NCBI GenBank assembly: GCA_024280935.1
Contig: JAJRPE010000115.1
Span: 12,256 to 76,255 of the forward strand
Reading direction: 5' to 3'
Origin: Candidatus Hydrogenedentota bacterium
GTDB taxonomy: Bacteria > Hydrogenedentota > Hydrogenedentia > Hydrogenedentales > JAEUWI01
DNA: 64,000 bases
In this document: piece by piece, positions 1 to 64,000 of the stretch
Numbering within the stretch: the stretch's first letter is position 1
Layout of the letters: the number at the start of each line of letters is the position of its first letter
Position numbers and translations under genes: made by a program
The notes under the pieces: model-generated
What the model saw: the letters and a program-made list of their open reading frames with translations, nothing else
Database searches by the model: none
What the model was told of the DNA's origin: nothing

Positions 1-2151
1 TTTTCGGAGTCCGCCGATATAGATAGTCTGTCCACTGGCGAGATGGGGTGTTGTTTGAATTTCACGTTTTTCCTCTACGGGGACACCATTCACGACCTGG
101 GAAGAGGTGCTTTCCTTCGCAAGAATCTCTGCGATAATGTGATCATCGTGGGTCACCTTGGGGGTCACGGTGAGGGTTGTGCCAATCGGCTTGAACTTGG
201 TGGTCGTTTGGCTACCACCCGCTTGGCTGGTTATCAAATCGACATAGGGGACTTCCGACGCGATGGTAATGGTTGCAGGTTGATTCTCGACGGTAATAAG
301 CTTGGGATTGGAAAGGAGGGTGGAATTGTTGTTGCGAACTTCCGCCTGAATTACACCACGCCAATTGATGTCGCCAGAGAGTAAGCCAAAGCTCAACATA
401 CTGGCCACGTTGTTGCCAACGCTCAGGTTACCATCCAAGCCCAATTCCTGCAATGTGCCCGTAAAGATCCCTGTATTGCCCGCCGCATCACGCCGACTCT
501 GACTCTGTACCGCACTAATCAACCAATCTACCCCGGTGTCCGCCGCATCAGAAAGAGTAATATCCACGATCATGGCATCAATGGCCACCTGCTTGACGGG
601 AATATCCAATTGCTCAAGCAGATCCGTTATCTGCTCGACGATGATAGGTATATCCGTAACCACCAGAATACGGGCACGCTCATCCACCGTAACCTGGCCT
701 ATCTCCTTGGTGAGGATCCCTTGAATAATCTGCACCATATCCGCCGGATTCGCGTAGTTCAACTTGATCGGCATCGTCACCGTAGGAAGCACGCTCTGCT
801 CCACATCGAGGCGCCTGGCCATCGTAAGGAGGGGAAGTATATGGTCGGTCGGCCCCGATACGATGATAGTGTTTGCAGCCTTATTTGAAGAAATACTAAT
901 GTAGGATTCAAATTCCGAGCCGCCGATGACATCCTTCAATGTGCTGGCAATATCCTCCGCCTCGGCAAATTCAATATCAACCACTTCGGTGATTCTATCC
1001 GCAGCGATGGCATCGCGGTAATCCTTGATGTGATAGATGCCCTCTTCTTCCACCATCCCCAAACCGTTCAAACGAAGGGCGGTCTCAATGGCCTGTTCAA
1101 GAGGAACGTTTTTGAGGTTCAGCGACACCGTGCCGACGAGATCGGCACCGGCAACCACATTGATGCCCGCCATGCTGGCAAGAATCTGAACCGCATTCAC
1201 CAATTCCATGTCGCGAAAATCGATCGTGACAGGCTGACGAAGGGGATTGCCTTTCCACACCTTATGGGTCGCTGGTCCCGCCGAGCCTTCCAGTGAAGGT
1301 GCCGAAGCCTCGATCATTTGTTTGGTAAGTGCTTTATTCGCCTCCGTGCTTTTTGTCACCTTGAGTTCCCGCTTCGCGGGCGGCTCAGGTTCTTCTGCTG
1401 CTTCGGCCTCCTCCACAACAGGTGTCTCCGAATCAGCGGTGCCTTCGGCGCTCTCATCATCCTGTGCTGCCAATGCGATCGTTTCATACGTCGCTGTACG
1501 CACATCGGCATCCCGTACCGAGCGCAGCATTGCATTCATCGCATCCCGCGAAGAGTCTCCCCACCAAGCCGCACTCTCGGTCGTATCTGAGAGGTTGGAC
1601 AATGCCAAAAGTTCTGCTTTCAGATCACCCGAAGTGACATCGCTATCCTTCTGAAGTGGATAGGGCGTTTCCACAACGTTAATAGAAAAACTCTGGTCTC
1701 CCCGACGCAGGCGCAATTCCATCACACCGTCGCTCTCATGAGTCTCCACCGTTACACCTGGAGCCAGTGAGAGATTAATTCGGGCCTCAGCCTCGTGCCC
1801 CCAACTGGATTCGACAAGTTCCAGTGACTTGAGCAAAGGATGGTTCACGGCGATCTGCCCGGCAAGGTCTGCTGGAATGCGGCTGTTCATGAGAAGCACG
1901 CGGCAGCCCTGGTCGGCTTCGTTTTCCGCAACGAGAACACCCCGAAGTGCTTCCACGTGCAGCTCCAAATGATTCTCACCTACCCCTTGCGCATCGACAC
2001 GATGGAGCGTTGCGCATTGTGGCACATGAGTTGTCGTGGCAATCTCCGTATTAGCGGCCCCAAACGCGGTGCCGAAACGGAGCGTCGGTGTCATGATGAG
2101 AAGCATTGCCAGTACGACAATAACTCCAGCATTCCATCGCTTCCTGATCAT
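1..2151 (-). CDS. pilQ: Type IV pilus secretin PilQ; the gene runs past the window start, so its C-terminal part is missing here
   Basis: Reverse-strand translation from the ATG at 2151 (GGAG RBS 9 nt upstream) gives a signal-peptide-like N-terminus, a secretin N-domain (DFRDMELVNAVQILASMAGINVV) and the hallmark secretin motif LLSNPKLITVENQPATITIASEVPYV near window position 200-320. It lies immediately downstream of pilP. It is not in the ORF track because it runs off the window. Confidence 0.8.
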   Translation of the reverse strand, partial: MIRKRWNAGVIVVLAMLLIMTPTLRFGTAFGAANTEIATTTHVPQCATLHRVDAQGVGENHLELHVEALRGVLVAENEADQGCRVLLMNSRIPADLAGQIAVNHPLLKSLELVESSWGHEAEARINLSLAPGVTVETHESDGVMELRLRRGDQSFSINVVETPYPLQKDSDVTSGDLKAELLALSNLSDTTESAAWWGDSSRDAMNAMLRSVRDADVRTATYETIALAAQDDESAEGTADSETPVVEEAEAAEEPEPPAKRELKVTKSTEANKALTKQMIEASAPSLEGSAGPATHKVWKGNPLRQPVTIDFRDMELVNAVQILASMAGINVVAGADLVGTVSLNLKNVPLEQAIETALRLNGLGMVEEEGIYHIKDYRDAIAADRITEVVDIEFAEAEDIASTLKDVIGGSEFESYISISSNKAANTIIVSGPTDHILPLLTMARRLDVEQSVLPTVTMPIKLNYANPADMVQIIQGILTKEIGQVTVDERARILVVTDIPIIVEQITDLLEQLDIPVKQVAIDAMIVDITLSDAADTGVDWLISAVQSQSRRDAAGNTGIFTGTLQELGLDGNLSVGNNVASMLSFGLLSGDINWRGVIQAEVRNNNSTLLSNPKLITVENQPATITIASEVPYVDLITSQAGGSQTTTKFKPIGTTLTVTPKVTHDDHIIAEILAKESTSSQVVNGVPVEEKREIQTTPHLASGQTIYIGGLRK

Positions 2152-2154
2152 AAT

Positions 2155-2703
2155 TTATAGCTCCTTCAGCTCTACGGGAATTTCAGCATCGCCCCATTTG
2201 AACCAAACCCGTTTCGGTTCAATCTTGGTTAGGACGACACCGTCCGCATACTGATGTCCTTCTGATACAACTTCATCATCAACAATAGCAACCGGTGCAT
2301 ATTCACTGTATAGAATGCCCGTTACGTTCTTCTGAGCGACATCGTAGACCGTCGTTCCAATCGGCGCGCCGAGCAGACCCTCAGATGAAACTCGGATTCG
2401 GCCAACCAGCGGCGTCATGGGACTCCGACTGATTCTTTCCTCTTCATACCGAAAGGTGACCACCTCAATATTTCTAAGGAGCTTATCGAGATCCACATCC
2501 ACCTTCTTGAGGCGTGTCGGCCCCTTGGAGGGTGCGCTCGGAGCATGGGCCGTTGCGACCTTCTGGACTCCGCCTGAGCTACCACCGCCACCAGGCGGTG
2601 CGCCCGACCCCCCTGCGATGAAGATCTGATAGACGAGAACAAGGACCAGGACGGTGCCCAGAACCCCAGCGACTATGATTTCTTTTTTATTTTCCTGGTT
2701 CAT
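2155..2703 (-). CDS. pilP: PilP-like pilus assembly lipoprotein
   Basis: 182 aa with an N-terminal TM/lipoprotein-like segment, a Gly/Pro/Ser linker and a C-terminal beta domain. Its position between pilO and pilQ supports the call. It overlaps pilO by 17 bp. Confidence 0.5.
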   Translation of the reverse strand: MNQENKKEIIVAGVLGTVLVLVLVYQIFIAGGSGAPPGGGGSSGGVQKVATAHAPSAPSKGPTRLKKVDVDLDKLLRNIEVVTFRYEEERISRSPMTPLVGRIRVSSEGLLGAPIGTTVYDVAQKNVTGILYSEYAPVAIVDDEVVSEGHQYADGVVLTKIEPKRVWFKWGDAEIPVELKEL

Positions 2704-3277
2704 TGCTTGCTACGCTCGCAGTGGGTGCCTGAATGAATCGAAAAGTGCTGAGATGAAACTGCGCCTCGGAAATTCCGGCAATTTCCTCTCCAATATCCAA
2801 GTTTGAGACCTTTAAGTAGCGCTTGTCACGCTCCAAGAGATTGATAAACTGCACGATATCGTGAAAACCGCCCCGCGCTATAATCTCATAGGGGATAGTT
2901 TCCTTATTCGTGTCCGTCTTGGTGGGCAGCTGAATCAGTTCAACACCCAAGCCGAGGCTGTTGGCATCGGCCTCGAATTGCTCAAGCAGCTTGGGAATGT
3001 CCCGCTCTTCGGGCAAGCGCTCTTCGAAGAGTTCCACAAGACGCTGCGCCTTGACGGCCTCCTCCTTAAACTCTTTGAATTTTGCCTTGGTTTCCCGCGC
3101 CGCCTTCAACTCCTTAGTGGCCTCCTTGAGGTCGTTCTGAACAACGACAAGCCGCTCTTGCTGCTTTTTGGCGATCCCAAAATAGAAGCCTCCGCAAAGC
3201 AGCGCTGTAACCGCAAGAACCCCGGCCACGAACGCCCAGTCTTTGGGAGTGACCGTGCCTTTGAAGAAATCAAACAT
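2687..3277 (-). CDS. pilO: PilO-like type IV pilus inner-membrane assembly protein
   Basis: 196 aa with a single N-terminal TM helix followed by a long coiled coil, as in PilO. Gene order pilM-N-O-P-Q. Confidence 0.6.
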   Translation of the reverse strand: MFDFFKGTVTPKDWAFVAGVLAVTALLCGGFYFGIAKKQQERLVVVQNDLKEATKELKAARETKAKFKEFKEEAVKAQRLVELFEERLPEERDIPKLLEQFEADANSLGLGVELIQLPTKTDTNKETIPYEIIARGGFHDIVQFINLLERDKRYLKVSNLDIGEEIAGISEAQFHLSTFRFIQAPTASVASNEPGK

Positions 3278-3951
3278 CAGTTTCCGCCTCCCGCTTCAAT
3301 TTCGTACTCCAACACGAAACCGCGAACCGCGTAGCCGTTGTACTCCGCGTCAAGAATTTGCGGACGGTCCAAGGTAAATATGCTCGCAAACTCAGGATCC
3401 TCCGTTGTGTTGAAGGTAAGGGGGTTGATCTTGTTTGAACCCTCTTCGTTGTTGATGACGTAGCCCGATATCTCAAGCATGGGCCGCTTTACATTGACCG
3501 TCTTTACCTTCTCTTTCTTGGTCCGCTTGTCGATCTCGGGCTTGCCTGTTTTCTCATCAATGACCACATGTTCTTCTCGAACCGTCTTGTAAGTCACCCA
3601 TATACGCTTGTACCAGAAATTCTCGGGCGTAAGCGAGGCCAAACCGTGCAGCTGCTTTGACCAAATAATACGGTCACTCAGGATTTCCTGAATCACATTA
3701 ATCTTGTTTTCCAATTGCAGCTTTTTTTCGCTGAGCGCGTTGTACTCGTCGACGACATCCTTCAGCTCGTCCAAACCTTTTTTCGCCTGCACCAATTCTT
3801 GTGTCCTGTCGCTGATTTCCCCCAGCTTGCCGAAGAACATGAGGCCCATGCCCGCAACCGCGAACGCAAGAAGCATCAAACTCAAGAGATGGGGCAAAGG
3901 CGTCCGCTTAATGGGCCGCAGTTCCTCTGGGAGCAGATTTACAACAATCAT
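3277..3951 (-). CDS. pilN: PilN-like type IV pilus assembly protein
   Basis: Starts MIVVNLLPEELRP, the INLLP PilN signature. One TM helix and a coiled coil. It overlaps pilM by 4 bp (ATGA) and pilO by 1 bp. Confidence 0.7.
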   Translation of the reverse strand: MIVVNLLPEELRPIKRTPLPHLLSLMLLAFAVAGMGLMFFGKLGEISDRTQELVQAKKGLDELKDVVDEYNALSEKKLQLENKINVIQEILSDRIIWSKQLHGLASLTPENFWYKRIWVTYKTVREEHVVIDEKTGKPEIDKRTKKEKVKTVNVKRPMLEISGYVINNEEGSNKINPLTFNTTEDPEFASIFTLDRPQILDAEYNGYAVRGFVLEYEIEAGGGN

Positions 3952-5393
3952 AGGTCAGCCATCCCGCGTGCTGCGAGTCCGACGGCAACCATGAATTGCG
4001 CCGGCTGTTCGAGCATTCTGCCCATTGACATATCGTCGGCCACGAATAGCGCACTATTGGTTGGATCCGCCACGTCGACCGACTCAACCCCCAACTCATC
4101 AAGCAGGGTGGTACATACAAGGGAGGAATGGGCGATGCCTCCGCTTATCACCAGCCGATCCACAGGGCGCTCGTAAAGTTGGTGTTCATAATAATCGAAG
4201 GAACGACGAATTTCAGTAACCATCTTCGCAAGTGACACAAGGACCGTCTCCCTTATGTCCGGCTCAACTTCCTCCGCCATCCCCATTGGCGAAGCCGCTT
4301 GGAGACCGGAAAAGGAATCATCAAAGCCACCCCCGAGTTCATCGTCAAGAGGATCCAACAGGGAACTGCCTCCAGGCGCGCTGATAGGTGCTACCGGTGC
4401 CGCTTCTCCAAAAGGATCGTCACCAAAATCGGTAATAGAATCGGGTGTCTGTATACCTTCACCAGCATCGCTGAAGGTATCATCAAGATTCTCCACGATG
4501 GGAACCGCCGATGCCTCCACCTCTTCCATCTCTTCCATCAGGGCATTCGCACCGAGAGCCTCGGCACCAGCCTCCTCCTTGAACAAAAACTCTTGCAGAC
4601 GGCTTTCCGCCTCCTCGTACTCGCAACGAAGATCTTTCGCGATAGCGTGAATCAACTCACGGGAACCCCAGTTTACATCGCGAATGAAGTTTGATATACC
4701 ATCTTTCACAAAGTGTATGCTTGCCGAAGTCAAACCAATATTGACCAGGGCCACCGTTTCGCCGACACGCAAAAAGTCGCATGCCTCGGCAGCATCCGCC
4801 AAAGCAAGGGAGTCTATCCCGAGGATGGCATACTCAAGATCAGCCGCATCCATAATCTGAACGCGGGAATCGATAATCTCGTGTTTGGCCGCCACCAGCA
4901 GCACTTTCAACTGTCGCTGACCACCCTCTTCCACCTCATCAAGCAACGCCCAATCCAACGACACTTCAGCCAAGTCGTAGGGAATGTTCTGACCTGCCTC
5001 GCGACTCACAATTTCGCCGAGCTGATCACGGCTTGACTCGGCATAACGCGGGTAGCGAATTACTGCTGTCTGACCAGGCAAGGCCCCCACAATCTGGCTG
5101 GAATTCAGGTTCATATTGACCAACGCCTCGCTCACGGCAGCAGCGTGGGCGACAACCGGATCGGCGTTCACCTGATTTCGGTCCACCTCAGCATAGCCCA
5201 CCTCGTCAATACAGAGGCGACCACCCCGACGAGACATCTGAACCGCCTTGACAGCGTAGGTGCCGATATCGAGGCCTATCGATTTCTTTGCCTTAAAGAA
5301 CAGCAATAAACCCAAGCTCCTCTGTGAACCGCGCAAGACGATGCCAGGTCGGGCCACAATGCTCCAAGGCAAACGCTCTTCGCGAAACGCCAA
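3948..5393 (-). CDS. pilM: PilM-like actin-fold ATPase with a roughly 100-aa acidic low-complexity insertion. The annotated start is probably over-extended; the real start is likely nearer KKSIGLDIGTYAVKAV
   Basis: IGLDIGTYAVKAVQMS is the PilM/FtsA phosphate-1 motif. An acidic run (EEAGAEALGANALMEEMEEVEA...DPLDDELGGGFDDSF) is inserted in mid-protein. It is the first gene of the pil operon. Confidence 0.75.
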   Translation of the reverse strand: MAFREERLPWSIVARPGIVLRGSQRSLGLLLFFKAKKSIGLDIGTYAVKAVQMSRRGGRLCIDEVGYAEVDRNQVNADPVVAHAAAVSEALVNMNLNSSQIVGALPGQTAVIRYPRYAESSRDQLGEIVSREAGQNIPYDLAEVSLDWALLDEVEEGGQRQLKVLLVAAKHEIIDSRVQIMDAADLEYAILGIDSLALADAAEACDFLRVGETVALVNIGLTSASIHFVKDGISNFIRDVNWGSRELIHAIAKDLRCEYEEAESRLQEFLFKEEAGAEALGANALMEEMEEVEASAVPIVENLDDTFSDAGEGIQTPDSITDFGDDPFGEAAPVAPISAPGGSSLLDPLDDELGGGFDDSFSGLQAASPMGMAEEVEPDIRETVLVSLAKMVTEIRRSFDYYEHQLYERPVDRLVISGGIAHSSLVCTTLLDELGVESVDVADPTNSALFVADDMSMGRMLEQPAQFMVAVGLAARGMADL

Positions 5394-6180
5394 CGACGGG
5401 CCGAACCCTTGTTTTGCGCAGTATTACCACAACACCTGTTCCGAACGTTGCGACCACGCCATTTTGTGGTCATCACCAATTATTCACCAAACTTGGTCTG
5501 GTATTGACCAAGTCGGCCAGCGGCACGGGCTGTACCAAGCCATCTGCGTCATCTACTGTAGTAATCAGTTGACTAACGCGATCACCAGGACCAGCCTGCA
5601 TATTTAGTTTACGCACTCCTCGCTAGTTTGTCAAGTATTTACTTTATAAAAAAAATGGGCCGCCATCTCTGGCGACCCATCCACCATCTATATATTCAAT
5701 TCCCCGCTCATGCCGTCCGACAATGAGCGCATAATACCTTTCCCTCAAAAGGGGGGCGTCTTCACGGCAGCCTTTCGCCTTCCACTCAAAAACTGGAGGC
5801 TTGGCGTTGGCTACTCAAATATCAAACACCCAGTACATGCGAAAGGTGCGGCGCACAGTTGCCATAACGCACACAGCAGGGAAAAATGGTGTCAAATCTT
5901 GGTTTTTCAGCAAACACTGGAAATGATTGTCACGCTTCACGCCGTCTTGCTACACGTGGCGCAACGGGATCATTATAGCACGTGATCGCCCCGAAGCGGC
6001 AAGAGGGGTCGCTCTTTCTGGGATTGAAATGGGGAAAGCGGAATTAAATTTGCTCGTCGAGGTGTTTCCTACAACGTTGAGCGGTCTCTGTCGCACGCTC
6101 CACGGTTGGATTGGTGCGAGCAGCTCGACTACAATGAGGCACGAGTGCAAAAGCACCGTCATCCAGGAGTTTGATTCCCC

Positions 6181-6933
6181 GTGAATATCTCATCTAATCC
6201 AGCACCGGACGCATCCGATCCACTGGAGTATTTCGTGCTGCCTCGGACCGTCCGGCGCCAAGTTTTGGCCTGTTCCGCTCTATCCGACAAAAAATCGGCT
6301 GGTGACGTATTTTACCTGTGGATACAACTGGATCCCGATGGTGAATCCCCTGCTATCGCGCCCGACAACTGGCTGAACGTGATCGACGAGGCTGCCGCCA
6401 TTGGCGCAAACTGGCTGGTCATCACACTGGGCGATCAGGAAAGGCCGCCTGAACACGTGGATGCCATGTGTCATTGGGCGCAGGACACGCATAAGATGAC
6501 GGTGTGTCTGCATAGTCTGGAATCAAAACTCCACCCAATGGTCGAATCGCTGGTTGTGTCCTTGGCCCAGGAGCTTACCTATCTGCTCGTGGAACCGAAA
6601 CATACGCACGCATTTGAGTCACTACGCGAACGCGGCGTGCGCGTCGGTCTGGCCAATCCAGCCCCCCACGACAGCGACACGGCGTGTGAATTCCCCTACA
6701 AGATGGTGTTCGTCGATGCTGGCGGCAACCTGTACACCTGTGGATTGGTTGCAGGCGAACAGGAGTTCTTTCTTGGTTCCGTATTCAACGGCAGCCTCGA
6801 ACAAATCACGCACAACCCCCAACTCCCCCATTCCGTTGCCGCATCAAAAGAGCGCACCGAGGACGGGTGCAGCGGATGTCCACCTTTGGTAGCAAAATAC
6901 CTCTGTAAGGAACAGCACGGGGTCACTGATTAA
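6181..6933 (+). CDS. Radical-SAM/SPASM-like protein lacking the CxxxCxxC cluster motif (a degenerate maturase-like protein)
   Basis: GTG start at 6181 with an in-frame TGA at 6172, so no upstream extension is possible. LNVIDEAAAIGANWLVITLGDQERP resembles the rSAM TIM-barrel segment before GGEPLL. The C-terminal CEFPYKMVFVDAGGNLYTCGLVAGEQEFFLGSVFNGSLEQI...CSGCPPLVAKYLC resembles a SPASM/twitch domain. Only one Cys is present where CxxxCxxC should be. Confidence 0.4.
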   Translation: MNISSNPAPDASDPLEYFVLPRTVRRQVLACSALSDKKSAGDVFYLWIQLDPDGESPAIAPDNWLNVIDEAAAIGANWLVITLGDQERPPEHVDAMCHWAQDTHKMTVCLHSLESKLHPMVESLVVSLAQELTYLLVEPKHTHAFESLRERGVRVGLANPAPHDSDTACEFPYKMVFVDAGGNLYTCGLVAGEQEFFLGSVFNGSLEQITHNPQLPHSVAASKERTEDGCSGCPPLVAKYLCKEQHGVTD

Positions 6934-7162
6934 GCCCAACCTCGCGAAGCACCTCGTCCAGGGATTCATCCGACAGGGCACCATCGGCCAGCTCGACGAC
7001 GGCCGCCCGATAGTCTTCCTCGGTAAAATAGAAGCCACATTCGGCCCCCAGCTTAACCACATGGGCCAGCCCCCCCTTCCCTTGAAAACCGTTGACCGCT
7101 TCCTGCAATGCCGGGCTTTCACCGATTCGGCTTATAAATGCTGTGGCGTTGGATTGCGACAT
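6923..7162 (-). CDS. Nif11-domain small protein (Nif11/NHLP leader-like, 79 aa)
   Basis: AFISRIGESPALQEAV...AHVVKLGAECGFYFTEEDY matches the Nif11 domain pattern. The tail ALSDESLDEV resembles the LSDEELExV motif of Nif11-class leaders, but there is no GG and only 8 residues follow. The start ATG overlaps the stop of the upstream regulator (TGATG). Confidence 0.55.
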   Translation of the reverse strand: MSQSNATAFISRIGESPALQEAVNGFQGKGGLAHVVKLGAECGFYFTEEDYRAAVVELADGALSDESLDEVLREVGLNQ

Positions 7163-8655
7163 CAGTCCTTCTCCGAAGCGTCTGCCAGGGATGCGCGTGC
7201 GCCGTTAACGACGCGCATCGCGGTATTCGCATCCAGTTTCAGCGCTGCCAACGAACTTTTCTGGTCTGCAAACAGGGCCTTCCTGGCGTCGTCTCCCGTG
7301 TAAGACAGGGCAAGCGAAAGGTTCAAGAGGCGCGCCAGGGCTTCGGCCTCCTCTGCCTCCTCAGGCTCAATATAGTGTCGAAGCGCTTTGGACAGGGGCT
7401 TTGGAAAGCGCCACCTCTCCGCAATAACACCTGCCGCAACCGCATGGTCCATACTGAAAAGTTTCTGCTCCGCAGCCAATAGTTCGGCACCGTAGAGATG
7501 GGATTTCACACGCTTATATTTGGTCGGGGATATACTCAACAGCGCAAGGCGCCCCAGCTCTCCAAGCATGCCGAGACTACAGGCTGCATGCTCACCCACG
7601 ACCCCGCCCTCGCGGGCCAAGCCTTGGGCAACTGTGGCCGTAAGACGACTCCGCTGAAACAACGCCCCAAGCGGCTCCAGGACCTTGGGAGAAACGGGCT
7701 CAACAAGCTCTCCGAGCACCCCCAACACGCCTGCCTTTCCAAGGAGCACAACCGCCATGGGGATGCTCTCGATTTGACCTGGCACACCATAGATATCACT
7801 GTTGGCCACGCGCATGAGAAAGGCACCTAAGCTCGGCTCTTCGAGAACCAGGCGCGCAACCCCACTCAACGAGGACTCCGAAGCCACGGCCTCCCTCAAC
7901 ACGTTCAGGCGCTCCTTGCCCAAAAATACCCCGTCCCACGCCGCGACCTTCTCATTCACCCGCTCTTTGGAATCTTTGGTGGTGTCCAGCATGTTGTCAA
8001 AGCTGGACAATGTCAACTCAAATTGGCTTCGATCAGGATAGTACCTCTGCACCGCAGCATGGATATCTTCCAATTTACAGAGCATCGCCTTGACGCGGAG
8101 ACCGGTCGTCCGCTCCAGCAACGTAATGGTGGCGGTGTCCAGCGGACAAGCCATGGCCACCGTGAGCAACTTACCCAGGCGATCAATCGGCAGGACCAGA
8201 CTCTCCACAGCCAACTTCTTGGGCACAAGCTCGATCAGATCCGGCGCGATTTCGAAACGAGCCAAATCGATGGTCGCGATACCCGGCTGGCGCGACAGCA
8301 CATCGTGGAGTTTGTCTTTATCCAGATGCCCCAGGGCGATGAGCAGTTCAAAGGTCTTCCCCCCTTGGGTCCTCTGCTTGTTGAGCGCGTCCTGAAGTTG
8401 GACCTCCGTTATTATCCCGGCATCAATCAGCAATTGGCCGATAGGGGCGTGGGCGGGCGGCGTGTCGCTCTGCTCGGAAAAACCGGGCTGTCCTTCGGGC
8501 GGCTCTGACGGTAGTGGAACGGCGTTTTCTTCGCTGCTTTTAATGTGGGCGGCACATCGAACACACTTGAAGGTTCTCCCGGTGGCATCCACCGGGATCT
8601 TCATCTTTTGACCGCACGTACACGTAAGAACGAGCATTGATGGACTCTCAGACAT
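7162..8655 (-). CDS. Regulatory protein: MJ0042-type zinc ribbon + GspE/MshE N-terminal (MshEN-like) domain + HDOD domain
   Basis: ATG at 8655 is preceded by AGGAGG 7 nt upstream. The longer track ORF starting at 8781 is probably over-extended. Zinc ribbon: LTCTCGQKMKIP...KCVRC. T2SE_Nter-like: LIDAGIITEVQLQDALNKQ...LIALGHL...LVPKKLAVESLVLPIDRLGKLLTVAMACPLD. HDOD-like: LGKAGVLGVLGEL...HAACSLGMLGELGRLALL. Confidence 0.6.
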   Translation of the reverse strand: MSESPSMLVLTCTCGQKMKIPVDATGRTFKCVRCAAHIKSSEENAVPLPSEPPEGQPGFSEQSDTPPAHAPIGQLLIDAGIITEVQLQDALNKQRTQGGKTFELLIALGHLDKDKLHDVLSRQPGIATIDLARFEIAPDLIELVPKKLAVESLVLPIDRLGKLLTVAMACPLDTATITLLERTTGLRVKAMLCKLEDIHAAVQRYYPDRSQFELTLSSFDNMLDTTKDSKERVNEKVAAWDGVFLGKERLNVLREAVASESSLSGVARLVLEEPSLGAFLMRVANSDIYGVPGQIESIPMAVVLLGKAGVLGVLGELVEPVSPKVLEPLGALFQRSRLTATVAQGLAREGGVVGEHAACSLGMLGELGRLALLSISPTKYKRVKSHLYGAELLAAEQKLFSMDHAVAAGVIAERWRFPKPLSKALRHYIEPEEAEEAEALARLLNLSLALSYTGDDARKALFADQKSSLAALKLDANTAMRVVNGARASLADASEKD

Positions 8656-8939
8656 CAAACACCTCCTGGACCCCGTCGTAAAACCTGGCGTGCGATCCTG
8701 GCGGACCGGTCCGCCCATATTCCAGATCGAGTATTGCCGAACTGCTGCCACAAGAGTGTGAATAGCACACATGGTTGACAACAGTTTCCGCTCAGTATGT
8801 TACACTAGATGGCACGCAAAGCGAAACCAAGCACCTGCGCATCTGCGTTCACACAAGGCACGACAAACAAAATCTTCCATGGCACGAAGCAGTCGGATCC
8901 ACAGACACCGGCTGTGCCCCTGCCACCTTGGAGTCCGGT

Positions 8940-11900
8940 ATGCAATTCACCATCCTCGAAGAGAAACTCACCGCGTCAAACGAGCATTTTCGGGAGCGCA
9001 AGCACGACAAATCGCTCGATTTGCTTTCCGATACTTGTTCCATATTCTCTGAGAGTCCCGTGCTCTGCTACTTCCAGGCGCGTAATTTCGCTGCTCTAAA
9101 TCGTGTGGACGATGCTCAGGGACTGTGTGAGAATGCCCTCCGTTCAGTCGAAGCTCTTCGGGAGCGCGCCGATGAATTGGGCGCGCTGCTCGACCCGATA
9201 CAGCGGAAGCGACTGCTGGGTGCCTCCACAGTACAGCAAGAGGCCCTCGATTCACTGAAGTCCACCTTGGACAACCGCCTGGCAGATGCCTTAAACAAGT
9301 CGGAACTCCAAAAAACGGTGGCGGCGCTCCAGGCAGAACTGGGTCAACTAAAGTCTGAAGCCGGCAGCGTGTCTGAATCGGAACTCGCCCTGCGGGAAGA
9401 GGTGGAGGCGCTCCGTTCTGCGGAAGAGCGGAAAACCGCCGCGCTTCTTCAATCTCAGGATGCTATGGAAAACCTCAAGCTCTTACTTGAGGAGCGGGAA
9501 TCGGCGGTGCGCCAGGTTGTCGAGGACTCCGAGGAAAAAGAGAATCGCATGGTGGCCCTTCAGGGCCAGTTGGAAGCACTGAATCAAGAGGCCCAGGCCG
9601 CGACTGCCTCCGAAGAGGAATTACTGGCGGAAGTCGAACGGCTGCGAAGCGAAGAAACCGCGAAGGCGCAGGCCCTGAAGGATGCGCGAGGCACCATGAC
9701 TTTGCTGCAAGACAAGCTGGCCGAACGTGAGGCCGCTGTAGCCCAGGCGGAGAAAAACACGGCGGACCGCGAAGCGGCAATCGGGCAATTGCAGCACGAC
9801 ATGAAGAGCATCCAGCAAAACGCGGCGGCAAGCTCCGAATCCGAAAAAGCGCTCCAAGCCGAACTGGGCCAACTGCGCGCAAACGAGAAAAACAAGTCGG
9901 ATGCCCTCGCTATTGCCCGGGAAGAGTTGCTTTCCCTCCAGGGCAATCTGAAGGATCGGGAATCGGCCGTGGCAGCCGCTGAATCTCGAACCAAAGAAAG
10001 CGAAGCGGCCATGGCGGCGCTCCAACAGGAAATGGAGACAATTCAATCCCAGGCCGCCGAAGCTTCTTCCTCCGAACAGGCGCTCCAAACTGAACTCGAA
10101 CAACTGCGTGTCAATGAGCGGAAGAAAACGGAAGCCTTGGAAACTGCACGGGGCGAACTCTCGCAACTACGAGACACCTTGGACGAGCGGGAGGGCGCCG
10201 TTGCCGAGGCCGAGGCCCGGAGCCGGGACAGCGAAGCCGCCATCGCAGCACTGAACCAGGAACTGTCCAACATCCAGGAGCAAGCCACGCAGGCATCCTC
10301 TTCGGAAGAAGCCCTGCAACAGGAACTAGCCCAACTACGAAACAACGAAAAGGAAAAATCCGAGGCACTCGCAACGGCACGAGGCGCGCTTTCCCAATTG
10401 CAAGAGACCCTGGACGACCGAGAGAGCGCCATTGCCGAGGCCGAAGCCCGCAGTAAGGAAAAAGAGGACGCAATCGCGGCGCTCCACGGCGAATTGAAGC
10501 AGATTCAGCAGCAGGCGGAGACGGCTTCCAGCTCCGAGCAGGCCCTCGCGCAGGAATTGGAACAACTGCGCAAAAATGAGCTGGAAAAATCCGATTCGCT
10601 GAAAAAGACACGGGGCGACCTCGAAAAACTTCAAGAAGAACTCGCAAAGCGCGAGGCCACCATTCAGGAGGCGACGGCCAAGAGCAGCATGAGCGATGAT
10701 GCGCTCAACACGCTCCGGGAAGAACTGGTGGGCCTCCATGGGCAAGTTCAGGAGCGGGCCGAATCGGAACGTGTCCTGACGGAGGAAGTATCCCAACTAC
10801 GTACGGACAGTTCCTCAAAGTCCGAGTCCCTGGATGGTGCCAGAGGCGAACTCGAAAACCTTCGCAAACAGCTGGACCAGCGCGAGAGCGCCGTCGATGA
10901 AGCACGTCAGAGCAGCGCGGAACAAGAAGCCCAAGTGGCCACGATGCAAGAGGAACTGGCAAAGCTGCGGGCCCAGGCTCAATCAGCATCGAATTCAGAG
11001 TCGAAAATCGCAAACGAATTGGAAGCCCTCCGCAACAGCGAAGCGCAGAAATCACAGACCCTGGATGATGCCCGCGCTGAACTGGAATCATTAAAAGGGC
11101 AATTGGGCGCTCGGGAAGATGCCGTGGAGCAGGCCCGAAAAACCAGCAGCGAACAGGAAATACTCCTGGCAACCATGCAGGAAGAGCTGACCGGCCTTCG
11201 GGAGCACGCGAACAAGGCATCCTCGTCCGAAGCCAGCTTGGCAGCGGAGCTCGATTCCTTGCGCTCCAGCGAATCTGACAAATCAAAGTCGCTGGATGAG
11301 GCCCGTGCAGAACTGGAAGCGCTGCGGGGGGATCTCACCGCACGCGAAGAGGCCACCAAGGATGCCAAGGCCGCGAATGCGGAGCAGGAAGCGCTCATGC
11401 TGGCCATGCAGAAGGAATTGGAAGGACTCCGCGACGAAGCGGCCAGCGTCACTTCCTCGGAAGAGGCCCTGGCCCGGGAAGTGGAAGAACTCCGCGCAAA
11501 TGAATCCAAAAAATCGCAAGCGGTGGAAACCGCAAAAGTCGAGATGGAGGCGCTTCGCAAGGCGCTCGCAGATAGGGAGCAGGAAATTCAGCGGGCGGCG
11601 GAGAGTGATGATGCCAGTGAAGCGCAGATGGAGCAGCTCAACGAAGAACTGAAAGCGCTTCAGGCCAAAGCGCAGGAAGCCGCCTCTTCCGAACAGGAGC
11701 TGGAAAACGAGCTTTCCCAGCTTCGGGACAACGAGCAGGAGAAGAATGCGGCGCTGCAAGAGTCCCGTGCCGCGCTCGAAGAACTGCAACAAACGCTCGC
11801 CAGCCACGAAGAAGCCACGCAGCAAACTATCGAGGAAAAGGAAAGGAACGAAAAGGCCGTCAAACTGCTTCAGGAAGAGCTATCCCAACTCGAAGGGCAG

Positions 11901-13223
11901 AAAGCGGCGGCCAACGCCTCCCAAGCTTCACTGTCGAGTGAATTGGAGCTCCTGAAGCAAGAGGAAAAACAACAGCTTTCCAACCTCGAAAAAGCGCGGA
12001 CCGATGTGGAAGCCCTGCGTCAAACCGTGGACAAGCAAGACGATGTTCTTGCCCGCACCGAATTCATGCTCAACCGGGCGCGCAAGGGTGGCCCCTCAGG
12101 AAGCCTCCTCCCCGCATTCGTCGTATTCGGAGTCTTTCTGCTGGGCCTGGTCGGTGTAATGGCCTATAAAGCCCTGACCCCGGAACCGGACCCGGTCGAA
12201 ACTGCGCCCCAAGTCGTCTCTCTGGAGTTTCCAGCGGATCGATCTATCGGGACCCTGCTTGTTACGCCTCTGAAAAAACTTGCTCGCGACGATTGGCAAC
12301 CTTTTGCGGAAAAAGCACAGGGCACCTTTGAGGTATCGACAGACCAGGCCCTTCGCTTAGAACTTAACGAGGAGGCTGCCAGCGATCTATCTGCGCTCAG
12401 CGACTTGGACCCGCAATTCATTCGCTCGCTGGTCTTGCCCGCGCTGCCCCAGGACATCGCCAGTCTTGAACGCCTCAGCCACCTGACAGCGTTGGCCACG
12501 CTGACAACCAAGTTTCCCATCACCGAGAAAGAACGGGCCGCATTGGCCGAGCGCCTGCCTGCCTCCTGCGCCATCGTGGATCCTGGCAAGGCCGCCCCAA
12601 CCATATCCCTCGCCGAGCTGAACACGCCACCGACCGCACGCACGTTGGAATTCCCGGCCAACACATCACTTGGGAAGCTATTCGTGCGCCCGTGGCAGAC
12701 AGAAGATGAGGGGCCGTGGCAGGAACGCGGTGCCGCACAGGGTTCCATTTCTGTGGCCGAGGGGGTGGAGGCAAAACTCGAAGTCGCCTACGATTTAGGG
12801 GGTACCCTGAGCGCTCTATCTACCTTGGACAAGAATGACCTCCAGGCGATTGGACTCGTGGGGGAAAAGGTAAACAACGACAGCATGGAGCACGTGGGAC
12901 TGCTGACAGGCCTCCGGCACGTCACCCTGACGAGAACAGGCGTGACCGACGAAGGACTCCGCCACCTCTGGGAATTGTCCTTTCTCCATGATCTAAACAT
13001 TCACACGCCGAAAGAAATGACGGACACAGGTTTGGCGTATCTGACCGCTCACCGCTATCTCTCCCGCCTGTCGCTCACCAATACCAACTTAACTTTCGAG
13101 AGCGTCAATACACTGGGAACCTTTTCCTATCTTCGGGAACTTCATCTAAGCGATTCGGGCATCTCCGAGGAAGGCATCATTTCGCTCGAAGGCGACCTGC
13201 CCAACTGTAAGATAAGCTACTGA
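8940..13223 (+). CDS. Giant coiled-coil repeat protein: about 12 tandem 77-aa (11-heptad) repeats, one TM helix, and a C-terminal leucine-rich-repeat domain
   Basis: ATG at 8940 has a GGAG RBS. The track start at 8775 adds a non-coiled 55-aa extension that I discount. The repeat unit is SSSEQALQxELxQLRxNExxKSxALxxARGxLSQLxxTLDxRExAxAEAEARSxxxExAIAALxxELxxIQxQAxxA, 77 aa and 231 bp at the DNA level, spanning roughly 9330-12060. TM helix LLPAFVVFGVFLLGLVGVMAY. The LRR-like C-terminus is LxxLxxLxL repeats from about 12300 to 13220. Confidence 0.7.
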   Translation: MQFTILEEKLTASNEHFRERKHDKSLDLLSDTCSIFSESPVLCYFQARNFAALNRVDDAQGLCENALRSVEALRERADELGALLDPIQRKRLLGASTVQQEALDSLKSTLDNRLADALNKSELQKTVAALQAELGQLKSEAGSVSESELALREEVEALRSAEERKTAALLQSQDAMENLKLLLEERESAVRQVVEDSEEKENRMVALQGQLEALNQEAQAATASEEELLAEVERLRSEETAKAQALKDARGTMTLLQDKLAEREAAVAQAEKNTADREAAIGQLQHDMKSIQQNAAASSESEKALQAELGQLRANEKNKSDALAIAREELLSLQGNLKDRESAVAAAESRTKESEAAMAALQQEMETIQSQAAEASSSEQALQTELEQLRVNERKKTEALETARGELSQLRDTLDEREGAVAEAEARSRDSEAAIAALNQELSNIQEQATQASSSEEALQQELAQLRNNEKEKSEALATARGALSQLQETLDDRESAIAEAEARSKEKEDAIAALHGELKQIQQQAETASSSEQALAQELEQLRKNELEKSDSLKKTRGDLEKLQEELAKREATIQEATAKSSMSDDALNTLREELVGLHGQVQERAESERVLTEEVSQLRTDSSSKSESLDGARGELENLRKQLDQRESAVDEARQSSAEQEAQVATMQEELAKLRAQAQSASNSESKIANELEALRNSEAQKSQTLDDARAELESLKGQLGAREDAVEQARKTSSEQEILLATMQEELTGLREHANKASSSEASLAAELDSLRSSESDKSKSLDEARAELEALRGDLTAREEATKDAKAANAEQEALMLAMQKELEGLRDEAASVTSSEEALAREVEELRANESKKSQAVETAKVEMEALRKALADREQEIQRAAESDDASEAQMEQLNEELKALQAKAQEAASSEQELENELSQLRDNEQEKNAALQESRAALEELQQTLASHEEATQQTIEEKERNEKAVKLLQEELSQLEGQKAAANASQASLSSELELLKQEEKQQLSNLEKARTDVEALRQTVDKQDDVLARTEFMLNRARKGGPSGSLLPAFVVFGVFLLGLVGVMAYKALTPEPDPVETAPQVVSLEFPADRSIGTLLVTPLKKLARDDWQPFAEKAQGTFEVSTDQALRLELNEEAASDLSALSDLDPQFIRSLVLPALPQDIASLERLSHLTALATLTTKFPITEKERAALAERLPASCAIVDPGKAAPTISLAELNTPPTARTLEFPANTSLGKLFVRPWQTEDEGPWQERGAAQGSISVAEGVEAKLEVAYDLGGTLSALSTLDKNDLQAIGLVGEKVNNDSMEHVGLLTGLRHVTLTRTGVTDEGLRHLWELSFLHDLNIHTPKEMTDTGLAYLTAHRYLSRLSLTNTNLTFESVNTLGTFSYLRELHLSDSGISEEGIISLEGDLPNCKISY
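9330..12060 (+). repeat. Intragenic 231-bp tandem DNA repeat array, about 12 units, encoding the 77-aa coiled-coil repeat
   Basis: Direct reading shows near-periodic recurrence of gc(c/g)tcc(t/a)cttc(g/c)gaaga...gaactgg...caactgcg every 231 bp. The antisense ORFs in this span are artefacts. Confidence 0.8.
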
Positions 13224-13321
13224 AAAGTTGCCCATTTGAAAGACAAGTACCCTCCATCCACATAAGCCGTTCAGGAGGACTGTGGAACCCAAGGCAATCC
13301 GTAGATGCTTGCCTGCATCTT

Positions 13322-14152
13322 TTATGAACCCCCGCCAATCTGCTTGACGATAGCCTCGTAAACGGCGCGTGGTGTTCGCACGCGCCCCAACAGGGCTTTC
13401 CCCTTGATGGTGCCGTGGCAATCGCTGCCGCCACTCACGAGCAATCCGCGATCTCCAGCGAGGACGAGGAACTCGTCCACGCGCCCGGGCGTATGGCTGA
13501 TGTGGTAGGCCTCAATGCCATCGAAAGGCAGCAGCAACAATTCGGGGAGAAGCTTGCGCACCGTCTTACCCAACCCCGGATGGGCCACAAAGGCCAGTCC
13601 CCCCGCCCCATGAATGCAATCAACCGCTTCCGCAACAGGCAAGGTTTTCTTAGGCACAAAAGCGGCCTTGCCGCCATTGAGGTAGCGGTCAAAGGCCTCT
13701 TGGGGCTTCTTTACGTACCCGGCGTCGGTCATGGCCCGTGCAATGTGCATGCGGCCAAAGGCCTCGCCGCCGTCGGCCACCAGGGACTCAGGCAGATGGA
13801 TATCCAATTCCGCGAGCCGCTCCAGGATATCTCGTCCCCGTCGCTGCCTGGCATGACAAAGCGCACCCAACGCTGCGCAGAGCGCCTCGTTCTCAATGTC
13901 AATACCGAGGCCAAGCACATGAACCTCGCGCCCCTTGAACCCCGTGCTGATCTCCGTACCCGAAAGAAAGCCAAGACCCGCGTTGCGGGCAGCGACACGC
14001 CCCGCCGCCACGCCAGCGACCGTGTCATGGTCGGTCAGCGCAATGGCCGAGGCCCCCGCAGCCACCGCACGGGCCACCACCACCGCCGGCGAATCGGAGC
14101 CATCGGAGTGGCGGGTGTGCAGGTGCAAGTCAACGAAAGTATCAGTGTTCAC
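13322..14152 (-). CDS. PHP-domain phosphoesterase (TrpH/YciV-like)
   Basis: VDLHLHTRHSDGS...ALTDHDTVAGV is the PHP His-motif. A likely GTG start at 14152 gives VNTDTFVDLHLHT. The track ORF extends to 14380 with a non-homologous N-terminus. Confidence 0.7.
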   Translation of the reverse strand: MNTDTFVDLHLHTRHSDGSDSPAVVVARAVAAGASAIALTDHDTVAGVAAGRVAARNAGLGFLSGTEISTGFKGREVHVLGLGIDIENEALCAALGALCHARQRRGRDILERLAELDIHLPESLVADGGEAFGRMHIARAMTDAGYVKKPQEAFDRYLNGGKAAFVPKKTLPVAEAVDCIHGAGGLAFVAHPGLGKTVRKLLPELLLLPFDGIEAYHISHTPGRVDEFLVLAGDRGLLVSGGSDCHGTIKGKALLGRVRTPRAVYEAIVKQIGGGS

Positions 14153-14431
14153 AAAAAGCAACCCGCCTCCAGGGACTGACGCGGACCAATCATCTGGGGT
14201 ATGAGGAAAAAGCGTGGCTTCACAGGCTGTATCTCTTGAAACAAGGGCCACTTCAAGGTCCGTGGCTGTCCCGTCGTTGGCGAGAAGAGCGACGATTCTT
14301 TCGCAAACGACGGGACAGCTACGCCCGATAAGAGTGTCTGCCGTTGCACCAAGAGGACTCGCAAGATTCCAAGCAAACAAAAATAGACCACGCCGTTTTG
14401 GGCGCGTCAGTCCCTGAACTCCCTCCCAAAA

Positions 14432-14464
14432 CCGTCATCCTCGCAAACGCGGGGAGCCAGTGGT
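14432..14464 (+). repeat. REP-like palindromic repeat, family 1 unit (gtcatcc(t/c)cgcRaacgcgggga(g/t)ccagtg)
   Basis: The same palindrome recurs at 17656-17684, 30438-30462, 38921-38960 and 42806-42835. Confidence 0.7.
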
Positions 14465-14517
14465 GACTTAATGCAAAGCTGACGTATTCTGCACGCGGGA
14501 TACTGTCCACCGCCCGC

Positions 14518-14943
14518 TCAGGCGGAGTTCTTTTTCGCGTTGCTCTTGAGACGGTCCAAGACCCCGTTCACGAACTTGGGGGCATCGTCGGAGCCAAAGG
14601 TCTTCACCACTTCGATGGCCTCGTTTATTGCGACGGCCTCGGGGACATCCTTAAAATGACGCATCTCAAAGAGGGCAATACGTATTGCGGAGCGCTCAAC
14701 ATGACCAATGCGGTCCGGTGTCCAATTATCCAATGCGGATAGAATCTCTTCGTCCAGCTCCTCACGATGGTTGGATACCCCGTGAATGAGCTTTTCGGCA
14801 TATTGGCGGGCACCGGGCCGTGCGGGATTGATATTCCAGAAGTCCTCCAGCTTATCTTCCACCGTGTACTCGGTAAAATCCAAACTGAACAAGAACTGAA
14901 GTGCGCGTTCACGGCCACGCCGCCGTACTTTGGGGTTAACCAC
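14518..14943 (-). CDS. nusB: Transcription antitermination factor NusB
   Basis: 141 aa with a NusB-like helical fold ([12 protein letters not shown]...[29 protein letters not shown]). Canonical position downstream of ribH. Confidence 0.9.
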
Positions 14944-15409
14944 GGTCGATCTGCTCCATCAGGCTCATCATTTCGAGGGCGGCCATGGCGGCATCCGCGC
15001 CCTTGTTTCCCGCTTTGGTACCGGCGCGTTCGATGGCCTGCTCAATGCTGTCGGTGGTCAATACGCCAAAAAGCACGGGGATATCGGCCTGCAGCGCCAA
15101 TTGACCAATTCCCTTGGCGGCCTCACCGGCCACATAGTCGAAATGAGGCGTTGCGCCACGAATGACCGCACCAAGGGCGATGATGGCATCAAAGCCTCCC
15201 TTGTCGATCAATTTCTTGACCACCAGGGGAATCTCAAAGGCACCGGGTGCCCATACTTGCGTGATGGCGCTGTCTTCGATTCCGTGGCGCACGAGGGTAT
15301 CCACCGCGCCCTCGGCAAGGTTCTTGGTGATAAAGGCATTAAAACGCCCAACCACCAGGGCCACCTTCTTCCCCGACACCTGAAAATTTCCTTCTATTAT
15401 ATTAGGCAT
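14936..15409 (-). CDS. ribH: 6,7-dimethyl-8-ribityllumazine synthase
   Basis: [21 protein letters not shown]...[11 protein letters not shown]...[21 protein letters not shown] are classic RibH motifs. Confidence 0.95.
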
Positions 15410-15434
15410 GTACGACTCCTTGTCGCGCTATTCC

Positions 15435-15734
15435 CTACGCCTGGGCGTCGGTTGCGTCTTCACTTTTTTTCAGCTGATCCGCGATGAGCTTTCGCGCGGC
15501 ATCGGCGTCATCTTCGTGTACGTAGATTTCACAGTCGGAACTGACCGGTAATACGCTGTGGGGCAGGTCGGTCTCCAACCGTGCGGTAATTCCATTTTCC
15601 GAAAGGAACGCGATCACAACGTTGGCCTCCTCGTCATGTCCGCACGCGTGAATGGAAACGAGTCCGTGGTGTTCTTCTTGTTCACTCATCGTTGCTACCC
15701 TTTCTACCGGGGCCGAATTCTGCCTGGCCGCCAT
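15435..15734 (-). CDS. DUF2007-like small protein inserted between ribBA and ribH
   Basis: GLVSIHACGHDEEANVVIAFLSENGITARLE...EIYVHEDDADAARKLI fits the DUF2007 pattern (hypothetical signal-transducing protein). The start may be the internal MSEQEE near 15689. Confidence 0.45.
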   Translation of the reverse strand: MAARQNSAPVERVATMSEQEEHHGLVSIHACGHDEEANVVIAFLSENGITARLETDLPHSVLPVSSDCEIYVHEDDADAARKLIADQLKKSEDATDAQA

Positions 15735-15782
15735 CCGACCAGCTATGTATTCATTGTACGGGTATCCGAGGGCTGATGCGAG

Positions 15783-16976
15783 TCATTTCAGCAAATGTCC
15801 CATCTTTTCCTGCTTCGTCTTCAGATAACGGGCGTTCACCACATTGGGCGGTATCACAATGGGGACGAGTTCCGTCACTTCAAGCCCATAGCCCTCCAAG
15901 CCCGTCTGCTTCACCGGATTGTTGGTCAAGAGCCGCATTTTCGATATCCCCAAGTTATCCAGAATTTGCGCACCCAATCCATATTCACGCGGGTCGGGGT
16001 CGAATCCAAGATGGACATTCGCTTCGACGGTGTCCATTCCCTGATCCTGAAGTTCGTAGGCCTTAATCTTGTTCACCAAACCAATACCCCGCCCTTCCTG
16101 ACGCATGTAAACAAGGACACCACAGCCTGACTCGGCGATCTGGGCCATCGCCTGGTGCAACTGCTCGCCGCAATCGCAGCGAAGCGAATGAAGCACATCG
16201 CCCGTGAGGCATTCGGAATGCACCCGAACGAGGGGCGCATCCGCCTTCTCAACATCCCCCATTATCAGCGCAAGGTGTTCGTAGTCATCCACATCTGTTT
16301 CGTAGACAATAAGCTGAAAGGTCCCATGCTCCGTGGGCAAAATCGTCTCCGCAGCACGATGCACAAGGGTTTCGTTCAGCCTGCGGTATTCAATCAGCGC
16401 CTGTATGGAGCAAATCTTCAATTGGTGCTCTTCGGCAAATACTTCGAGTTCGGGCAGGCGGGCCATGGTGCCGTCGTCGTTCATGATTTCGCAGATCACC
16501 GACGCAGGGTGCAAGCCCGCGAGGCGCATCAAGTCCACCGAACCTTCGGTCTGGCCCGCACGGACAAGGACGCCGCCCTCCCGCGCCATGAGGGGAAACA
16601 TGTGGCCGGGCCGCACCAGATCTTCGGGCCGCGTATCGGGGTTGGCGGCGACCTGTACACTGCGCGAACGGTCGGCGGCGCTGATGCCCGTGGTGACACC
16701 GGCACTGGCCTCGAAAGAGAGGTGAAAGGCCGTGTTGAAGGGGGAGGTATTCCGCTGGGTCATGGGCGGCAGATCCAGCCGGTCCAACGCCGCTTCGGTC
16801 ATCGGCATGCAGATAAGGCCACGGCCAAATCGGGCCATGAAGTTAATAGCTTCGGGCGTCACCTTGTCGGCTGCGATAACGAGATCGCCTTCATTTTCCC
16901 GATCTTCATCGTCAATCAGGATAATCTGGCGCCCGGCGCGGAGTTCTTCGATTATTTCAGGTATGGGACTCAGCAC
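15783..16976 (-). CDS. ribBA: Bifunctional 3,4-dihydroxy-2-butanone-4-phosphate synthase / GTP cyclohydrolase II
   Basis: N-terminal DHBP synthase motifs ([37 protein letters not shown]) and C-terminal GTP cyclohydrolase II motifs ([36 protein letters not shown]). Confidence 0.95.
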
Positions 16977-17612
16977 TTACTTCTCCTGGGCAAAGCCATG
17001 CGCACGCAGGAAGTCCATGGATAAGGTCTCCTGCTTGTCATGGTGCATGAAATGATAGATATGTTTGCCGATCATGTCAGCTTCCATATTTACCTTGGCC
17101 CCAGTATTCCGCTGGGGCAACACGGTTTTTTCCAAGGTGGCGGGAATGATCGCCACACTGAAGGTATCTTCTATGGGGTTAACAACGGTGAGACTGATTC
17201 CGTCAATCGCGACAGAACCTTTCGGAATTAGATAACGGGCAACCTCGGCAGGCGCACGAAAATGCCAGAGTTGAAACTCGCCCTGCTCCTCCATGCCGAC
17301 CACTTCACCCATGCCATCCACATGGCCCTGAACAAAATGGCCGCCCAAACGCTGATTGGCCGCCATGGCGCGCTCCAGGTTCACGGTATCGCCCGGCGCG
17401 AGGCTGCCCAGCGTCGTCTTCTCGAAACTCTCGGGAGACACCTGCACCCGAAAGGTGGTGGCATCGAAAGCAATCGCTGTCATGCAGGCCCCGTTGATGG
17501 CGATACTGTCGCCCTCGGCCAGTCCCTCCAGCACGGTGGTAGCCTCGACACACAACTCGGGACCGCGCAGGGAAGCGATACGACCAATCTCTTCAATAAT
17601 TCCGGTAAACAA
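16977..17612 (-). CDS. ribE: Riboflavin synthase (alpha subunit); a TTG start is inferred
   Basis: [12 protein letters not shown]...INGACMTA...HFVQGHVDG...[11 protein letters not shown]. The ORF-track start at 17801 would read through a REP element, so the TTG at 17612 giving (M)FTGIIEE is preferred. Confidence 0.85.
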
Positions 17613-17640
17613 TTTCTTCTCCGCTAGCGTGGACGTTGCC

Positions 17641-17745
17641 CACAACCCAGAACCGTCATCCCCGCGAACGCGGGGATCCAGTGCTGTTACGATGTGCACC
17701 TGCCGCGTTCTGGATTCCCACGTTCGTGGGAATGACATCGGCTTA
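17641..17745 (+). repeat. Composite REP/MITE-like element, family 1, inserted between ribD and ribE
   Basis: gtcatccccgcgaacgcggggatccagtg ... ctgccgcgttctggattcccacgttcgtgggaatgacat. Inverse-orientation copies at 38876-38975 and 42748-42850 share the tail ttgggttgtgggcaa. Confidence 0.8.
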
Positions 17746-17787
17746 TTGTCTTTTTTGTTGCGGTTCTCCCAGAGTAATACACTAATC

Positions 17788-18870
17788 TCAGGGACGAACA
17801 TACGCCTCTATCAATAAATCCTGGCTGATGGGCGTGGCCGTCATATGTTCCAGTTGAATAGCCTCGTCAACGGTGTCAAAGCCCGACCCTTCGACCGGAG
17901 ACACGGCATCGCGCCCGCCAAGTATCTTGGGAGCCACGAAGAACATTACCTTGTCCACGATGCCCGCCTTAAAGGCCGCTGCGTGGGTCGTGCCGCCGCC
18001 CTCGATCAGGAGTGACGTGATGCCCCGCTCGCCCAACGCGTCCATCAACGCGGCCAGATCTACACCGCCATCATGTTGGGGCACCCGAATCACTTCATCG
18101 GCTTCGGGATAGTCCCGGTCCGTACACACCGCAATCCACGTTTCGGCCTCGCTGTTGAGGTGAAAAACACGACGATTACTGTCGAGGTAGTCGCCCGCGT
18201 CCAGAATGATACGAGTCGGGTCCTTGGAAAACCCGTTCGTGAGGCGGCAGGTCAAGCTGGGGTCATCCAGCATCACCGTCCGGCTGCCTACGAGGATGCC
18301 GTCCACGTGGGACCGAATCTCGTGAACCCTGGTGCGGGACGCTTCGCAGGTAATCCATTTCGAGTGGCCCGTATGGGATGCTATTTTTCCGTCCAACGTC
18401 ATGCCACACTTCGCGATAACAAAAGGGCGACCGGTGGTGATGAATTTTATAAATACTTCATTAAGTCGCCGGGCTTCTGCCTCGCAGCACCCCACATCCA
18501 CCTGAATACCGGCATCGCGAAGCTTGGCGACGCTCTTCCCCGCCGTCAAGGGGTTGGGATCTTCCATGGCCACCACAACGCGGGCAATGTCCTCCTGAAG
18601 AAGAAAATCGACGCAGGGCGGGGTCTTTCCGTGGTGCGCGCACGGCTCCAGCGTGACGTAGACGGTCAACTGTTTGCGCTGGGGCTGGGCAATATCCTGG
18701 AAGGCGTTGACCTCCGCGTGGGGTCCCCCAGCGTACTCGTGATAGCCCTCCCCCACCATCTGATTGTCGGACACCACCACACAACCGACCATGGGATTGG
18801 GCGAGGTACGGCCCAGTCCCTTCGCAGCCAGTGCGAGGGCCTGCTCCATATAGGTTGTGTCCGAGGGCAT
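17788..18870 (-). CDS. ribD: Bifunctional riboflavin biosynthesis deaminase/reductase
   Basis: CMP/dCMP deaminase motif PHAEVNAF...LEPCAHHGKTPPC, plus a C-terminal RibD reductase domain. The start is probably MPSDTTYMEQ; the track ORF extends to 18990. Confidence 0.9.
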   Translation of the reverse strand: MPSDTTYMEQALALAAKGLGRTSPNPMVGCVVVSDNQMVGEGYHEYAGGPHAEVNAFQDIAQPQRKQLTVYVTLEPCAHHGKTPPCVDFLLQEDIARVVVAMEDPNPLTAGKSVAKLRDAGIQVDVGCCEAEARRLNEVFIKFITTGRPFVIAKCGMTLDGKIASHTGHSKWITCEASRTRVHEIRSHVDGILVGSRTVMLDDPSLTCRLTNGFSKDPTRIILDAGDYLDSNRRVFHLNSEAETWIAVCTDRDYPEADEVIRVPQHDGGVDLAALMDALGERGITSLLIEGGGTTHAAAFKAGIVDKVMFFVAPKILGGRDAVSPVEGSGFDTVDEAIQLEHMTATPISQDLLIEAYVRP

Positions 18871-19211
18871 AAAAAAAACCTGCTGGTAGAGACCAACAGG
18901 GCGAACGCATCGGAAACGTGATGCACGGTAAGCGTACACGGGTTGCGCACGCACGGAGACCACCGGCCAACGCACACACACCTCCTGCAATACGTTTTCA
19001 CGTACTCGGACGTATCCCAGCCTTCTCCCATCCGGACTTTAACCGTCGGCCCCGGAATTACACCGGTGTCTGCGCCGAAGCGCTCGCGGGCTTTCACCGC
19101 CGGTCAGGAATTGCACCATGCCCTGAAGGTCAGGTATGTTTCAGTTCTGGTTGTATTCTACCAAGCGGTAGGTTGTTCGGTCAATAAATTGGGCTTTGGG
19201 TTGTTGAAAAG

Positions 19212-20082
19212 ATGGGCCATATGGGTCGTATGATTTTGCGAAACCAAGCCTCCATCGTTGCGCCGACACACCCTCTCTGAAACGCAGCCCTGAGTCCCCC
19301 CTTGTCGCACACAAGGGCATACGACTCATAAGCCCCATACGCCCCATCGCCCTCCTACCCCCACTGATTCCTGTTCCGTTGCTGTAATCGCGCCCTGGTC
19401 ATCCGCTCTCTGATTCCGCCCTCGTTCATGAAGTCACGCTCAAGCTGTCGTATCTGTTGGTCAAGGAGGTAGTTGGCCTGATGTATGAGACAGATCGCGA
19501 TATTGGCAATGACTTCGGACGAGCGGGTCTCTACAAATTCGCGGTAGGTTTCGTAATTTATCGGGGCGGTCTTGCCAAGCTTCCGAACATAAAGCGCTTC
19601 CTTCGATTCCTTAGGCCAAGTCCGCAACTCTCGGACACGCAAAAAGTCGCGGTAGTCAGCCAGCAACTCTTCTTGGCTGGCCCGTGCAACATTGCGTAAT
19701 TTCACCTCCATTTCCTTGGAGGTGCCGGAAGCCTTGGTGCCCTCAAGGATGTTCTGCTTACCGGACCCGCGCCGCCTGTACCATTTGATCAACGGTGCGA
19801 TCTCCGCGACGCAAAAACCTATCGCAGAACCGGAACGTGATGTCGTAGATTACCTCGGTCTTTTGATAGGAGAGAAGTTCTTCGTAGTTTCCGTGAGGTG
19901 GAATAAAACCAGCGTGATCGGCCATTGCAAGTTGACCTTATGGGTCGTATGGGGCTTATGAGTCGTATACAAAACAGAATCACCCGTTGCTATCGACAAT
20001 AACCCTACACAGCGGACTAACTCAAAATCAAAAGCATATTCCAAAAAAACATAAGACCCATTCGCCCCATATGACCCATCTT
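19212..20082. mobile_element. About 870-bp element with nested inverted repeats (family 7) enclosing a 145-aa ORF
   Basis: Outer IR is 19212-19236 against 20052-20082. Inner IR is 19316-19350 (gggcatacgactcataagccccatacgcccc) against 19937-19972 (cttatgggtcgtatggggcttatgagtcgtatac). A solo copy lies at 31554-31590. Confidence 0.55.
19355..19792 (-). CDS. Hypothetical 145-aa protein carried inside the IR-flanked element. It has a weak resemblance to four-helix-bundle (23S-IVS/Avd-like) proteins (SEVIANIAICLIHQANYLLDQQI)
   Basis: Intact ORF. Lys/Arg-rich N-terminus and a predicted helical C-terminus. No firm family assignment. Confidence 0.35.
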   Translation of the reverse strand: MIKWYRRRGSGKQNILEGTKASGTSKEMEVKLRNVARASQEELLADYRDFLRVRELRTWPKESKEALYVRKLGKTAPINYETYREFVETRSSEVIANIAICLIHQANYLLDQQIRQLERDFMNEGGIRERMTRARLQQRNRNQWG

Positions 20083-20084
20083 AC

Positions 20085-20819
20085 CTACACCGACACGTCA
20101 AGCCGCCCTACACCCGCAGCGCCACCATTTCCACTCCCCCCACCACGCTGAGGCGTGTATTCTGAAAAATCGCGTCGTGCAATCGGCGGGGACACTTGGA
20201 TACCCCCTGCCCCGCTCGCAGAGGTCGCCTCCACCGCGCCACCGTCCTCCTCGTCACCCGCAGCTTTTTCCTGCTGGGCCCCCTGGAGCTGACGACGCGC
20301 TTCCGACTCCAGTTTGCTCGCCTGGTTGGCGACGGAGCGGTCTTGTCCCGACGGTTCGGCAGGGGCCAAGGCAGCGCGGCGAATCACCTGCGCCTTCTGG
20401 ATGGTGGCCTCCGGGCTGGAAGCAGGACTTACGTCGATGCTGACCTCGCCGCCCGAAGCATACTGGCGCCCGTCGGGCCCGGTGGTGAACTCGAACTGGG
20501 GTCCGCCGTTGGCATAGCGCCCGGCGGCGGCCACGTGGGCCTGTTCGTGGCGACGCACTTCGGCATCGCGACGCTTGAGATCCACGACCTCTTTTTTAGC
20601 GTCTTCCGAGAGTTCTTCGGAAGCCCCTGCGATACCCGACGACCCTTCCGAGTCCTCGCTGCGCACCGGGTTTACAGAAGAAAACTCCCCCAAGCCCGAC
20701 TTCTTTCCCAATGCGCCCGCAAGACCGTCTCCCGAAGTCTCAGCAGCACGAGTCGGTGGCATCACCAGATAGGGTGAGAATCCACCGCCTATGGATCCTA
20801 TTCCGACCATTAAACTCAA
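20085..20819 (-). CDS. SprA-related family protein (HEQAH motif, putative metallo-peptidase-like)
   Basis: DLKRRDAEVRRHEQAHVAAAGRYANGGPQFEFTTGPDGRQYASGGEVSIDVSP, then TIQKAQVIRRAALAPAEPSGQD, which is the characteristic SprA-related core. Gly-rich N-terminus. Confidence 0.45.
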   Translation of the reverse strand: MSLMVGIGSIGGGFSPYLVMPPTRAAETSGDGLAGALGKKSGLGEFSSVNPVRSEDSEGSSGIAGASEELSEDAKKEVVDLKRRDAEVRRHEQAHVAAAGRYANGGPQFEFTTGPDGRQYASGGEVSIDVSPASSPEATIQKAQVIRRAALAPAEPSGQDRSVANQASKLESEARRQLQGAQQEKAAGDEEDGGAVEATSASGAGGIQVSPPIARRDFSEYTPQRGGGSGNGGAAGVGRLDVSV

Positions 20820-20953
20820 TCCTTTGAGTTCTGCTCATTGCGCCCAAGCGCAATTCTTCCTTGATTCGTCCTGCAGTGTACCACAAATCAGAACGATGGG
20901 CGGTCTATTTCTCCTCCATATTTCGGTTGCATAGGGCACGCTGCCCTCCTACA

Positions 20954-22024
20954 ATGGGTGCCTTGGTCAACCACAAGGAATCTCCCGTGCAATTTTCTAC
21001 TCACCCCCCTACAACCCACCGCTTGGTCTATCCCGTTGCGGCGCTGTTGCTCGTCCTTGCCTTCTCCTTTACCGCGACCGCAGCAGACCGGTACCCGAAA
21101 ATCAACCTCATTGCGGGCTATGCGGTGGACCCGGACTGGCCGAAGGTTCCCATCGACATTCACTTGGACCAAATTGCCGGGGTGACGGTGGACTCGAAAG
21201 GGCGCGTGTGGCTCTTCAACCGTGCGGATCCACCCGTGCAAGTGTACAGCCCTGCGGGCGACTTTCTGTTCTCCTGGGGCGACGGTTTGTTCAAAGGACC
21301 ACACTACCTCCGCATTGACCACGAGGGCAACGTCTGGACGACGGATTTTCGGCGACACCTGGTACGGAAGTTCACACAAGAAGGCAAACTACTGCTGACA
21401 CTGGGTACGCCGGACGAAGCAGGGGACGACGAAAGCCATCTCAGCGGCCCCACGGACGTGGCGGTGTCGCCCACGGGCGACGTGTTTGTCAGTGATGGCT
21501 ACGGCAACAACCGGGTCGTTCATTTTGACCGCGACGGCAACTTCGTAAAATCCTTTGGCGGCTTGGGCGTAGACGCGGGGCAACTAAGCCAGCCCCACAG
21601 TATCGCCATGGACTCGAAAGGGTTACTCTATGTTTGTGAGCGCAACAACGGGCGGATTCAGATATTCAACCAAGCGGGAAAATCCCTCGGACAATGGCGC
21701 AACCTGATCAATCCCTGGGGAATCCATATAACGCCGACCGATGACATTTTCGTCTGTGGATCCACACCGGCCCGCTGGACGGAGCGGGGCAACCTTGGCA
21801 ATCCGCCCCACGACCAGATTCTGATGCGCTTTGATGTCACCGGGCGTGCACTGGAACTGTGGGGATTCCCGCTGGCCAAAGACGGCGAACTGGAACCGGG
21901 CCATCTGGATTGGATGCATGGCATGGGCTTTGACAACGAGGGCAACCTGTATGTCGGAGACGTGGATGAAAACAGCCCGGTGCATCGGGTACAAAAGTTC
22001 GTTCGGCTCCCTGCGGAACGATAA
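20954..22024 (+). CDS. Secreted NHL-repeat beta-propeller protein
   Basis: Signal peptide after M at 20954. Repeated NHL blades (GPTDVAVSPTGDVFVSDGYGNNRVVHFDRDG; PHSIAMDSKGLLYVCERNNGRIQIF; GMGFDNEGNLYVGDVDENSPVHRV). Confidence 0.7.
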   Translation: MGALVNHKESPVQFSTHPPTTHRLVYPVAALLLVLAFSFTATAADRYPKINLIAGYAVDPDWPKVPIDIHLDQIAGVTVDSKGRVWLFNRADPPVQVYSPAGDFLFSWGDGLFKGPHYLRIDHEGNVWTTDFRRHLVRKFTQEGKLLLTLGTPDEAGDDESHLSGPTDVAVSPTGDVFVSDGYGNNRVVHFDRDGNFVKSFGGLGVDAGQLSQPHSIAMDSKGLLYVCERNNGRIQIFNQAGKSLGQWRNLINPWGIHITPTDDIFVCGSTPARWTERGNLGNPPHDQILMRFDVTGRALELWGFPLAKDGELEPGHLDWMHGMGFDNEGNLYVGDVDENSPVHRVQKFVRLPAER

Positions 22025-22314
22025 AATTATCCCGATGCTGGATGCCCTATCAGGCCTATTCGCAATACAGAAACGCCACATAAGTGACTTGGCATAAAAC
22101 ACGGATAAAACGCCCCGAAGGGCCGAAAATAATCCCCTCCTCAAAGGAGAATATAAATGCATTGGTGCCACCAACAACAACGTGCAGTGAACGATTCCGA
22201 AGCTACCTTGAGCAACCAGCCCCGCCCGTGCTACCGTGATTACGTCACGGGGGCACCCGCCATTCCGGGGCTGCCCGCCAAGCCTATTTTTGATGTTTCA
22301 GCAGCAGGACCAGA

Positions 22315-22605
22315 ATGCCCATGGATCCCAAGGAAAAACAGCTTCGCGCCTTGCGTGAGTCCCTGAACGTCTCTCCCGAGAACGTGCCCCTCCGGCGGAT
22401 GGTGGCGGAAAGTCTGCTCGAACTCAAGCAGTATGACGATGCCGAGCAGGATGCGAAGACGGCCCTCCAATACGACAATGACGACGCGGGCCGCAAGGCC
22501 GTGTTGGCCCGGGTTCTTTTCCGACGACCACGACTGACCTCAAAGAACGCAGAGAGCACAAAGAAAACAAAAAGAACGGTAGATAATAGTATCGAGAGGA
22601 ATTGA
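22315..22605 (+). CDS. Small hypothetical protein (TPR-like helical), uncertain
   Basis: 96-aa ORF directly upstream of the sialidase-like gene. No recognisable family. Confidence 0.25.
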   Translation: MPMDPKEKQLRALRESLNVSPENVPLRRMVAESLLELKQYDDAEQDAKTALQYDNDDAGRKAVLARVLFRRPRLTSKNAESTKKTKRTVDNSIERN

Positions 22606-22608
22606 ACC

Positions 22609-23832
22609 ATGCGCCCCATAATAAACGCACTTTTAATGTTCAGCCTACTGGTCATCATGGGCCTGAAAGCCAACGCCGCAGATGAATCACCCACCGTGAA
22701 CGTCGTTCCCTACGCGGTGGAACTCAGCACGATTATGGAGTACAAGGGCGGCGACTACCTGTGGTTTCATCCACGGGTATCTCCTCTTCCCGGCCAAGGC
22801 AAAGACGGCCAGTCCGCCGCTATTATGACCTTTCAAAAGCATCTCTTTCTCTCCGACTACTATTCTGGACTCAGCTACAAGACGACCTATGACGGCGGAA
22901 AGACGTGGTCAGCAATCAACACGCCCGCCGAATTGGCTTGGGTGGACGCTGGAAAGGGCATCAAGGTATCGCCAGCCGACATGACGCCCGGTTGGCATGC
23001 CGCAACGGAAACGGTGCTGAATGTTGGTGCGGAGGTGCGCTACTCCTCAGAGGGCAAACAACTGGCGGACATCAAACGTGCCCACCAGACCACCTATTCC
23101 GTATACGATCCCAAAACGGAAATGTGGTCAAAACTGAAGCGGGTGGAAATGCCCCTTGATGACAAGTTCGATGTCGCCCGTTCCGCCTGCGCACAGTGGG
23201 TCGCCCTGGACGATGGCACGGTGCTGTTGCCTTTTTACTACGCCACCTCGCAGGAAGTCCCCCACTCCGTTACGGTGGCCCAGTTTTCTTTCGATGGCAA
23301 GGATCTAACCTACCTGCGCCATGGCAACGAGATGGATCTCGATGTTGTGCGGGGGCTTGTCGAACCCTCCCTCATCAAGTTTCAAGACACCTTCTACCTC
23401 ACCATCCGCAACGATGAACGGGCCTACGTGACATCCAGTAAAGACGGGCTCAATTTTGCGCCCTTCAAGCCCTGGACCTTTGAGGATGGTGAGGATTTGG
23501 GCAGTTACAACACCCAGCAGCACTGGGCTGTTTCCCCGGCGGGCGGCCTTTTTCTTTGCTACACGCGGCGCGGTGCCAACAACGACCACCTGTTTCGGCA
23601 CCGGGCACCCCTGTTTATTGCCCAAGTGAATCCCCACACCCTTCAAGTCATTCGGAAGACCGAGAAGGTGCTCGTACCCGAACGGGGCGCCACCCTGGGC
23701 AACTTTGGCGTGGTCCGCGTGGGCGGCGAAACCTGGGTGACCGTGTCAGAAGGCATATTCACCGATGCCGCTCGGGCATCTCAAGCGACGGGTGCGACCT
23801 TCCTGGCACGCATCATCTGGGGCCAACTGTAG
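22609..23832 (+). CDS. Secreted sialidase/BNR_2-like beta-propeller protein (exo-alpha-sialidase-like)
   Basis: Signal peptide MRPIINALLMFSLLVIMGLKANA. The beta-rich sequence with YxTxDGGKTWS resembles Asp-box-poor sialidase-like proteins. It is adjacent to an SSS transporter. Confidence 0.4.
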   Translation: MRPIINALLMFSLLVIMGLKANAADESPTVNVVPYAVELSTIMEYKGGDYLWFHPRVSPLPGQGKDGQSAAIMTFQKHLFLSDYYSGLSYKTTYDGGKTWSAINTPAELAWVDAGKGIKVSPADMTPGWHAATETVLNVGAEVRYSSEGKQLADIKRAHQTTYSVYDPKTEMWSKLKRVEMPLDDKFDVARSACAQWVALDDGTVLLPFYYATSQEVPHSVTVAQFSFDGKDLTYLRHGNEMDLDVVRGLVEPSLIKFQDTFYLTIRNDERAYVTSSKDGLNFAPFKPWTFEDGEDLGSYNTQQHWAVSPAGGLFLCYTRRGANNDHLFRHRAPLFIAQVNPHTLQVIRKTEKVLVPERGATLGNFGVVRVGGETWVTVSEGIFTDAARASQATGATFLARIIWGQL

Positions 23833-23949
23833 CGCAGAACACGCCCAATGATTGTGCGCTGGCGTAACGCTCATATTTCGTGCTTGACTGCAATTCGGTA
23901 TCCTTGTTACTGTTCAATACTGCAAATTCAATAAAACTTGGAGAGAACC

Positions 23950-25644
23950 ATGGATCCAGCAGGCGCTGCTGAGGCAGCACAGGTAACCGTTCGCGGGTTG
24001 GACATATTCGTCATTCTGCTCTATTTTGGTGCCATCACGGCGGCAGGCATCTATTTTGCCATGAAGAAAAACAAGACCACGGAGGACTATTTCCTCGGTG
24101 GCCGGAATTTCCCCGCCTGGGCCATCGGCCTGTCCATGGTAGGCACCTCCATCAGTTCCGTGTCCTTCCTCGCCTATCCTGCGGATGCCTATAAGACCGC
24201 CTACCTCCGGCTCTTGCTGACCTTTACTCTGCCGGTGGGCGTGCTGGTCGCCTCTATATTCTTCCTGCCCTTTTTTCGCCGGGGCAGAGTCACCACGGCC
24301 TATGAATACCTGGAAGGCCGTTTTGGTTCTGGAACACGTCTTTATGCGGCCATCGCCTTCCTGATTACGCAGGTTATCCGTCTCGGCATGATTCTCTACC
24401 TTCTGTCGGTGCTGGTGAGCCACCTCACCGGTTTGAACACGTATACATGCATTGTGTTGGGTGGCCTCTTTGTGGCCCTTTACACCGTGCTGGGCGGAAT
24501 CGAGGCGGTGGTGTGGACCGATGTGGCCCAGACCTTTGTGCTGCTCTTCGGTGGCTTCGTCTGCCTCTATTTCATCGTGGATGCCTTGCCTGGGGGGTTC
24601 GGTGACATTATCCGCGTGGGCATGGCCGATAACAAGTTCAGTTTCTCTGAAGTCGAAATCGGGACCGGCGGCGCAATAACCGTGCTGCCGATGGACTGGG
24701 ATCTGAGCTTCTACAAAAAGACAGGCACGATGTTACTGTTGGTGGGCCTGACGAACTGGCTTTTTGAATACAGCACCAACCAGAATATCGTACAGCGCTA
24801 CTGTGCGTCTCGCTCGGCAAAAGACGCGCGCAAGGCCATGTGGATCTGCTGCGTTGCCAGTATTCCGATCTGGGGTTACTTTATGTTCCTCGGCACGGCC
24901 CTCTATGTTTTCTATCAGGCGTTTCCGACCCAGGAATCGCTCGACATGCTGGTCGGCGCAAATGGCAAAGCCGCCGAGGGCATCCTCCCCTATTTCATCT
25001 TAAACGTGCTGCCTCCAGGCATATCCGGGCTTGTGATCGCTGCTGTGATGGCTGCAGCCATGTCCTCCTTGGACTCCAGCATCAGTTCGGTATCCACTGT
25101 GGGGGTGGTGGACATTTATCGTCGCCATATTAAGACGGATGCCGATGATGCTCACTATCTGAAGGCGGCCCGTTACTTCGCTGCTGCTGCGGGCGTAACC
25201 ATGATTCTTTCGGCTATTCTATTCAAAATGTATGAGGGAAAAACCCTTCAGGACACCGCCACGACGCTGACCGCGCTGGCTGCGGGGGGCTTGTTGGGAC
25301 TCTACCTCCTTGGTTTCTTCACCAAACTTGGTGATGGCCGGGCCATCTTTTCGGGCATCGTATGCACGGTCGCTTTCAGCCTCTTTTGTTCCTTGATGAA
25401 GGTTGGTGTTATCTCCCCCGATACCGTGGCCGCTATCGAGAATCTTGAGTGGGGTTTTCTGACCCAGGCGCTAAAGTATCCCTTGGAGAAAATGCTAGAA
25501 TTTGAGCTTTACTACACGGGCATCATCGGTCACATCATTATGTTCTCCGTGGGCTTCATCGCCGCCTTGTTTATCCCCGCCGACAAAAAACGCGATCTGA
25601 CCAATCTGACCGTATGGACCCAAGACGGGTCGCCGTTGGACTGA
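23950..25644 (+). CDS. Sodium:solute symporter family transporter
   Basis: 13-14 predicted TM helices with SSS motifs (DYFLGGRNFPAWAIGLSMVGTSISSVSFLAYPA; GGIEAVVWTDVAQ). ATG at 23950 with a GGAGAG RBS. Confidence 0.85.
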   Translation: MDPAGAAEAAQVTVRGLDIFVILLYFGAITAAGIYFAMKKNKTTEDYFLGGRNFPAWAIGLSMVGTSISSVSFLAYPADAYKTAYLRLLLTFTLPVGVLVASIFFLPFFRRGRVTTAYEYLEGRFGSGTRLYAAIAFLITQVIRLGMILYLLSVLVSHLTGLNTYTCIVLGGLFVALYTVLGGIEAVVWTDVAQTFVLLFGGFVCLYFIVDALPGGFGDIIRVGMADNKFSFSEVEIGTGGAITVLPMDWDLSFYKKTGTMLLLVGLTNWLFEYSTNQNIVQRYCASRSAKDARKAMWICCVASIPIWGYFMFLGTALYVFYQAFPTQESLDMLVGANGKAAEGILPYFILNVLPPGISGLVIAAVMAAAMSSLDSSISSVSTVGVVDIYRRHIKTDADDAHYLKAARYFAAAAGVTMILSAILFKMYEGKTLQDTATTLTALAAGGLLGLYLLGFFTKLGDGRAIFSGIVCTVAFSLFCSLMKVGVISPDTVAAIENLEWGFLTQALKYPLEKMLEFELYYTGIIGHIIMFSVGFIAALFIPADKKRDLTNLTVWTQDGSPLD

Positions 25645-25717
25645 TAAAATCGCAAACACAGGCGAAAGACGATAGAATTACCCGAAAACAGCTTGCATCA
25701 CGACAGGGAAATTTTAT

Positions 25718-26065
25718 ATGATTACGCCTCTTCCCGAACGGCGCTTGCGCATCAGCGAGGTCAGTGAAATGACCGGCGTCGCCATCCACCTGCTCCGGCA
25801 GTGGGAAGAAAAAATACCACAGTTGAAACCCAGACGGAATCGGGCGAATCGACGCTACTATCTTGAAAAAGATGTAGCCATCGTACGCCGAATCAAACAC
25901 CTCGTGCGCCATGAGAAAATGGGGCTGGACGGTGTAAAGATTCGGATAGCTCAGGAGCTTCACGGCGAAGGTCGCCCCCGAACACAGCAAGAAGCAATTG
26001 ACTTGGTTGATCGCATCGAAAGCGAAGTTCGGAGCATGTTGACCCTCCTCGATTCCAACGAATAA
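25718..26065 (+). CDS. MerR-family HTH transcriptional regulator
   Basis: LRISEVSEMTGVAIHLLRQWEEK...RRYYLEKDVAIVRRIKHL is the MerR-type HTH signature. Confidence 0.65.
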   Translation: MITPLPERRLRISEVSEMTGVAIHLLRQWEEKIPQLKPRRNRANRRYYLEKDVAIVRRIKHLVRHEKMGLDGVKIRIAQELHGEGRPRTQQEAIDLVDRIESEVRSMLTLLDSNE

Positions 26066-26080
26066 CCGACCACTTTCGGT

Positions 26081-26160
<80 letters not shown>

Positions 26161-27027
26161 TTTTTGTATCACTTCCACCCGCTTCAGCATTGCGCTGTAG
26201 CGGGTGTTCTTGTTTTTGGGGGGCGCCTCATAGACTCGCTACGGTCCGGTTAGTCCTAACCAGATGCGGAAAAAAGATATGTCCGCTCGCCCCCTCCTGC
26301 ATCGTTTCATCGGGCAATAGCTGAGGCGCGGTTTTGGGGACCGCGTAGTCATCACTCCCCCCTCGCCGGAAAAGAGGAAAATAAAATTGCGCTGGGGCAA
26401 GCCATGGCATCAAGTCAAGAGCTGGGCGGAAACTTGCCAATATAAGTGACTGTCCCTATTTCCTTAGAAAAGTACGGGCAAAAAATCCCAGAAATTTTAT
26501 GAGGCAGGTGCTTTTTATGCCTGTGAGTGAAGCGAAGTCCCCCCTGGGGGGTACCTTGCCTTTAGTCCGCTTAGTTTTTGAAAATCCCCATGTATGTTTG
26601 TGCTGGTACTCGTGCTCTCTGTCTTGCTTATGCCTCGAAGGGCGAAAGGAGGGCGGGGCGGGAACCAGACATACCAACGGCCCTACGCCTCTGTTTCGTT
26701 GCATCATGGGAGGCTTCCGAAGCATTGACCATCGCTACACAGGCCATCACAAGGGTTCATCGCTTCAAATACCCCTCGTAACAGGCGCAAGAAGAGCCGG
26801 GAAGGCCAACCTACGCCCATAACACAGGCGCGATGATGTTGGTTTGTGTCGGCTAATGCGCCGTCCCATCCAGCATTAGGCACGGGGAGGACCGCATCCA
26901 ATGGGCTGATAGGGCTGGTCGGCCTGGATCGTCGCAACTACAGGGAAAATACTGCACGCGGGACCTGAAAACAGGGCTATTGTGCCATTTCTGGAAGCGG
27001 TGGCAATCGGATACGTACATCGCTCGC

Positions 27028-27056
27028 TTGACCTGCTATACCATATTTGGTATACT
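27028..27056 (+). promoter_or_regulatory. Sigma70-like promoter for higBA: TTGACC, 17-nt spacer, TATACT
   Basis: Near-consensus -35 and -10 elements sit 38 nt upstream of higB. The palindrome tatacca-tatt-tggtata (27037-27054) overlaps the -10, consistent with an antitoxin operator. Confidence 0.5.
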
Positions 27057-27093
27057 TCTCTCCGTAACAGCAAGACGCAGGGAAAGGCCCGTC

Positions 27094-27465
27094 ATGGTCA
27101 AGGAAAACGAAGGCAATCTTCCCATCAGGCGGCTTGTTTTTATGGGCGGTACGGCGAAGCAACTCCAGCGCTTTCCCGCAAGCGTCCGCGATGTCGTCGC
27201 CCAGGCGCTGTACAATGCCCGATACGGCACCAAGCACGAAAAGGCCAAGCCCCTGAAAGGCTTTGGCGGTGCAGGTGTCATTGAAATTGTGAGCCGGGCC
27301 GCCGATGGGACCTACCGCGTTGTCTATACCACCGTGATTGCCGGGCACGTGATCGTGCTCCATGCCTTTCAGAAGAAATCCACCAAGGGCATCGCAACTC
27401 CAAAAAAGGAAATTGACTTGGTTAAGTCCCGGCTGAAACAGGCACGGAAGGATTTCGGGAAATAG
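27094..27465 (+). CDS. higB: Type II toxin, RelE/ParE superfamily, HigB/Gp49-like (DUF891)
   Basis: Starts at the internal ATG 27094 (MVKENEGNLPIRRLVF...). HVIVLHAFQKKSTKGIATPKKEIDLVKSRLKQA matches the Gp49/HigB C-terminal motif. An XRE antitoxin gene follows. Confidence 0.7.
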   Translation: MVKENEGNLPIRRLVFMGGTAKQLQRFPASVRDVVAQALYNARYGTKHEKAKPLKGFGGAGVIEIVSRAADGTYRVVYTTVIAGHVIVLHAFQKKSTKGIATPKKEIDLVKSRLKQARKDFGK

Positions 27466-27506
27466 CCCCGAACGTGCCACCACGCGCAGAAAGGAGAACG
27501 TGTGCT

Positions 27507-27830
27507 ATGGATTCCCCCACGGAATACACCGAAAGTTGCGGCAACGTCTTTGCTGATCTTGGGCTGCCCAACCCAGAGCTGAGACAACTCAAGGCCGATG
27601 CCGCCCGCCAGATTCAGGAGGCCATCGAGCGCCATGGGATTACCCAGAAGGAAGCGGCGAAGCGCATGGGCATCGATAAGCAGAAGGTGTCCAACATCGT
27701 GTGCGGTCGTCTCAGCGGCTACACCCTGGACCGTCTCTTCCGCTGCCTGACCGCCATGGATGTGGACGTGGCCTTCAAGATGCGCCCCAAGCCCAAGAAA
27801 CGCGCCCACGCGGAACTACGGGCCGTGTAG
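27507..27830 (+). CDS. higA: HigA-like antitoxin, XRE-family HTH
   Basis: AAGGAG RBS 10 nt upstream of the ATG at 27507. ITQKEAAKRMGIDKQKVSNIVCGRLSGYTLDRLFRCLTAMDVDV is an XRE HTH. It lies downstream of the toxin, which is the HigBA gene order. Confidence 0.7.
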   Translation: MDSPTEYTESCGNVFADLGLPNPELRQLKADAARQIQEAIERHGITQKEAAKRMGIDKQKVSNIVCGRLSGYTLDRLFRCLTAMDVDVAFKMRPKPKKRAHAELRAV

Positions 27831-27996
27831 CCCCCTTCTACCTTCCGGTTAGACTAACCGAACTGGGCGATATGAGCGGCCCGCCACAAAGCACGCTTCG
27901 TGTCAGACGATGCATGTCGATCATGAAAAAACACGGGCAGCCTTTGCTCACATCACGCTGCCTTTGGTGCGGACTGGAAAGTCTGCACGTCTACCG

Positions 27997-29160
27997 CTAC
28001 AAATCGAGCTGCTGCTGGAAATACGCCTCCAGGGAATCGTCTGGCGGACACTTCAGGTATTTTCCTAACAGGAGTTGACCATACTCCCGGGTTTCGTCCT
28101 GGCCATTCCTGCAGAGCCAGACCAAGGTTTTCACGGCCTGCCCGTTGGACTGGGAATCTGCCAGGCTCTTCTCGAATTGTGCCCGAGCCTCATCGTCACC
28201 CAAGGCCACTAAGGCCCGTTGGGTATAGGATTTAACACGTTTATTACCCCCATTACCCTCGTAAAGCGCCAAGGACTTCCGTAGCGCGGGCACGGCGGAT
28301 CGCACATTTTGCCGCGCCAGGGTGTTCGCCAGGTAGCTCCCGACGTAAAAATAGTAACGACGCTCCAGTGCGGACAGCGAATCCGGTTTTTCCTGCGCAC
28401 CCGCCAACTGGCTTTGCAGGAGGGCCTCAAAGGCCTCGCGGTCGCCAAGGTGCTCGACCACCAACGGTCCCAGATTGGGATCCTCGCTCCAGCGGTCATA
28501 CAAAGGCCCCAGAATCAAGCAGGCATGGCTTGGGCCGTGGAAGGCCGTTCCCGGCTTGGGTTTGGCCGTGAAGAGACTCTTGAGAGCGGGCAGGACGAGC
28601 ATCATGGCCTCGCGGGTCCGCTGTTTATCGCCGACAGAACCCATGCTGAGGGGCTTGCACACGGCATCTATGACGTGAATATAGGTGGGATACCGGGGCG
28701 CCTTTTCCTTGTCGGACAGGGATGCCCATCGGGACAACACTTTTTCAATCGCTTCCGGGTCCACATCGCGGTTGAAAAAACCATAGGCATAAATGAGCGG
28801 CTCCCAGTGGGTATCCCGGTCGATATCCTCAAAATCAAACAGTCCTTCCAGTGCCGCGTCCACCCCTTCGATGGTTTCGGGGGCCAGGGTGGCGTAGATT
28901 TCTGGGTCGCACTGAAGCAGCAGGGCATATTGAAAATCCCCTTGCAGTTCATGAACACGCGCCTTCGGCAGGGTCTCCATCCCCTCCGAAAGTTGACGAA
29001 GAATGGCATCCCGATTGACCCCATCCAATCGCGCCTCCAACCCCAGCTTGCGAATCTGCGTGCCCGACCATTCCCGGTCCGCAGCGTGGACAGGCGCTGC
29101 AACGAGCCCCCCCGACGCAATCAGTGTCAGCATAGCGACAAAATTATGGCGTATCTTCAT
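27997..29160 (-). CDS. Secreted hypothetical protein (helical repeat-like)
   Basis: Signal peptide MKIRHNFVAMLTLIASGGLVAAPVHA. No recognised catalytic motifs. Confidence 0.5.
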   Translation of the reverse strand: MKIRHNFVAMLTLIASGGLVAAPVHAADREWSGTQIRKLGLEARLDGVNRDAILRQLSEGMETLPKARVHELQGDFQYALLLQCDPEIYATLAPETIEGVDAALEGLFDFEDIDRDTHWEPLIYAYGFFNRDVDPEAIEKVLSRWASLSDKEKAPRYPTYIHVIDAVCKPLSMGSVGDKQRTREAMMLVLPALKSLFTAKPKPGTAFHGPSHACLILGPLYDRWSEDPNLGPLVVEHLGDREAFEALLQSQLAGAQEKPDSLSALERRYYFYVGSYLANTLARQNVRSAVPALRKSLALYEGNGGNKRVKSYTQRALVALGDDEARAQFEKSLADSQSNGQAVKTLVWLCRNGQDETREYGQLLLGKYLKCPPDDSLEAYFQQQLDL

Positions 29161-29692
29161 GGTGAAGCTCCCGAGTTTGAAGGTCGTTCCTTATCCATTC
29201 ACAGGCCGCAACTTTCAGGGTCACTGGAACACTGCCATCAGAATAGCGATACGTTTTCATCGGACCGCTGCGTTGCAAAATGCACGTGTTTATGGTTGTA
29301 TATAAAAGATGTGAGATAATGCAAACGAGTACGATATGAGAAAAAAGGTTCTTCCGGTTCAAGGGTACGGTGTAGTTCAGAGCGACTTTCTTTGACTGTG
29401 TTTTTTCCTCGTCGTTGAGCGCCGAAGGTGCGTTTTATATCAGCCTGGGGCAACGCCCCAGGTCTCAAATCAGACAGAATTCAGGGCTGAAGGCCCGGCC
29501 CATAATCCAGCGGAAAATGGGCCTCTTGATTGGTATGAAACGGGCTTTCAGCCCTGTGGAATAGCTACATCCAGAAACCTGGGGCGTTGCCCCAGGCTGG
29601 TATGAACCCGGACCTTCGGCCCTGTAAAGCAACAAATACAAATAACATTGAACCGGATGAACCAAAAAAAAGCCGTCGGGTGCCACGGCCAA

Positions 29693-29800
29693 GGGGATTG
29701 GGCTTTCCAGCCCGACATAACGCGCACGGTGGGTGTCGAAAACGTACGTCGTGTTTGTGGTGATACATTGATTGTCCAAGACGGTGTATGGTGTGCAAGC
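29693..29800 (+). repeat. Family 2 MITE, left half only, abutting a family 3 MITE (nested or adjacent insertion)
   Basis: ggggattgggctttccagcccgacataacgcgc...gtcgaaaacg...acattgattgtccaag matches the left arms of the elements at 39672-39869, 61722-61920 and 63190-63392. Confidence 0.6.
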
Positions 29801-29810
29801 GTTCAGGGGC

Positions 29811-29950
29811 CGCTACGGGTGCCACGAACAAGGGGCGATAGCCCTTGTCCGTGCTTGGAAAGCATATCCACAGACAAGAAGCGAGTTTCCGGTCGAACTC
29901 TCATGGTCCGCACGGGCAAGCCCCACGGGGCTTGTCCGTGGCACCCGGAG
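29811..29950 (+). repeat. Family 3 MITE (about 140 bp; TIR gctacgggtgccacgRacaagggg / ccccttgtccgtggcacccgg)
   Basis: Other copies at 31748-31890 and 54931-55068. Confidence 0.75.
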
Positions 29951-30517
29951 ATTCCTTTTTAACCGGGAAGGATGTTGGAATTGGGTTGAGGCTGGGACTG
30001 CACCTCATCCAGGTAGCCTTGCCCAAACAAAGGCCACCGACGGGTGCCAAGCCCAATGCAGCACAACCCGTTGTCGGTGTGCGGGAGGGGTGTCAAATAG
30101 TTGTTACCCGTGACTATACGGTGCTAAAAAAGGGCGCTTGCCGACACCTTCCGCCCCTGCCCGCGCCGGGAGAAGCCGCTGTATAAGGGCTATCCTGTAG
30201 CGTGGCGACTCTGGCTCGATTCTTGTACCATAATGTCAGCAGACGAGCCTCAGACATTTTGGTGCGGCCGGACAAGGAACGCTGAGCCTTGGGAGCGCAC
30301 AGCCCTGTTTCTCCAAGCGCACGAACCCTCGTACCTCGTGATCGTGCGGCACGTCCGACAGGATTGAGGCTTAACCAGCGCCTGCCAATTTTCAACTATA
30401 CGTCATTCGCACAGATATGATAGGAGTCCCAAAAAACGACACTGGATCCCCGTGTTCGCGAGCCGCGCCAACGGAAGCTAAGCCCGCGCCAATCAGCGAG
30501 TTAAGCCTGCCTGGGGT

Positions 30518-30547
30518 TTGACATGTCGGCAACCAGTTTGCTAAAAT
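30518..30547 (+). promoter_or_regulatory. Sigma70-like promoter of rplM-rpsI: TTGACA, 18-nt spacer, TAAAAT
   Basis: Consensus -35 TTGACA at 30518-30523 and -10 TAAAAT at 30542-30547, about 75 nt upstream of the rplM GTG. GAGGAG RBS at 30609-30614. Confidence 0.5.
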
Positions 30548-30621
30548 CCTTGCTCCGTTACATTTCTGCGCGCTGTCCCCCCCACAACTGCGTGCAAACT
30601 AGACGCTAGAGGAGCAAGTCT

Positions 30622-31053
30622 GTGAAGACTTATGTGCCCACAGAGGGCGAAGTTAAGAAAGATTGGCATATTATTGATGCCGAAGGAAAAGTCCTTGGAC
30701 GGGTTGCCGTCGAGGCTGCCAAGCTGCTTCGTGGCAAACACAAGCCCCAATATACGCCTTCCATGGACTGCGGCGATCATGTCATCATCATCAACGCCCA
30801 AAAGGCCCGGGTCACCGGCAAGAAAATGACGGATAAGATGTACTACCGTCACTCCGGTTACCCCGGCGGTCTTACGGAAATCAGCTACGGCGAAATGCTG
30901 GAGCGTTTTCCCGAGCGTGCCATGTCCTTGGCGATCAAGGGCATGCTGCCCCACAATCGCCTGGGCCGCAAGCTGGCCACGAACTTCCGGGTCTATCCAG
31001 GCACGGAACACCCCCACGTAGCCCAGAACCCCAAACCTTACGACGTTAAGTAA
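30622..31053 (+). CDS. rplM: 50S ribosomal protein L13
   Basis: MKTYVPTEGEVKKDWHIIDAEGKVLGRVA...HVIIINA...YYRHSGYPGG is canonical L13. GTG start. Confidence 0.95.
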   Translation: MKTYVPTEGEVKKDWHIIDAEGKVLGRVAVEAAKLLRGKHKPQYTPSMDCGDHVIIINAQKARVTGKKMTDKMYYRHSGYPGGLTEISYGEMLERFPERAMSLAIKGMLPHNRLGRKLATNFRVYPGTEHPHVAQNPKPYDVK

Positions 31054-31070
31054 GCCGGAGACCGCGAATC

Positions 31071-31472
31071 GTGATTGATAAGAACACCAACGAAATTGTT
31101 GCCGTCGGTCGCCGGAAGCGGGCCACAGCCCGTGTCCGCATCAAGCCCGGCACCGGAAAGTTTGTCGTCAACGGCAAAGAAGTGCGGGACTACCTTGAGC
31201 GCGACGTGCTTGTAACCCTTGCCAACCTGCCCTTCGAAGCCACCGGCACGTCCGGCACCTTCGATGTTCGTGCGCTCTGCGCAGGCGGCGGTATCTCCGG
31301 CCAGGCCGGCGCCCTCCGTCTCGGCATTGCCCGTGCGTTGCTGGAAAATGACAAGAACGTTCAGGCCGCCCTGCGTTCCGCTGGCCTCCTTACCCGGGAT
31401 GCCCGCGAGGTGGAACGCAAGAAGTACGGACAGCCCGGTGCCCGCAAACGCTTCCAGTTCTCGAAGCGCTAG
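31071..31472 (+). CDS. rpsI: 30S ribosomal protein S9
   Basis: GRRKRATARVRIKPGTGKFVVNGKEVRDY...GGGISGQAGALRLGIARAL...KKYGQPGARKRFQFSKR is canonical S9. Confidence 0.95.
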   Translation: MIDKNTNEIVAVGRRKRATARVRIKPGTGKFVVNGKEVRDYLERDVLVTLANLPFEATGTSGTFDVRALCAGGGISGQAGALRLGIARALLENDKNVQAALRSAGLLTRDAREVERKKYGQPGARKRFQFSKR

Positions 31473-31502
31473 GCCAACGCCCATTCATTGTTTTACAATC
31501 AC

Positions 31503-31534
31503 CCCCCGGAGTTTTCTCCGGGGGATTTTTTTGT
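31503..31534 (+). terminator. Rho-independent terminator after rpsI
   Basis: Stem ccccccggag, loop tttt, stem ctccggggg, followed by attttttt. Confidence 0.8.
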
Positions 31535-31553
31535 GTGAACGTGGCTTATTACC

Positions 31554-31590
31554 CAATGAGTCGTATGGGGCTTATGGGTCGTATGAAAAC
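31554..31590 (+). repeat. Solo family 7 repeat (caatgagtcgtatggggcttatgggtcgtatg)
   Basis: Matches the inner inverted repeat of the 19212-20082 element. Confidence 0.6.
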
Positions 31591-31747
31591 TCTGACTTCC
31601 TGATCCCGCCAAGGTTTGGGGTGATTTTGAGGAAATGGATTCGGCACTTTTTGATTGGGGAAGGTTTTTCTGGCTGGTGCGTGTCCATCACAGGCGAGAC
31701 ACCTGTGCAGAACGAAAAACGAAAAATCTCCTCCATCAAATCCAGGC

Positions 31748-31890
31748 TCCTCTCATCATAAAACAACGCTACGGGTGCCACGGGTAGGCCCGCCAGGGCT
31801 TACCCGTGTAGAACCGCCGGGGAGGCCCCTGAAGCTGGATAGTTTGCTCTTGGAATTTACACGGGTAAGCCCTGAGAGGCCTACCCGTGG
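31748..31890 (+). repeat. Family 3 MITE copy (variant internal sequence)
   Basis: cgctacgggtgccacgggtaggcc...ggcctacccgtggcacccgacg forms terminal inverted repeats. Confidence 0.7.
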
Positions 31891-32000
31891 CACCCGACGT
31901 GGATCTCTACAAAAAAGTGCAAAACCCAATTCCACCGGGAACAGGGTGTCTGAAACTGAGGCAGCACGAGCAAAGCCACCCCGTACAGTCCCAGCATCCC

Positions 32001-33338
32001 CTACTCTTCCCCGCCCCCCGGCTTAAAGATACTGAGCTCATGTTTCTTCAGAAAGACCCGGCGTTCCAGCAACACCTCCGGTGCAGGCGGGTAGAGCGTG
32101 CGCAGACGGTCGAGGTTGTTGCCGATTAGAAGCTCGGTGCGGAGGGCGCTGTAGGCATTGTAGCGTTCGGTCCAGCGGTAAGCCCCCACGAGGGACGCGA
32201 AAAACAGGGCGATACAGATAAGCGTCACCTTCGCGGGAAGCAGTCGACGAATGAGCCGTCCCTCGCATATCTGGGCAACCCAGTAGAGCTGAATGACCAC
32301 GGGCAGCCAGAGCAGGTTTGCCATGGTGACGTAGCGCGAACTCAGGGCCTGTTCGAGTCCTTCGTCGACCCGACCCAAAGCCGTTATGGTGGCCGTGCCG
32401 AGCGCGTAGAGGGCCATGCCCACCCAGGGCAGCATGGCTGAAGTCGGTACGCGATAGGCCAGGAGCTGAAACAAGGTCACCGCCCAGACCAACAGGCCCA
32501 GGCCACCCATGCAAATGGCCAACACGACATCAATGTTGCCCAGAGGCTGCCCCAGGTACGCCAGCAGATAGAGCACGCAATGAAGGGGCTGGGCCAGGGC
32601 GTCGGACAAGGGAGCGTGATAGGACGGGGTCTGATAGCCGTTGAGGTAGGAGGCGATCACCATGACCCCCATCATCACCCAAGCCGCCATCTCGCGGAAC
32701 AAAAGGCCTGTCCGGTCTTTGCGCTGCAGGACCAGCAAAACAACGCCGATGGGCCACAGGAGGATTCCGTTCGCGAAGGAGTAGGTCGCCACGATAGCCG
32801 ACGCCATGGCCACGGCCACGCCGAAGGTCGTGTAGCGCTGCCACGTGAGGCAGCCCAGTGTGATGACCACAGCGAGCACGTTCATGAACTCCTGAAGCTG
32901 CCAGCCGAGGAACCAGTTCTGCCACTGGCTCAGGGAAAACACGAGCAACGTCATGACCATGTAGACGGGGCCGTTCTCCCCCTCGTGGACCCGTGCGCTA
33001 CTGCGCCGAATGAGCACACAAAGACACAGCCAGGTCGCCACGGCGAGGATGAAATTCGCAGCAAGCTCCCAATAGATGTTCCAATCACTGAGGTGTGCAA
33101 GGAATAGCATGAGGAGCCGTGGAAAAATCAGCCGGTGCTCATTGTGCTGCGCCCACAGGTCACTCAACCGCAATGAGCCGTCCGATAACTTCTCCAGAAG
33201 GGGCACCAACTCCCACTGGTCATAATAGGGCATATCCAGTGCGTAGCGCCCATACATGGCAAGGAGAAACAGGAAGGCAACCCATGCGGGAAGCATATAA
33301 ATCACGCGCCGGGCGCGGGGTGTGAGATCATCAAACAA
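32001..33338 (-). CDS. Polytopic integral membrane protein, possibly a GT-C-type glycosyltransferase
   Basis: About 12 predicted TM helices. No soluble catalytic domain. It overlaps the downstream CgeB-like glycosyltransferase gene by 8 bp. Confidence 0.4.
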   Translation of the reverse strand: MFDDLTPRARRVIYMLPAWVAFLFLLAMYGRYALDMPYYDQWELVPLLEKLSDGSLRLSDLWAQHNEHRLIFPRLLMLFLAHLSDWNIYWELAANFILAVATWLCLCVLIRRSSARVHEGENGPVYMVMTLLVFSLSQWQNWFLGWQLQEFMNVLAVVITLGCLTWQRYTTFGVAVAMASAIVATYSFANGILLWPIGVVLLVLQRKDRTGLLFREMAAWVMMGVMVIASYLNGYQTPSYHAPLSDALAQPLHCVLYLLAYLGQPLGNIDVVLAICMGGLGLLVWAVTLFQLLAYRVPTSAMLPWVGMALYALGTATITALGRVDEGLEQALSSRYVTMANLLWLPVVIQLYWVAQICEGRLIRRLLPAKVTLICIALFFASLVGAYRWTERYNAYSALRTELLIGNNLDRLRTLYPPAPEVLLERRVFLKKHELSIFKPGGGEE

Positions 33339-34593
33339 CGTGCAGGCCCTTAACGCCGAAGCGAGGTTTTAAGTAGGCCTCCAGGCCTTGAAGACGGTGC
33401 CGGTGGGTATGTTCGGAAAGCACACGCGCACGCGCGCGCTCAACGATGGCCGCCCGTTCTTCGGGCCGCTTGAGGTAGTACTGTATCTTCTCTCCAAGCT
33501 CGGGCAGGGAATCGTAGGTGACGACCTCCTTCTCCACATCGAACAAGTCATGAAGATCCGGCTGATTGTCCGTGATCAGGAAGCCCCCCGCTGCGGGACA
33601 GTCAAAAACCCGCTGATTCACGGCATCGCGCATTTGGAGGCTGGTGTTGTTCAAATTGATGGCTGTGGAACGATAAAAGGGCGCCAGGTCGTCAAAATAA
33701 CCCAGATTCGACTCATAACCGCTCAGTATCCTTTGCCAACTGCCATCCCCCCGTGCCTCAATGCCCATGGGGAGCAGATAGTTCACCAAATTCACGCGCT
33801 GCTGGGAGGTCGCTTCGTAATTCATCAGCAGTTCCGCGTTGCGCCGCTGCGACTCATTCAGGGAGTCGTACAGGGCCTCGCCGATTATGCTCGAAATACC
33901 CTCGGTGTAGGCCGCCTTGGTGACGCGACCCTCGTTTAAGGCGGCTTCCACGGCGGCCACCACCTGGGGAAGATCGCGGTGCGCTTCCAGGGCCTCTGCA
34001 AGCTGAACCAGCATGGAGTTACCGACAAAGGCCAGGTCCCTGTCAAAATCGCTGGGCGGCGATCCATCAAAAATCGCAGGGTCGGTGGCCAAGGGCATGT
34101 AATGCACATGAGAAAAACCGTAGGCCTCCAGATGGGGGGCGTAGGCCTTCTCCCACGTGGCCGCCACCGCATACTCCGAGACATACATGGTCCGATTAAA
34201 AAGGATCATCCGGGGCGTATCGGTAAACCAGCTTACATAGGGCATTTTCGCGTCGTTAAAGAAGCGGGCGAACAAGCCGACGGCATCCATCCCCGCGTAG
34301 TTGGAAGTCAACACGAAGTCGGGCTTGAACTCGGCCAGCGTGCGAAACAACGCGGCAACATCGTCCCGCGTCAAACTGCCCGCGATAACGGAGGGTACCG
34401 TAGCAACCTCCCAGCCCAGTTCCTCGGCGGCACGCCACCAGCTCTTGTCAAAAAAATAGCCCGTGTCCAAAATCAACATGCGCGTGGCATCAGTAAACTT
34501 GGGGTAGTCCAAGAATCGGCGCATGCCTTCGGTCAGATGGAGTCGGGGGGCAGTCATCGGCCCATGGTATCGCATTGTGGCGCGGAGGTTCAC
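33331..34593 (-). CDS. CgeB-family glycosyltransferase-like protein (DUF3880 + Glyco_trans_1_2-like)
   Basis: The C-terminal region DAVNQRVFDCPAAGGFLITDNQPDLHDLFDVEKEVVTYDSLPELGEKIQYYLKRPEERAAIVERARARVLSEHTHRHR matches the CgeB/GT1-like C-terminal domain. Confidence 0.55.
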   Translation of the reverse strand: MNLRATMRYHGPMTAPRLHLTEGMRRFLDYPKFTDATRMLILDTGYFFDKSWWRAAEELGWEVATVPSVIAGSLTRDDVAALFRTLAEFKPDFVLTSNYAGMDAVGLFARFFNDAKMPYVSWFTDTPRMILFNRTMYVSEYAVAATWEKAYAPHLEAYGFSHVHYMPLATDPAIFDGSPPSDFDRDLAFVGNSMLVQLAEALEAHRDLPQVVAAVEAALNEGRVTKAAYTEGISSIIGEALYDSLNESQRRNAELLMNYEATSQQRVNLVNYLLPMGIEARGDGSWQRILSGYESNLGYFDDLAPFYRSTAINLNNTSLQMRDAVNQRVFDCPAAGGFLITDNQPDLHDLFDVEKEVVTYDSLPELGEKIQYYLKRPEERAAIVERARARVLSEHTHRHRLQGLEAYLKPRFGVKGLHVV

Positions 34594-34644
34594 GTCCCAT
34601 GATGGTTTTTGCTGGAGTTAAGCATTCACAAGGGAAGCGGCGAG

Positions 34645-34843
34645 GGTGTCACCTGCACAGACGTGAGGAACGAGCGGCTTTGTGGGTGCGAATCCCCCAG
34701 AGAAACTTAGGGGTGCAAGGAACTTAGTGCGAGGAACTACTTCGAGGGTGTTGGCGATACGCGTTTCGGTACCGACGGTCAATTTTCGCAAACCCGCACC
34801 CACAAGCTTAGCCGGGAACCGGCTGCGCGTGTAGGTGGCACCC
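34645..34843 (+). repeat. Family 5 MITE (about 200 bp; TIR ggtgccacctacacRcgcagccggttcccggc)
   Basis: Second copy at 44484-44680. The arms are gtgtcacctgcacagacgtgaggaacgagcggctttgtgggtg and cacccacaagcttagccgggaaccggctgcgcgtgtaggtggcacc. Confidence 0.75.
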
Positions 34844-34980
34844 TTGGGGTGTTCTTTATGAAGTTTGGCGCCTTCCGAGGTAAGTGCATGCAACACGGCT
34901 CCACATACTCAACGGCTACCCCACGCCTTGAAGGAATGGAACGGGTGTCGTACACTGCCCGCACGAAGGAGGAAGTACCC

Positions 34981-36492
34981 ATGCCCACCCCCCAGTTTTC
35001 TGCCCAGACCGTCGCCACCCATCTGGAACCCGTTCTGGCCGATGCCGTGGAGCGCAATTCCACCACCCACCTCAAGGCGGCACGGGACTATGCAACCCTC
35101 TTCACCGATGCCGACCTCGAACTATACCACCCCGAAAATATCTTCCAGACTTTCGTCGCCCACTTTCCGCCAAGCAGTTTTACCATTCATGTCGAACATG
35201 TGCGGGATGAACGGGTGGGTGATCCCGCCCGCATGTCGGCCTGTGTCGCCGCGCTACTGAAGGCCATTGAGCGGGACCCAAAAACGACTCTCGTGGTGGA
35301 GATCTACGAGGCGGAAGAACACGGCGATATGATTCCCCGCATGAGCATTTCCTTTGCCGGGCCGGGCCAGGTACCCGAACATTTTCGCTATGCGGAGCGA
35401 TTCCCCATGTCCCTGGAAGAGCTGAGCGACTGCTGGACCCTGGCCACCTCTGGGGGCCGCATTGACCGCACGGAAAATGGCGTGGAGATGCGCCTCCATG
35501 GCATGCGCATGCCGCCAGAGCCCTTGGAACTGGCCGCCCAAGTCGCAGCCTGTATCGGCCGGGATACTTCCCTCGAAGGAGCGGAGGAGTCGTTGGCCCT
35601 GTTGGAAGACACCGCGCCATCGGCCATGATGGACTTGGAGCGCGTCTACACCGAGGGCCTTGGGGAGCACGAAAAGGCGTTGGGCCAGGGCGGCGTGGTC
35701 CACAGCTACAGTTTCGGCGAGGTTTTTCCCCAATTGCCGCTGAATCGTGTCCGAATGCAGGGATTTTTTTCCAACCTCTTCGCGTGGGCCATTGAAGCCA
35801 TGCCGGATGGTGGCACCTTGGAGGCCCTGGTGGAATACGACGGATCAACGCGGGAAGCCACAGGCATGGTCAGCCTGAGTTCCGCAGCGGGTTCTATTGT
35901 TGACTCCTTTCACACGTCGCTGCTGAAACGGGCCATCAAACACCATAAAGGCACCATCGAAATAGAAATCGCGGAGGCCGAGGCTTCCGTCACCTTTAGC
36001 CTGGCCGATACGGTCGGCCAGTGCCTCGACGACTGGCTCCCCGACTGGGAGGCCTTCGGCGCAGAATCCAAAAAATTCCTTCGCCTCCTCAAGAGCGGAA
36101 CCCAGGCCCCGCCAGAAGAATTTATCCTCGGCGGCATCCTGGAGCAGGAACTGGAAAGCTGGCTCCTCCCCCGGCTCAAGGACCCCGTGACCGTTCACAT
36201 GGCAAACGAAGGCACCTTCAGAAACGAGGGCCTCAAAGGCAGTATCAAGGAACGCCTGAAAAAAGCGCTGGACCAAGTCGGGCGCGGCAAGCCCAAAAAG
36301 GAAATATGCGAACCCCAGTACGCGGGGGAACTCTTGGGCGCATTTCGGCAGGACATGCGCCACCGCAGCGCCCTCGGAACCCAAGTGCTGACGGACGAGG
36401 AGTTGCAAGAACTCTGCGAGGGTTTGCTGGCGAAACCGGTGGATGGAAGAGCCTGTTTGCTACGCTTGGCGCAGATGCTGCGCAGAAGTTAG
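34981..36492 (+). CDS. Hypothetical cytoplasmic protein (503 aa)
   Basis: ATG at 34981 with a strong AAGGAGG RBS 8 nt upstream. The track start at 34849 lies inside the MITE. No recognisable family. Confidence 0.5.
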   Translation: MPTPQFSAQTVATHLEPVLADAVERNSTTHLKAARDYATLFTDADLELYHPENIFQTFVAHFPPSSFTIHVEHVRDERVGDPARMSACVAALLKAIERDPKTTLVVEIYEAEEHGDMIPRMSISFAGPGQVPEHFRYAERFPMSLEELSDCWTLATSGGRIDRTENGVEMRLHGMRMPPEPLELAAQVAACIGRDTSLEGAEESLALLEDTAPSAMMDLERVYTEGLGEHEKALGQGGVVHSYSFGEVFPQLPLNRVRMQGFFSNLFAWAIEAMPDGGTLEALVEYDGSTREATGMVSLSSAAGSIVDSFHTSLLKRAIKHHKGTIEIEIAEAEASVTFSLADTVGQCLDDWLPDWEAFGAESKKFLRLLKSGTQAPPEEFILGGILEQELESWLLPRLKDPVTVHMANEGTFRNEGLKGSIKERLKKALDQVGRGKPKKEICEPQYAGELLGAFRQDMRHRSALGTQVLTDEELQELCEGLLAKPVDGRACLLRLAQMLRRS

Positions 36493-36493
36493 A

Positions 36494-36995
36494 AATCAGT
36501 AACCACCGGCAGAGCCGGGGGTATGAGGAGGGCCCCTAAAAGGGGCCGATTCGTCAAACTCAGGTACGAAGCCAAAGCAGTTAGTCCCGTAGGGACGACA
36601 TATCGTAGCCCAGCGGTGAAGCGAGGTACGAGCGGAACCCTGGGTAGACCGGTGCGCAAAGGGCTGAACTCCGAAGGAGTGGCATAAAAAATCAGGACAC
36701 ATTCCCAACACCTCTATGCCACCCCTTCGGGGTTAAACATCTATTGCATTCGAGCTATCCCAGGGTTCGCTTCACTCACGCCTAGGCTACGATATGTCGT
36801 CCCTACGGGACTAAAAGAACATGGCACACACCGCCCAGTGTATGAATGCCAACAACTATCGCCGGAACGGCAGAGCCTGATGAATTCTCACCGGCAGAGC
36901 CGGTGGATTAACTATGATTTAGAATGATGAATGTAGAATTGGAACCTCTTGCCGCAATTCACTATTCGCCATTCTAAATTCACTATTCACTATTC
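36494..36995 (+). repeat. Family 6 composite repeat region (begins atcagtaaccaccggcagagccggKgg; contains a long internal inverted repeat at 36575-36640 against 36750-36815 and a gaatagtgaatt microrepeat)
   Basis: Paralogous copy at 38517-38870. The gaatagtgaatt microrepeat recurs at 51420-51470. Confidence 0.65.
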
Positions 36996-37544
36996 TCAAT
37001 TCTCCTCCCCCTCCAGCTCTTCGATTAAATCCGAGGCATCGGCCTTGGACTTCGTGCGGGCGATTTGGGCACCCGTGGCGCCGAGCTTCTGGAGCAACTC
37101 AATTTGCATCCGAGTTGGGTTGAGGTGCATGGTCTCAATCAGCGCTGAGGCATCTGCTTGGCTGATGACCTTTTCGATACGGGCGGGCGGCGCACCGAGG
37201 CGCGCCAGGTGAGCCAGTTGTTTCTCCGTAGGCGGCGCTTGCTTGCGGTGCTCTGCCTTGAGGACATCGATACGGTCCGAGGCGGTGTCTTTGTCCAAGC
37301 CGAGGAGCTGGGACTCTTTGGCCCCCAAACGGCGCAAATACTCCAATTGGGCTTCGGAAGCGGGTTCGTCGGATTTTGCGGCGGGCATGTCTTCGACCAG
37401 ACTCGCGGCCTGGGGCGCGGGGTCATTGGGCGAACCGATAAGGGCAATCTTGGTGCCACATTTATTACAGCTTCCCCGTTGACCCAGATATTTTGGGGCA
37501 ATAGGGAGCACCTGTTTGCACGTTGGACATATAAATTGGAGCAT
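36996..37544 (-). CDS. MJ0042-type zinc-ribbon protein with three roughly 35-aa helical repeats (paralog A)
   Basis: The internal ATG at 37544 gives MLQFICPTCKQVLPI...CNKCGTKIALIG. Repeats: SEAQLEYLRRLGAKESQLLGL..., TEKQLAHLARLGAPPARIEKV..., TRMQIELLQKLGATGAQIART.... Confidence 0.5.
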   Translation of the reverse strand: MLQFICPTCKQVLPIAPKYLGQRGSCNKCGTKIALIGSPNDPAPQAASLVEDMPAAKSDEPASEAQLEYLRRLGAKESQLLGLDKDTASDRIDVLKAEHRKQAPPTEKQLAHLARLGAPPARIEKVISQADASALIETMHLNPTRMQIELLQKLGATGAQIARTKSKADASDLIEELEGEEN

Positions 37545-37590
37545 GTTGTTTTGTTGTCTCCGAGGGGGTTGCCCCACCCGAGCCTCTTTG

Positions 37591-38451
37591 CTAACTATAG
37601 TACTTCGGCTCAAGGGATTTCAGATAGGCCAATCCATCACGCAGGAGTTGGTCGCTCGATTCCGCGAGAGAGCGCCACATGCACGTGGCCGCGGCCATGG
37701 CCGGTGAAACGCTCTCGAAGGATTCCATCCCAACGATGCCCTGATAATTCGCCTCGCCAAGGGCCTTGTAGATGCCATCCCAATCCACGACACCGGTCCC
37801 AGGCGTTCCTCGGTGGCTTTCGCTCAGGTGAAAATGGCAAAGATGGGGAATGGCCTTCTTCGTCGGCGCGTAGAAATCACATTCCTCAATATTCATGTGG
37901 TAGGCGTCGAGGTGTACCCGCACATTGGGTTCGTCGATGCGCTCCATCAGGGCTAAGGCCTGGTCCGTCGTGTTGACGAGAAAGGTCTCGTAACGATTGA
38001 TGGCCTCGATCCCCAGCGTGACGCCATGATCCTGGGCATAGCGGGCCGCTTCCTTCATCACCGACGCGGCGCGTTCCCAATACGCCTCGCCGGGCCTTCC
38101 CGTAATCTTTCGTCCGATGGCGGAATAGGTCACGCCCGTAAAGACCGAGCCGCCCATATCGACCGTCGCCTTGATACACTGCTTGAGATAGTCCAAGCCC
38201 GCCGCACGCACGGCCTCGTCTTCTCCGGTGGGATCGGTGGTCTCGGAACAAGCCGTGGAGGTGCATAGCCCGATGCCCACCGCCCCGGCACGTTCCTTGA
38301 TGGCGGCAGCGTCCACCTTCTCGATCTCCATCAAGGGCACTTCGACAAGATCAAAGCCCAGGGCCTTCGCCTTGTCAATAATGTCGAGCGTGTCGTTGCT
38401 CCAACTGTTGGTCCACGCATAGGCATGCACCGCGTATTTCAATCCTGCCAT
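37591..38451 (-). CDS. Sugar phosphate isomerase/epimerase (xylose-isomerase-like TIM barrel)
   Basis: GFDLVEV...GIGLCTS...VDMGGSVFTG...LGIEAINRYETFLVNT...VHLDAYHMNIEE...VGMESF are AP_endonuc_2 / TIM-barrel signatures. Confidence 0.75.
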   Translation of the reverse strand: MAGLKYAVHAYAWTNSWSNDTLDIIDKAKALGFDLVEVPLMEIEKVDAAAIKERAGAVGIGLCTSTACSETTDPTGEDEAVRAAGLDYLKQCIKATVDMGGSVFTGVTYSAIGRKITGRPGEAYWERAASVMKEAARYAQDHGVTLGIEAINRYETFLVNTTDQALALMERIDEPNVRVHLDAYHMNIEECDFYAPTKKAIPHLCHFHLSESHRGTPGTGVVDWDGIYKALGEANYQGIVGMESFESVSPAMAAATCMWRSLAESSDQLLRDGLAYLKSLEPKYYS

Positions 38452-38516
38452 GTTTTTCTCCCTTTGGGTTCAGGCGCACGGTTTCAACGGGCGCGTTCTG
38501 AGATTACCAACGTTAA

Positions 38517-38870
38517 TCAGTAACCACCGGCAGAGCCGGTGGTATGAGGAAGGCCCCTGAAAGGGGCCGATGTCACCGGTAAAACAAAAAAGCACAAGTG
38601 CGCTTTTAGTCCACGAAGTGGACGACGGAACTTAGCCCAGTGTGGAGCGAGGTACGAGCGCAACGCTGGGTACCTGTATCATACACGGCCCAAACCCGCG
38701 TAGCGGGTGACGGAAGTTGTTCCGTTATTTCCGTCGACCGCTTCGCGGGCTTTTTCATCGTTCGTCCTTTATTCCCAGGGTTCCGCTGCGCTCCACCCTG
38801 GGCTAAGTTCCTGTGCCCCGCTGGGGCACCTTCGTAAACTCATAGGCTGATACATGTCGAAAAAACAAGG
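38517..38870 (+). repeat. Family 6 composite repeat copy
   Basis: atcagtaaccaccggcagagccggtggtatgaggaaggcccctgaaaggggccg..., parallel to the copy at 36494. Confidence 0.65.
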
Positions 38871-38875
38871 CGCAC

Positions 38876-38975
38876 CCACGTCATTCCCACGCACGTGGGA
38901 ATCCAGAACGCGGCAGATACATATCGTAACACCACTGGATCCCTGCGTTCGCGGGGATGACAATCTTGGGTTGTG
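38876..38975 (-). repeat. Family 1 composite REP/MITE (inverse orientation)
   Basis: cacgtcattcccacgcacgtgggaatccagaacgcggcag...caccactggatccctgcgttcgcggggatgac...ttgggttgtgggcaa. Confidence 0.8.
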
Positions 38976-38996
38976 GGCAAAACTCACCTTGGGGCA

Positions 38997-39563
38997 CTAA
39001 TACTCGCTTTCGTATTCTGTACAACCGCTATCGGACTCGTATTCTTCAATCATCGCCTGGGCTACCCCCTCGGTCGTGAGAAAGGACAGTTCCTCTTCGG
39101 TCACACCGTAGGTGCGCAGGAGCGAAAACTGTTCCTCGGTCGGGGGAGGCTGCAATACCTCAATGAGTCGAATCGCATCGCTCCTGGTCTTGAGGTGACT
39201 CAACTGCCCCTCAGTCGCACCCAGTTCTTTCAAGCGGGTGATTTGTTCCGGCGTGGGCGGTGCTCCATCATGAAGGGGCATGCCGATTTCTTCGGCAATC
39301 TCATCATCCCACGCGCCAATATCGTCCAGCGCCTCGTCCAGCCGCGACTCGAAGCCCTTCGCCCGCGCCACGGGAACAACCGAATTTGACGAAGGTGCGG
39401 GCAATTTCCTCGGGGGAAGGACCTGCGCGCGCTGGGCATTGAGCATGTTTCGCTCCCCGATTAGGGCGATACGCCCCCCACATTTCTTGCAATAACCCCG
39501 AAACCCCATAAATTGGGGGCGTATCTGGAGATTCTCTTCACAATGGGGACATATGAAAATCAT
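38997..39563 (-). CDS. MJ0042-type zinc-ribbon protein with roughly 35-aa helical repeats (paralog B)
   Basis: MIFICPHCEENLQIRP...CKKCGGRIALIG. Repeats: TPEQITRLKELGATEGQLSHL..., TEEQFSLLRTYGVTEEELSFL.... It has the same architecture as the gene at 36996-37544. Confidence 0.5.
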   Translation of the reverse strand: MIFICPHCEENLQIRPQFMGFRGYCKKCGGRIALIGERNMLNAQRAQVLPPRKLPAPSSNSVVPVARAKGFESRLDEALDDIGAWDDEIAEEIGMPLHDGAPPTPEQITRLKELGATEGQLSHLKTRSDAIRLIEVLQPPPTEEQFSLLRTYGVTEEELSFLTTEGVAQAMIEEYESDSGCTEYESEY

Positions 39564-39671
39564 GAAAATGCTCGCTTGGTTTATCTTAGGTTATAGCGTA
39601 CTGTACCGCAGGACGGGGCGTAAAATAAAAATACCCAAAGCGCTCACGGCCCGCGCAGGGAGCCGCAGGCA

Positions 39672-39869
39672 AGGAGGTTGGGCACCCCTGCCCGACACAA
39701 GGTGCATGGCGAGTATCGAAAACGGATGTAGTATTCGAGGTGGCACGTTGATTGCTCAAGACAGTCTATCGTGCTATGCCATTCGAATCCGACGCGCCTA
39801 CTGGTGCCGATGGTCGACTTTATGCCCGACGCGCCCTTTGTGTCGGGCAGGGATGCCCAACCTCCTCGC
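39672..39869 (+). repeat. Family 2 MITE (about 200 bp; TIR gg(a/g)ggttgggcaYYcctgcccgacaYaa)
   Basis: caaggaggttgggcacccctgcccgacacaa ... tttgtgtcgggcagggatgcccaacctcctcg. Copies at 61722-61920 and 63190-63392, plus a half-copy at 29693. Confidence 0.75.
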
Positions 39870-39931
39870 TTGACGTGACCGCGATAGTCCCTATAGAGTG
39901 GTGGCACTTATTGTCCCAATCTTTGGCAGGT

Positions 39932-42706
39932 ATGCGCAGCTCCAATGGGAAACCTATGAATCTCTTGACGACCGCACTTCGTGGCAATTCGCCCTATATC
40001 CCGTGCATCCTCATTGCGCTGACGGCGCTTCTCTTTCCCGCCCTGTCCCACTGCGATCAAGAGCAACCGCCCCACGTTTATTCGTCCGTCGCGTTGGATG
40101 ACGGGCAGTTCCTGAACACATGGGTTGTCTGCGGGCCTTTTCCCAATGCCAAGGTCACGGACAACCCGGCGGGAGGGTGGATTCATGACGCACGCTGCAC
40201 GGGGTTCTACACGGACTACCTCGGCAGCGTCGGCGGCGAAGGGCAGGTTGTCCCGCTGCCGGGCGACAAGGTGGAAGGCCCCGATGGTGAATCCCGCCGC
40301 TGGACTGCCGTGTCAACGCGAACAGGCCGCCTCTTTCTGGGCGACTTCATGTCTCCCACGACCAACCAAGTCGCCTATGCGGTGTGCTGGATTGACTGCG
40401 ATGCACCCAAGGACCGCTTGGTTGGTCTCGGCAGCAGCGATGGGGTACGGGTCTGGGTCAATGGCGCGGAAGTTTTTCGCGTCCACAAAGACCGCGCCCT
40501 CCAAGTCGATGAGAACTACTTTCGACTGCCCCTGACGACCGGACGGAACCAGGTTCTGCTGAAGGTGGAAAACGGCGAAGGGCGCTGGGGCTTTTCGTTG
40601 CGGCCGGTGGACAACCGTGATGCCCTCAAGTCCCTCATCCCCCGCCTCAAGGAAGCGCTGCGCTTCGACTATCAGACAGCCGACGATGGCTACACCGTGA
40701 CCTGGGGCGATCCAACCATTGTCGGCAACCTGGAAGGGCTGCCGGATGGGCGCATTACGCTCCAGACCCAGGACGGCGAAACAGCAGGCCACCTGGAAGT
40801 ACCCTTGGGCCGTCCCTTCTTCATTCCCTTCTCGGAATACACCGAGAAGACCTACCGCCTGAGCGGCGAAGTGCTCTGGCCCTATCGAGGAAAGGTGCGT
40901 GGGACGGGGCTGCTCTATCGCGGCGACCTCCAGCAAGAACTTCGGGGGCTGCTTGCCGCAAGCCGACCGGCCATGGCCTCGTCTCGTGCCGCCGATGCCT
41001 ACACCAGCGTACTCGATACCGTCGCCAGGGCAGTGCGCCTCCATTTCTTCGACAACGAGCCCCGCGCCTACCTTCGCCTGAAGGAGGGCATCACACGCGC
41101 CTTGGAAGGTGCCCTTGTGCTCCAGAACAGCCAGAGTCCCTACGAGCACCTCTTTCCGAAGCCAAAGCACGTCGGCACAAGTTCCAATGAGATGGCCGTC
41201 CTGACAGGAAACTGGATACTCTCCACTGCCGATTCTATCTTTGACGATTCGCTGGACGATGCCCTCTTCACACGGTGGAGCAAGCACACGGCGGCCATTA
41301 CGGGGACGAATACCGGCCATGTCTATGTTCTGGCCCTGGAAACGGATCTCCTCGCGACCCCTATCCCCGAACTGCGGGGCGATGATTCCGAATTCAAAGA
41401 AGCTGCCGAGTCTATTCGGGACCGGGTGCCCGAGGATCCGGAGGGCTACGCCATTCAAATCACAGCGGAACAGATCGTGGTTGCGGGCCGAACAGCGGAG
41501 GGTGCCCATTATGGGATGGATACGCTGCTCCAGTTGATCGCGCAGAATACAACGCTGGCAACGGCCACCATCATCGACGCCCCGGAACACCCGACCCGGG
41601 CCGCCATCCTGCCCCTGGAGAGCTTTGACGCGGATTTTCGCGACACCATCGACGAACTCGCCCATCTGCGCTTCAACACGGTGTTTCTGCCCTCGTCACT
41701 TTATCCAGACTTGGAAGACGAGGAAATACAACCCCTCCTCAAAGGGGCCTTCGCGTACTGCCGCGCCCGATTTGTGGAACCCATACCCCTTGTCGAGACC
41801 TTTGGCGCGCACACCCTTGCTGCGGAAATCGATCCCAACCTCCTGGAAGGCGTCTACATTGAGGAGGTGCCTATTGTCGTGGATGACCTTCGACGCCTCC
41901 ATTTGCCCTATGACCGCATACTCGTCAACGAAAGCACAACACCGGGATTGCGGACGAGCAAGGGCTACAAGATACTGCGAAAGGACCGGGACTTCGTCTT
42001 TGAATCCCTCGCGCCGCCCATCATCCAACTGAAAGGCAAAGCACCGGTTCAGACGGGCGCGACCCTGCTGGTGACGGCGGATGTCGTGGACCGCTCCCTG
42101 GCCTCAACGGGAGCGAGTTGCCCGTCAGACACCGAAGCCTGGATTCTCACGGAGCAGGTGCTGGACAGGATCTATGCCCACCTCTCCCCTGTGGGCATAC
42201 ACATCGGCCAGACGGGCGCAGGTTACCTCAATCGCGACAGCCGGTGCCTGGCGCGGGAGATGCCCAATGCCCTGCTGCTCGCCGACGCGGTCCAGAAAAG
42301 CTACGACATCGTTCGGAATTTTGACAAGAAAGCGCGCATCTATATGTGGGGCGACCACTTCAGTCCCCTCCAGCAAGCCCGATCCCTGGATGCCATGCGT
42401 GCGGCGGAATACCTTCCCAAGGATATTACCGTACTTGACGGGTGGCACCATGGCGCTTCCGACTACGACACCTGGCGCGTAGAACAAGGGATTCGTTTTT
42501 TCGACCAGTACGGATTAAAGACCTTGGGTGTCGTCCAGGATGATCCCCTGAATACCCAACAGGTTGCCACGTTGAAGCGCCGCTTCCCCCGACGATTCCG
42601 GGGCATTGTCCATCGCTTCGGAAACGCGCCTGATGATGGCCGCTATCTGGCCGCCGAAGCGGGTTGGCAAGGGGTAACGGCCTTGGGCACACCGTCGGCA
42701 GATTAA
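39932..42706 (+). CDS. Large secreted glycoside-hydrolase-like protein (GH20b-like N-domain then a TIM-barrel-like region)
   Basis: Signal peptide after the ATG at 39932 or 39956. QIVVAGRTAEGAHYGMDTLLQLIA resembles the GH20b domain. TIIDAPEHPTRAAILPLESFD...LRFNTVFL resembles the start of a GH20-type catalytic barrel. The track start at 39752 lies in the MITE. Confidence 0.35.
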   Translation: MRSSNGKPMNLLTTALRGNSPYIPCILIALTALLFPALSHCDQEQPPHVYSSVALDDGQFLNTWVVCGPFPNAKVTDNPAGGWIHDARCTGFYTDYLGSVGGEGQVVPLPGDKVEGPDGESRRWTAVSTRTGRLFLGDFMSPTTNQVAYAVCWIDCDAPKDRLVGLGSSDGVRVWVNGAEVFRVHKDRALQVDENYFRLPLTTGRNQVLLKVENGEGRWGFSLRPVDNRDALKSLIPRLKEALRFDYQTADDGYTVTWGDPTIVGNLEGLPDGRITLQTQDGETAGHLEVPLGRPFFIPFSEYTEKTYRLSGEVLWPYRGKVRGTGLLYRGDLQQELRGLLAASRPAMASSRAADAYTSVLDTVARAVRLHFFDNEPRAYLRLKEGITRALEGALVLQNSQSPYEHLFPKPKHVGTSSNEMAVLTGNWILSTADSIFDDSLDDALFTRWSKHTAAITGTNTGHVYVLALETDLLATPIPELRGDDSEFKEAAESIRDRVPEDPEGYAIQITAEQIVVAGRTAEGAHYGMDTLLQLIAQNTTLATATIIDAPEHPTRAAILPLESFDADFRDTIDELAHLRFNTVFLPSSLYPDLEDEEIQPLLKGAFAYCRARFVEPIPLVETFGAHTLAAEIDPNLLEGVYIEEVPIVVDDLRRLHLPYDRILVNESTTPGLRTSKGYKILRKDRDFVFESLAPPIIQLKGKAPVQTGATLLVTADVVDRSLASTGASCPSDTEAWILTEQVLDRIYAHLSPVGIHIGQTGAGYLNRDSRCLAREMPNALLLADAVQKSYDIVRNFDKKARIYMWGDHFSPLQQARSLDAMRAAEYLPKDITVLDGWHHGASDYDTWRVEQGIRFFDQYGLKTLGVVQDDPLNTQQVATLKRRFPRRFRGIVHRFGNAPDDGRYLAAEAGWQGVTALGTPSAD

Positions 42707-42747
42707 TGCTTCAATCTGGAAAAGCCGCTACAAAAGCAAGATAGGCC

Positions 42748-42850
42748 TACGTCATTCCCACGAAAGTGGGAATCCAGAACGCGGCAGGAGCACATCGAAA
42801 CACCACTGGATCCCCGCATTCGCGAGGATGACGGTCTTGTTGCGACCAGC
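42748..42850 (-). repeat. Family 1 composite REP/MITE (inverse orientation)
   Basis: acgtcattcccacgaaagtgggaatccagaacgcggcag...caccactggatccccgcattcgcgaggatgac. Confidence 0.8.
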
Positions 42851-42999
42851 CACTTTGGAAGGTAGCTGCCAACTCACAGATGTCACGTCCCGGAGAAACG
42901 CCTCCGATTCGTAGTTTCTCCTCGGCAGGTGGTACCATGGAATCCTGCGGGCTGCCTGTATTCAGGCTCCATCCCTATTGAAAGAGACGTTTTGCATCC

Positions 43000-44463
43000 A
43001 TGACCGATCATGAACATCCGAACAACTCCGAAGGCAAGGCTGCACCCAATCGTCTGGCCGTCATGCTGGTCCAGCACGGGCTGCTAAGCACCGCCCAGAT
43101 TCAGGCGGCACAAGCCCTTGAGGAAGACCTTGCCACAACGCTCGTCGACTTGGGCTTCCTCACGGAAGATCAACTTACCGCCTTTTTCGTCAAGGCGATG
43201 AAGATTCCCCGCCTGGGTCTGCAGGATTATCAAATCGACCTCGAAACCCTGAAAATAGTACCCCAGGAATTGTGCCTCCAGCACCGCCTCCTCCCCATCG
43301 ATCTTCTGGGCAAGAATTTGACCTTGGCCATGGTAAATCCGCTGGATGACGAGGCGCTGGATCGAGTCCGCACGGTCTGTTCGAACTATCGCATCAAGGC
43401 CTTCCATTGCACGCGCACCGATTTCGAGTTGGTCTCGGGGCGGCTGTTCCAGGAGAAAAAAAACTCCGAAAACGGAGCCGGAGACATGAGCCTGGGCAGT
43501 CTCGGTCTCAAGCCGAGCACCGCCCCCAAAAAGCAGGCGGCAGAGTCGATTTCACCGCCAGGGAATGGCGGCGATGCACAAGCGACTATGCTCTTTGACA
43601 GTAAGATTCCCGCTCCTAAACGCCCCGCCGCCCCCATGCGCTCCTGCCTGATCTGCCTGGACGGCTGGGAGCTTGGCAAGGAAGTAGAGATCACGGCAGA
43701 CACGCACATCATCGGGCGTTCGCCGAAGGCGGACACAACCATCAATTCGCCCTTAATTTCTCGGGAACACGCACGCATAACCCGGGACACCGGTCACGGG
43801 CAAGAGACCTTTGTGATCAACGACATGAAGTCGAGCAATGGGACTTTTGTTAACAACGTCCCCCTCACGACAACCATTCTGCGCCACGGGGATCGCATCC
43901 TCGTTGGCGATGTCCTGTTCAAGTTTGTCCTCCTGGACGAAATCGAAGCGCGTTTTCACCAGGATGTTCATCGCCTCTATAGCATCCACAAAGATACCGG
44001 CCTGTTGCCAGCCGATGCATGGCGCAAGGAACTGGCCCGCGCACTGGCCGCCGCGCCGACGACACCGCTGACCACCTGCCTTATCGAGATCGACGGCTTG
44101 GAACGCATCAGACAGGCCCATGGTCACATTGCGGGTGTCATCGTCCTGAATGACATCAGCGACATGCTCGGCATGCATCTGGAGAAGACGGATCTCCCCG
44201 GGGACTACGGCCCGGGTCGAATTGCGGTTCTCCTGGAAGGAAAACCCATCGAGGCGGCTTTCCCGATACTGGAAGATCTGCGGCGGACCGTAGAAGCCCA
44301 CGCCTTCCATCACAAGGACACGCAGTTTCAATGCACCATCAGCATTGGCATCGGCGTGGTTACGGTGGCTGGAACACAGCCCGAAGCGATTATCACCCAG
44401 TTGGAAGCAGCCTTGGCATCGGCCATCGAAGGCGGACACAACCAGACCTGCGTCGCCCAGTAG
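43000..44463 (+). CDS. Regulatory protein: GspE/MshE N-terminal-like domain + FHA domain + degenerate GGDEF domain
   Basis: T2SE_Nter-like: LLSTAQIQAAQALEEDLATTLVDLGFLTEDQL...LLPIDLLGKNLTLAMVNPLD. FHA: HIIGRSPKADTTINSPLISREHARI...NGTFVNNVPL...GDRILVGDVLFKF. GGDEF-like: LIEIDGLERIRQAHGH...LPGDYGPGRIAVLLEG. The signature reads DYGPGR rather than GGDEF, so the domain is probably non-catalytic. Confidence 0.6.
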   Translation: MTDHEHPNNSEGKAAPNRLAVMLVQHGLLSTAQIQAAQALEEDLATTLVDLGFLTEDQLTAFFVKAMKIPRLGLQDYQIDLETLKIVPQELCLQHRLLPIDLLGKNLTLAMVNPLDDEALDRVRTVCSNYRIKAFHCTRTDFELVSGRLFQEKKNSENGAGDMSLGSLGLKPSTAPKKQAAESISPPGNGGDAQATMLFDSKIPAPKRPAAPMRSCLICLDGWELGKEVEITADTHIIGRSPKADTTINSPLISREHARITRDTGHGQETFVINDMKSSNGTFVNNVPLTTTILRHGDRILVGDVLFKFVLLDEIEARFHQDVHRLYSIHKDTGLLPADAWRKELARALAAAPTTPLTTCLIEIDGLERIRQAHGHIAGVIVLNDISDMLGMHLEKTDLPGDYGPGRIAVLLEGKPIEAAFPILEDLRRTVEAHAFHHKDTQFQCTISIGIGVVTVAGTQPEAIITQLEAALASAIEGGHNQTCVAQ

Positions 44464-44483
44464 GCGGGCGACGGATACGCGAC

Positions 44484-44680
44484 GGGTGCCACCTACACAG
44501 ACGCGAGGGACGAGCGGCTTTGTGGGTGCGGTCTTGCCGGAAAAACCAGATTTCCGACGAAGACATCTTGGGACACTGAGGGTTTAGGTTCACTGCCCCA
44601 ATAATCGTACTGGTCACTTTCCATAACCCCACACCCACAAACTTCGCCGGGAACCGGCTGCGTGTGTAGGTGGCACCCTC
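44484..44680 (+). repeat. Family 5 MITE copy
   Basis: gggtgccacctacacagacgcgagggacgagcggctttgtgggtg ... cacccacaaacttcgccgggaaccggctgcgtgtgtaggtggcaccc. Confidence 0.75.
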
Positions 44681-44720
44681 GTAGCAGCCTGTGAATGCTT
44701 TCTGTATTCGCCCTATTCGG

Positions 44721-46061
44721 TTACCTTGCGGCGATGTAATCCAACAACCGCCCGATATTCGCATTAAAATCCCGGAGCAATACCATGGGCACTTCGGGGT
44801 CTACGCCCTTTTTCTCATAAAAACCGAGCTGCTTGCTGTCGGGCTTCCGGGTCCAGTGTCCGGCCTCGCTAAGCTGGTCGCAGATCCCCGCAACCGTCTC
44901 CTTCGACGGCCTGTTCTCCTTCGGCTCCTTTGGCGCAGCGTGGGCCGTGCGATAGGCGTCCCCACCCTCGGACTGTATGGCATCGTAGGCTTTCTTCGCA
45001 CCCTGCGGATACCACGCCCCCTGCCAGGCATAACCGCTGCAGGCGTTGGCGAAGTCATAGACCTTTTCCGCTTTGTCCCGCCGACCATAGACCGGACGCT
45101 GGGTGCCGGGTTCGTAAAGGCGAGCATACTTCCCGTTTTCGAGCTTGTGGGCCTCGTACCATTCCAGCGCACGCCCCAGCGACGTGATATAGCGCTCATC
45201 GCCCGTCTCAACGAACAACGTCACGAGGGTGTCGCAGACCGCCGCCGATTCTGCCGGGGTATAGCCGGGCGGCTCAAACTTCCGCGCCCAGGCCGGTTCC
45301 AGGCTGTCGGGATCATATTGTTGCGCCCAGATGGACTCGCCGACTCCCCCCTGCAACTTCAGGATGCATTCGCCGCCGCGAAGGGCCGCCGCACGATACC
45401 GGTGGTCGCCTGTTTCGCGTTCCAGCTTGAAGAGGGCCGAAACGATATTGCTGAAGTTCCCGTCATTGAACGTAATATAGCGGCTGTAGCCTTTCCCTAA
45501 TGGATAGGCCTGGGGCCAGCCCCCGGAATCGGCGTACTGGGACGTGAGAATAAACGCGCCAATCCGATCAACGGCGGCCCGGTCCGCCGCCGCACCCGTA
45601 TGATGCCACCAGTCGATAAAAAAATTGAGGGTGTTGGTCGTTACGCCGTCATCGAAGGAAGCCCGTTTTGAAGGACCCGCAGCGGGCGAACCTTCGTGAT
45701 AAAATCCCCCTTCGGCCGATTGAAGACGGCACAGGGCCGCGTGGGCCTCCCCCGCCACGGCGATCCAGCGCGCATCATTCAGCACCCGCCCGGCGCGAAG
45801 ATAGATCCCGCCAGTTGTCGGTGTCGCCGGTGCCTGCACCGTAATCCAATCGTCGGGTATCGGGCGCCATTCTCCCCAGACGACTTTCTCATCCCGACTC
45901 CACGCCGTGCCCCAGCCACCCTGTCGCTGAAACTGCGCCATGCCGGTCAGCGCCTTGTCGAGGGTATCCAGCACACGCGCACGCAGGTCTTGTCCCTGAG
46001 CGGATGCCGTCGAAAGGCCAAGGAGCAATAAGACAAAGAATCGAAGACAATAGCGGGACAT
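44721..46061 (-). CDS. Secreted pectate lyase, PL10 (PelA/pectic-acid-lyase family)-like
   Basis: Signal peptide MSRYCLRFFVLLLLGLSTASA. ITFNDGNFSNIVSALF and GESIWAQQYD fit the PL10 pectic-acid-lyase pattern. Confidence 0.5.
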   Translation of the reverse strand: MSRYCLRFFVLLLLGLSTASAQGQDLRARVLDTLDKALTGMAQFQRQGGWGTAWSRDEKVVWGEWRPIPDDWITVQAPATPTTGGIYLRAGRVLNDARWIAVAGEAHAALCRLQSAEGGFYHEGSPAAGPSKRASFDDGVTTNTLNFFIDWWHHTGAAADRAAVDRIGAFILTSQYADSGGWPQAYPLGKGYSRYITFNDGNFSNIVSALFKLERETGDHRYRAAALRGGECILKLQGGVGESIWAQQYDPDSLEPAWARKFEPPGYTPAESAAVCDTLVTLFVETGDERYITSLGRALEWYEAHKLENGKYARLYEPGTQRPVYGRRDKAEKVYDFANACSGYAWQGAWYPQGAKKAYDAIQSEGGDAYRTAHAAPKEPKENRPSKETVAGICDQLSEAGHWTRKPDSKQLGFYEKKGVDPEVPMVLLRDFNANIGRLLDYIAAR

Positions 46062-46164
46062 AGCAGGTTTCCTGACGACAAATTCGAGGCCAGCCGAAAA
46101 TCGGCGATTGCCATGGAAGAACCCTAGCACGTAGCCGCAGGAACGGGCAACGGGGACTCCAAGC

Positions 46165-46549
46165 GGGGACTGCCTCGCCCAAGGTCGCGTTACTTGGTGA
46201 AGTGATCTTCGTGGCGAACACGTTCACTGAGGTATGGGATTACCCCTTCAGCAGGCGGGGCTGTCCCCAGACAAATAGCGCCCACGTCTCTCGTTTTGAG
46301 ACAGCACGCCGGGGACTGCCTCGCCCAAGGTCGCAGCACGCAGGGGTAGTAAACTTCGGGGCCAGCAAATCCACCAAGGTATGCAACGCCCACTTCAAAA
46401 GGCGGGGCTGTCCCCAGACAAATAGCGCCCTCGTCTCTCGTTTGGGGACAGCACGCCTCCTGAAGAGCTATTTCCTACTTGAAAAATTACATGCTGGACC
46501 ACAACGCTCGCTTCACTACACAACGTGGGCGTGGGCGAGGCAGTCCCCT
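46165..46549. repeat. REP/BIME-like array on the 3' side of the RAYT (ggggactgcctcgcccaaggtcgc units alternating with ggcggggctgtccccaga...tggggacag hairpins)
   Basis: Two forward REPs at 46165 and 46311 and an inverted REP at 46535-46549 (gggcgaggcagtcccc). Confidence 0.8.
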
Positions 46550-47177
46550 ATTTCATCTTCCGCCGCACCATTTCCTGAAACGCGAGACTGCCCAGTGGAC
46601 GCCCCCGATTCGTGTGGGACCGTATCTTCTTCACCATACCGACATCTTCAATCGCCACCAACAGGGTCTCTCGCCATTCATCGATACTGAACTGGCTCTT
46701 CCAGCGCGTCAGATTGAGCAACGCGTCGTCCACGCCATCGATGCAGTGGGCACGGGCGCTCGACCACGGGTGGTCCCAAGCGAATTCTTCCATGCCCGCC
46801 CGGACGGGATTCAATTCAACATACGCGAGCGCATTCAACATATGCGGCTCATCCATGGGACAGGAGAAGAAACGGCTTTGCCACAGATGGCCCACATGCT
46901 CGTACCGCTTGCCCAGATAGGCCGTATAACTTTGATGCGTCCCACCGACGGCTTTCGCAAGGGATTCTTCCCGTGCGGGCACACCAACCAGATGAACGTG
47001 GTTCGTCATCAGGCAATAGCCAAGAATCCGCAAACCGTGCTCTCGCGTGTGTTCTTTCAACAGCGTAAGATACTTGCGCCGGTCTTGCTCGTCGAAGAAA
47101 ACCTGCTGCTTCTGATTGCCCCGTTGGGTGACATGATGCGCAACCCCCGGAAGCACTATGCGTGCTGTTCTAGGCAT
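46548..47177 (-). CDS. REP-associated tyrosine transposase (RAYT / TnpA_REP, IS200-like Y1 HUH)
   Basis: ATG at 47177. IVLPGVAHHVTQRGNQKQQVFFDEQDRRKYLTLLKEHTREHGLRILGYCLMTNHVHLVGVP...YVELNPVRAGM carries the HUH motif (HVH) and a catalytic Tyr. REP arrays flank it on both sides. Confidence 0.8.
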   Translation of the reverse strand: MPRTARIVLPGVAHHVTQRGNQKQQVFFDEQDRRKYLTLLKEHTREHGLRILGYCLMTNHVHLVGVPAREESLAKAVGGTHQSYTAYLGKRYEHVGHLWQSRFFSCPMDEPHMLNALAYVELNPVRAGMEEFAWDHPWSSARAHCIDGVDDALLNLTRWKSQFSIDEWRETLLVAIEDVGMVKKIRSHTNRGRPLGSLAFQEMVRRKMK

Positions 47178-47196
47178 GATGTCATGGTAGCATAAC

Positions 47197-47733
47197 GGGG
47201 ACTGCCTCGCCCAAGGTCGCGACGCGCAGGAAAATCCACTTCGTGACGGACAGATCTGCTGCGGTATACAATGAAAACCCCAAGCAAGGCGGGGCTGTCC
47301 CCAGATCAAATAGCACCCGCGTCTCTTGTTTGGGGACAGTACGCCGGGGACTGCCTCACCCAAAGCCGCGACGTGCAGGGTATCCACTTCCTAACGGACA
47401 GGTCTGCTATGGTATGGAACGGAACCCCAAACAGGCGGGCTGTCCCCAGATCAAATAGCACCCGCGTCTCTTGTTTGGGGACAGTACGCCGGGGACTGCC
47501 TCGCCCAAAGCCGCGACGTGCAGGGTATCCACTTCCTAACGGACAGGTCTGCTATGGTATGGAACGGAACCCCAAACAGGCGGGGCTGTCCCCAGATCAA
47601 ATAGCACCCGCGTCTCTTGTTTGGGGACAGCCCCGCCTTCTGAAAGACCATTTTCTACTCAAGGATATACATGCTGGCCACAACGCGCACGACACTTGGG
47701 CAACGTGGGCCTGGGCGAGGCAGTCCCCAGAAT
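47197..47733. repeat. REP array on the 5' side of the RAYT, including three tandem units of about 146 bp (47197-47640) and a terminal inverted REP
   Basis: The unit is ggggactgcctcRcccaaRgYcgcgacgtgcagggtatccacttcctaacggacaggtctgctatggtatggaacggaaccccaaacaggcggggctgtccccagatcaaatagcacccgcgtctcttgtttggggacagtacgcc, repeated three times. Confidence 0.85.
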
Positions 47734-47823
47734 CCCCACAAATCAAACACATCCCCGTCTCAGGCGTTATAGGGGTAGCTACCTGCGGTGAAAACGGCAG
47801 AAAACGGAATCCCGGAGCAATAG

Positions 47824-48357
47824 ATGACCACTGAACATGAACGTCGCGCAGACCGGGTGCGGGAGGCCTTAAACCGGTACGAGGCCCCCCTCATTCGCTA
47901 TGCAACACGTCTAACGGGCAACAGCGAATTGGCACGGGATATCGTGCAGGACACCTTCGTGAAGCTATGCACGGCGGATTGGGCAAAAATTGAGGCCCAC
48001 CTCGCCCCCTGGCTTTACCGGGTCTGTCGAAACCGCGCCTTCGATGTCCTGAAAAAGGAAAAGCGTATGCAACCCCTGGCAGAAGGACAAGCGGAGGCCC
48101 GACCGGACAACAAACCGGCTCCGGCCGCCGTGGCAGAAGGGCACGAGGCCGAGGACATGGTCCACGCAGTCCTCGCGGAGCTCCCGGAAAAGAACCAAGA
48201 GATATTCCGCCTAAAATTCCAACATGAACTTTCCTACAAAGAAATCAGCGAGGTCACGGGCCACGAAGTGAACAACATTCGCTACGTCATCCATACGACG
48301 CTCAAAACCCTCCGACAACAACTCCAGGGCCGCCTCGATCCGGCCCTCGGACAGTAA
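47824..48357 (+). CDS. ECF (RpoE-like) sigma-70 family sigma factor
   Basis: Sigma region 2 (LARDIVQDTFVKL, WLYRVCRNRAFDVLKK) and region 4 (ELSYKEISEVTGHEVNNIRYVIHTTLKTLRQQL). Confidence 0.8.
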   Translation: MTTEHERRADRVREALNRYEAPLIRYATRLTGNSELARDIVQDTFVKLCTADWAKIEAHLAPWLYRVCRNRAFDVLKKEKRMQPLAEGQAEARPDNKPAPAAVAEGHEAEDMVHAVLAELPEKNQEIFRLKFQHELSYKEISEVTGHEVNNIRYVIHTTLKTLRQQLQGRLDPALGQ

Positions 48358-48368
48358 GGAGTCCCACC

Positions 48369-51077
48369 ATGCGACTCGATAAAGCCGACCCCAAATTGAT
48401 GGATTATGTCCTGGGTGAACTGGATACCGAGGAAGCCGAAGCCCTCGCCACCGCCCTGCAAAAAGAAGAAAACAAGGATGCCAAAGCCTTGGTGGAAGAG
48501 CTACGCGGTGTCGCGGAAACGACACGACGAATTCTCCATGAGGATGATGGCGAGCCCGCCCTGAGCGACCTACAGCGTGCCACGATATTCGGGCAGGTGG
48601 AGGAAACACTGGAGAATGTGGTGGCTGGGCCTGCGCGGTGGGGCCGAGTGTCCACATGGCTGACTGTCGCCGCAGCGATTTCCGTTGTCGCGGCATTAGG
48701 TTTTTCCAATGTGGTATACAATTATGCACCATTGGGCATGAAGATGGCCGCCGACTCCCCTCCCCCTCGATTGCCGGGTGATGAGGTCGGGCAGCGCCTA
48801 CGACGCCGCTACATTCAGTCTGAGCACAAGTTACCGCGACTTTCAAACGAGTCGGCCGTACCTGGTGGCAGCGTATTGGTGTCACCTTCGCCCGAACCGG
48901 CTCCCGCAGAAACACCCGCGAAGCCCATTCGGAGCGGCTTCGAAATTCACGATTTGACGATGACCTATGGCACCGACAACCTTTACGCGAAGGAAACGGA
49001 GGTCGCTACTAAAACATCGCCGCCAGCAGCGGCAGATGCACTCTTGGAGTTTGGAATAGAATCGGGTGAGCCGCAAAGTATCGAATTAGGTTCACGGTAC
49101 CTACTTCAAGAACGGACTGACATAGCAGGCCAAAACGGGCCTACACTCGACGGCGTGGGCGTACCCAATGTTGAGCAGCGCACACGGCTGGGCACCAAGG
49201 CAGATTTCACCGATGATGTCTCGGTGTATATCGAGTTTGACGGTTACAACAACTGGGGCGAAACATTCAATGTTGACGTACCAGCCAATCTCCCTATGCG
49301 CACTCCAGCCCTCGAGGAGGAAGACGGGGACGGCTTGGACGTGGGCAACATGTCGAGGAAAGCCAAGCTCTCCAAGCGCATCATCCCAAAGGACGTTGTC
49401 ATCGATGCAGAAACCGCGAGGCAGCTCGAATCCTTGGGATATCTAGACGATAGCCGCTCCCTCGGGGATAAGGTCGCCTCCAAACTGCCCACCGACTGGA
49501 CCCCTCTCGTCGACGTGACCATACCGTTTAACAACGGCCAGTGGCAATGGAACACCCCCGACACAAAAAACACCCAAATCGTGGGCGGACCCGGCTCGGA
49601 GACCTACGTGAAGGTCACGGGTGTGAAGCCCTTCAGCGAGGTGAAGGCGGAGCCCCTCTCCACCTTCAGCATTGATGTGGGCACGGCGGCCTACAGCAAC
49701 GTGCGGCGTTTCCTGACGAACGGCCATATGCCGCCCGCGGATGCGGTCCGTATTGAGGAAATGTTGAACTACTTCGACTACGACTACCCCCAGCCGACGG
49801 ACCACCATCCCTTCGCGGTAGTGGTCCATGGCGCCCCCGCGCCGTGGGACCAAAATCACCGGCTGGTGCGCATCGGCGTGAAGGGCAAGGAAGTGGCCCG
49901 GGAGGAACGTCCCCCGGCGAACCTGGTCTTTCTCCTCGATGTTTCCGGCTCCATGGGCGATGCGAACAAGCTGCCCCTCGTGAAGGAATCCATGAAGACC
50001 CTCCTCATCAACCTCACGCCTCGTGACCGGGTGGGCATCGTCACCTACGCGGGCAATGCGCGGAAGGTCCTCGACCTCACCCCGTGCAGCGAGCGTAGCG
50101 TGATCGCCCAGGCCATTGAGGGCCTCCGTTCCGGCGGCAGCACCAATGGCGGCGGCGGCATCCAGATGGCCTACGACATGGCCCAGTCGGCCTACAATCC
50201 CGAAGGCATTAACCGGGTCATCCTGGCGACGGACGGCGACTTCAACGTGGGCAACACCTCCCACGGTGGACTCATGGGCATGATTGAGGCACGGGCGAAG
50301 TCCGGGGTCTTCCTCACGGCCCTCGGCTTTGGCATGGGCAATCTGAAGGACTCCACCCTGGAGCAACTGGCGGACCGGGGCAATGGAAACTATGCCTACA
50401 TCGACACCCACGCGGAGGCGCGGAAGGCTCTGGGCAGGCAGCTTTCGGGCACGCTTTACACCATCGCGAAGGACGTGAAGATTCAGGTGGAGTTCAATCC
50501 CAACCGGATCTCCCACTACCGTCTGCTGGGCTATGAAAACCGTGCCCTCGCCGCACGAGATTTCAACGACGACACGAAGGATGCGGGCGAGATCGGCGCG
50601 GGCCACACAGTCACGGCGCTGTATGAAATCATTCCCCGTGGCACGGGGCCCATGCCGCTCGGTGTGGACCCGCTGAAATATTCGGAGACGGGCACGCCGG
50701 GAGATACGCTTCAGTCGGGGCCAGAGGTAGCCCTCCCAGCAGGACCCTACCTCGTGGGTGAAGACGGAGTCGCCATCCCCGACCCGGCCTACGAATGGCT
50801 CACGGTGAAGATGCGCTACAAGCAGCCGACCGGCAGCAAAAGCACCAAGCTGGAAGTGCCCCTGCTCCACATCAGCGGCGACCTCCGCGAGACAGACGCG
50901 GATTTCCGCTTCGCCGCCGCCGTGGCCGCCTTTGGACAGGTGCTGCGGAATCCGGGCTACCGCCATCCTGGCAACTTCGACCGCATCCTCGACCTGGCCC
51001 GCCCGGCGACCAAGGGCGACGCCGACCGCGAGGCCTTCCTGGATCTGGTAATTACGGCAAAGACACTCTCGAACTAA
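48369..51077 (+). CDS. Anti-sigma factor N-domain + TM + periplasmic YfbK-like von Willebrand A domain protein
   Basis: N-terminus MRLDKADPKLMDYVLGELDTEEAEALATAL is anti-sigma-like. TM helix TWLTVAAAISVVAALGF. vWA MIDAS motif NLVFLLDVSGSMGD...GGSTNGGGGI...VILATDGDFNVG. YfbK-like C-terminus. Confidence 0.75.
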   Translation: MRLDKADPKLMDYVLGELDTEEAEALATALQKEENKDAKALVEELRGVAETTRRILHEDDGEPALSDLQRATIFGQVEETLENVVAGPARWGRVSTWLTVAAAISVVAALGFSNVVYNYAPLGMKMAADSPPPRLPGDEVGQRLRRRYIQSEHKLPRLSNESAVPGGSVLVSPSPEPAPAETPAKPIRSGFEIHDLTMTYGTDNLYAKETEVATKTSPPAAADALLEFGIESGEPQSIELGSRYLLQERTDIAGQNGPTLDGVGVPNVEQRTRLGTKADFTDDVSVYIEFDGYNNWGETFNVDVPANLPMRTPALEEEDGDGLDVGNMSRKAKLSKRIIPKDVVIDAETARQLESLGYLDDSRSLGDKVASKLPTDWTPLVDVTIPFNNGQWQWNTPDTKNTQIVGGPGSETYVKVTGVKPFSEVKAEPLSTFSIDVGTAAYSNVRRFLTNGHMPPADAVRIEEMLNYFDYDYPQPTDHHPFAVVVHGAPAPWDQNHRLVRIGVKGKEVAREERPPANLVFLLDVSGSMGDANKLPLVKESMKTLLINLTPRDRVGIVTYAGNARKVLDLTPCSERSVIAQAIEGLRSGGSTNGGGGIQMAYDMAQSAYNPEGINRVILATDGDFNVGNTSHGGLMGMIEARAKSGVFLTALGFGMGNLKDSTLEQLADRGNGNYAYIDTHAEARKALGRQLSGTLYTIAKDVKIQVEFNPNRISHYRLLGYENRALAARDFNDDTKDAGEIGAGHTVTALYEIIPRGTGPMPLGVDPLKYSETGTPGDTLQSGPEVALPAGPYLVGEDGVAIPDPAYEWLTVKMRYKQPTGSKSTKLEVPLLHISGDLRETDADFRFAAAVAAFGQVLRNPGYRHPGNFDRILDLARPATKGDADREAFLDLVITAKTLSN

Positions 51078-51078
51078 G

Positions 51079-51420
51079 GGGACTGCCTCGCCCAAGGCCA
51101 CGTAGCTCAGGGGTATGGGCTACGTGGCCAGCAACACAGTTTCAGGTTGGGGGCTGCTCGGTCAACAGGCGGGGCTGTCCCCAGAACAAAAGGCGGCGGA
51201 AGGAATTGGGACAGCCCCGCCTATTGAAGTCCTCTCCATAGTTTTAGCGAGCTTGCTCGCCAAAACGCACACCTCCCTTCCACAACACAGGCTTGGGCGA
51301 GGCAGTCCCCGGGACTGCCTCGCCCAAGGCCACGTAGTTCAACAAGATAAGCTACGTGGCCAACGGCACCGTTTCAGGTTGGGGGCTGCTCGGTCAACAG
51401 GCGGGGCTGTCCCCAGAACA
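51079..51420. repeat. Third REP/BIME cluster of the RAYT-associated family, with a head-to-head REP pair at 51296-51330 and a gaatagtgaatt microrepeat at 51420-51470
   Basis: ggggactgcctcgcccaaggccacg appears twice. gggcgaggcagtccccgggactgcctcgccc is an inverted dimer. Confidence 0.8.
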
Positions 51421-51980
51421 CACGCAAATTGAATTGAGAATAGTGAATTTTGAATAGTGAATTGAATCAGCAGACTCGTGACCCCAAGCGCGCTGCTTCA
51501 GCAAGATAGGCTGCAAGGGAAAGTAGGACAGCCGTCTGTCACGACAGGCGAGATGCCTGTCCTACATTCTTGTACAAGCGCGCACCAATACAACAAGGCC
51601 AACTCCGCAACAGTGTGCTGTCTCCAGACGGTGTCCCAGAACACACCAGCAGGTGGCGCATGGGACGGACTCGCGCCCATGACATTGGGTCTCGAAACGG
51701 ATACGTCTTGGCTAGCCGGACACCGCAATCTGGGCAAAAACCGTAGATGCGCGTGCCCGTCCCGGTGGAGTTTTGGGAAGAGTCCTTTGTCAGACCGATG
51801 CCACACACCCTGTCCCATCGGGACATGCCCCCGCGTTATGGCGCGACCATAGTACACCCGGCACTGAATTCAATCCGCGCCACACATATTCGCCATCGCG
51901 TCGTCCTGCGGGGGTACGTCCCTGAGCGCTGTATTTCCATAAATGGCGGTCGATAAAGGAGGGAGACCTCTTCCCAGCTC

Positions 51981-53282
51981 TCACTCGCCTTCCACCAATT
52001 CGCCCAACAACATAATCGCGCCCGCGTACCAGCGTGTGCCGTCAAAGCGGGCTGGGTTGTCCATAGTGTTTCCGTTCTTGCTCAGGATAGCCACCTTGTC
52101 GGGCTGTTCGGGATGAATCTCTACCGTCACCCTGTGAACGTCATCAGGCAGATCGGCGGCGAGTTTCAGGGTCGCGAGTCGGTGGTAGGTGCAATAGGCG
52201 TCGAAGCGAGGTTTTATCACGGGCGCTTCATCGTCCACGCGCACGATCATCTGGCCGCAATCGGGACCGAGGATATCGTAAATCGCGGCATAGATTCCCT
52301 TGAAGGAAAAGCTCATGGTTTCGCCGGGGGTGCTGGCCTGCCACATTCGGGGCATCCGGTTTTGGAAACGCTTGGCGATATCGTTCTCTTCTGGTTTCAA
52401 TTCCTCCCAGCCCGCGCTCAGCATAGCCCGGTCCAAGGGAATCATGATGGCATTCTCCCAATTATCCGCAACATAAGGAGCGGGCAATTCGTGGGGACCA
52501 GGCTCCCCCGCCTTCTTGATAGATTTCATCGAGCGCGCTACGGCATCAAGATAGAGCACGTGCCCACCCTCGGGATAGGGATGGACGCCATCGCCGGAAA
52601 ACAGCACCTTTCCTGCGAGGGCTTCCCTCTCTGCCTCGGTCTTCGGCTTTGGCCCCTTGAATACCACCGTACCCGCTTCCTCCATGCACGCCACCTCCAG
52701 GCCCATGTGAATCGAGGGAATCCCATAGTGATCCGCGATGACCTCCATGGCGCTCGCCGCACGGGGGTACTTTCCGCCCTGCAAGTCCTTTAACATGCCC
52801 TGGGTCAGGGTGTAGACAAAGCAAATATCGGTGGAGGGGTTCGCTTGGAAGGTCTTTCGGACGATGCCTTCCATGGACCGATAGATGCTTTCCGGCGGGG
52901 TGCCGCCATCGTTCACCGCGAACTCCACGAAGAGCAAGTCCGGCTTGTGCTGCAACACGTCCTGTTCCAGCCGAAACACGCCAAGGCCCGAACCGGTGCC
53001 ACCAATCGCAGCGTTGATTTGGGAGACTTTCGCCTTGGGGTACTGATCTTGAAACCAAGCCAGCGTCTTGGGCCGCCAACCGGGCTGGGCGGTGATGCTT
53101 CCGCCAAGATAGCCGATGCGGACTGTCTCCCCCGCTTCGAGCTTGGCGAAGAAATTTGGCAGGCCGTCGCGGACGGTAGACTCGACCGCATCGCGAAGTC
53201 GATAGGCGGTCTTCTCTTCCGCGCCCTGCGCGACCAAAGTGAGCAACATCATCAACACGAACAAGAAACAGCGATTTGTCAT
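51981..53282 (-). CDS. Secreted SGNH/GDSL hydrolase family protein (carbohydrate esterase-like)
   Basis: Signal peptide. IGYLGGSITAQPGW is a GDSL block I motif, with a downstream DGVHP-like block V. Confidence 0.65.
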   Translation of the reverse strand: MTNRCFLFVLMMLLTLVAQGAEEKTAYRLRDAVESTVRDGLPNFFAKLEAGETVRIGYLGGSITAQPGWRPKTLAWFQDQYPKAKVSQINAAIGGTGSGLGVFRLEQDVLQHKPDLLFVEFAVNDGGTPPESIYRSMEGIVRKTFQANPSTDICFVYTLTQGMLKDLQGGKYPRAASAMEVIADHYGIPSIHMGLEVACMEEAGTVVFKGPKPKTEAEREALAGKVLFSGDGVHPYPEGGHVLYLDAVARSMKSIKKAGEPGPHELPAPYVADNWENAIMIPLDRAMLSAGWEELKPEENDIAKRFQNRMPRMWQASTPGETMSFSFKGIYAAIYDILGPDCGQMIVRVDDEAPVIKPRFDAYCTYHRLATLKLAADLPDDVHRVTVEIHPEQPDKVAILSKNGNTMDNPARFDGTRWYAGAIMLLGELVEGE

Positions 53283-53922
53283 GGATTTCCTTTAGCTTAT
53301 GTATTTGTAAGCGTTTACGGACAAGGAGATTGGGCATCCCGCACGGCGTTGGACCTCAGGCCCGACATCGGCACGCACAATCACTTGAAACTTGATCGAC
53401 AAAACATCATGCGCTGTGCGTGGCGTTCAACGTCTTCAGCAGAAAGCCGAAATGCACTTTCCAGACCCATCGTGCGCCCTATGTCGGCCAAGATGGTCAA
53501 CCTCCTTGTCGGCGGTGCTCAGCGTAGGCCGTGAACGCTTACATGTGACTATTACAACTGGCGCGCAAGCAATGTGCTTACGCCCAACACGCTATTACGA
53601 GATCCACGTGTGATTCCCAAGCACCGCACGTTAAAACGTCAGGCTGGAACCCTAAGCTACGTGCGCACGCACGCAAGTGATCCTGGCCCTTTCGACCAAA
53701 GGGTATTCACCGCCTCATGGACAAATAGAATTGTGGTGATTGCCGCGTTCGCGCCGATGACGATCTTGGATTGTGGGCAACAGTAGCCTTGGGCCTCTCA
53801 GGGCTTTACCCGTGAAGTGACCTGCCGGCAGAGAAGGGAACTGGAGACACCGGTCTTACACGGGTGACTCTCGCTGGCATCACGCGGCCCTTGTTGCGGA
53901 CTGGAAAGTCCGCACGCCTGTC

Positions 53923-54876
53923 TTACATATGAATGAGCACCTTCATCACACCAGGTTCCCCGGCCCGAGCTAGGGCCTGATCGGCATCGCTCAAGGAAAA
54001 GGTATCTGTGACCATAGGGCGTACGCCCACATTCCCCAAGCTCAGGGCCTCCAGGGCAGGACGAAAAGGGCCGCATCGTGAACCGATAATCTTGATCTCG
54101 TTGATAACCGGACCGCTAAGCTCCAGGGCCGTGGGATGGGCCACCGTTGTCTTGAGTACCACGGTCCCCTCGGGCCGCACCAATTCCAGAGCCCGCTCAA
54201 AGCCCTGGTGGGATCCGGTGGCCTCCACCACCACATCCGCCCCGCGCATGAGGGGTTCGTCCGCGAAGGCGGTCTTAATGCCCAGATCACTGAGGAGCTT
54301 CAATTTCCAGGCATGTTTGCCCACGCACACCAAGTTCTTGGTATGAAGCCAAAGCACCTGGGCGCAGAGCTGCCCCAGCTTTCCATCCCCCAGGATGACG
54401 ACACGATCATCGTCGTTTATCTTGACCTGCTCGGTTATTCGGAAGGCGGCCGCCGTTGGTTCGGTAAAAACAGCCACGTCATCCCGCGCCGATGCGGGTG
54501 CCAGGTGCAGGTTTTCCTCGGGCAGGGTCAGATAGTCCGCGAAAGCACCGTTTCGATTGAGGATGCCCAAGACAGAGCGATCCAGGCAGTGATGGGGCAT
54601 TTCCATCCGGCAGTAGTGGCATTGGTGGCAAACGCAGTTAATTTCGCCAACTACCCGTTTGCCAATGAGATGGGGATTGGCGGCGTGCTCCACGATGCCC
54701 ACAAATTCGTGGCCCAGGGTTCCCGAGAAATTCATGTAGCCCCGGGCCAGTTCCAGATCCGTATTGCAAACACCCGCAACCAGTACTTTCACCAGCGCTT
54801 CGCCCTTGCCCGGCTCGGGTTCGGGAACTTCGCGTACCTGCACCTCTCCCCCGTCTGACAACACCAACGCCCGCAT
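53923..54876 (-). CDS. Zinc-dependent alcohol dehydrogenase (MDR family)
   Basis: MRALVLSDGG...VKVLVAGVCNTDLE...GHEFVGIV...CHQCHYCR (structural Zn) ...VVILGDGKLG (Rossmann). Confidence 0.85.
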   Translation of the reverse strand: MRALVLSDGGEVQVREVPEPEPGKGEALVKVLVAGVCNTDLELARGYMNFSGTLGHEFVGIVEHAANPHLIGKRVVGEINCVCHQCHYCRMEMPHHCLDRSVLGILNRNGAFADYLTLPEENLHLAPASARDDVAVFTEPTAAAFRITEQVKINDDDRVVILGDGKLGQLCAQVLWLHTKNLVCVGKHAWKLKLLSDLGIKTAFADEPLMRGADVVVEATGSHQGFERALELVRPEGTVVLKTTVAHPTALELSGPVINEIKIIGSRCGPFRPALEALSLGNVGVRPMVTDTFSLSDADQALARAGEPGVMKVLIHM

Positions 54877-54930
54877 TAAACAGTCTCCTTCGTGACATCC
54901 TGCATTCAAACCCTGTACGCGTTCACGATT

Positions 54931-55068
54931 CGCTACGGGTGCCACGGACAAGGGGCGACAGCCCTTGCCCGTGTTTGGAAAACATATTCAACAGACAAGA
55001 AGCAAGTTTTCGGTCGATCCCATGTTCCGCATGGGCAAGCCCCACAGGGCTTGTCCGTGGCACCCAGA
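54931..55068 (+). repeat. Family 3 MITE copy
   Basis: cgctacgggtgccacggacaaggggcgacagcccttgtccgtg...gggcttgtccgtggcacccagagg. Confidence 0.75.
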
Positions 55069-55262
55069 GGTTATTTCTTGTAACTGAGGCTAATCTATGT
55101 CGTGAACGCTTACAAAACCCTATGGCAGCTATTCAACCCTATTGGGGAGCTATAATCAAGTCAGTGAAGAATGATATTTACCCCGGAAAGAATAGAAAAC
55201 GAATGGATGACGGAGGAACATGGTCACTTCGTTCCCATCACAGGCGAGACGCCTGTGCCACC

Positions 55263-56612
55263 CTATTTTTTAATCGCATAGACACGGGTCGATGTCCGCA
55301 GCAGGAGTGTGCCATCGACGATGGCGGGGGTCGCCATGCCCATATTCCCTTCGCCGAGCTCGTTGCTTGCGAGTAACTCAAAAGTATCCCCTGCCTTCAG
55401 CACGAAGGTCGTTCCGTCTTCGTTCAGGCAGAATATGCGGTCGTCACTGGCCCAGGGAGAAGCGGTAAAACCCGCGCCTTTCGGCAGGCGTTCCTTTTCG
55501 TAAATCACGGAACCATCGGCAGCGTTGAAACAACTCACCTGTCCCCGGTCATAGAGCACGTAAAGCCGTTCCTTGTAGAGAAGGGTCGAGGGGTTGTAGG
55601 GGGAGGCCATGGGCCTACACCACGCAACACTGTCGTTGCTGAGTTCGCCTTCGGCCAGGGAAATATCTCCCTCGGCCCCAGCACGGATGGCGTAAATGGG
55701 ACGGGCCTTGCGGTCCCCCACATAGCCGGAACTGAAATAGAGGGTATCGCCTTCGGCAAAAGGTGTGGCTATGGTGATGCTGGACATGCCCCGGAGCTGC
55801 CAGAGCAGCTTGCCATCCAAGTCGTAGGACCGCACCGCATCCGTGCCGAGCGTAACGATTTCTTCGCGATGCGAGTTTTTCCAGACATAAGGCGTAGACC
55901 AATTGCTATCCTCTTCGCGGGCAACGCGCCAGACTTCCTTGCCGGTCATCTTATCCAGGGCAAGAAGCCAGGAGTCCTCATCGTTGTCATTCAGCAGGTA
56001 GAGACGGTCTCCATGAAGTATGGGCGAAGCGGCCGTCCCCCAGCCAAAGCGCATCTTCCGGTCATCAAAACGTTTCTCCCAGATGGTTTTTCCCTCAAAA
56101 TCAAGGCAGAACACACCCACACCGCCAAAGTACACGTAGAGGTGTTCCCCATCGGTCACGGGCGTTTCCGAAGCGTAGCTGTTCTTCAGGTGAATGGGAG
56201 CCACGGGCGCTCCAGCATGAACCTCCCGTTCCCAGCGCACTGCGCCAGTTTCCAAGTCCAGCGCATAGACCTTCCACTGGTGGACAGACTCCGAGACTTT
56301 TAGCCGATTGCCTCCGAAGTAAAGTCCTTTCTTCGGGGCTTCGGATTCGCCTTGATTGACCACGGTCGTAATGAAAACGTACTTATTCCACACCACGGGC
56401 GATGACCAGCCCCGTCCTGGGATTGGGGCCTTCCATGCCACATGCTCCGTGGCCGACCAGGTCGTGGGAATGTCCGCGCCATCGGCCACGCCCCGTGCGC
56501 CCGGCCCCCGAAATTGCGCCCAATTATCCGCATAGGAAGCGCTAGTAAAGACCGCTGTGGCGGCCAGCAACACGAGTGCTGCTGCTTGTCCAAAAAACAC
56601 CGATTTGATCAT
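55263..56612 (-). CDS. Secreted PQQ-like beta-propeller repeat protein
   Basis: ATG at 56612 with an AAGGAG RBS. Signal peptide. Repeated W-x-motif blades (NWAQFRGPGARG, VAWKAPIPGRGWSSPVV, and others). Confidence 0.6.
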   Translation of the reverse strand: MIKSVFFGQAAALVLLAATAVFTSASYADNWAQFRGPGARGVADGADIPTTWSATEHVAWKAPIPGRGWSSPVVWNKYVFITTVVNQGESEAPKKGLYFGGNRLKVSESVHQWKVYALDLETGAVRWEREVHAGAPVAPIHLKNSYASETPVTDGEHLYVYFGGVGVFCLDFEGKTIWEKRFDDRKMRFGWGTAASPILHGDRLYLLNDNDEDSWLLALDKMTGKEVWRVAREEDSNWSTPYVWKNSHREEIVTLGTDAVRSYDLDGKLLWQLRGMSSITIATPFAEGDTLYFSSGYVGDRKARPIYAIRAGAEGDISLAEGELSNDSVAWCRPMASPYNPSTLLYKERLYVLYDRGQVSCFNAADGSVIYEKERLPKGAGFTASPWASDDRIFCLNEDGTTFVLKAGDTFELLASNELGEGNMGMATPAIVDGTLLLRTSTRVYAIKK

Positions 56613-56640
56613 AATTTCTCCTTGGGCCAGACGGCGCACC

Positions 56641-57450
56641 TCAGCCTTCTGCGTCTTTGGTCTCTACATTCCGGTAGTCCTGCCAGATGCGTCCATATTC
56701 CACAGTGGGAACGGGACCCACGGGATTGTGCTTGTACTGATCGACACCCCGGCAATGATAGGTCTTGAAATTGGGATTCACCGACAAGTCGCACTTCACG
56801 TTGGTCTTGGAATAACGAATGGTAAACCCAACGCGGGGCCGATCCGAGTTGTTCCCGAGGGAACCGTGGATTATCTTGTCGTCATGAATTGAAATCTGAC
56901 CCGCCTTGAGCTTCATGAACACCGCCGTATCTTCCGTGTACGCTGCCGTCTCACAGCGCAAGGTAAGCACGGAGTTCGCGTCCGCATCTTGCGTATGTTG
57001 GATGATCCCCCCCTTATGCGACTTGGGAATCACGCGCATGGCACCGTTTTCTTCGTCGCTGTCGCTAAAGGCCAGCCAGACGGTGCAGGAATCGGGCGGT
57101 GTCAGGGGCCAGTAGTAGGAATCCTGGTGCCAATCCACCGTATCGGGGCTGTTCGGATCTTTGATGAAAAAGCTGCTGGCCCACATGAAAAAATCGGGGC
57201 CGATAAGATCCTCCACGTAATCAAGAATCTGGGGGTGCATACAAATATCGAAAAGGAAAGTGCTGTTCTGATGCCACTCGCGGATTTCCAGGGGACGTTC
57301 GTCGCCTTCGAGGAGTGCAAGGATTTCCTTGATGCCCGTGTTGAGACGTGTGACACCCGACGCATCGTAGACGGGTGGCAACCCCGTCAGGTAACCATTC
57401 TCGTGATAGGACTGCTGCTGCTCTTTGGTGAGACGTTTGTTGGACACACG
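56641..57450 (-). CDS. Phytanoyl-CoA dioxygenase (PhyH) family Fe(II)/2-oxoglutarate oxygenase
   Basis: LTKEQQQSYHENGYL...HQDSYYWPL...VWLAFSDSDEENGAMRVIPKSHK. The start is probably a GTG near 57450; the track ORF extends to 57561. Confidence 0.6.
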   Translation of the reverse strand, partial: RVSNKRLTKEQQQSYHENGYLTGLPPVYDASGVTRLNTGIKEILALLEGDERPLEIREWHQNSTFLFDICMHPQILDYVEDLIGPDFFMWASSFFIKDPNSPDTVDWHQDSYYWPLTPPDSCTVWLAFSDSDEENGAMRVIPKSHKGGIIQHTQDADANSVLTLRCETAAYTEDTAVFMKLKAGQISIHDDKIIHGSLGNNSDRPRVGFTIRYSKTNVKCDLSVNPNFKTYHCRGVDQYKHNPVGPVPTVEYGRIWQDYRNVETKDAEG

Positions 57451-57773
57451 GCTTCTCCTGTTGCTGCCAAGGCCATGTACACAGCATAGCCCAGCACCGC
57501 CTCCACCGCAAGTTTGACCGATTCTCGCGCCGCACTGAGGGACGTACCCCCGCAAAGGCACGTCACAGTAACAGCATGTGCCACGCGGCCCGTGTCGAAT
57601 GCCAAAAGCAAGGCGGCCTTCGAGAACGCGGGGGCATGTCCCGGCAGAACAGGGTGTGATTTGGCGGTCTAACTAGACGAAGTCTTCGAGGGGTCCACGG
57701 GACAGGCACGCGCATCAACGGCTTCCACACCGATCACGGCTTCCCGCTCGACGACACGCACCCCGCCCAATGA

Positions 57774-59342
57774 CTATTGCCGGGAGCGCGAGTCCGTCCC
57801 CTTCCTCCCCGAAGCCTCACCCAAGCGGCGTTGCAACTGGGCCTCGTGGATATTCAACGGTTCCACGGTGCCTACACCGTTGTGCTCGTACCAGCGCGCC
57901 TTCGGATCGGTCGCTTCCGGCACGTCCATCACCACACCGACAAAGTTCATAGACCACGGTCCGAAATTCTTGCCTGGCGGTTTGATGGGCTGCGCCGCAC
58001 GGATATTCCAGAAGGTCCCCCGTGCGCCACAGTGGGCACCGAGGGCCTTGCCCCCACCGGACTGCCACGTGGCGCCGCCCGCGCCAGTGTCGATGTTGGT
58101 GTAAAGATTCTCGTAGGGCGCACGGCAGTGATGATCAAAGGACAGGTTACGTCCCCGTCCGTTGGAATAGACATTTCCCGCACTGCCGCTCACGGCGATA
58201 TCGTGGATGAATTTCCCTTGGAAATTAAAGCGTGTACACACATTATCGTTCCCCAAGATAATTCCATGGTGCCCTTGAGCCTGACGAGCCATCTTTGGCT
58301 CCGGTGCACGATCAGATGTAAATGTGATCCCGTCGATTGTATTGAACGAACCCGAGACGAAGCCGCCGCTGTCCCCGTTGTGGATGTGGACATTCCGAAC
58401 CCAACAGTTCGACACCTGCCCCAGCGCGAAGGCGTTGAAACCCAGCTCCGTAAAGTGGCCGCCGTAGGGCGTATTCGGAAATTCAAAACGAAGGTTTTCG
58501 ATGCCACTCTCCGTCACCGTGGGCGCGAAGCGGTGTACAGCAGGCTTCCACCCCAGGCGAATGTCAAAACGCAGGGTGCGATCCAACGTAATGTTCTTGC
58601 CGTCGATGGCTGTAATCCGGGCAACCAGCGATGCCCGTGTCCGCCCCTTCAAATTTACGATGCTCGTTCGGGGATCCTCGGCGTAGAGGTGCATCGCAAG
58701 GGTATTCTCTTCATCGTCTTGAAGGCGCAGATCGACCTCTTGCCCGATGCTGAAACCTGTGGTATTGTCCACGGTGACAACACGCCCGCCGCGTTGGGCC
58801 GGGGCCGCAATCGCGGCAAGCTGCTTCCCTTGGTAGCTCCCGCGAATCGCGATGAATCCGCCGGACCAGGAGTAGTTCGATGTGCGGCGGCCACCGGTGG
58901 TTGCGCCCCAATTCGGTTTGATCTCGTTCAGCGGCGTGGGAAAGTAGAGTACGGTCTTTTCCGGCCCATCACCCCGGAGTACCAGGTTCGGCTTGTCGAT
59001 GATCAGCATTTTCGTGATGACGTAGCGTCCTTCTGGAATCAGAATCACGCCCGACTCCACAGCCGCTATCGCACGAATAAAGGCATCGCTATCGTCGTGT
59101 TCCCCATCGCCGACCGCGCCAAAGTCCCGGACATTGTGGGTGACGAGGGGCGTGGGAATGGGTGCCTCACCGCGCTGGTAGCCAGCGAAAGAAAAATCCG
59201 GCAAACGGCCCTCGGGCGACCAAAGTTCTCCCTGCGCGCCCCAGAGCTTGGATTGGGTCTTCTCGGCCGCGTCGATTGGTGCCGCTACGGCCCCCTGTAT
59301 GAAAAACACCACAAATATTAGCATTAAAAACTTCTTCAACAC
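57774..59342 (-). CDS. Secreted right-handed beta-helix protein, Pectate_lyase_3 / GH28-related
   Basis: Signal peptide. NVRDFGAVGDGEHDDSDAFIRAI is the N-terminal signature of the PF12708 family. The 514-aa plus-strand ORF here is antisense. Confidence 0.6.
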   Translation of the reverse strand: MLKKFLMLIFVVFFIQGAVAAPIDAAEKTQSKLWGAQGELWSPEGRLPDFSFAGYQRGEAPIPTPLVTHNVRDFGAVGDGEHDDSDAFIRAIAAVESGVILIPEGRYVITKMLIIDKPNLVLRGDGPEKTVLYFPTPLNEIKPNWGATTGGRRTSNYSWSGGFIAIRGSYQGKQLAAIAAPAQRGGRVVTVDNTTGFSIGQEVDLRLQDDEENTLAMHLYAEDPRTSIVNLKGRTRASLVARITAIDGKNITLDRTLRFDIRLGWKPAVHRFAPTVTESGIENLRFEFPNTPYGGHFTELGFNAFALGQVSNCWVRNVHIHNGDSGGFVSGSFNTIDGITFTSDRAPEPKMARQAQGHHGIILGNDNVCTRFNFQGKFIHDIAVSGSAGNVYSNGRGRNLSFDHHCRAPYENLYTNIDTGAGGATWQSGGGKALGAHCGARGTFWNIRAAQPIKPPGKNFGPWSMNFVGVVMDVPEATDPKARWYEHNGVGTVEPLNIHEAQLQRRLGEASGRKGTDSRSRQ

Positions 59343-59505
59343 AGCAATTTCCCGTCATCAGTATGTGTAAATTTTCAAGTCAGGCAAAGGCACCTTGTTA
59401 TGGTACCAAGATGAAATCAAGAAAAGAAGCTCTGGCGAATTCCTGAACACGTCTGCTATGCTGTGAAAGCCTTATTTTACCACCCTCTGAAGGAGGAGCG
59501 ACCTC

Positions 59506-61707
59506 ATGCACAAAGGGCAATCCTGTAAAATCGCCGCCCTGTTTCTGCTTGCCCTGCTCTTTCCCGCCCTCGCGACGGGGGCGCCAACAGTGCGTACCAG
59601 CCTGGACCGTACCAAGATTGGCATGGGCGACAGCGTCATCCTCACAACACAGGTAAGGACGGGATACCTCGCCACACGCTCTGGGCACCGGGTGATCCCT
59701 TTCGTCAATGGGAAGCGCTGGGGTGCCATAGAAATAACCGATGCCAACGGGGTTGCCACCCACCTTCTCCCCCTGCCGAATGTTGGCCCCATGGAGATTC
59801 AGGTGCTGGTGGAAGAACCCCGCACACGGGCTGCGCGGGCCACGTGGATTTGGGGTTCAACCATTCCCGAAAAATCCACACAGCATTTTCAGCGGGTTTT
59901 CCAATTCGACGGCAACCCGGAAGCCGCACGACTCCATGTCGCGGTTGACGATCACGCTACCGTCTATCTGAATGGCGAGGAAATAGCGGTCGTCCAGGGT
60001 TGGAAAGACACCCCGCCCCTCGCGGGTCTTGCGGAGCACCTGATTGCCGGGGAAAATGTGCTGTCGATTGCGGCGACGACGACCGGCGGCCTGGCGGGCC
60101 TGTTGGTACGGATGGATAATGGACCAGGCCTGGATGCCCCGGTTTTGCTCTCCGGCGCGGATTGGACCTACTTCCCCACCGCCCCCTATGGATGGCCTTT
60201 TCGTGCGGAAGTGGACGGAGAAAGGCCCACCGTGCTCGGGGGTGTCGAATGGAGTCCCTATCGCCGGGTGATGACGAGCTGGCCTGCCCTTCCCGAGCAG
60301 GCGCTGAATATCGCGGGCACGTCCATACCGGAGGAGGGCCTCTTCTCCACGCCCCTCCTCGTCAAGGTGAAAGAACGGCACCTGGTACGACCGATGGTCA
60401 ACCCGGCACAACGGGTGGGCATCCAGTTTGAACCCTGGTTCACGCCCCGCAACTCCAATTGGGCCTCCAGTCATGCGGTTCCTCTCACGGGTCGCTATTG
60501 GTCGTGGAACACCGACGTAGTCCGGCAGCAAATGATTTGGCTCATTGAAAGCGGCATCGATTTCCTCGTCGTGGATTGGACCAACCATCTCTGGGGAAAG
60601 AAGCATTGGGACGAACGTGATGACAGCACCAATGAAATCATCCATGCCACCACCATGTTGTTAGAAACCTTGGCAACCCTGCGGGACGAGGGAAATCCGG
60701 TGCCCACGGTGGTGCTTTACGTGGGCCTGAACAACGGCCCCAGCACGACGATCACCGCCGTCGACGAAGAATTGCGCTGGATATACAACACCTATGTGCG
60801 CAATCCGCGTTTCAATGGCCTTTTCGAGGACTATCTTGGCAAGCCATTGGCGCTGGTCCACAGTGGCGGCGGTCCCGCCTGGAAGGACGAAAACGGGGAA
60901 TCCAAGCTGGATGAGACACTCTTCACCCTCCGTTATCAGTCTTTCCAGCATGAATTCAATGACCACGCGGCCCATGGATTCTGGTCGTGGATGGATGCCT
61001 CGCTGGAGCCGGTGCCCACCATGCGCGATGGCGTTGTCGAGGCGTTGACGGTGTCGACGGCATTCTTTGCTCAGGGGGGCTGGAAGCAAGAGGGCACGTA
61101 TGGCCGTCGGGGCGGCTGGACCTTCCTGGAGAGTTTCCGCGCCGCCTTGAAACATCGGCCCCGTTTCCTGGAGATCCATCAGTTTCAAGAGTTCGCCGGA
61201 CAGTGGGAAGGCTATGGCTACGGCCCTTCGCGTACTATCTACGTGGATTCCTACAATGTAGAATTCAGCGATGATATAGAACCCGTATCGCGCACGGCGG
61301 CCGCCTATCGCGGGAGCGGCGGCTGGGGTTTTTACTATCTCAACCTCATGCGCGCCCTGGTGGACTGCTACCACCAGGCAGAACCGGAGACGACCGTGGT
61401 GGTGCTTTCAAACCCCACCGATGGCAGCACCCTGTCAGGCGATCAATTGGAGATCGCGTGGGATTGGCTGGGCAAAAAGCCGAGCGGCATGGAGTTGCGG
61501 GTCAACAATAAGCGCATCGAAATTGACCCACTGGTCCCGCACCATAGCCTCGATCTCAGTCCCTACCCCGCCGGCCCGTTGACGATCAGCGTCACAGCGA
61601 CGGCTACCGTAGCACGCTATCCGCTGTCCTACACCCAGGCCTCGCCGCCAAGTGAGGCCATGCGGCCCGCAACGACCCAAGTGGTCTGCACTGTGGTGAA
61701 AGAGTAG
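59506..61707 (+). CDS. Large secreted hypothetical protein (733 aa), possibly a glycosidase-like TIM barrel in the C-terminal half
   Basis: Signal peptide MHKGQSCKIAALFLLALLFPALATGA. No firm family. Confidence 0.45.
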   Translation: MHKGQSCKIAALFLLALLFPALATGAPTVRTSLDRTKIGMGDSVILTTQVRTGYLATRSGHRVIPFVNGKRWGAIEITDANGVATHLLPLPNVGPMEIQVLVEEPRTRAARATWIWGSTIPEKSTQHFQRVFQFDGNPEAARLHVAVDDHATVYLNGEEIAVVQGWKDTPPLAGLAEHLIAGENVLSIAATTTGGLAGLLVRMDNGPGLDAPVLLSGADWTYFPTAPYGWPFRAEVDGERPTVLGGVEWSPYRRVMTSWPALPEQALNIAGTSIPEEGLFSTPLLVKVKERHLVRPMVNPAQRVGIQFEPWFTPRNSNWASSHAVPLTGRYWSWNTDVVRQQMIWLIESGIDFLVVDWTNHLWGKKHWDERDDSTNEIIHATTMLLETLATLRDEGNPVPTVVLYVGLNNGPSTTITAVDEELRWIYNTYVRNPRFNGLFEDYLGKPLALVHSGGGPAWKDENGESKLDETLFTLRYQSFQHEFNDHAAHGFWSWMDASLEPVPTMRDGVVEALTVSTAFFAQGGWKQEGTYGRRGGWTFLESFRAALKHRPRFLEIHQFQEFAGQWEGYGYGPSRTIYVDSYNVEFSDDIEPVSRTAAAYRGSGGWGFYYLNLMRALVDCYHQAEPETTVVVLSNPTDGSTLSGDQLEIAWDWLGKKPSGMELRVNNKRIEIDPLVPHHSLDLSPYPAGPLTISVTATATVARYPLSYTQASPPSEAMRPATTQVVCTVVKE

Positions 61708-61721
61708 ACGACTTCGCTAAC

Positions 61722-61920
61722 AGGGGGTTGGGCATTCCTGCCCGACATAAAGCGCACGTCGAGTGTCGAAAACGCACGTATAGATCGTGGTAACACATTG
61801 GACATCCAGGCCAGGGCATCGTGCCTTCTTAATCAAGTCTTGGTTGATTGCATCTGCCGGTGTCGGGTTTTATGTCCGACGCGCCCTTTATGTCGGGCTG
61901 GAAAGCCCAACCCCCTTTCC
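61722..61920 (+). repeat. Family 2 MITE copy immediately 3' of the DUF1559 gene
   Basis: agggggttgggcattcctgcccgacataaagcgc ... gcgccctttatgtcgggctggaaagcccaaccccct. Confidence 0.8.
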
Positions 61921-61934
61921 ACCAAAAGCTCCCA

Positions 61935-62990
61935 TCAATTCAGTGCGCTTGATTGAGGCGGTCGCTGTGTATCGCCAATTGGCGCTTCCAGTGTACCCTC
62001 CACCGCATCGCGGAGGATCTGCCCTGCCTCGTTAAAGGGAAACGGTGTTCTCCCTCCCAAATATATCCCCTCCACATGTCCGTCCATGTAGAGTACGTTG
62101 GCCCGCCGCATGTGGGGAAAGATGGTCGATACATGGGGCACGGCTTCGTGGAGTACGACAATACTTTTCTCGGCAGTATACATTGCCGCCGGATTACAAA
62201 TTTCGCGCATAAGAAAACGTCCTACACCTTCACGAAGAGATGGAATCTCCGAGCCAAACGGAATCTTCAGGGCCTTTCCGCTGGGGTATTCCAAGTCCCA
62301 AGTCTGCATGGAGCGGTTGAAATCGCCGGATTTCATCTTCTCCGCCAAAGAGAGGGTGGCGAGTCTGAACCGCATGTTGTGAATGTGCGGCGTATACTCG
62401 TCGGTTACCCTTAGCGACCGCCCCCAACCGCGTTTCCGCATGTTCTCTGTCAGAACATCTTCCGGATCAGCATCTTCCGTCCGAGGGAACGGCCCAAATG
62501 TCAATTCAGACAGCGCCCAACCGTAGTAATAGTAGGGCTTGCCAAGCATCTCACACGGCTCAACGGTGCCATTATTGCTGTAGCCCTCGACCGCCTCCCA
62601 ACGAGGATTGGTCGTCTTCCCCTCATCCCAGACTTCGATAGCGGTCTTGCCGGGACCGTAGGATGGGCAGACAAAGAGGTCCAGATCCGTCAGGTATTCA
62701 GGGTAGACCTCCGCGAGGTCCATGGCCCCGCTCCAGGGCTGGATGTTGCCGTTGCAATCATCGAGTTTCGGCTTGGGAAAGCGCTGCCCCTTGGACTCCT
62801 CTGTGTACATGGACATGGCCTGCCCGATTTGCTTGAGTTTCGCCTGGCAGGGTAGCAGGTCTCTTGTCAACAACACACGGGGAATCTGGCTGACAGCAAT
62901 TAGCCCGAGCACCGCAAGCAATATCATTGCCACGATAAATTCTATTCGTGTAAGCGGTTTCCGAAGCGTTCTACCTTTTGGATTTGCCAT
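61935..62990 (-). CDS. Prepilin-type N-terminal domain + DUF1559 (H-X9-DG) protein, typical of Planctomycetota
   Basis: N-terminus KGRTLRKPLTRIEFIVAMILLAVLGLIAVS is pseudopilin-like. C-terminal NVLYMDGHVE is the H-X9-DG-type motif. Confidence 0.6.
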   Translation of the reverse strand: MANPKGRTLRKPLTRIEFIVAMILLAVLGLIAVSQIPRVLLTRDLLPCQAKLKQIGQAMSMYTEESKGQRFPKPKLDDCNGNIQPWSGAMDLAEVYPEYLTDLDLFVCPSYGPGKTAIEVWDEGKTTNPRWEAVEGYSNNGTVEPCEMLGKPYYYYGWALSELTFGPFPRTEDADPEDVLTENMRKRGWGRSLRVTDEYTPHIHNMRFRLATLSLAEKMKSGDFNRSMQTWDLEYPSGKALKIPFGSEIPSLREGVGRFLMREICNPAAMYTAEKSIVVLHEAVPHVSTIFPHMRRANVLYMDGHVEGIYLGGRTPFPFNEAGQILRDAVEGTLEAPIGDTQRPPQSSALN

Positions 62991-63189
62991 GTGGCTCCCT
63001 TCCAAATTGTCGCCTTCGCTACCGTTATCGACAGTATCACGTAAGCCTGAAAAGAAACCACTGCCAAGTTCGTGATGGCTTTCAGCGCCAAAAACTCAAG
63101 ACATTCGCCTACGGCAAGATCTGCGACCCAATGTGAAGCTACCGGAGCTGGTGGCGCCCTTCACGGCCCATGCTGGGCACTACGCACAA

Positions 63190-63392
63190 GGGGGTTGGGC
63201 ATTCCTGCCCGACATAGACGGCGCGGTGGGTGCCGGAAGCCCACGTAGTGTTCGTGTTAACACATTGGATGTCCAGGACAGGGCATAGCACTTTGTCGTT
63301 TGAATCCTACGTGACTACACGTGCCGGTGTCGGGTTCTATGTCCGACGCGCCCTTTATGTCGGGCTGGAAAGCCCAACCCCCTTTTCACCAA
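63190..63392 (+). repeat. Family 2 MITE copy immediately 5' of the DUF1559 gene, in the same orientation as the 61722 copy
   Basis: gggggttgggcattcctgcccgacatagacggcgc ... gcgccctttatgtcgggctggaaagcccaaccccc. Confidence 0.8.
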
Positions 63393-63401
63393 AAGCTCCC
63401 A

Positions 63402-63989
63402 TCAATTCAGCGAGCCGGATGGCGTCAATCGTTGGGAATCCTCTATTGGTGTCTTCGCAAACTGTTCCGAATCGTAGGGGAGTTGAACGCCCTGCCAAGT
63501 AGAGACGGGAATGCGCCACAGGGTGTATTCGGCGTGGTAGCGCATAGGCAGCCGACGGGGTATGGTCGCCACCAACGCCACGAGGGCCTCTTCCCCTTCC
63601 CAGGCAAAATCCACAATCTCTCCAGGGAGCGAGATGTAGACCGCTTCTCCCTTTCCCGGGTCAACGCCGCGAAGCAGCCCTGCTGGGTCCACCCAAGCAA
63701 CATAGCGGCCCGCCGGGCTGATCCGGGAGCGTGTCACGCGATAGTTTCGGTGCAGGAGCACTGTTCGTGTTTCCCCCTCCGTGGAAAGGGCTACCAAATC
63801 CCCGGCTTGCTCGAAATAAATCAATTCCCTGCGTCCGGCACGCCAGGCGAGCGCCCCTGCGGGAAACACCCGTTCTCGAATCAGCGATGTGCGTCGGCCA
63901 CCGTCCGCGCTAAGCACCAGACGACCACTGGAATTTGCGAAGGCCACATCGCCGCTGGCCGCGTCGATGGCCACGCAGGTTTCGTCCAC
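63402..63989 (-). CDS. Beta-propeller (TolB/PD40-like) protein; the gene may continue beyond the window end
   Basis: Repetitive beta-strand blades with RISPAGRYVAWVD-type PD40 motifs. Confidence 0.35.
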   Translation of the reverse strand: MDETCVAIDAASGDVAFANSSGRLVLSADGGRRTSLIRERVFPAGALAWRAGRRELIYFEQAGDLVALSTEGETRTVLLHRNYRVTRSRISPAGRYVAWVDPAGLLRGVDPGKGEAVYISLPGEIVDFAWEGEEALVALVATIPRRLPMRYHAEYTLWRIPVSTWQGVQLPYDSEQFAKTPIEDSQRLTPSGSLN

Positions 63990-64000
63990 CAGCGCCCGCC

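Follow-up and report, generated by a model that had tools for sequence, protein, structure and literature searches.

The window (i.e. the whole 64,000-nt stretch of DNA analysed here, from a Candidatus Hydrogenedentota bacterium) contains, between the stop codon of an SprA-related gene (20085) and a promoter-like site (19184–19155), a small gene bracketed by inverted repeats. What kind of genetic unit is this, and what do its repeats do? The initial annotation took it for an inserted element in which two nested inverted-repeat pairs enclose an intact 145-aa ORF. Past the promoter-like site and an FMN riboswitch follow the genes ribD-ribE-ribBA. The L13 protein likewise points to a Hydrogenedentota bacterium, and the exact RibD sequence of the window matched no record. 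Rfam detects no rRNA in the window and, at permissive thresholds, nothing on the element itself. Positions of all features are collected in Table 1.

Table 1. Features of the cassette and its surroundings in the window.
Feature	Position (nt)	Strand	Basis or remark
SprA-related gene (PF12118), co-oriented, upstream	20085–20819	minus	profile match
Upstream distal arm, three units, ATG orientation on coding strand	20050–20080	minus	begins 5 nt past the stop of the SprA-related gene
81-nt spacer between upstream arms	19969–20049	minus	not conserved in L001
Upstream proximal arm, three units, CAT orientation on coding strand	19940–19968	minus	ends ∼14–15 nt before the start codon
Complete four-helix-bundle 'suffix' gene, 189 aa with the extra base deleted	19355–19925	minus	TIGR04258, homologues and L001 alignment
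55-aa ORF, true N-terminus (MADHAGFIPPHGNY...QMVQAAR, then out of frame)	19758–19925	minus	ORF list
Frameshift site, one extra G in GCGCGGGTCC on coding strand (plus-strand CCC)	19766–19768	minus	one-column gap versus L001
145-aa ORF, C-terminal fragment	19355–19792	minus	TTG start; ORF list
Downstream proximal arm, three units, ATG orientation	19319–19347	minus	begins ∼7–8 nt past the TAG stop codon
86-nt spacer between downstream arms	19233–19318	minus	unalignable with L001
Downstream distal arm, two to three units, CAT orientation	19212–19232	minus	repeat and unit-pattern searches
Promoter-like site (TTGACC, 18 nt, TAGAAT) for FMN riboswitch and ribD, just outside the cassette	19155–19184	minus	
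FMN riboswitch	19016–19134	minus	precedes ribD (17788–18990)
Solo array, three units, after the rpsI terminator	31556–31584	plus	29-mer search

The ORF turns out not to be intact: it is the C-terminal tail of a gene broken by a 1-nt insertion, and it is read in the native frame only from residue ∼11 onward. The extra base falls within a conserved motif, QMVQAARSGKQNIxEG, which is invariant across 30 homologues. The joined 189-aa protein has >8000 homologues, the best with 86% amino acid identity, and intact relatives measure 186–195 aa; the window copy, split into ORFs of 55 and 145 aa, does not reach this expected full length. Since the rest of the gene is under strong purifying selection, the frameshift must have arisen very recently or else be a sequencing error. 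Programmed frameshifting was considered and rejected: a 0-frame stop lies two codons past the extra base, a slippery motif is lacking and the homologues are all single-frame. Protein made from the window copy may be inactive on account of the frameshift. For the annotation of the window, one frameshifted four-helix-bundle suffix gene replaces the intact 145-aa ORF.

The 145-aa fragment alone scores 86 bits with TIGR04258 ('four helix bundle suffix', NCBIfam), above the cut-off of 40 (E 1.2e-24). The repaired protein scores below the curated cut-offs of TIGR02436 (22.1 versus 24 bits) and PF05635 (S23p; 19.4 versus 33.8 bits), and a PF05635 match is precomputed for its close homologues. Because PDB sequence searches, with the single protein or with a profile, gave chance coiled-coil matches only, a fold search was needed. 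The AlphaFold2 model of the orthologue is all-helical (pLDDT 81), and Foldseek ranks 2gsc_B (Xcc0516) at the top with probability 1.00, a TM of 0.72 on the target and E-values that are weak (≥0.065); next come 2rld (BT_0352) and then 8ub7_B, the Avd chain of a DGR ribonucleoprotein. Judged from the profile match and the predicted fold, the repaired protein is a member of the S23p/Avd fold family with a TIGR04258 C-terminal suffix, and the IVS/Avd-like four-helix-bundle resemblance that had earlier been called faint is both correct and strong. The earlier view that the protein is neither a recognizable transposase nor an obvious toxin also holds, with no transposase, toxin, defence or phage family matched in Pfam, NCBIfam, PADLOC or PHROGs (nothing at E ≤ 1 in the last two). 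The subfamily comprises 420 clusters (50% identity) at E ≤ 1e-30, and the family is common but not a housekeeping one. S23p/Avd-like four-helix-bundle proteins in general are abundant and occur in rRNA intervening sequences (IVSs), cas loci, R-M operons and DGRs.

The two inverted-repeat pairs are real and beyond chance. The inner pair (19319–19347/19940–19968) spans 29 nt and is 97% complementary, and the outer pair (19202–19232/20059–20089) spans 31 nt and is 81% complementary. The outer arms can pair with the neighbouring inner arms as well: 19212–19232 with 19318–19338 (86%) and, on the other side, 20051–20079 with 19940–19968 (83%). The four arms and a solo copy elsewhere in the window are each built from 9-nt units (ATGRGNCNT), about three of them head to tail; examples are ATGGGTCGT, ATGGGGCTT and ATGAGTCGT. 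A degenerate pattern spanning two units, ATGRGNCNTATGRGNCNT, has nine matches in the window versus 0.06 expected, and all nine fall within the four arms and the solo copy. The coding strand reads, in order, ATG array, spacer, CAT array, ORF, ATG array, spacer and CAT array. This tandem 9-nt structure of every arm is absent from the initial annotation. Two other explanations of the repeats were set aside. A CsrA/GGA sponge or Shine–Dalgarno mimic does not fit window units such as ATGGGTCGT and ATGGGGCTT, which are without GGA/GGAG, and a CRISPR array, with repeats of 23–50 nt and unique spacers, does not fit 9-nt units lying head to tail without spacers.

With up to three mismatches, the 29-nt arm occurs at three sites in the window (19319, 19940 and 31556) versus 0.00 expected. 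The third is the solo copy of the inner repeat, already reported earlier and confirmed here; it has no partner arm, no second gene remnant was found near it and it is absent from a relative with 85% L13 identity. The description of the repeat as dispersed is right in that it recurs elsewhere, but within this window it does so only once more, and the body of the cassette is single-copy in the 64 kb, with only the arms recurring. A classical non-autonomous transposon or MITE, whose TIRs would be mobilized by a genomic transposase, could produce inverted repeats that bracket an ORF and leave one solo arm elsewhere in the window, and other dispersed repeats are plentiful in the genome. This reading is nonetheless highly improbable. 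The window borders carry neither a short target-site duplication (TSD) nor a long target duplication; both orientations of the array, not a single TIR, stand at each end; a relative with saturated synonymous sites has the cassette at the same position; and the gene-plus-array unit is found in >10 phyla with its ORF under strong purifying selection. Membership of a classical IS family is likewise rejected, given no transposase family match, the single-copy body in 64 kb and no TSD.

The arrays belong to the gene family and are not peculiar to the window. Eighty further loci, retrieved at 65–76% protein identity, come from Acidobacteriota, Planctomycetota, Verrucomicrobiota, Chloroflexota, Nitrospirota, Chlorobiota, Desulfobacterota, Zetaproteobacteria, Bacteroidota, Sumerlaeota, Hydrogenedentota, Synergistota and a CPR genome, and period-9 arrays directly adjoin the gene in most of them, across >10 bacterial phyla. 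In the roughly 1.2 Mb of sequence sampled, 105 strict arrays lie no more than 400 nt from one of 83 genes versus 7 in the remaining ∼750 kb, and 383 kb of unrelated RibD loci contain none. Run motif-blind on 166 flanks, TRF reports 87 arrays of period 9 (19 more have period 18) versus 5 in 125 control segments, and the motif-blind unit logo (A-T-R-G-G-W-C-n-t) carries 10.3 bits versus 4.5 bits for shuffled units. The conserved core is ATRGGWC and the box consensus ATRGGWCnn. Full-text searches, with most subscription journals outside their reach, returned no description of this array–gene association; the association with TIGR04258-type genes is apparently new, being undescribed in the searchable literature. 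Such period-9 arrays also account for spurious small ORFs and 'inverted-repeat elements' flagged around genes of this kind.

The geometry of the arrays is conserved too. Over the 83 loci, ATG-type arrays are distal and CAT-type arrays proximal to the start codon on the start side, and on the stop side ATG-type arrays set in at the stop codon and CAT-type arrays lie farther out. Two convergent hairpin-forming pairs, one per ORF end, fit the family better than the earlier 'nested' description, although the four arms in the window can still pair nested-wise in the minimum-free-energy (MFE) fold. Arrays contain 2 to 14 units and are homogenized within a locus. At many loci they stand on one side only, at 14–28 of the 83 (depending on the criteria used) there are none, and more divergent paralogues (32–40% identity) are without them. 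The unit type tracks the protein clade, not the host phylum: the clade with ATGGGAAnn units spans Verrucomicrobiota, Planctomycetota, Chloroflexota, Nitrospirota, Synergistota, Sumerlaeota and CPR, and a second protein clade uses ATAGGWCCT units. One MAG carries two copies with different unit types that are only 85% identical, and copies in CPR and Pirellulaceae reach an inter-phylum near-identity of 94%. The co-variation of unit type and protein clade could be plain co-inheritance.

Comparison with an orthologous locus (L001) indicates how old the cassette is at the window site. L001 shares the synteny (i.e. SprA-related gene, four-helix-bundle gene, FMN riboswitch, ribD, ribE and ribBA) and the same arms, with amino acid identities of 86% for the four-helix-bundle protein and 83% for RibD. 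Between the two loci, the suffix gene has a pN of 0.11 and a pS of 0.84 (synonymous sites being saturated), RibD has 0.10 nonsynonymous and 0.71 synonymous, and the arms remain 86–90% identical with spacers that are unalignable. As judged from these substitution patterns, purifying selection is shown to act on both the protein and the arms. This bears on the idea that the arrays are a functionless, slippage-prone satellite hitch-hiking with the gene. Between 2 and 14 units with homogenization inside each locus is indeed typical of slippage, and arrays are missing at some loci. A satellite would not be expected, however, to keep its arms while spacers and synonymous sites are randomized, or to conserve core, period and start/stop position across phyla, and we regard this explanation as improbable.

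Signatures of insertion are found at other loci, where the original idea of an inserted element gains support. At least 10 of the 83 loci have the cassette between hsdM and hsdS of type I R-M operons. HsdM at these loci is 80–87% identical over five phyla, and the operon therefore carries the cassette along when it moves; a cassette is also found with an unrelated, second type of HsdM (27% identity). A search for empty sites gave a mixed outcome. A Methylomagnum plasmid with an HsdM 82.5% identical to these offers an empty site, in which hsdM and hsdS overlap in ATGA and there is no cassette. For the window locus there is no clean empty site: 80 metagenomic RibD relatives (≤64% identical) lack the gene, the arrays and the SprA-related neighbour, and because that neighbour is missing too they are not clean empty sites. 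In the thiC context none was found either, as relatives of the downstream flavoprotein (75–81% identity) have other neighbours.

At filled sites in hsdM and thiC contexts, direct duplicates (20–125 nt) of the 3′ end of the upstream gene flank the cassette, and the duplicated copies are ∼85% identical. They measure 66 nt at L052 (from the end of hsdM through the first hsdS codons), 49 nt at L063 and ∼35 nt at L044; in the thiC context they measure 54 nt at L066 and 125 nt at L050, where the orphan thiC 3′ fragment retains its own stop codon. The upstream neighbour is co-oriented at 53 of 73 loci, and the first array begins a median of 23 nt past its stop codon. In the R-M clade, the four-helix-bundle ORF starts at an ATG overlapping the hsdM stop, and translation runs through the upstream arrays, giving an N-terminal (N/D-G-K)n...(S-H-x)n tail. 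The 9-nt period keeps the reading frame through these translated arrays. Taken together, the comparison of loci shows a cassette that is old at the window site and carries the hallmarks of insertion at other sites.

These signatures raise the possibility that the arrays are the ends of a mobile cassette. A recombinase acting in trans, or the four-helix-bundle protein, would recognize these hairpin-forming ends and integrate the cassette as a circle at the 3′ end of a conserved gene, duplicating the target. The empty and filled hsdM/hsdS sites, the long duplications of target 3′ ends at two unrelated targets, the very tight borders and the 94% identity between the CPR and Pirellulaceae copies all speak for such movement. 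The layout of hairpin, small ORF and hairpin, with no TIR/TSD requirement, further recalls IS200/IS605 elements, which share with the cassette a size of ∼0.7–0.9 kb, one small ORF, end hairpins (one by the translation start) and no classical TIR/TSD. Yet no recombinase or integrase lies in or beside the cassette, and the all-alpha fold does not resemble that of HUH, DDE, tyrosine or serine recombinases. Membership of IS200/IS605 is rejected on this ground, an HUH Y1 protein being required and no Pfam or NCBIfam transposase match being found; the cassette also differs in its low copy number and in ends made of periodic 9-nt arrays. Nor are there multi-copy bursts, the two copies in one MAG being only 85% identical. 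The cassette has stayed at one site while synonymous sites saturate, the R-M clade travels as a whole operon, the window locus has no duplication, and searches of viral contigs and plasmids gave next to nothing (a weak hit and another at 46%). On balance, we consider it unlikely that the arrays serve as ends of this kind.

Other mobile systems are also instructive. Integrative elements that target gene 3′ ends resemble the hsdM and thiC sites, where a direct duplicate flanks the cassette, the target gene remains whole and an orphan 3′ fragment persists; by contrast, the cassette has no integrase, is only ∼0.7–0.9 kb long, has duplicates that are ∼85% identical and shows no such duplication at the window locus. 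Judged by its surroundings, the unit is not an integron gene cassette: it stands alone among housekeeping genes, and no integrase lies close by.

Another question is whether the arrays act as duplex or cruciform DNA or as RNA hairpins. In an RNA-level, IVS-like element, stems in the transcript would be cut by RNase III or would mask the start, with no specific protein recognition. The outcome would be an ORF excised from, or insulated within, a polycistronic mRNA. Several observations fit: homologous ORFs of 23S rRNA IVSs are enclosed by inverted repeats that RNase III cuts, as in the Coxiella burnetii IVS, whose S23p ORF has tandem heptamers before its start codon (PMC4990558); in the MFE fold of the window transcript (z = −3.45) the two outer arms pair with each other, as do the two inner arms; the arrays lie tight against the start and stop codons; and in the R-M clade a hairpin directly after the start codon that overlaps the hsdM stop fits translational coupling. 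The inner arms also differ between the window and L001 by one compensatory change (T:A to C:G), and the arms of one locus share their variable positions. Complementarity must be maintained somehow, be it by pairing selection, gene conversion or inverted duplication, because of these shared positions and the compensatory change. RNA stems would be expected to show biases towards G.U pairs and towards sense-strand stability. Neither is seen, so that both tests of strand asymmetry leave RNA stems unsupported: mismatches in 42 arm pairs comprise 32 G.T versus 46 A.C and 103 others, and among 17 array regions the sense strand is the more stable in 8 and the antisense strand in 9. Moreover, the 7-nt core and the 9-nt period, both constant from phylum to phylum, are not accounted for by pairing alone, and at many loci the arrays are one-sided. 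An element of this sort is conceivable but, in our view, rather unlikely.

The closest known system is the ORF-bearing 23S rRNA IVS, relative to which the cassette described here is IVS-like, lies outside rRNA and is defined by its nonamer arrays. IVSs of Coxiella burnetii, Leptospira and Xanthomonas share with it (i) the protein fold family, (ii) one small ORF bracketed by inverted repeats, (iii) short tandem repeats by the start codon (the Coxiella heptamers) and (iv) a sporadic, horizontally transferred distribution. They differ in that (i) the window cassette is not in an rRNA gene, the contexts here being intergenic or intra-operon mRNA, (ii) its arms are arrays of a conserved 9-nt box, whereas IVS arms are unique sequence, (iii) it has two hairpin modules, one per ORF end, and (iv) its protein has the TIGR04258 suffix and is far more conserved. 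PF05635 genes have also been reported inside cas loci (PMC3936711) and in rRNA insertions of CPR bacteria (bioRxiv 10.1101/2024.02.27.582315), in both cases with no mention of flanking arrays.

A second relative is the Avd protein of diversity-generating retroelements. Avd forms a basic pentamer and, jointly with the reverse transcriptase, binds nucleic acid; its four-helix-bundle fold is shared with our protein, as the presence of 8ub7_B among the top fold matches indicates. Unlike Avd, the protein of the cassette has an extra suffix domain and nonamer arrays without a DGR counterpart. No reverse transcriptase or template/variable repeat pair was found beside the gene, the regional repeats being the nonamer arms only. 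With an SprA-related gene, ribD, ribE and ribBA as neighbours, the locus was rejected as a diversity-generating retroelement.

We tentatively favour, at somewhat short of even odds, an insertion-derived, IVS-like cassette whose arrays are putative cis sites for its own oligomeric protein. In order of preference, binding sites for the own protein are followed by RNA stems, the ends of a mobile cassette, a neutral satellite and, last, a MITE. On the favoured reading, the cassette would have entered downstream of the SprA-related gene and upstream of the rib-operon promoter before the split from the L001 lineage. Its transcription probably depends on read-through from the gene upstream, because the window locus shows no match to a promoter of its own. 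The arrays would then probably be cis-acting recognition sites for a sequence-specific factor. This factor is most likely the oligomeric protein encoded by the cassette, binding the borders of its own gene; it is favoured because no other component accompanies the arrays every time. In favour of this reading stand the identity of the gene, the association and fixed geometry of the arrays, selection on protein and arms, the match of unit type to protein clade, the insertion signatures at other loci and the Coxiella IVS as a precedent. Possible purposes are autoregulation, delimitation of the cassette within a host operon, and integration or excision, and binding to its own borders would parallel the stems flanking S23p ORFs in rRNA IVSs.

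Some observations run against the own protein as the factor, namely one-sided or missing arrays at many loci, the array-less paralogues and the frameshifted window copy. The variable positions shared within a locus mean that pairing selection, gene conversion or slippage would be needed besides recognition of the core. In the R-M clade, the translated upstream arrays make a protein-level role possible.

Cis sites for the own protein and mobile-cassette ends are mutually compatible, and the two can be combined in a bolder reading, which we consider unlikely. The unit would be a hitherto unrecognized mobile cassette, with its S23p/Avd-type protein as the putative end-recognition factor that binds the periodic 9-nt boxes in hairpin or cruciform ends. 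It would integrate, probably as a circle, at the extreme 3′ ends of conserved genes and leave a duplicated 3′ segment of the target; its insertion into rRNA helices would be the origin of the ORF-bearing 23S rRNA IVSs.

For proteins of the IVS type, the 9-nt box array that travels with the gene offers a concrete candidate ligand, and a cassette defined by such arrays makes their role directly testable. If true, the combined reading of a mobile cassette as the origin of IVSs would give a function to a long-orphan protein family, the S23p/Avd type.

The reading frame of the frameshifted four-helix-bundle (4HB) gene stays open for 58 further codons past its TAG stop (window 19181-19354, minus strand), crosses both downstream nonamer-array arms and has a translation that includes ...EGDGAYGAYESY...IIRPIWPIF.... 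This extension is probably a product of chance, read-through being the other reading. In the representative-library search, many cluster representatives align only to residues ~48-186 or ~6-120 of the 4HB protein. The pattern points to broken or truncated copies, such as the window's, being common, though the partial matches may include contig-end truncations.

Nonamer arrays (tandem 9-nt units) also occur away from a 4HB gene. Neither a partner arm nor a 4HB remnant was found near the window's solo array, and the array is absent at the equivalent site of a relative (L176, L13 85% identical), where the intergenic DNA is only ~85 nt. The large solo arrays at two relatives' loci (L046 and L072) are separated from the 4HB gene by 1.7-5 kb and have no other 4HB gene alongside.

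The window's solo array shares one expanded intergenic region with the hairpin at 31772-31896, which belongs to a dispersed family distinct from the nonamer arrays. Other repeats are also present. One copy of the ~105-nt repeat lies within the rib operon, in the ribD/ribE interval, and copy 17636-17755 has the opposite orientation to the remaining pair. Several of the 145-147-nt tandem units are 92-100% identical, and the ORFs that they overlap have no family match. The palindromic family includes a 261-nt segment whose repeat is 1467 nt away. The 7-nt-period arrays are reminiscent of the heptamer repeats beside an S23p ORF (four-helix-bundle family of 23S rRNA intervening sequences) in Coxiella (PMC4990558). 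A 205-aa minus-strand ORF without a match to any family (36996-37613) carries array 36955-37002 at its 3' end.

Repeats, RNA genes (Rfam and ARAGORN scan) and a paralogue in the window and at relatives' loci
Feature	Location	Strand	Details
Dispersed hairpin family	window 31772-31896; 29911-29959; 55030-55066		39-nt arms (CGGGTGCCACGGGTAGGCCC...), 92% complementary
Dispersed ~105-nt repeat	window 17636-17755; 38875-38980; 42732-42839		copies 88-89% identical
Tandem-unit clusters	window 46165-47728; 51078-51420		145-147 nt per unit, each with GGGGACTGCCTCGCCCAAGG-type inverted ends
Dispersed palindromic family	window 29691-29793; 39666-39872; 61719-61982; 63188-63449		arms 38-51 nt, 80-90% complementary
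AT-rich 7-nt-period arrays	window 36955-37002; 51430-51464		inverted pair; ATTCACT / ATTCGCC / ATTCTAA...
Solo nonamer array	window 31556-31584		three units; directly past rpsI terminator
Large solo nonamer array	L046 517-631		12 units
Large solo nonamer array	L072 8285-8356		8 units
6S RNA	window 5697-5885	-	
Acido-Lenti-1 sRNA	window 29418-29462	-	
tRNA-Pro(GGG)	window 26081-26159	+	
Second, divergent 4HB paralogue	L063 4823-5461		40% identity

In a Chlorobium MAG (L053), the entire 123-nt hairpin module, in which a 60-nt spacer separates two arrays, forms a direct repeat on either side of the 4HB gene, at -163 upstream and +19 downstream. The L063 paralogue, which lacks nonamer arrays, is seemingly placed between hsdS and hsdR in the same restriction-modification operon as the L063 cassette. 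At L052, where the cassette separates hsdM from hsdS, the copy of the hsdM 3' end on the downstream side of the cassette forms a mini-ORF (MAALDAESAEVLGNIKALL*) ~30-100 nt past the 4HB stop codon. The stop codon of this mini-ORF and the start codon of hsdS overlap as ATGA. L063 and L044 likewise carry a downstream mini-ORF of this origin. At these three loci, the ATGA overlap apparently keeps translational coupling to hsdS.

Follow-up and report, generated by a model that had tools for sequence, protein, structure and literature searches.

The helical repeat that two small zinc-ribbon proteins of a Candidatus Hydrogenedentota bacterium have in common was identified by profile comparison as DUF3072 (PF11272), a Pfam domain that is named but uncharacterised. 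Both proteins are encoded on the minus strand of the 64,000-nucleotide stretch of DNA that was analysed as a whole (hereafter the window). Gene A (36996..37544; 182 aa) encodes a zinc ribbon and three DUF3072-type repeats, and gene B (38997..39563; 188 aa) a zinc ribbon and two DUF3072-type repeats, with an acidic helix between ribbon and repeats and an acidic tail that ends in Y. An earlier note on this DNA had described two paralogous genes at these positions, and both ORFs held up on that strand. Their products were 34% identical over the full length (BLASTP, E 2e-27), and neither ORF contained a frameshift or an internal stop; judged by sequence, A and B are intact paralogs. The start M-x-F-I-C-P-x-C, which the same note had given for both proteins, applied to B (MIFICPHC), while that of A was one residue longer (M-x-x-F-I-C-P-x-C; MLQFICPTC). 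An upstream TTG start for A (37613, 205 aa) was rejected because most homologs were 179 aa long and started at the methionine of MLQF; a GGAG was present approximately 13 nt 5' of the ATG of A at 37544. Neither protein had a transmembrane segment, and both are best explained as small, soluble, enzyme-less cytoplasmic proteins.

Homologs formed 53 clusters of the A type and 31 of the B type, the latter at 61–79% identity, and the architecture of A and B was found only in Hydrogenedentota. The ribbon cysteines and the residues of the repeat motif were invariant in homolog alignments, and dN was about 0.15 with synonymous sites (dS) saturated; both genes are evidently under purifying selection. 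A reading of the two ORFs as decayed fragments or spurious frames in a repeat-rich region could draw on the repeat elements that crowd this region and on the public entry nearest to B (P0057), which was 100% identical over 79% of B, was shorter (149 aa), and lacked the ribbon. The full-length orthologs in all of these clusters, the invariant residues, the low dN with saturated dS, the uninterrupted frames, and the confident structure prediction for A (AlphaFold2, mean pLDDT 88; the model of B had a pLDDT of 71) leave that reading with next to no probability, and conservation has already refuted it. The frameshifted gene remnants that the earlier note had considered thus gave way to two intact, conserved genes.

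The assignment of the repeat was based on matches at several levels. Protein A matched DUF3072 in two stretches with 31.6 bits (gathering cutoff 27.5, E 1.4e-7), and in alignment A2, which consists of both window genes and 49 A-type homologs, 49 of the 51 sequences matched at E ≤ 0.1 (best 2.8e-13). The match is located in the single repeat unit and not only in the whole protein, as indicated by isolated units of 38–41 aa, 26 of which (out of 41) matched DUF3072, the best at 1.9e-8; no other Pfam family recurred in more than two of the 41. Protein B gave no match to the DUF3072 model at E ≤ 1 and is tied to the domain only through its homology to A and through its unit scores (z 9.5–15 against the units of A). 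The repeat had initially been taken for an unnamed, possibly new one, which these matches overturned; the alternative, that it would match a well-known domain, came true in part, since DUF3072, although named, is a domain of unknown function. No paper on DUF3072 or PF11272 was found in the literature. The motif as first read, (T/S)-E-x-Q-h-x-x-L-x-x-L-G-A...-L-I-E, agreed with the family consensus PPTExQxxYLRxLGA....L....A.AS.LIE.L, and the repeat shares with DUF3072 the signature (P)T-x-x-Q-x-x-Y-L-x-x-L-(G) ... (S/T)K-x-E-A-S-x-x-I-D-x-L. A and B carry two or three tandem units behind a zinc ribbon, an architecture confined to Hydrogenedentota, whereas P0228, the clearest canonical-looking member among the matches, lacks a ribbon and contains one or two units.

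Each repeat was modelled by AlphaFold2 as a small three-helix unit, in line with the helical repeats proposed earlier, with an invariant Gln opening helix 1, an L-G turn, and A-S...L-I in helix 3. In A (all coordinates minus strand), repeat 1 spans aa 60–100 (37245..37367; helices 64–72, 77–80, and 85–102; best DUF3072 stretch aa 59–98), repeat 2 aa 104–141 (37122..37235; helices 107–116, 120–125, and 129–140), and repeat 3 aa 142–179 (37008..37121; helices 145–153, 158–163, and 167–181). The two repeats of B (aa 102–139 and 140–177; 39033..39260, minus strand) were modelled with three helices each at a pLDDT of 83–89. The copy numbers of three and two agreed with the earlier count, but the start-to-start spacing was 38–44 aa instead of about 35. 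Unit-versus-unit scores were tested against 2000 shuffles, which the units of A and B exceeded with z of 5–15: repeat 1 of A scored 5.9–7.5 against the other A units, repeat 2 scored 13.8 against repeat 3, and the score of repeat 3 against B's first repeat was 15.1. No repeat signal (shuffle z < 1.5) came from the part of B aligned to repeat 1 of A. Its place is taken by an acidic helix with conserved columns (FESxLDxALxxIxxWDDE, aa 71–93; 39285..39353, minus strand), modelled at 74–93 with low confidence. The acidic tail of B (aa 178–188; 39000..39032, minus strand), which closes with (E/D)(F/Y)ES(D/E)Y, was predicted to be disordered and is conserved, with S177 and the terminal Y188 almost invariant in orthologs.

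According to the models, the fold of the repeat weakly resembles Red-beta C-terminal, Rho N-terminal, and SAP-like domains, and it can be likened to small three-helix modules that bind nucleic acid or a partner and include SAP/HeH and the helicase-associated (HA) domain PF03457. None of the 41 isolated units matched Pfam Rho_N or SAP, a point against a nucleic-acid role of the repeat. PDB sequence searches with full-length and repeat profiles retrieved no naturally occurring homolog of the repeat; the best-scoring matches, TIM barrels and repeat proteins designed de novo, were discarded as spurious, having only a KQ.E.LRRLGA helix in common with it. Foldseek against viral structures gave no match at E ≤ 0.001, and when A, B, and the repeat proteins were scanned against PHROGs, nothing informative was returned for the repeat. 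The repeat region had a median pI of 7.2, with whole proteins ranging from 4.6 to 10.1 and B at 4.6; that it is not consistently basic also speaks against such a role.

The N-terminal ribbons occupy aa 1–50 in both proteins, with C6, C9, C26, and C29 followed by a beta-hairpin in A (37395..37544, minus strand) and C5, C8, C25, and C28 in B (39414..39563, minus strand). The reported C-x2-C...C-x2-C pattern was recovered in both as CxxC-x16-CxxC, of which A and B were the sole carriers among the stop-to-stop frames of at least 80 codons in the window. Almost all residues of the B ribbon were invariant across 18–29 orthologs. The label MJ0042-type, given in the earlier note, was weakly supported. 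Zn_ribbon_4 was matched by 26 of 51 members (best E 0.0028) and Zn_ribbon_5 by six of 51 (best E 0.0061), all below the curated cutoffs of about 30 bits, and the GltJ/AgmX zinc ribbon matched marginally (E 0.0048; hhalign 96.6%), but neither A nor B matched TIGR02098 (NCBIfam) at E ≤ 1. The ribbon may resemble the N-terminal MJ0042-type/Zn_ribbon_4 ribbons of Caulobacter ZitP and Myxococcus GltJ (AgmX), which are reported to dock PopZ and MglA-GTP, respectively (PMC5182065, PMC11135422). In contrast to MJ0042-type proteins, A and B lack a transmembrane segment and DUF3426 or GYF-type partner domains, and their ribbon is lengthened by a conserved beta-hairpin (ALIG...PQxASxV). In Foldseek against the PDB, LysW was the sole match for the ribbon, whose fold corresponds to that of LysW/ArgW carriers; instead of an EDWGE tail right after the ribbon, however, A and B have about 130 aa of repeats. 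A and B were not counted among the LysW/ArgW carriers, since DUF3072 repeats come after their ribbon, their C-termini are different, and no gene for LysX, LysZ, LysY, or an ArgX-type ligase turned up in the neighbourhoods inspected. A ribbon-only profile gave no match at E ≤ 1e-3 in a database of 5.8 billion proteins. The MshEN-HDOD protein of the window (7162-8781, minus strand), to which a similar ribbon had been ascribed, does have a ribbon-like N-terminus (C-x-C...C-x-x-C), which aligned to the ribbon profile with an hhalign probability of 94.5%.

As had been noted, A and B flank an AP_endonuc_2 TIM barrel (37591..38451, minus strand; 286 aa; Pfam E 1e-43, 150 bits, cutoff 31). The previous name, sugar-phosphate isomerase, was weakly supported: the best NCBIfam match was D-psicose 3-epimerase (199.4 bits, E 1.1e-58), short of the equivalog cutoff of 300, and the product is better described as a putative ketose-3-epimerase-like member of the AP_endonuc_2 superfamily. 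The order B-epimerase-A occurred in eight loci (the window and seven others), the epimerase-like orthologs of the other seven being 79–91% identical; the trio of L024 was divergent, with identities of 40% for A, 38.5% for B, and 79% for the epimerase. A gene of about 504 aa (34978..36492, plus strand), convergent with A, is conserved next to A-type genes and adjoined A in 13 loci, down to 33–36% identity (tblastn); it had neither a Pfam match nor a PDB sequence match. No DNA-related neighbour was present in the genomic contexts examined, which again counts against a nucleic-acid role.

The spacers of the window contain MITE-like elements, as the earlier note had held, with terminal inverted repeats of 23–51 nt, and several of the element families have two to four copies within the window. 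One lies downstream of A (36581..36814; 39-nt terminal inverted repeats, 92% complementary), one between B and the epimerase (38627..38811; 23-nt terminal inverted repeats, 96% complementary; partial similarity to 36616-36646), and one upstream of B (39666..39872; 51-nt inverted arms; related copies at 29692, 61722, and 63189). A 57-nt double-hairpin repeat (38515..38571) recurs with 95% identity at 36494-36550, its 18-nt core occurring three times in the window against zero expected, and a 108-nt repeat (38861..38968) recurs with 82% identity at 42732-42839. The spacer between B and the epimerase, which holds such elements and a terminator-like hairpin, measures 545 nt in the window vs. 41 nt in L008. 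The inverted-repeat sequence tested was not found in the 25 fetched loci, and a promoter and terminator scan gave counts not above shuffled expectation.

Outside this family, the repeat is widespread. A repeat profile search returned 508 representative proteins (clusters at 50% identity) at E ≤ 1e-3, and partner domains were surveyed in the best 150 of these at least 508 matches. Within that set, 119 matches were from outside the family; most had no recognisable second domain, and about 14 contained a nucleic-acid enzyme domain, the partners including RNase_T/DEDDh exonuclease (eight), ResIII SF2 helicase (three), and PLDc_2 (three). That the recognisable non-family partners in the best 150 of at least 508 are mostly nucleic-acid enzymes speaks for a nucleic-acid role; that no more than about 14 of the 119 have such an enzyme domain speaks against it. 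The repeat was C-terminal in the exonuclease, helicase, and PLD nuclease examples inspected, which fits the DNA-binding or interaction module surmised earlier. Three proteins with two repeats have a C-terminal SSB-like tail (DDDSPPF, DDDGDMPF, and ADDDVPF), and an N-terminal ribbon was present in 31 of the 145 top matches (best of at least 508), with the order ribbon-exonuclease-repeat in P0177 and P0214; both these tails and the recurrence of ribbon plus repeat in other architectures likewise favour a nucleic-acid role. The neighbours of the SSB-like-tail proteins and of one ribbon-exonuclease-repeat protein, on contigs under 2.6 kb, gave no PHROG match; for the proteins with SSB-like tails, this uninformative context counts against a nucleic-acid role.

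We tentatively propose that A and B are enzyme-less adaptors that act on nucleic acids or the nucleoid through a binding activity of their repeats. The DUF3072 modules would associate with nucleic acid either through direct contact with DNA or RNA, as three-helix motifs of the HeH, SAP, or Rho-N type do, or by tethering to the nucleoid or replisome, and a partner bound by the ribbon would be brought to the nucleic acid. B may have derived from a duplicated A, with the acidic helix in place of the first repeat, and may have gained its conserved acidic tail ending in Tyr as a further docking peptide. A broader version, in which DUF3072 is a widespread, unrecognised nucleic-acid-targeting HeH-like module that tethers exonucleases, helicases, and PLD nucleases and forms SSB-like recruitment hubs in the proteins with SSB-like tails, with A and B as a lineage-specific nucleoid-associated adaptor pair, is speculative and on present evidence unlikely; A and B would then possibly cooperate through the acidic tail of B and with the 504-aa neighbour.

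Purely protein-protein docking by the DUF3072 modules, with A and B as multivalent scaffolds or adaptors that make no nucleic-acid contact, is conceivable but rather doubtful. The modules would share a hub such as a scaffold or another protein's acidic C-terminal peptide; the Red-beta C-terminal domain, for instance, binds the SSB tail. The near-neutral to acidic repeat region is in keeping with docking, as is the conserved acidic tail of B, which could itself be a ligand for the repeats of either protein. Recruitment is a frequent function of small C-terminal domains on exonucleases and helicases. The possibly related ribbons of ZitP and GltJ are reported to be protein-docking modules (PMC5182065, PMC11135422). 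No partner can be named, however, and the combination of repeats with an SSB-like tail is more readily understood as a recruiting tail joined to a DNA-binding part; docking is also compatible with the proposed nucleic-acid adaptors rather than exclusive of them. A role tied to the epimerase-like enzyme, as accessory or regulatory subunits (assembly, localisation, or regulation) or in transcriptional control of the operon, is improbable. The trio is kept in eight loci, including the divergent L024, and gaps of only 41–50 nt in L006 and L008 suggest co-transcription, yet A-type genes of other lineages stand without epimerase or B (L001/L022, L003/L020, L009, L019, L021, L023, and L025), the 545-nt spacer with its hairpin separates B from the epimerase in the window, and hundreds of unrelated architectures contain the repeat. 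No such subunits are known for AP_endonuc_2 enzymes.

As the evidence stands, the outcome is one of annotation, with a repeat that already had a name and with A and B as ordinary conserved hypothetical proteins. If the proposed nucleic-acid adaptors are real, DUF3072, with at least about 500 clusters and many architectures, would gain a testable role in nucleic-acid or replisome tethering, and two putative nucleoid or adaptor proteins could be assigned to a candidate phylum of which little is known.

Two intact open reading frames on the minus strand, gene A at 36996-37544 (182 aa) and gene B at 38997-39563 (188 aa), were found where the earlier note had placed them, in a window of 57% G+C. 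Their products aligned across essentially their full length (34% identity, E 2e-27 in BLASTP), which marks them as paralogs, as had been proposed. The gene between them (37591-38451, minus strand) encodes a predicted AP_endonuc_2 TIM barrel (Pfam, E 1e-43), but the name sugar-phosphate isomerase was not retained: the best NCBIfam match, D-psicose 3-epimerase, fell short of its 300-bit cutoff with 199 bits, for which reason the gene is called 'ketose-3-epimerase-like', its substrate not being assignable. The ATG at 39563 was taken as the real start of B because orthologs have an invariant ribbon. The closest public entry to B, P0057 (NCBI, 78-kb contig; 149 aa, 100% identity over 79% of B), appears to start at Met40, omitting the whole zinc ribbon.

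There are three repeat units in A (aa 60-100, 104-141 and 142-179) and two in B (aa 102-139 and 140-177). Unit-versus-unit local alignment scores exceeded 2000 shuffles with z = 5-15, and the helical repeats described earlier are thus real. The B stretch aligned with the first unit of A gave no repeat signal in the shuffle test (z < 1.5) and is a conserved acidic helix (FESxLDxALxxIxxWDDE) in B orthologs. In the consensus of 41 units from 14 proteins (PPTExQxxYLRxLGA....L....A.AS.LIE.L), Gln was invariant and T, two L, G, A and I were each at least 90% conserved. Pfam DUF3072 (PF11272) matched A with 31.6 bits, over the gathering cutoff of 27.5, as well as 49 of 51 sequences in the A2 alignment, which comprises the two window genes and 49 A-type homologs (best E 2.8e-13), and 26 of the 41 isolated single units (best E 1.9e-8); no other Pfam family recurred among the 41 units scanned. 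The repeat, previously regarded as an unnamed motif, can hence be assigned to an already named, uncharacterised domain, DUF3072; no mention of 'DUF3072' or 'PF11272' was found in full-text literature. B had no DUF3072 match at E ≤ 1 (Pfam) and is classed, through its link to A, as a divergent member.

A-type proteins formed 53 clusters at 90% identity, with Candidatus Hydrogenedentes as the source wherever one was given, and B-type proteins formed 31. A scan of species-representative genomes returned 11 loci, eight labelled Hydrogenedentota, Hydrogenedentes or Hydrogenedentales and the others 'uncultured bacterium', a metagenome chromosome and one bin labelled Nitrospirales. Compared with their orthologs in loci L006 and L008, A and B had a dN of ~0.15 with synonymous sites saturated, and dN/dS was 0.12 in the sole L006/L008 comparison with a defined dS. 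Ribbon cysteines and motif residues were invariant or nearly so among homologs. This conservation shows that A and B are functional rather than decayed genes, and decay or artefact was excluded as the origin of the reading frames.

At the N-terminus of both proteins is a zinc ribbon of the form CxxC-x16-CxxC (A, MLQFICPTC...CNKCG; B, MIFICPHC...CKKCG), found within the window only in these two among reading frames of at least 80 codons. TIGR02098 (the MJ0042 model) and other NCBIfam ribbon models gave no meaningful match to A or B, while Pfam Zn_ribbon_4 and Zn_ribbon_Thio2 matched 26 and 39 of 51 family members, all far under the cutoffs. The family profile matched the Myxococcus GltJ/AgmX zinc ribbon (7zok, E 0.0048) and LysW (E 0.015) in the PDB, and a ribbon-only profile aligned with the GltJ fragment at an hhalign probability of 96.6%. 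The sub-cutoff Pfam matches and the GltJ/AgmX similarity make the earlier label 'MJ0042-type' plausible yet below threshold. Its extension to the MshEN-HDOD protein (7162-8781, minus strand) was broadly right, since the ribbon-like N-terminus, LTCTCGQKMKIPVDATGRTFKCVRCAAHI, aligned with the A/B ribbon profile at 94.5% (hhalign), but its first knuckle is C-x-C (LTCTCGQ...CVRC) and not C-x-x-C as in A and B. The annotated TTG start of this gene is probably too far upstream.

AlphaFold2, run on the 51-sequence alignment, modelled A with confidence (mean pLDDT 88, pTM 0.55), showing a four-stranded ribbon, an additional beta-hairpin at aa 45-49, corresponding to the conserved ALIG...PQxASxV stretch, and three units, each consisting of three successive helices of ~9, ~5 and 12-18 residues. 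The weaker model of B (pLDDT 71) comprised the ribbon, a long helix at 74-93 (low confidence), two units of high confidence (pLDDT 83-89) and a tail predicted to be disordered. The repeat bears no more than a resemblance to the 'HeH/Rho-N-like' fold class, since its three-helix shape is generic and the scores are low. Foldseek returned only LysW from the PDB, matching the ribbon, and nothing significant from viral models. PDB sequence-profile matches to the repeat were all de novo designed proteins with one helix in common and were regarded as spurious.

The trio B-epimerase-A was detected by tblastn in the window and in L006, L008, L015, L016, L017, L018 and L024, the last being divergent (A 40%, B 38.5%, epimerase 79% identity); remaining lineages had a lone A-type gene without B or epimerase. 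A more persistent neighbour of A-type genes than the epimerase was a ~504-aa gene convergent with A (34978-36492, plus strand), which adjoined A in 13 loci (L001, L006-L009, L015, L017-L019, L021-L024; tblastn) at identities down to 33-36% and whose product had no Pfam or PDB sequence match. In the gene-called loci L001 and L006-L009, though not in the window, it was followed by M50 peptidase and class I tRNA synthetase genes. Genes for a GH20b-domain protein (39752-42706) and, downstream, an MshEN-FHA-GGDEF protein (43000-44463, plus strand) were syntenic with the trio in L006 and L008. The short intergenic gaps of the trio in L008 (41 and 44 nt) and L006 (50 and 89 nt) suggest an operon there.

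B and the epimerase gene are 545 nt apart in the window, with repeat elements filling the space. Two copies of a 57-nt double hairpin, 95% identical, sit at 36494-36550 and 38515-38571. Terminal inverted repeats flank the elements at 36581-36814 (39-nt arms, 92% complementary), 38627-38811 (23-nt arms, 96%) and 39666-39872 (51-nt arms, 80%; related copies at 29692, 61722 and 63189), and the sequence at 38861-38968 has a second copy at 42732-42839. The elements, and the gap of 545 nt versus 41 nt in L008, support a reading as MITE-like insertions, a softening of the earlier description as MITEs. A terminator-like hairpin and T-run (AAAAGCGCACTTGTGCTTTT TTGTTTT) lies inside the B-epimerase spacer at 38588-38607 (minus strand); terminator counts across the window showed no excess over shuffled expectation. 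Dense arrays of ~145-147-nt repeats (families D3-D7 and D10, up to 99-100% identical) at 46165-47730 and 51078-51420 overlap predicted ORFs near 46.2-47.8 kb and recur beyond the VWA/YfbK gene, and scattered intergenic families (60-260 nt, 74-92% identical) lie at 29692-29960, 54914-55079, 34644-34844, 44484-44679, 61722-61982 and 63189-63449. REP- or MITE-like elements appear to be abundant in this genome. The syntenic locus L006 carries, at 12646-13239, a gene that weakly matches Pfam Y1_Tnp and is thus Y1 transposase-like. Rfam identified in the window an FMN riboswitch (19016-19134, 102.6 bits), a 6S RNA (5697-5885, 50.2 bits) and an Acido-Lenti-1 sRNA (29418-29462, 40.5 bits), all on the minus strand; a tRNA-Pro(GGG) lies at 26081-26159 (plus strand).

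When 1.84 billion representative proteins were searched with a profile built on the 38-residue unit, 508 matched (E ≤ 1e-3), 55 of them with E ≤ 1e-10; the matched proteins are 41-1190 aa long and carry 1-7 copies. Among the best 119 matches outside the A/B family, Pfam domains at E ≤ 1e-4 were DUF3072 (18), RNase_T (DEDDh exonuclease; 8), ResIII SF2 helicase (3), PLDc_2 (3), TM2 (2) and TPR (2), plus domains seen once each, among them a topoisomerase zinc ribbon and the helicase-associated HA domain; in ten inspected architectures the enzyme domain was N-terminal and the repeat C-terminal. An N-terminal CxxC...CxxC ribbon in 31 of 145 top matches, including ribbon-exonuclease-repeat(-TM) and ribbon-repeat-TM proteins, identifies ribbon and repeat as recurrent partners. 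Tail-anchored proteins with a C-terminal hydrophobic segment combined a DUF3072 unit either with a DEDDh exonuclease and, variably, a zinc ribbon (P0177, P0214, P0222, P0160, P0171) or with a zinc ribbon (P0182, P0187, P0193, P0221, P0223). SSB-like C-terminal tails (...DDDSPPF, ...DDDGDMPF, ...ADDDVPF) were found on three small two-repeat proteins (P0119, P0120 and P0151, from L010, L014 and L013); their contigs, < 2 kb, were too short to be informative, and the neighbours had no PHROG match.

These fusions are the main functional clue for DUF3072, and the exonuclease, helicase and PLDc_2 partners are consistent with the earlier suggestion that the module binds DNA or mediates interactions. 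We tentatively favour a reading of A and B as enzyme-less adaptors, in which the DUF3072 modules would target nucleic acid, the nucleoid or the replisome, the ribbon would dock partner proteins and the acidic ...ESDY tail of B would add partner docking. Ribbons of other proteins are described as docking sites, that of ZitP for PopZ (PMC5182065) and that of GltJ for MglA-GTP (PMC11135422). However, basic charge is not a consistent property of the repeat region (median pI 7.2; B pI 4.6), the fold matches include pure protein-binding bundles, and most repeat-bearing proteins lack an informative partner domain. The chief rival, a purely protein-protein scaffold, is judged only somewhat less likely than the adaptor reading. 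A dedicated role with the epimerase, with which A and B share the trio, is improbable because A-type genes outside this clade occur without it.

The observation made in the earlier note was confirmed and its interpretation partly supported: the combination of zinc ribbon and tandem repeats in A and B is a new, lineage-specific architecture inside the known DUF3072 family of unknown function.

Follow-up and report, generated by a model that had tools for sequence, protein, structure and literature searches.

In Bdellovibrio bacteriovorus, DgcB (Bd0742, PDB 6hbz) is an FHA-GGDEF diguanylate cyclase that its own N-terminal tail switches on once phosphorylated, a threonine of the tail acting as self-ligand (PMC6733907). 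The N-terminal domain of MshE from Vibrio cholerae (MshEN, PDB 5htl) is a c-di-GMP receptor; the receptor unit comprises 53 residues, with a five-residue spacer between two tandem copies of a 24-residue motif (strict form RLGxx[LVI][LVI]xxG[LVI][LVI]xxxxLxxxLxxQ), and the substitutions G11L and G40I abolish c-di-GMP binding in MshE (Wang et al. 2016, PMC5013675). GSPII-A of PilF, which belongs to a pilus ATPase, adopts the MshEN fold, its motifs deviating at positions 1, 3 and 24, and provides a precedent for an intact but ligand-blind module (PMC12002112). An FHA domain together with a degenerate GGDEF domain is found in the cyanobacterial proteins Slr1102, Slr1103 and Slr1895 (FHA-...-GGDEF*-EAL), which carry an EAL domain, often a PAS domain, and no MshEN module (PMC10124867). 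Among the papers found, none reports a trio of MshEN, FHA and GGDEF domains. In the supplement to Wang et al. 2016 (PMC5013675), neither an FHA domain nor HDOD is mentioned, and GGDEF occurs only as a column header of the genome census table; the sole 'FHA' string consists of letters within a PilB sequence alignment.

The window analysed here, a stretch of 64,000 nucleotides from a Candidatus Hydrogenedentota genome, encodes these three domains in a single protein of 487 residues, the reading frame of which starts with ATG. About 29 full-length homologues (40–66% identity) share the N-terminus and the domain order, and the gene is therefore considered real. All three domains exceed the Pfam gathering cut-offs and are confidently predicted in the AlphaFold2 model (mean pLDDT 86.9). 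The features are as follows.

43000..44463, forward strand: gene for the MshEN-like / FHA / degenerate-GGDEF protein, 487 aa (ORF list; Pfam; 29 full-length homologues)
43051..43197, forward strand: four-helix bundle resembling MshEN_N, residues 18-66; its c-di-GMP motifs are degenerate (translation; AlphaFold2; motif scan)
43201..43458, forward strand: MshEN_C / GSPII (T2SSE_N-type) subdomain, residues 68-153 (PF05157, 57.1 bits)
43573..43599, forward strand: conserved island DAQATMLFD in a disordered linker, holding the invariant T196 (translation; family columns)
43639..43935, forward strand: FHA domain, residues 214-312, phosphothreonine pocket intact (PF00498, 71 bits)
43939..43980, forward strand: stalk helix from FHA to GGDEF, residues 314-327, followed by a TGLL turn (AlphaFold2 helix; alignment)
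43996..44445, forward strand: GGDEF-fold domain, residues 333-482, predicted to be catalytically dead (PF00990, 55 bits; Foldseek)
44203..44223, forward strand: DYGPGRI, replacing R-Y-G-G-[DE]-E-F (translation; alignment to RYGGEEF of DgcB)

The earlier note on this DNA had read the same order of domains from the letters, with a phosphothreonine-binding FHA domain and a degenerate, likely non-catalytic GGDEF domain. The profile searches support this order of domains, as the MshEN, FHA and GGDEF models (PF05157, PF00498 and PF00990) were all matched above their cut-offs. The closest solved relative of the protein is DgcB, both in sequence (residues 222-485, E 7.9e-26) and in fold (Foldseek E 2.9e-23). 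Both proteins have the order Thr-tail, FHA, linker and GGDEF, and a consensus FHA pocket. The 'tail' of the window protein is an internal linker, however, because a 160-residue MshEN-like module sits ahead of it. We consider with moderate confidence that the protein is a phosphothreonine-switched, non-enzymatic adaptor and represents a lineage-specific branch of DgcB-type proteins.

The FHA domain is the most conserved of the domains (mean pairwise identity 84%), and its Pfam envelope spans residues 237-303 (cut-off 20.7 bits). The pocket residues G239 R240, S254 R255 x H257 and S278 S279 N280 correspond to S75, R76, H78 and T96 of DgcB; they are invariant in 29/29 relatives and make up a canonical pocket that is predicted to bind phosphothreonine. 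The most conserved segment of the whole protein is the stalk (residues 313-337, mean pairwise identity 88%). In the island ahead of the FHA domain, T196 is kept in 29/29 sequences, L198 and F199 in 27/29 each and D192 in 28/29. In the alignment, T196 falls on the Thr that is conserved in the tails of short FHA-GGDEF relatives (Bdellovibrio DgcB belongs to this class); it is located 26 residues ahead of G222, and T14 of DgcB 30 residues ahead of the equivalent position, with hydrophobic residues at +2 and +3 in both cases (T196-M-L-F here). In the AlphaFold2 model, which represents the unphosphorylated protein, the T196 linker has a pLDDT < 50 and is undocked from the FHA domain. By analogy with DgcB, the island is a candidate for the self-ligand that, once phosphorylated, would bind the FHA domain. 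The latter also matches the models and structures of OdhI and GarA, actinobacterial single-domain regulators of TCA-cycle enzymes that are switched by their own phosphorylated N-terminal Thr. The self-peptides of these regulators share the hydrophobic +3 residue (ETTSVF in GarA), but the window FHA domain is flanked by two more domains.

The gene is monocistronic and lies among glycan-degrading and housekeeping genes; its genomic place is conserved. A scan for promoters and terminators over positions 42600-44800 gave no signal exceeding the shuffled expectation. Directly upstream, on the same strand, is a GH20b-like gene of ~920 aa, which is also found at loci L001, L002, L004, L005 and L085. 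An operon partnership was considered but rejected in favour of clade-wide synteny without a functional pairing: the gene is missing at L086, and the deeper members P0029, P0089 and P0090 adjoin unrelated genes (nitroreductase, metallophosphoesterase, PDZ). The earlier note had pointed to pilus regulation and suggested a search for Ser/Thr kinase genes nearby. Neither a Pkinase (Ser/Thr kinase) nor a PP2C domain was detected among the scanned window ORFs, and no kinase, phosphatase or pilus genes are linked to the gene; any naming of an input kinase or an output partner is thus conjecture. Within the window, pilus genes were seen at a single place, ~35-38 kb away and near a gene for an HDOD protein.

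2687..5393, reverse strand: pilM (3948..5393) / pilN-like / pilO (Pfam PilM_2, PilO)
7162..8655, reverse strand: companion MshEN-like / HDOD protein (Pfam MshEN 59.7 bits, HDOD 94.8 bits)

The Pfam matches support the description of the companion as another MshEN-like protein, with an HDOD domain attached. Its N-module is 27% identical to that of the FHA protein, indicating a distant paralogue; it passes the NCBIfam model NF053729 (c-di-GMP-binding motif domain; 48.1 bits, curated cut-off 38), and the relaxed 24-residue motif is matched in half I only.

The N-domain of the FHA protein was proposed in the earlier note to be a c-di-GMP receptor, with c-di-GMP and Ser/Thr-kinase inputs regulating pili. 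We regard this as improbable, even though the fold, a four-helix bundle followed by GSPII, is still present and matches MshEN of Vibrio cholerae with an E of 3.4e-10. The bundle reads RLAVMLVQHGLLSTAQIQAAQALE, then the spacer E, then DLATTLVDLGFLTEDQLTAFFVKA; its helices in the AlphaFold2 model span residues 18-25, 31-38, 44-51 and 56-66, with mean pLDDT values of 93-97 for the 10-residue blocks from residue 21 onwards. Sequence alignment matches the N-domain to the N-domains of PilB and MshE that bind c-di-GMP, and the MshEN_C subdomain, to which the Pfam MshEN match (cut-off 23.1 bits) is confined, to the N1 domains of M. xanthus PilB and Geobacter PilB. R18, L19 and G27 of motif I are retained, as is its hydrophobic core; family-wide, Arg1 of this motif is kept in 21/25 and Gln24 in 21/27 sequences. 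The presence of pilMNO in the window would suit a role in pilus regulation. Against the proposal, a scan of the protein with the strict motif and with a relaxed form ([RKPN]hGxxhhxx[GAS]hhxxxxhxxxhxx[QNKRYWST]) yielded no strict match and 0/2 relaxed copies, and two motif copies are seen in 0/29 family members. Both halves carry Ala at the Gly3 position. In motif II, D43 stands for Arg1 and A66 for Gln24, and the ligand-contacting positions of this motif differ from member to member of the family; motif I has Q38 at position 21 and E41 at position 24. The spacer is one residue (E42) instead of the five of MshEN; this is also the case in P0002, P0003, P0004, P0006 and P0008, with five in the remaining family and a reading of 0 in P0017, which is N-terminally truncated. 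The score with NF053729 was 24.4 bits, under the cut-off. PilF GSPII-A has milder motif deviations, yet fails to bind c-di-GMP (PMC12002112), whereas in the window protein the deviations are more numerous and the spacer is shortened. Judged by its motifs, the N-terminal bundle has lost the paired c-di-GMP-binding motifs, an outcome that the earlier note had named as contradicting its own reading. Unlike in MshE, the module is not joined to a secretion ATPase, and the distance of the monocistronic gene from pilMNO and the differing neighbours in deeper members do not favour a pilus link.

The other alternatives concern the C-terminal domain and the protein as a whole. The GGDEF fold is intact (PF00990 cut-off 23.8 bits; Foldseek TM 0.86-0.90 against isolated GGDEF domains), and D365 and E363 occupy the first metal site, as would be expected if the domain were a still-active diguanylate cyclase with an unusual signature. 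This is extremely unlikely, since 9 of ~10 catalytic or substrate-binding positions are replaced. In the signature (G404 P405 G406 R407 I408), PleD G369 corresponds to P405, E370 to G406, E371 to R407 and F372 to I408; thus, both Glu residues of GGEEF are exchanged, for Gly and Arg, respectively, as they are in 22/28 family sequences each. At the substrate and phosphate sites, PleD N335 is replaced by R371, D344 by V380, K442 by I476 and R446 by H480. The short FHA-GGDEF relatives keep every one of these active-site positions as well as the I-site Arg. DgcB has GGEEF and RxxD, makes c-di-GMP and is inhibited by it, whereas the corresponding stretches of the window protein read GPGRI and EKTD (E395-K-T-D398, with E395 for PleD R359). 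Given the GPGRI signature and the replacement of the residues that bind guanine (Asn/Asp), Mg (Glu) and phosphate (Lys), the domain is predicted to keep its fold but to be unable to make c-di-GMP. DgcB-type phospho-activated synthesis of c-di-GMP is not expected of a protein in which the active site appears to be destroyed, and on these sequence grounds it does not count among the functional DgcB-type members but is a non-enzymatic form derived from them. In principle, the degenerate domain could be a receptor of c-di-GMP or GTP that uses a remnant I-site, as in PelD, PopA and Bdellovibrio CdgA, with the FHA domain gating an effector. The I-site Asp (D398) is kept in 27/28 sequences, a basic residue at 396 in 21/28, and R428 in 29/29; R428 is equivalent to PleD R390 and to DgcB R249, which stacks on c-di-GMP. 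Residual nucleotide binding may persist because D398 and R428 are conserved, but these two residues may have been kept for structural reasons, and every core-clade member has E, G or D where RxxD has its Arg. To our knowledge, the known degenerate-GGDEF receptors retain RxxD, and the receptor reading is unlikely. The parallel loss of two functional sites could also point to a decaying relic without function. That is very improbable for a protein that is full length, conserved at 52–66% identity over many MAGs and metagenomes, with invariant residues in all three domains, an FHA domain and stalk that are 84–88% identical, and a conserved genome position.

In a neighbour-joining tree, built without bootstrap values, the MshEN-FHA-GGDEF architecture forms a single clade, all observed members of which come from Hydrogenedentota MAGs or from metagenome contigs without an assignment. 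Within this clade, P0029 has GGDES with RxxD, P0089 has GGDQA with RxxD, and P0090 has NGHQA; in the core clade, the GGDE-like signature and RxxD are both gone. The deepest members have near-canonical MshEN and GGDE motifs, which indicates that the fusion came first and that both c-di-GMP sites decayed later. The family may thus be viewed as an evolutionary series in one clade, from a protein that is predicted to be active, via intermediates, to a form with both sites lost, in which the phosphothreonine reader and its putative self-ligand are still strongly constrained.

Overall, with the catalytic site and the motifs for binding c-di-GMP lost, the phosphothreonine-switched adaptor most likely relays protein-kinase rather than c-di-GMP signals. 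Its ancestor would have been a DgcB-type protein (phospho-tail, FHA, GGDEF) that gained an N-terminal MshEN (GSPII) module, after which both c-di-GMP-related sites would have been lost. In the present protein, T196 would be phosphorylated by a Ser/Thr kinase of the Hanks type whose gene lies elsewhere in the genome. Once phosphorylated, T196 would occupy the FHA pocket of its own chain or of a dimer partner, and F199 the +3 pocket, in the manner of DgcB, GarA and OdhI; this would re-pack the flanking MshEN-like and pseudo-GGDEF domains, which may act as protein-interaction surfaces. The most plausible class of partner for the GSPII module would be a PilM/GspL-type stator or a PilB-type ATPase. 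It is doubtful that, with T196 phosphorylated, closure of the linker on the FHA domain exposes or hides the GSPII module for docking on such a stator or ATPase. If it did, Ser/Thr-kinase signalling would reach type IV pili or type II secretion via a former c-di-GMP module, and a fusion of second-messenger enzyme and receptor would have been rewired into a pure phospho-relay.

The family opens no long-standing question and is not a new class of system. It does illustrate that a Pfam label 'MshEN' or 'GGDEF' alone does not equal c-di-GMP signalling, and that the motifs need checking. If the adaptor model is right, a little-studied, uncultured phylum would provide an example of a second-messenger module turned into a scaffold under kinase control.

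From its ATG start, the ORF at 43000-44463 (+) encodes a protein of 487 residues (the window protein). In a set of 5.8 billion proteins, about 29 full-length three-domain homologues with 40–66% identity were found; these have the N-terminus and the domain set in common, and the gene is therefore real. The domains proposed in the earlier note (MshEN-like, FHA and GGDEF) were all recovered, both as Pfam matches and as folds in an AlphaFold2 model (input alignment of 53 sequences, mean pLDDT 86.9), and the quoted signature DYGPGR is read from nt 44203-44223 as DYGPGRI. The pTM of the model was 0.49, so the model makes no prediction of how the domains are placed relative to one another.

Domains and predicted structural elements of the window protein. 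Pfam scores are all well over the gathering cut-offs.
Residues 68-153: MshEN, PF05157, 57.1 bits (Pfam)
Residues 237-303: FHA, PF00498, 71 bits (Pfam)
Residues 333-482: GGDEF, PF00990, 55 bits (Pfam)
Residues 18-25, 31-38, 44-51, 56-66: four N-terminal helices (AlphaFold2)
To about residue 158: alpha/beta GSPII subdomain (AlphaFold2)
Residues 171-202: disordered linker, pLDDT <50 (AlphaFold2)
Residues 214-312: FHA sandwich (AlphaFold2)
Residues 314-327: short helix, the stalk (AlphaFold2)
Residues 338-485: GGDEF fold (AlphaFold2)

The best match among solved structures was full-length DgcB (Bd0742), the FHA-GGDEF diguanylate cyclase of Bdellovibrio bacteriovorus (PDB 6hbz), by sequence (E 7.9e-26, residues 222-485) as well as by fold (Foldseek E 2.9e-23). 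Isolated GGDEF domains superpose on that of the window protein with TM values of 0.86–0.90 (Foldseek). A residue-by-residue alignment, in PleD numbering, revealed replacements throughout the active site.

Residues of the GGDEF domain, PleD compared with the window protein.
D327, first metal site: E363
K332, active-site loop: E368
N335, guanine binding: R371
D344, guanine binding: V380
R359, I-site RxxD: E395
R366, precedes the signature: D402
G369, signature: P405
E370, signature, Mg binding: G406
E371, signature: R407
F372, signature: I408
K442, phosphate binding: I476
R446, phosphate binding: H480

In the family the first signature Glu is Gly and the second is Arg, each in 22/28 sequences. 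The FHA-GGDEF relatives of about 300 residues retain GG[DE]E[FAVCY] (the exception, P0053, has GDEEF) and in most of them the Asn, Asp, Lys and Arg positions are unchanged as well; RxxD is retained in the closer short relatives P0030-P0050. Judged by its residues, the GGDEF domain of the window protein is a pseudo-enzyme, in agreement with the degenerate, likely non-catalytic domain of the earlier note. The I-site RxxD has become EKTD, with E, G or D in place of the Arg in all members of the core clade (the group within the three-domain proteins to which the window protein belongs). The Asp of the I-site, D398, is retained in 27/28 sequences and the related R428 (PleD R390, DgcB R249) in 29/29; on account of this conservation, a remnant I-site that still binds nucleotide is kept as a minor reading.

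The paired c-di-GMP-binding motifs of the MshEN module are likewise missing. In MshEN the MshEN_N subdomain alone binds c-di-GMP (Wang et al. 2016, PMC5013675). It consists of two 24-residue motifs, RLGxx[LVI][LVI]xxG[LVI][LVI]xxxxLxxxLxxQ, with a spacer of 5 residues in between; the guanine is recognised through the backbone of Gly3, with Arg1 stacking on the base and Gln24 binding ribose and phosphate, and G11L and G40I abolish binding (PMC5013675). The Pfam match in the window protein covers MshEN_C only. The MshEN_N equivalent is R18-A66, RLAVMLVQHGLLSTAQIQAAQALE-E-DLATTLVDLGFLTEDQLTAFFVKA, which deviates in motif I at positions 3 (Ala), 21 (Gln) and 24 (Glu), in motif II at positions 1 (Asp), 3 (Ala) and 24 (Ala), and in the spacer, which is 1 residue. 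The window protein has lost these 4 spacer residues in common with its closest relatives (P0002, P0003, P0004, P0006 and P0008); the spacer reads 0 in the N-terminally truncated P0017. Motif I is semi-conserved across the family (Arg1 21/25, Ala3 21/25, Gln24 21/27), and the ligand-contacting positions of motif II vary (H/D/N at position 1, V/A/T at position 3, H/Q/E at position 24). Tested as a regular expression, the relaxed motif used for database counts, [RKPN]hGxxhhxx[GAS]hhxxxxhxxxhxx[QNKRYWST] (PMC5013675), had no copy in the window protein, and none of the family members had two. The NCBIfam binding-motif model NF053729 scored 24.4 bits on the window protein, below its cut-off of 38. 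There is an experimental precedent for non-binding: GSPII-A of Thermus thermophilus PilF showed no binding to c-di-GMP in ITC or NMR (PMC12002112), although it deviates at fewer positions than the window protein (motif I His24; motif II Ser1, Ala3 and Arg24). The earlier note had named a lack of the paired motifs as grounds for refuting its proposal. The window protein does lack them, and the c-di-GMP receptor proposed for this N-domain is mostly not supported.

The companion MshEN-HDOD protein (7162-8655, -) does contain both domains (Pfam), as had been noted, and its MshEN module shows only 27% identity to that of the window protein. It passes NF053729 (48.1 bits) and, in half I, fits the relaxed motif with Pro at position 1; positions 1–3 of half II are K-T-F, which makes c-di-GMP binding uncertain even so. 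At 7162-8781 (-), the protein carries an N-terminal segment rich in Cys (CTCGQKMKIP...FKCVRC) that is similar to a zinc ribbon (weak Pfam match, E 0.15). Divergent from this gene, 8775-13223 (+) encodes a 1482-residue protein with about 14 coiled-coil repeats of about 60 residues, followed by a transmembrane segment and a leucine-rich-repeat-like C-terminus.

The FHA domain is intact. Its phosphothreonine pocket (G239-R240, S254-R255-x-H257, S278-S279-N280; DgcB counterparts S75, R76, H78 and T96) is present in 29/29 sequences. Mean pairwise identity within the core clade is highest in the FHA domain (84%) and the stalk (88%); the MshEN module has 54–61%, GGDEF 57% and the linker 46%. Within this variable, disordered linker lies a conserved island, D192-x-x-A-T196-[MK]-L198-F199-D200 (DAQATMLFD, nt 43573-43599), with Thr in 29/29, Leu and Phe each in 27/29 and D192 in 28/29 sequences. 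T196 aligns with a Thr in the N-terminal tail of the short FHA-GGDEF proteins (EERTMVLG, DQKTIIIR, GAETIKFA). Activation of DgcB occurs when its own tail Thr (LEKpTSIV), once phosphorylated, binds the FHA cleft, with the +3 Val in a pocket (PMC6733907). The distance from T196 to G222 is 26 residues, and that from DgcB T14 to the aligned position 30 residues, using a numbering offset of 31 derived from the aligned GGEEF position and the numbering of E229-E230. The same self-ligand logic is found in GarA and OdhI. By analogy, we infer that T196 is a phospho-acceptor and a self-ligand of the FHA domain; docking of the unphosphorylated island on the FHA domain was not seen in the AlphaFold2 model.

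The window protein is a conserved, lineage-restricted signalling protein. In a search of one genome per GTDB species, a full-length homologue was found at 5 loci, 3 in Hydrogenedentota/Hydrogenedentales and 2 in entries named 'uncultured bacterium' or 'metagenome genome assembly'; one homologue from the set of 5.8 billion proteins carries the name Candidatus Hydrogenedentes. Among 1.84 billion cluster representatives, scanned exhaustively with HMMER, only three (P0002, P0089 and P0090) had the full architecture. Other Hydrogenedentota genomes encode the parts separately: CAXXYE010000004 has a 307-residue FHA-GGDEF protein with GGDEV and RxxD and, about 20 kb away, a 1254-residue protein that combines MshEN with a coiled coil and a cNMP-binding domain. 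The coiled coil of the latter (locus L015) is similar to that of the 1482-residue protein. Many stand-alone or repeated MshEN modules occur in Hydrogenedentota and related metagenomic bacteria (L014 and L015 on CAXXYE010000004.1; P0093, P0094), either as three MshEN domains in one protein or as fusions of MshEN with cNMP-binding domains. In these modules motif II begins with Phe (F-[LIF]-G-Q) rather than Arg, possibly a variant of the binding motif that is specific to the lineage.

In a neighbour-joining tree of the FHA-GGDEF portion, calculated without support values, all three-domain proteins form one clade with short GGDE[AVC] proteins containing RxxD as sister group; on these alignments the MshEN-FHA-GGDEF architecture has a single origin. 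Among the deep members, P0029 has GGDES and RxxD, Gly3 in both MshEN halves, a 5-residue spacer and Asn or Gln at position 24; P0089 has GGDQA and RxxD; and P0090 has NGHQA without RxxD. The core clade has G-x-G-R-I, lacks RxxD and has lost Gly3 in both halves. The simplest history would be a single fusion of an MshEN module to a DgcB-like cyclase, after which the c-di-GMP-making and c-di-GMP-binding sites would have been lost in parallel. The short sister group (P0029-P0033, P0092, P0095, P0098 and the L014 ORF) has GGDE[A/V/C/S] instead of GGDEF, the final Phe being replaced by a small residue, with RxxD and the substrate-binding residues retained.

Genes of the window considered as genomic context.
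2155-2703 (-): possible pilP-like ORF, pilus cluster
2687-3277 (-): pilO, pilus cluster
3277-3951 (-): pilN-like, pilus cluster
3948-5393 (-): pilM, pilus cluster
6181-6933 (+): SPASM-domain gene, between the pil cluster and the MshEN-HDOD gene
15783-18990 (-): ribD, ribE, ribBA, riboflavin biosynthesis, ordinary housekeeping genes
39752-42706 (+): secreted GH20b-like protein, flanking the gene of the window protein
44721-46130 (-): pectate-lyase-like, convergent, flanking the gene of the window protein

The window and its relatives share a block of AP_endonuc_2, DUF3072, a small hypothetical gene, GH20b, the three-domain gene, Pec_lyase or ceramidase, and MOSC. An operon was rejected and the block is read as clade synteny, as GH20b is absent in one relative and the neighbours of the deep members are unrelated. 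The earlier note's link to pilus regulation has no contextual support for this gene, since pilM, the pilN-like gene and pilO (2687-5393, -) lie about 38 kb from the FHA gene and about 1.8 kb from the MshEN-HDOD gene. No kinase or PP2C domain was present among the window ORFs scanned. At 46157-47728, tandem arrays of ~146-nt units lie on either side of a Y1/IS200-like transposase ORF (46548-47387, -). Every unit contains palindromic sequences, GGGGACTGCCTCGCCCA / TGGGCGAGGCAGTCCCC as well as AGGCGGGGCTGTCCCCA / TGGGGACAGCCCCGCCT, and the whole resembles a REP-associated tyrosine transposase with REP/BIME-like arrays. Because the repeats overlap the 5' end of the ORF, translation probably begins at the internal MPRTARIV.

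By its sequence, the window protein is an FHA-domain protein that has the MshEN and GGDEF folds but lacks the defining functional motifs of both families. The best-supported reading is that it descends from a DgcB-type cyclase and acts as a non-enzymatic adaptor switched by phosphothreonine. T196 would be phosphorylated by an unlinked Hanks-type kinase and then bind an FHA domain in cis or trans, which would change the presentation of the MshEN-like and pseudo-GGDEF domains to partners. For secretion and pilus ATPases, contact between the GSPII (N1) domains and the PilM/GspL stator has been inferred from type II secretion structures (PMC11656802). On that basis the target may be a pilus or secretion machine, a reasonable guess but no more than that. 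The input side would work most like DgcB, GarA and OdhI, and the output side most like degenerate-GGDEF scaffolds. The pairing of FHA with a degenerate GGDEF is already known from cyanobacterial FHA-GGDEF*-EAL proteins; no description of the MshEN-FHA-GGDEF trio was found in the literature. The most interesting aspect of the family is that two c-di-GMP sites appear to have decayed in parallel around a conserved phospho-switch.

Follow-up and report, generated by a model that had tools for sequence, protein, structure and literature searches.

The locus described here is probably a TIRtron, in which a TIRYT gene for an HUH/Y1 single-stranded DNA (ssDNA) endonuclease/ligase lies between arrays of a lineage-specific and non-autonomous foldback repeat. 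TIRYTs and their TIRtrons (Di Nocera et al. 2013, PMC3733652) correspond to subclass 2.1 of the TnpA-Y1 proteins (Quentin et al. 2018, PMC6006769) and to the Group 1 RAYTs (Bertels et al. 2017, PMC5581495), and they form the largest branch of domesticated-looking Y1 transposases, occurring in ~15% of strains (Quentin et al., PMC6006769). The branch has never been studied experimentally, and neither activity nor a substrate has been demonstrated for any of its members. Published surveys are also at odds over whether these genes are accompanied by partner repeats at all: a terminal inverted repeat (TIR) consensus of GGGGWSAS was given for TIRYTs from 26 published cases (PMC3733652), and REP-like sequences were not found near subclass 2.1 genes by Quentin et al. 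(PMC6006769). The cited surveys of the class do not describe the Hydrogenedentota, the source of the 64-kb stretch of DNA that we analysed (the window), as a host.

The gene occupies positions 46548-47177 of the minus strand. A Y1/HUH gene does lie where an earlier sequence-only reading of this DNA had placed its RAYT ORF, although the product is 209 aa long and not 210 aa as given there. Family membership was borne out by an HMM search against Pfam, in which residues 14-121 matched Y1_Tnp (PF01797) with 48.1 bits against a cut-off of 23 (E 1.6e-12). Across an alignment of 35 homologues the HUH motif (N59-H60-V61-H62) and the catalytic Tyr119 within YVELNP are invariant, as are WQ (residues 99-100) and the SS of WSSA (residues 138-141, the proximal SS tail motif), and the C-terminus forms a conserved helical domain running from WSSA to GRPLG. 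Since a sequence search of the PDB with the protein gave no match, structure prediction and a fold search were needed. The resulting AF2 model has a pLDDT of 93.6, with residues 141-208 making up a confident helical C-terminal domain, and when compared with the PDB by Foldseek its top match was E. coli TnpA_REP (4ER8_A, E 5e-7), followed by TnpA of IS608/ISDra2 (2A6O, 2VJV and 2XO6, at ~1e-4). Judged by its catalytic motifs, the protein is an HUH/Y1 enzyme that has stayed intact, and it belongs to the RAYT lineage.

Some of these features would suit a canonical RAYT/REP/BIME system, in which a domesticated Group 2/3 TnpA_REP spreads a short palindromic REP to hundreds of intergenic copies. The best fold match in the PDB is E. 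coli TnpA_REP, the sole NCBIfam match is REP_Tyr_transpos (NF047646), and inverted repeat copies flank the gene in alternating arrays as they do in BIMEs. However, the NCBIfam match reaches 60.8 bits, under the cut-off of 80, and by BLASTP the protein is 19% identical to the E. coli RAYT (eco b0228, over 98 aa, E 5e-4) and 25% identical to a Pseudomonas Group 3 RAYT (pfs3939), in the core only, versus full-length identities of 46%, 45% and 43% to the published TIRYTs pca3049, aba2776 and gsu2396 (E 1e-55 to 1e-59). The motifs are NHVH/YVELNP, not DH[LF]H/YI[HV]xNP, and the set NHVH/WQ/YVELNP/SS is the signature of TnpA-Y1 subclass 2.1 when compared with Table 1 of Quentin et al. (PMC6006769). 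By these tests of family membership the canonical reading is largely refuted, and we hold it to be very unlikely; the TnpA_REP type assigned by the sequence-only reading falls with it. Drawing together Pfam, the alignment, the AF2 model, the fold match and BLASTP, the protein is by its sequence characters a TIRYT/Group 1 RAYT (subclass 2.1) and not a canonical REP-associated RAYT. With the published TIRYTs it shares, besides 43-46% full-length identity, the protein signature of NHVH, WQ, Y[IV]ELNP, a WSS tail and a C-terminal GRPLG; it differs from them in being short, at 209 aa where the median is 238, and in having no distal basic tail. The subclass 2.1 C-terminus has been reported to be HTH-like (Bac_DnaA_C/HTH_23/HTH_28; Quentin et al., PMC6006769). 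Compared with the Pfam HTH families, the C-terminus of our protein gave no match even at E 10, and likewise none was obtained for the published TIRYTs aba2776 and sml4509.

The repeat itself also departs from a canonical REP, an imperfect palindrome of 20-40 nt that has GT[AG]G at its 5' foot. The 20-nt sequence GGGGACTGCCTCGCCCAAGG occurs 10 times in the window at no more than 3 mismatches, all of them inside 46165-51329, as compared with 0 matches in 100 shuffles. It had been described as a 24-bp palindromic REP, but it is not a palindrome: the 24-mer and the 26-mer fold with -1.6 and -1.8 kcal/mol (z +0.95 and +1.5), no better than shuffles, and palindromes arise only where two copies of the repeat stand inverted ~200 nt from each other or meet head-to-head. 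Inspection of the sequence found neither GTAG nor GTGG at the foot of the conserved hairpins. GGGGACTGCCTCGCCCAAGG is instead the non-palindromic terminal inverted repeat of foldback elements of 233-243 bp. A 20-24-nt repeat that forms no hairpin and has no GT[AG]G hairpin foot again speaks against the canonical RAYT reading, as does the other 59 kb of the window, which is free of copies save for one diverged element.

Each full element of 233-243 bp contains four copies of a 15-mer centred on GGGGAC(A/T)G, two of which are its inverted termini (GGGGACTGCCTCGCC), while the other two form the arms, likewise inverted, of a hairpin at its centre (GGGGACAGCCCCGCC, closely similar to the terminal repeat motif). 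This is the second hairpin that had correctly been seen to alternate with the repeat, and it consists of GGCGGGGCTGTCCCC, a 24-nt loop and GGGGACAGCCCCGCC (dG -23.5 kcal/mol, z -7.4). An exact fit to the TIRYT consensus GGGGWSAS, GGGGACAG, is found in the central-hairpin arms ~100-120 nt from each end of the gene, and GGGGACTG, which agrees with the consensus at 7/8 positions, sits 19 nt upstream of the gene and also overlaps its stop codon. Inverted repeats that bear GGGGWSAS and bracket the gene, with one overlapping the stop codon, are a further point of likeness to published TIRtrons, as is a low-copy repeat family arranged in dimers or clusters. In contrast to those systems, however, the repeat here is built up into a foldback of 233-243 bp that has four copies of the motif and whose central hairpin is conserved, and half-units of 145 nt have been tandemly amplified on both sides of the gene.

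That the gene lies between two arrays of its own repeat was rightly stated in the sequence-only reading. The array 3' of the gene (E1, 46165-46548, plus strand), found by repeat search and by nhmmer with L and R profiles, has inverted GGGGACTGCCTCGCCC termini and is composed of L-half units at 46165-46310 and at 46311-46456, both 146 nt long, and of an R-half at 46457-46548. As ssDNA it folds with -91.8 kcal/mol (z -6.6), and its flanking repeat reaches with its last base into the stop codon of the gene. The array 5' of the gene (E2, 47197-47728, plus strand), identified by TRF, repeat search and nhmmer, contains three L-half units (47197-47345, 47346-47490 and 47491-47636) and one R-half (47637-47728). 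TRF reported a period of 145 with 3.0 copies and 92% matches over 47196-47630, confirming the three near-identical units that had been described on this side, and units 2 and 3 are 99% identical. Tandem half-units of this kind could also come about without the enzyme, by slippage during replication or by unequal recombination.

A second, fragmented assembly, represented here by 3-kb contigs, has the same gene site with two E2 units versus the three in the window, and its contig stops inside the array. The difference possibly reflects short-read collapse of the two 99%-identical units. The claim that the system is active or recently active therefore stands as a suggestion, drawn from the 99%-identical units and from this difference of two versus three, the latter maybe an assembly collapse. 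The unequal unit numbers, together with the contig end within an array, might also be taken to mean that short-read metagenome assembly made or distorted the arrays altogether; we find this hardly credible, as arrays are present on both sides of the gene in both assemblies, and three independent relatives from other projects have the same architecture with different sequences.

The third cluster of the repeat, 3.3 kb from the gene at 51078-51420, includes the perfect head-to-head dimer reported earlier. It opens with E3 (51078-51310, plus strand), a complete gene-less foldback of 233 nt recognised by its sequence and by its ssDNA fold (-70.4 kcal/mol, z -8.0), in which a terminal stem of 17 bp is combined with a central hairpin. 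E3 is joined head-to-head to E4 (51310-51420, plus strand), a truncated L-half found by repeat search, nhmmer and folding, and where the two meet, at 51292-51328, they form a perfect palindrome of 18+1+18 (dG -22.3, z -9.0). A diverged complete foldback of 243 nt, E5 (14172-14414, minus strand), was identified by nhmmer (E 0.0048), a pattern scan, folding and alignment. It lies 32 kb from the transposase gene, in the intergenic space that separates nusB from a PHP-domain gene, and folds with -61.7 kcal/mol (z -7.0); its termini (GGGACTGACGCG...CGCGTCAGTCCC) both carry the same variant, and its central hairpin is CTGTCCCGTCGTT...AACGACGGGACAG. The terminal stems of E3 and E5 measure 14-17 bp. 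A hairpin just inside the terminus was considered as a further conserved feature and rejected, as it reaches -14.5 kcal/mol in E3/E4 but -4.3 (z +0.5) in E2-type units. No direct target-site duplication was found around E1/E2, E3/E4 or E5, and the MITE of a DDE transposon was discarded as an identity for the elements: TIRs are present, yet the duplication is absent.

Within the 64-kb window the exact repeat family is thus confined to 5 kb around the gene, with the diverged E5 in addition, which decides neither way the refuting condition set by the sequence-only reading, a motif found at this locus alone. The exact 20-mer had 0 matches in 185,579 species-representative genomes, the source species not being among them. 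A degenerate 19-nt pattern gave 30 matches in JGI metagenomes, each of them single and without a partner motif, and by our own rough estimate this is about the number expected by chance in a collection of that size. Six-frame peptides of the elements, compared with 5.8 billion proteins, revealed no spurious repeat-made ORFs elsewhere, a negative that is weak because gene callers called no ORFs in the L001 arrays either. Dispersal of the element beyond the gene locus is weakly shown.

Given their positions, the elements could instead be host structures (terminators, mRNA stabilisers or protein-binding sites) that grew locally by slippage or recombination and on which the Y1 protein no longer acts. 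The first base of E3 directly follows the stop codon of a VWA/YfbK gene, E5 begins ~100 nt past the nusB stop, the foldbacks are very stable throughout (z -6.6 to -8.0), and slippage typically yields tandem units that are equally long. Even so, the hairpins are not followed by a T-tract and a terminator scan found 3 versus 2.3 expected. The elements match no known RNA family, in that an Rfam scan of 45500-52000 gave none above threshold, the lone chance match to sX13 scoring 23 bits where the gathering score is 50; a covariation analysis comprised n=4 elements, with E5 out of register by one column at its right end, too few to count as evidence. The catalytic residues are intact and invariant, and the GGGACWG motif tracks the gene through several phyla, which points to recognition by the protein and not to a host function. 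We consider a host origin quite unlikely.

This tracking emerged from 80 homologous loci that we fetched from several phyla, with the motif statistics computed on 78. In the gene flanks of these 78 loci GGGACWG is found at 3.0/kb, compared with 0.33/kb elsewhere (a 9-fold enrichment), and with an orientation bias (57:14 upstream and 16:55 downstream of the gene); an inverted repeat brackets the gene in 62/76 loci. Relative to this common orientation of the family, the gene-adjacent termini in our locus are reversed. Three Hydrogenedentota relatives (L032 and L113, each at 69% aa identity, and L114 at 62%) have their gene surrounded by composite arrays or foldbacks of the same kind, and their repeat termini have co-diverged (e.g. 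GGGGACTGCACCGAC and GGGGACAGGCTCCCGAGCC). Both the foldback repeat and the amplification of its half-unit in tandem are specific to the lineage.

In other genomes there are paralogous gene-plus-TIR units that end exactly at the TIRs, one pair being 97.4% identical and 5 Mb apart on one chromosome (L063/L081) and another 88.8% identical (L033/L099), and occasional duplication of such IS-like units is a trait in common with published TIRtrons. These pairs favour an autonomous IS-like element, in which the gene and its terminal repeats move as a unit in the manner of IS200, and decay or MITE-like deletion, as opposed to the maintenance of a repeat population, has left the arrays and the gene-less elements. 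The Group 1 duplicate rate of 6.3%, the highest of the true RAYT groups (Bertels et al., PMC5581495), agrees with this, and so does the fact that the neighbour genes of relatives are not syntenic; no synteny was found between the neighbour genes in the window and the 80 homologous loci. On the other hand, one gene copy is seen in the 64-kb window, at an identical site in two assemblies, and the gene-adjacent termini are oriented opposite to those of the gene-less elements, so that loss of the interior of the gene unit would not by itself yield E3. The protein also has the Y...NP motif, not the Y...Q of IS200. An IS-like element is in our view unlikely, if somewhat less so than a host origin. 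With the IS200/IS605 family (IS608 and ISDra2 TnpA) the locus does have in common the HUH/Y1 core, element ends at which no target-site duplication is visible, the likely use of ssDNA and hairpins as substrates (a prediction in our case), and tandem, circularly permuted elements compatible with a circular junction intermediate. It is set apart from that family, beyond the Y...NP motif, by inverted-repeat ends in contrast to distinct left and right subterminal hairpins, by an extra C-terminal domain and by the absence of tnpB.

Within the TIRtron as we understand it, the gene appears from its sequence to be transcribed as a leaderless mRNA from a promoter of its own next to the repeat. The spacer between repeat and ATG is 19 nt long (47178-47196, minus strand) and includes TTGCTAC(C/T)AT, which is conserved ahead of the ATG in the window, L032 and L113. 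A -10-like TACCAT (47184-47189) lies within it 6 nt ahead of the ATG, which makes a leaderless mRNA probable. Throughout the family the ATG is preceded at 6-8 nt by a -10-like box, and a TTGACA-like box directly adjoins the TIR. In our locus the -35 position falls inside the repeat. A consensus promoter scan returned nothing above expectation and did not call the predicted promoter of the gene.

On the model of IS608 TnpA and of E. coli TnpA_REP, the enzyme would recognise GGGGAC(A/T)G motifs on folded ssDNA, cut them with Tyr119 and rejoin the ends. Such cutting and rejoining could mobilise the gene-less elements, E3/E4 over 3.3 kb and E5 over 32 kb, and the joining of two same-orientation sites 145 nt apart would gain or lose exactly one half-unit, which would account for the arrays next to the gene with their 2x and 3x tandem units. 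Cleavage specificity, current activity, array formation and promoter are inferred. Although speculative, it is tempting to go further and suppose that a Hydrogenedentota Group 1 RAYT/TIRYT has spawned a REPIN-like replicator of its own, i.e. a four-site foldback cut and rejoined at GGGGAC(A/T)G, with the 145-nt half-unit arrays, the head-to-head junction and the circular permutation between gene-bearing and gene-less units as direct footprints of a circular ssDNA intermediate, and with a gene that is autoregulated when the enzyme binds the repeat in which its -35 lies. We regard this extension as possible but doubtful.

The comparison with the RAYT-REPIN systems of Pseudomonas and Enterobacteria (Group 2/3; Bertels & Rainey 2011, PMC3116915; 4ER8), in which a single-copy RAYT is accompanied by a large REPIN population in the genome, cuts both ways. 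The HUH/Y1 fold, the inverted repeats that flank their own gene, the alternating-orientation arrays as in BIMEs, and a non-autonomous unit in which two inverted repeats fold together as one long hairpin (the REPIN concept, as in E3 and E5 without a gene) are all seen in our locus. It differs, however, in the protein subclass, in a repeat that forms no hairpin by itself and has no GTAG foot, in a spacer of ~195 nt as compared with tens of nt in REPINs, and in that nothing points to hundreds of copies, the 64-kb window holding 10 cores and one diverged element where canonical REP families reach ~100 or more per genome.

These findings leave the picture of how such systems work unchanged. They do add 78 further loci in several phyla to the 26 published cases of GGGGWSAS, and in this locus and its relatives they reveal a conserved GGGGACWG that is built into a gene-less foldback, amplified beside the gene and occurring elsewhere. 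The locus and its relatives thereby supply defined oligonucleotide substrates and junctions for testing, and if the REPIN-like replicator were to prove true, they would amount to a ready substrate map for the largest untested group of RAYTs.

The minus-strand ORF at 46548-47177 encodes a 209-aa protein (beginning MPRTARIVLPGVAHHVTQRGN) that matches Pfam Y1_Tnp (E 1.6e-12), in agreement with the HUH Y1 transposase proposed in the sequence-only reading, where the length was given as 210 aa; apart from this and the palindromic nature of the REP, the coordinates and description of that reading hold. Its placement in the TnpA_REP type had to be abandoned: the protein scores 60.8 bits against NCBIfam REP_Tyr_transpos, below the cut-off of 80, and is far closer by BLASTP to the TIR-associated tyrosine transposases (TIRYTs). 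Against several TIRYT and RAYT references rebuilt from Additional file 5 of Di Nocera et al., BLASTP identity was 46% to the TIRYT pca3049 (E 1.5e-59), 45% to aba2776 (E 9e-59) and 43% to gsu2396 (E 2e-55), versus 19% over 98 aa for the E. coli RAYT b0228 (E 5e-4) and 25% over 87 aa for the Pseudomonas Group 3 RAYT pfs3939 (E 4e-6). Invariant in an alignment of 35 homologues are N59-H60-V-H62, W99-Q100, Y119 (YVELNP) and W138-S-S-A, and the C-terminal domain, ending in GRPLG, is likewise conserved. The published signature of subclass 2.1 is NHVH / W[EQ] / Y[IV]ELNP / 'SS' (Quentin et al. 2018, PMC6006769, Table 1), a subclass that those authors identify with Bertels' Group 1; the TIRYTs of Di Nocera et al. 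2013 are, in their view, probably the same group. Judged by its sequence, the protein is a TIRYT, or Group 1 RAYT, and not a REP-type RAYT. A PDB sequence search with the protein returned no match; its AlphaFold model, built with the 35 homologues as input, is confident (pLDDT 93.6), and its closest fold in the PDB is that of E. coli TnpA_REP in complex with a REP hairpin (4ER8_A, E 5e-7), followed by IS608 TnpA and ISDra2 TnpA.

The motif GGGGACTGCCTCGCCCAAGG has 10 matches in the window (<=3 mismatches), always within 46165-51329, and 0 in shuffled sequences. A second motif, GGCGGGGCTGTCCCC, which differs from the reverse complement of GGGGACTGCCTCGCCCAAGG at only two positions, has 8 occurrences in the same places, the ninth match in the scan being the GGGGACTGCCTCGCCCAAGG motif itself. 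What had been described as a 24-bp palindromic REP is no palindrome (ssDNA fold -1.6 kcal/mol, no better than shuffles), and a foldback element is the best description of the repeat. Its clearest example, the gene-less E3 (51078-51310, 233 nt), runs from GGGGACTGCCTCGCCCAAGG at its left end through a spacer of ~70 nt, a central hairpin (GGCGGGGCTGTCCCC, 26-nt loop, GGGACAGCCCCGCC) and a further ~70 nt spacer to CTTGGGCGAGGCAGTCCCC at its right end, and has a 17-bp terminal stem and a folding energy of -70.4 kcal/mol (z -8.0). With the element divided into an L-half (left 145 nt) and an R-half (right ~90 nt), the two copies that bracket the gene are composed of L-L-R (E1, 46165-46548) and L-L-L-R (E2, 47197-47728). 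Both the triple tandem and the head-to-head dimer of the sequence-only reading are real: Tandem Repeats Finder (TRF) reports 3.0 copies of a 145-nt unit (92%) at 47196-47630, units 2 and 3 sharing 99% identity, and a perfect 18+1+18 palindrome joins E3 to the truncated L of E4 (51310-51420). Directly after E4, at 51421-51470, TRF also detects 2.6 tandem copies of an AT-rich 14-nt unit (TGAATTGAGAATAG), in contrast to neighbouring DNA of 57-60% GC. The gene itself is placed between E1 and E2 as ...GTCCCC, 19 nt, ATG...TAG overlapping GGGGAC..., a junction of the E3|E4 kind with the gene inside it.

A profile search and pattern scan of the window revealed one further complete element, E5 (14172-14414, 243 nt; termini GGGACTGACGCG/CGCGTCAGTCCC, central hairpin CTGTCCCGTCGTT...AACGACGGGACAG), which is flanked by nusB and a PHP-domain gene, matches the others in architecture and folds with a z of -7.0. 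No target-site duplications were visible at the ends of any element in the window. A six-frame peptide search of 5.8 billion proteins for repeat-derived ORFs elsewhere found nothing. A 20-mer from the repeat terminus gave 0 matches among species-representative genomes, where the source species is not represented, and the metagenome matches, each isolated and with no partner motif beside it, were close in number to our rough chance estimate. The low local copy number agrees with Bertels et al., who reported ~12 copies per replicon for 16-mers beside Group 1 genes, far below Groups 2 and 3.

Di Nocera et al. 2013 found GGGGWSAS to be common to TIRs beside TIRYT genes, some of these TIRs forming moderately abundant families in dimers or clusters. 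GGGGACAG fits this consensus exactly and GGGGACTG at 7/8 positions. A set of 80 homologous loci was drawn from species-representative genomes, with Hydrogenedentota, Planctomycetota, Acidobacteriota, Geobacter and Omnitrophota among the source lineages. Across 78 of these, GGGACWG has a density of 3.0 per kb within 300-400 nt of the gene versus 0.33 per kb elsewhere, with a strongly biased orientation (57 forward to 14 reverse upstream, 16 to 55 downstream). An inverted repeat brackets the gene in 62 of 76 loci, and 13 of these 62 carry additional copies >1 kb away. The window's motif is that of the family. In three loci from Bryobacterales and Terriglobia (L077, L081, L108), 8-9-nt tandem repeats holding part of the motif lie <300 nt from the gene, e.g. 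(GGGGAGATC)n and (AACGACGG)n leading into GGGGACAG; tandem amplification beside the TIR may be a feature that recurs in this family.

Three Hydrogenedentota relatives, L032 and L113 (each 69% aa identity) and L114 (62%), carry the gene between tandem or foldback repeats (GGGGACTGCACCGAC with GGGGACAGCCCCGAC in the first two, GGGGACAGGCTCCCGAGCC in the third). Since all three keep the layout of the window with co-diverged sequences, the composite arrangement is a conserved property of the clade rather than something peculiar to this contig or its assembly. TTGCTAC(C/T)AT precedes the ATG in the window, L032 and L113. Family-wide, the TIR hairpin leads straight into a TTGACA-like box, and the ATG stands in a conserved (A)TCATG context and is preceded, at 6-8 nt, by a -10-like box (upstream 60 nt compared in L034, L035, L040, L041, L096 and others). 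The candidate -10-like box of the window, TACCAT (47184-47189), was not called by a simple consensus promoter scan. This pattern of bases suggests that the gene has a TIR-coupled promoter right next to the repeat and that its mRNA is leaderless.

From established knowledge of IS608 TnpA and E. coli TnpA_REP, and the fold match of our model, the enzyme probably binds the motifs on folded ssDNA, cleaves via Tyr119 and rejoins. The distance between two same-orientation sites, one at the terminus and the other in the central hairpin's right arm, is one L-half (145 nt), and a cut at one joined to the other would gain or lose exactly one unit, which matches the observed L-unit arrays; slippage or unequal recombination would produce these as well. 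A second assembly from the same population (L001, GCA_021647925.1; 99.4% identity across E1 and the gene, its contig ending inside E1) carries, on the upstream side of the gene, two L units versus three in the window, a sign of recent change that might instead reflect short-read collapse, because the units concerned are 99% identical.

Over 1.2 kb, 6/6 mismatches between the two assemblies sit within ~22 nt of one loop, in the central hairpin of unit L1 (window 46258-46300, L001 3500-3560, the extreme contig end), and could be genuine loop variation or the assembler crossing into another repeat copy, which would hint at more copies in that genome. Identity is 99.4-99.7% over the transposase locus and a pilus-gene contig, but only 92.9% with 13 gaps over 47345-50055. 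This stretch covers an ECF sigma factor (47824-48357) together with the N-terminal half of a VWA/YfbK-like gene (48369-51077), part of whose N-terminal region does not align at all; it is either a locally hypervariable sigma/anti-sigma-like pair adjoining the arrays or strain mixing in one assembly. The window also holds, at 1774-4929, a pilM/pilO-like type IV pilus assembly cluster (by gene calls on L112), which is unrelated to the transposase locus.

Gene-bearing units run central-arm ... terminus | gene | terminus ... central-arm and gene-less elements run terminus ... central hairpin ... terminus, so that each is a circular permutation of the other. A circular junction intermediate would be expected to leave this relation, which is compatible with one without proving it. 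Elsewhere in the family, discrete gene-plus-TIR blocks are sometimes duplicated, with paralogues 97.4% identical on one Bryobacterales chromosome (L063/L081, OZ252030.1) and 88.8% identical in one Hydrogenedentota MAG (L033/L099). Their similarity is bounded at the TIRs, so the whole unit is sometimes copied like an insertion sequence, and part of the TIRYT family may have such an IS-like life style.

The locus is a genuine, well organised representative of a known class (TIRtron / TIRYT / Group 1 RAYT / subclass 2.1), for which Hydrogenedentota is not described as a host phylum in the literature consulted. Its own within that class are a lineage-specific foldback repeat and the tandem amplification of half-units. 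The TIRYT class is known and experimentally untouched, and the present locus adds an example to it.
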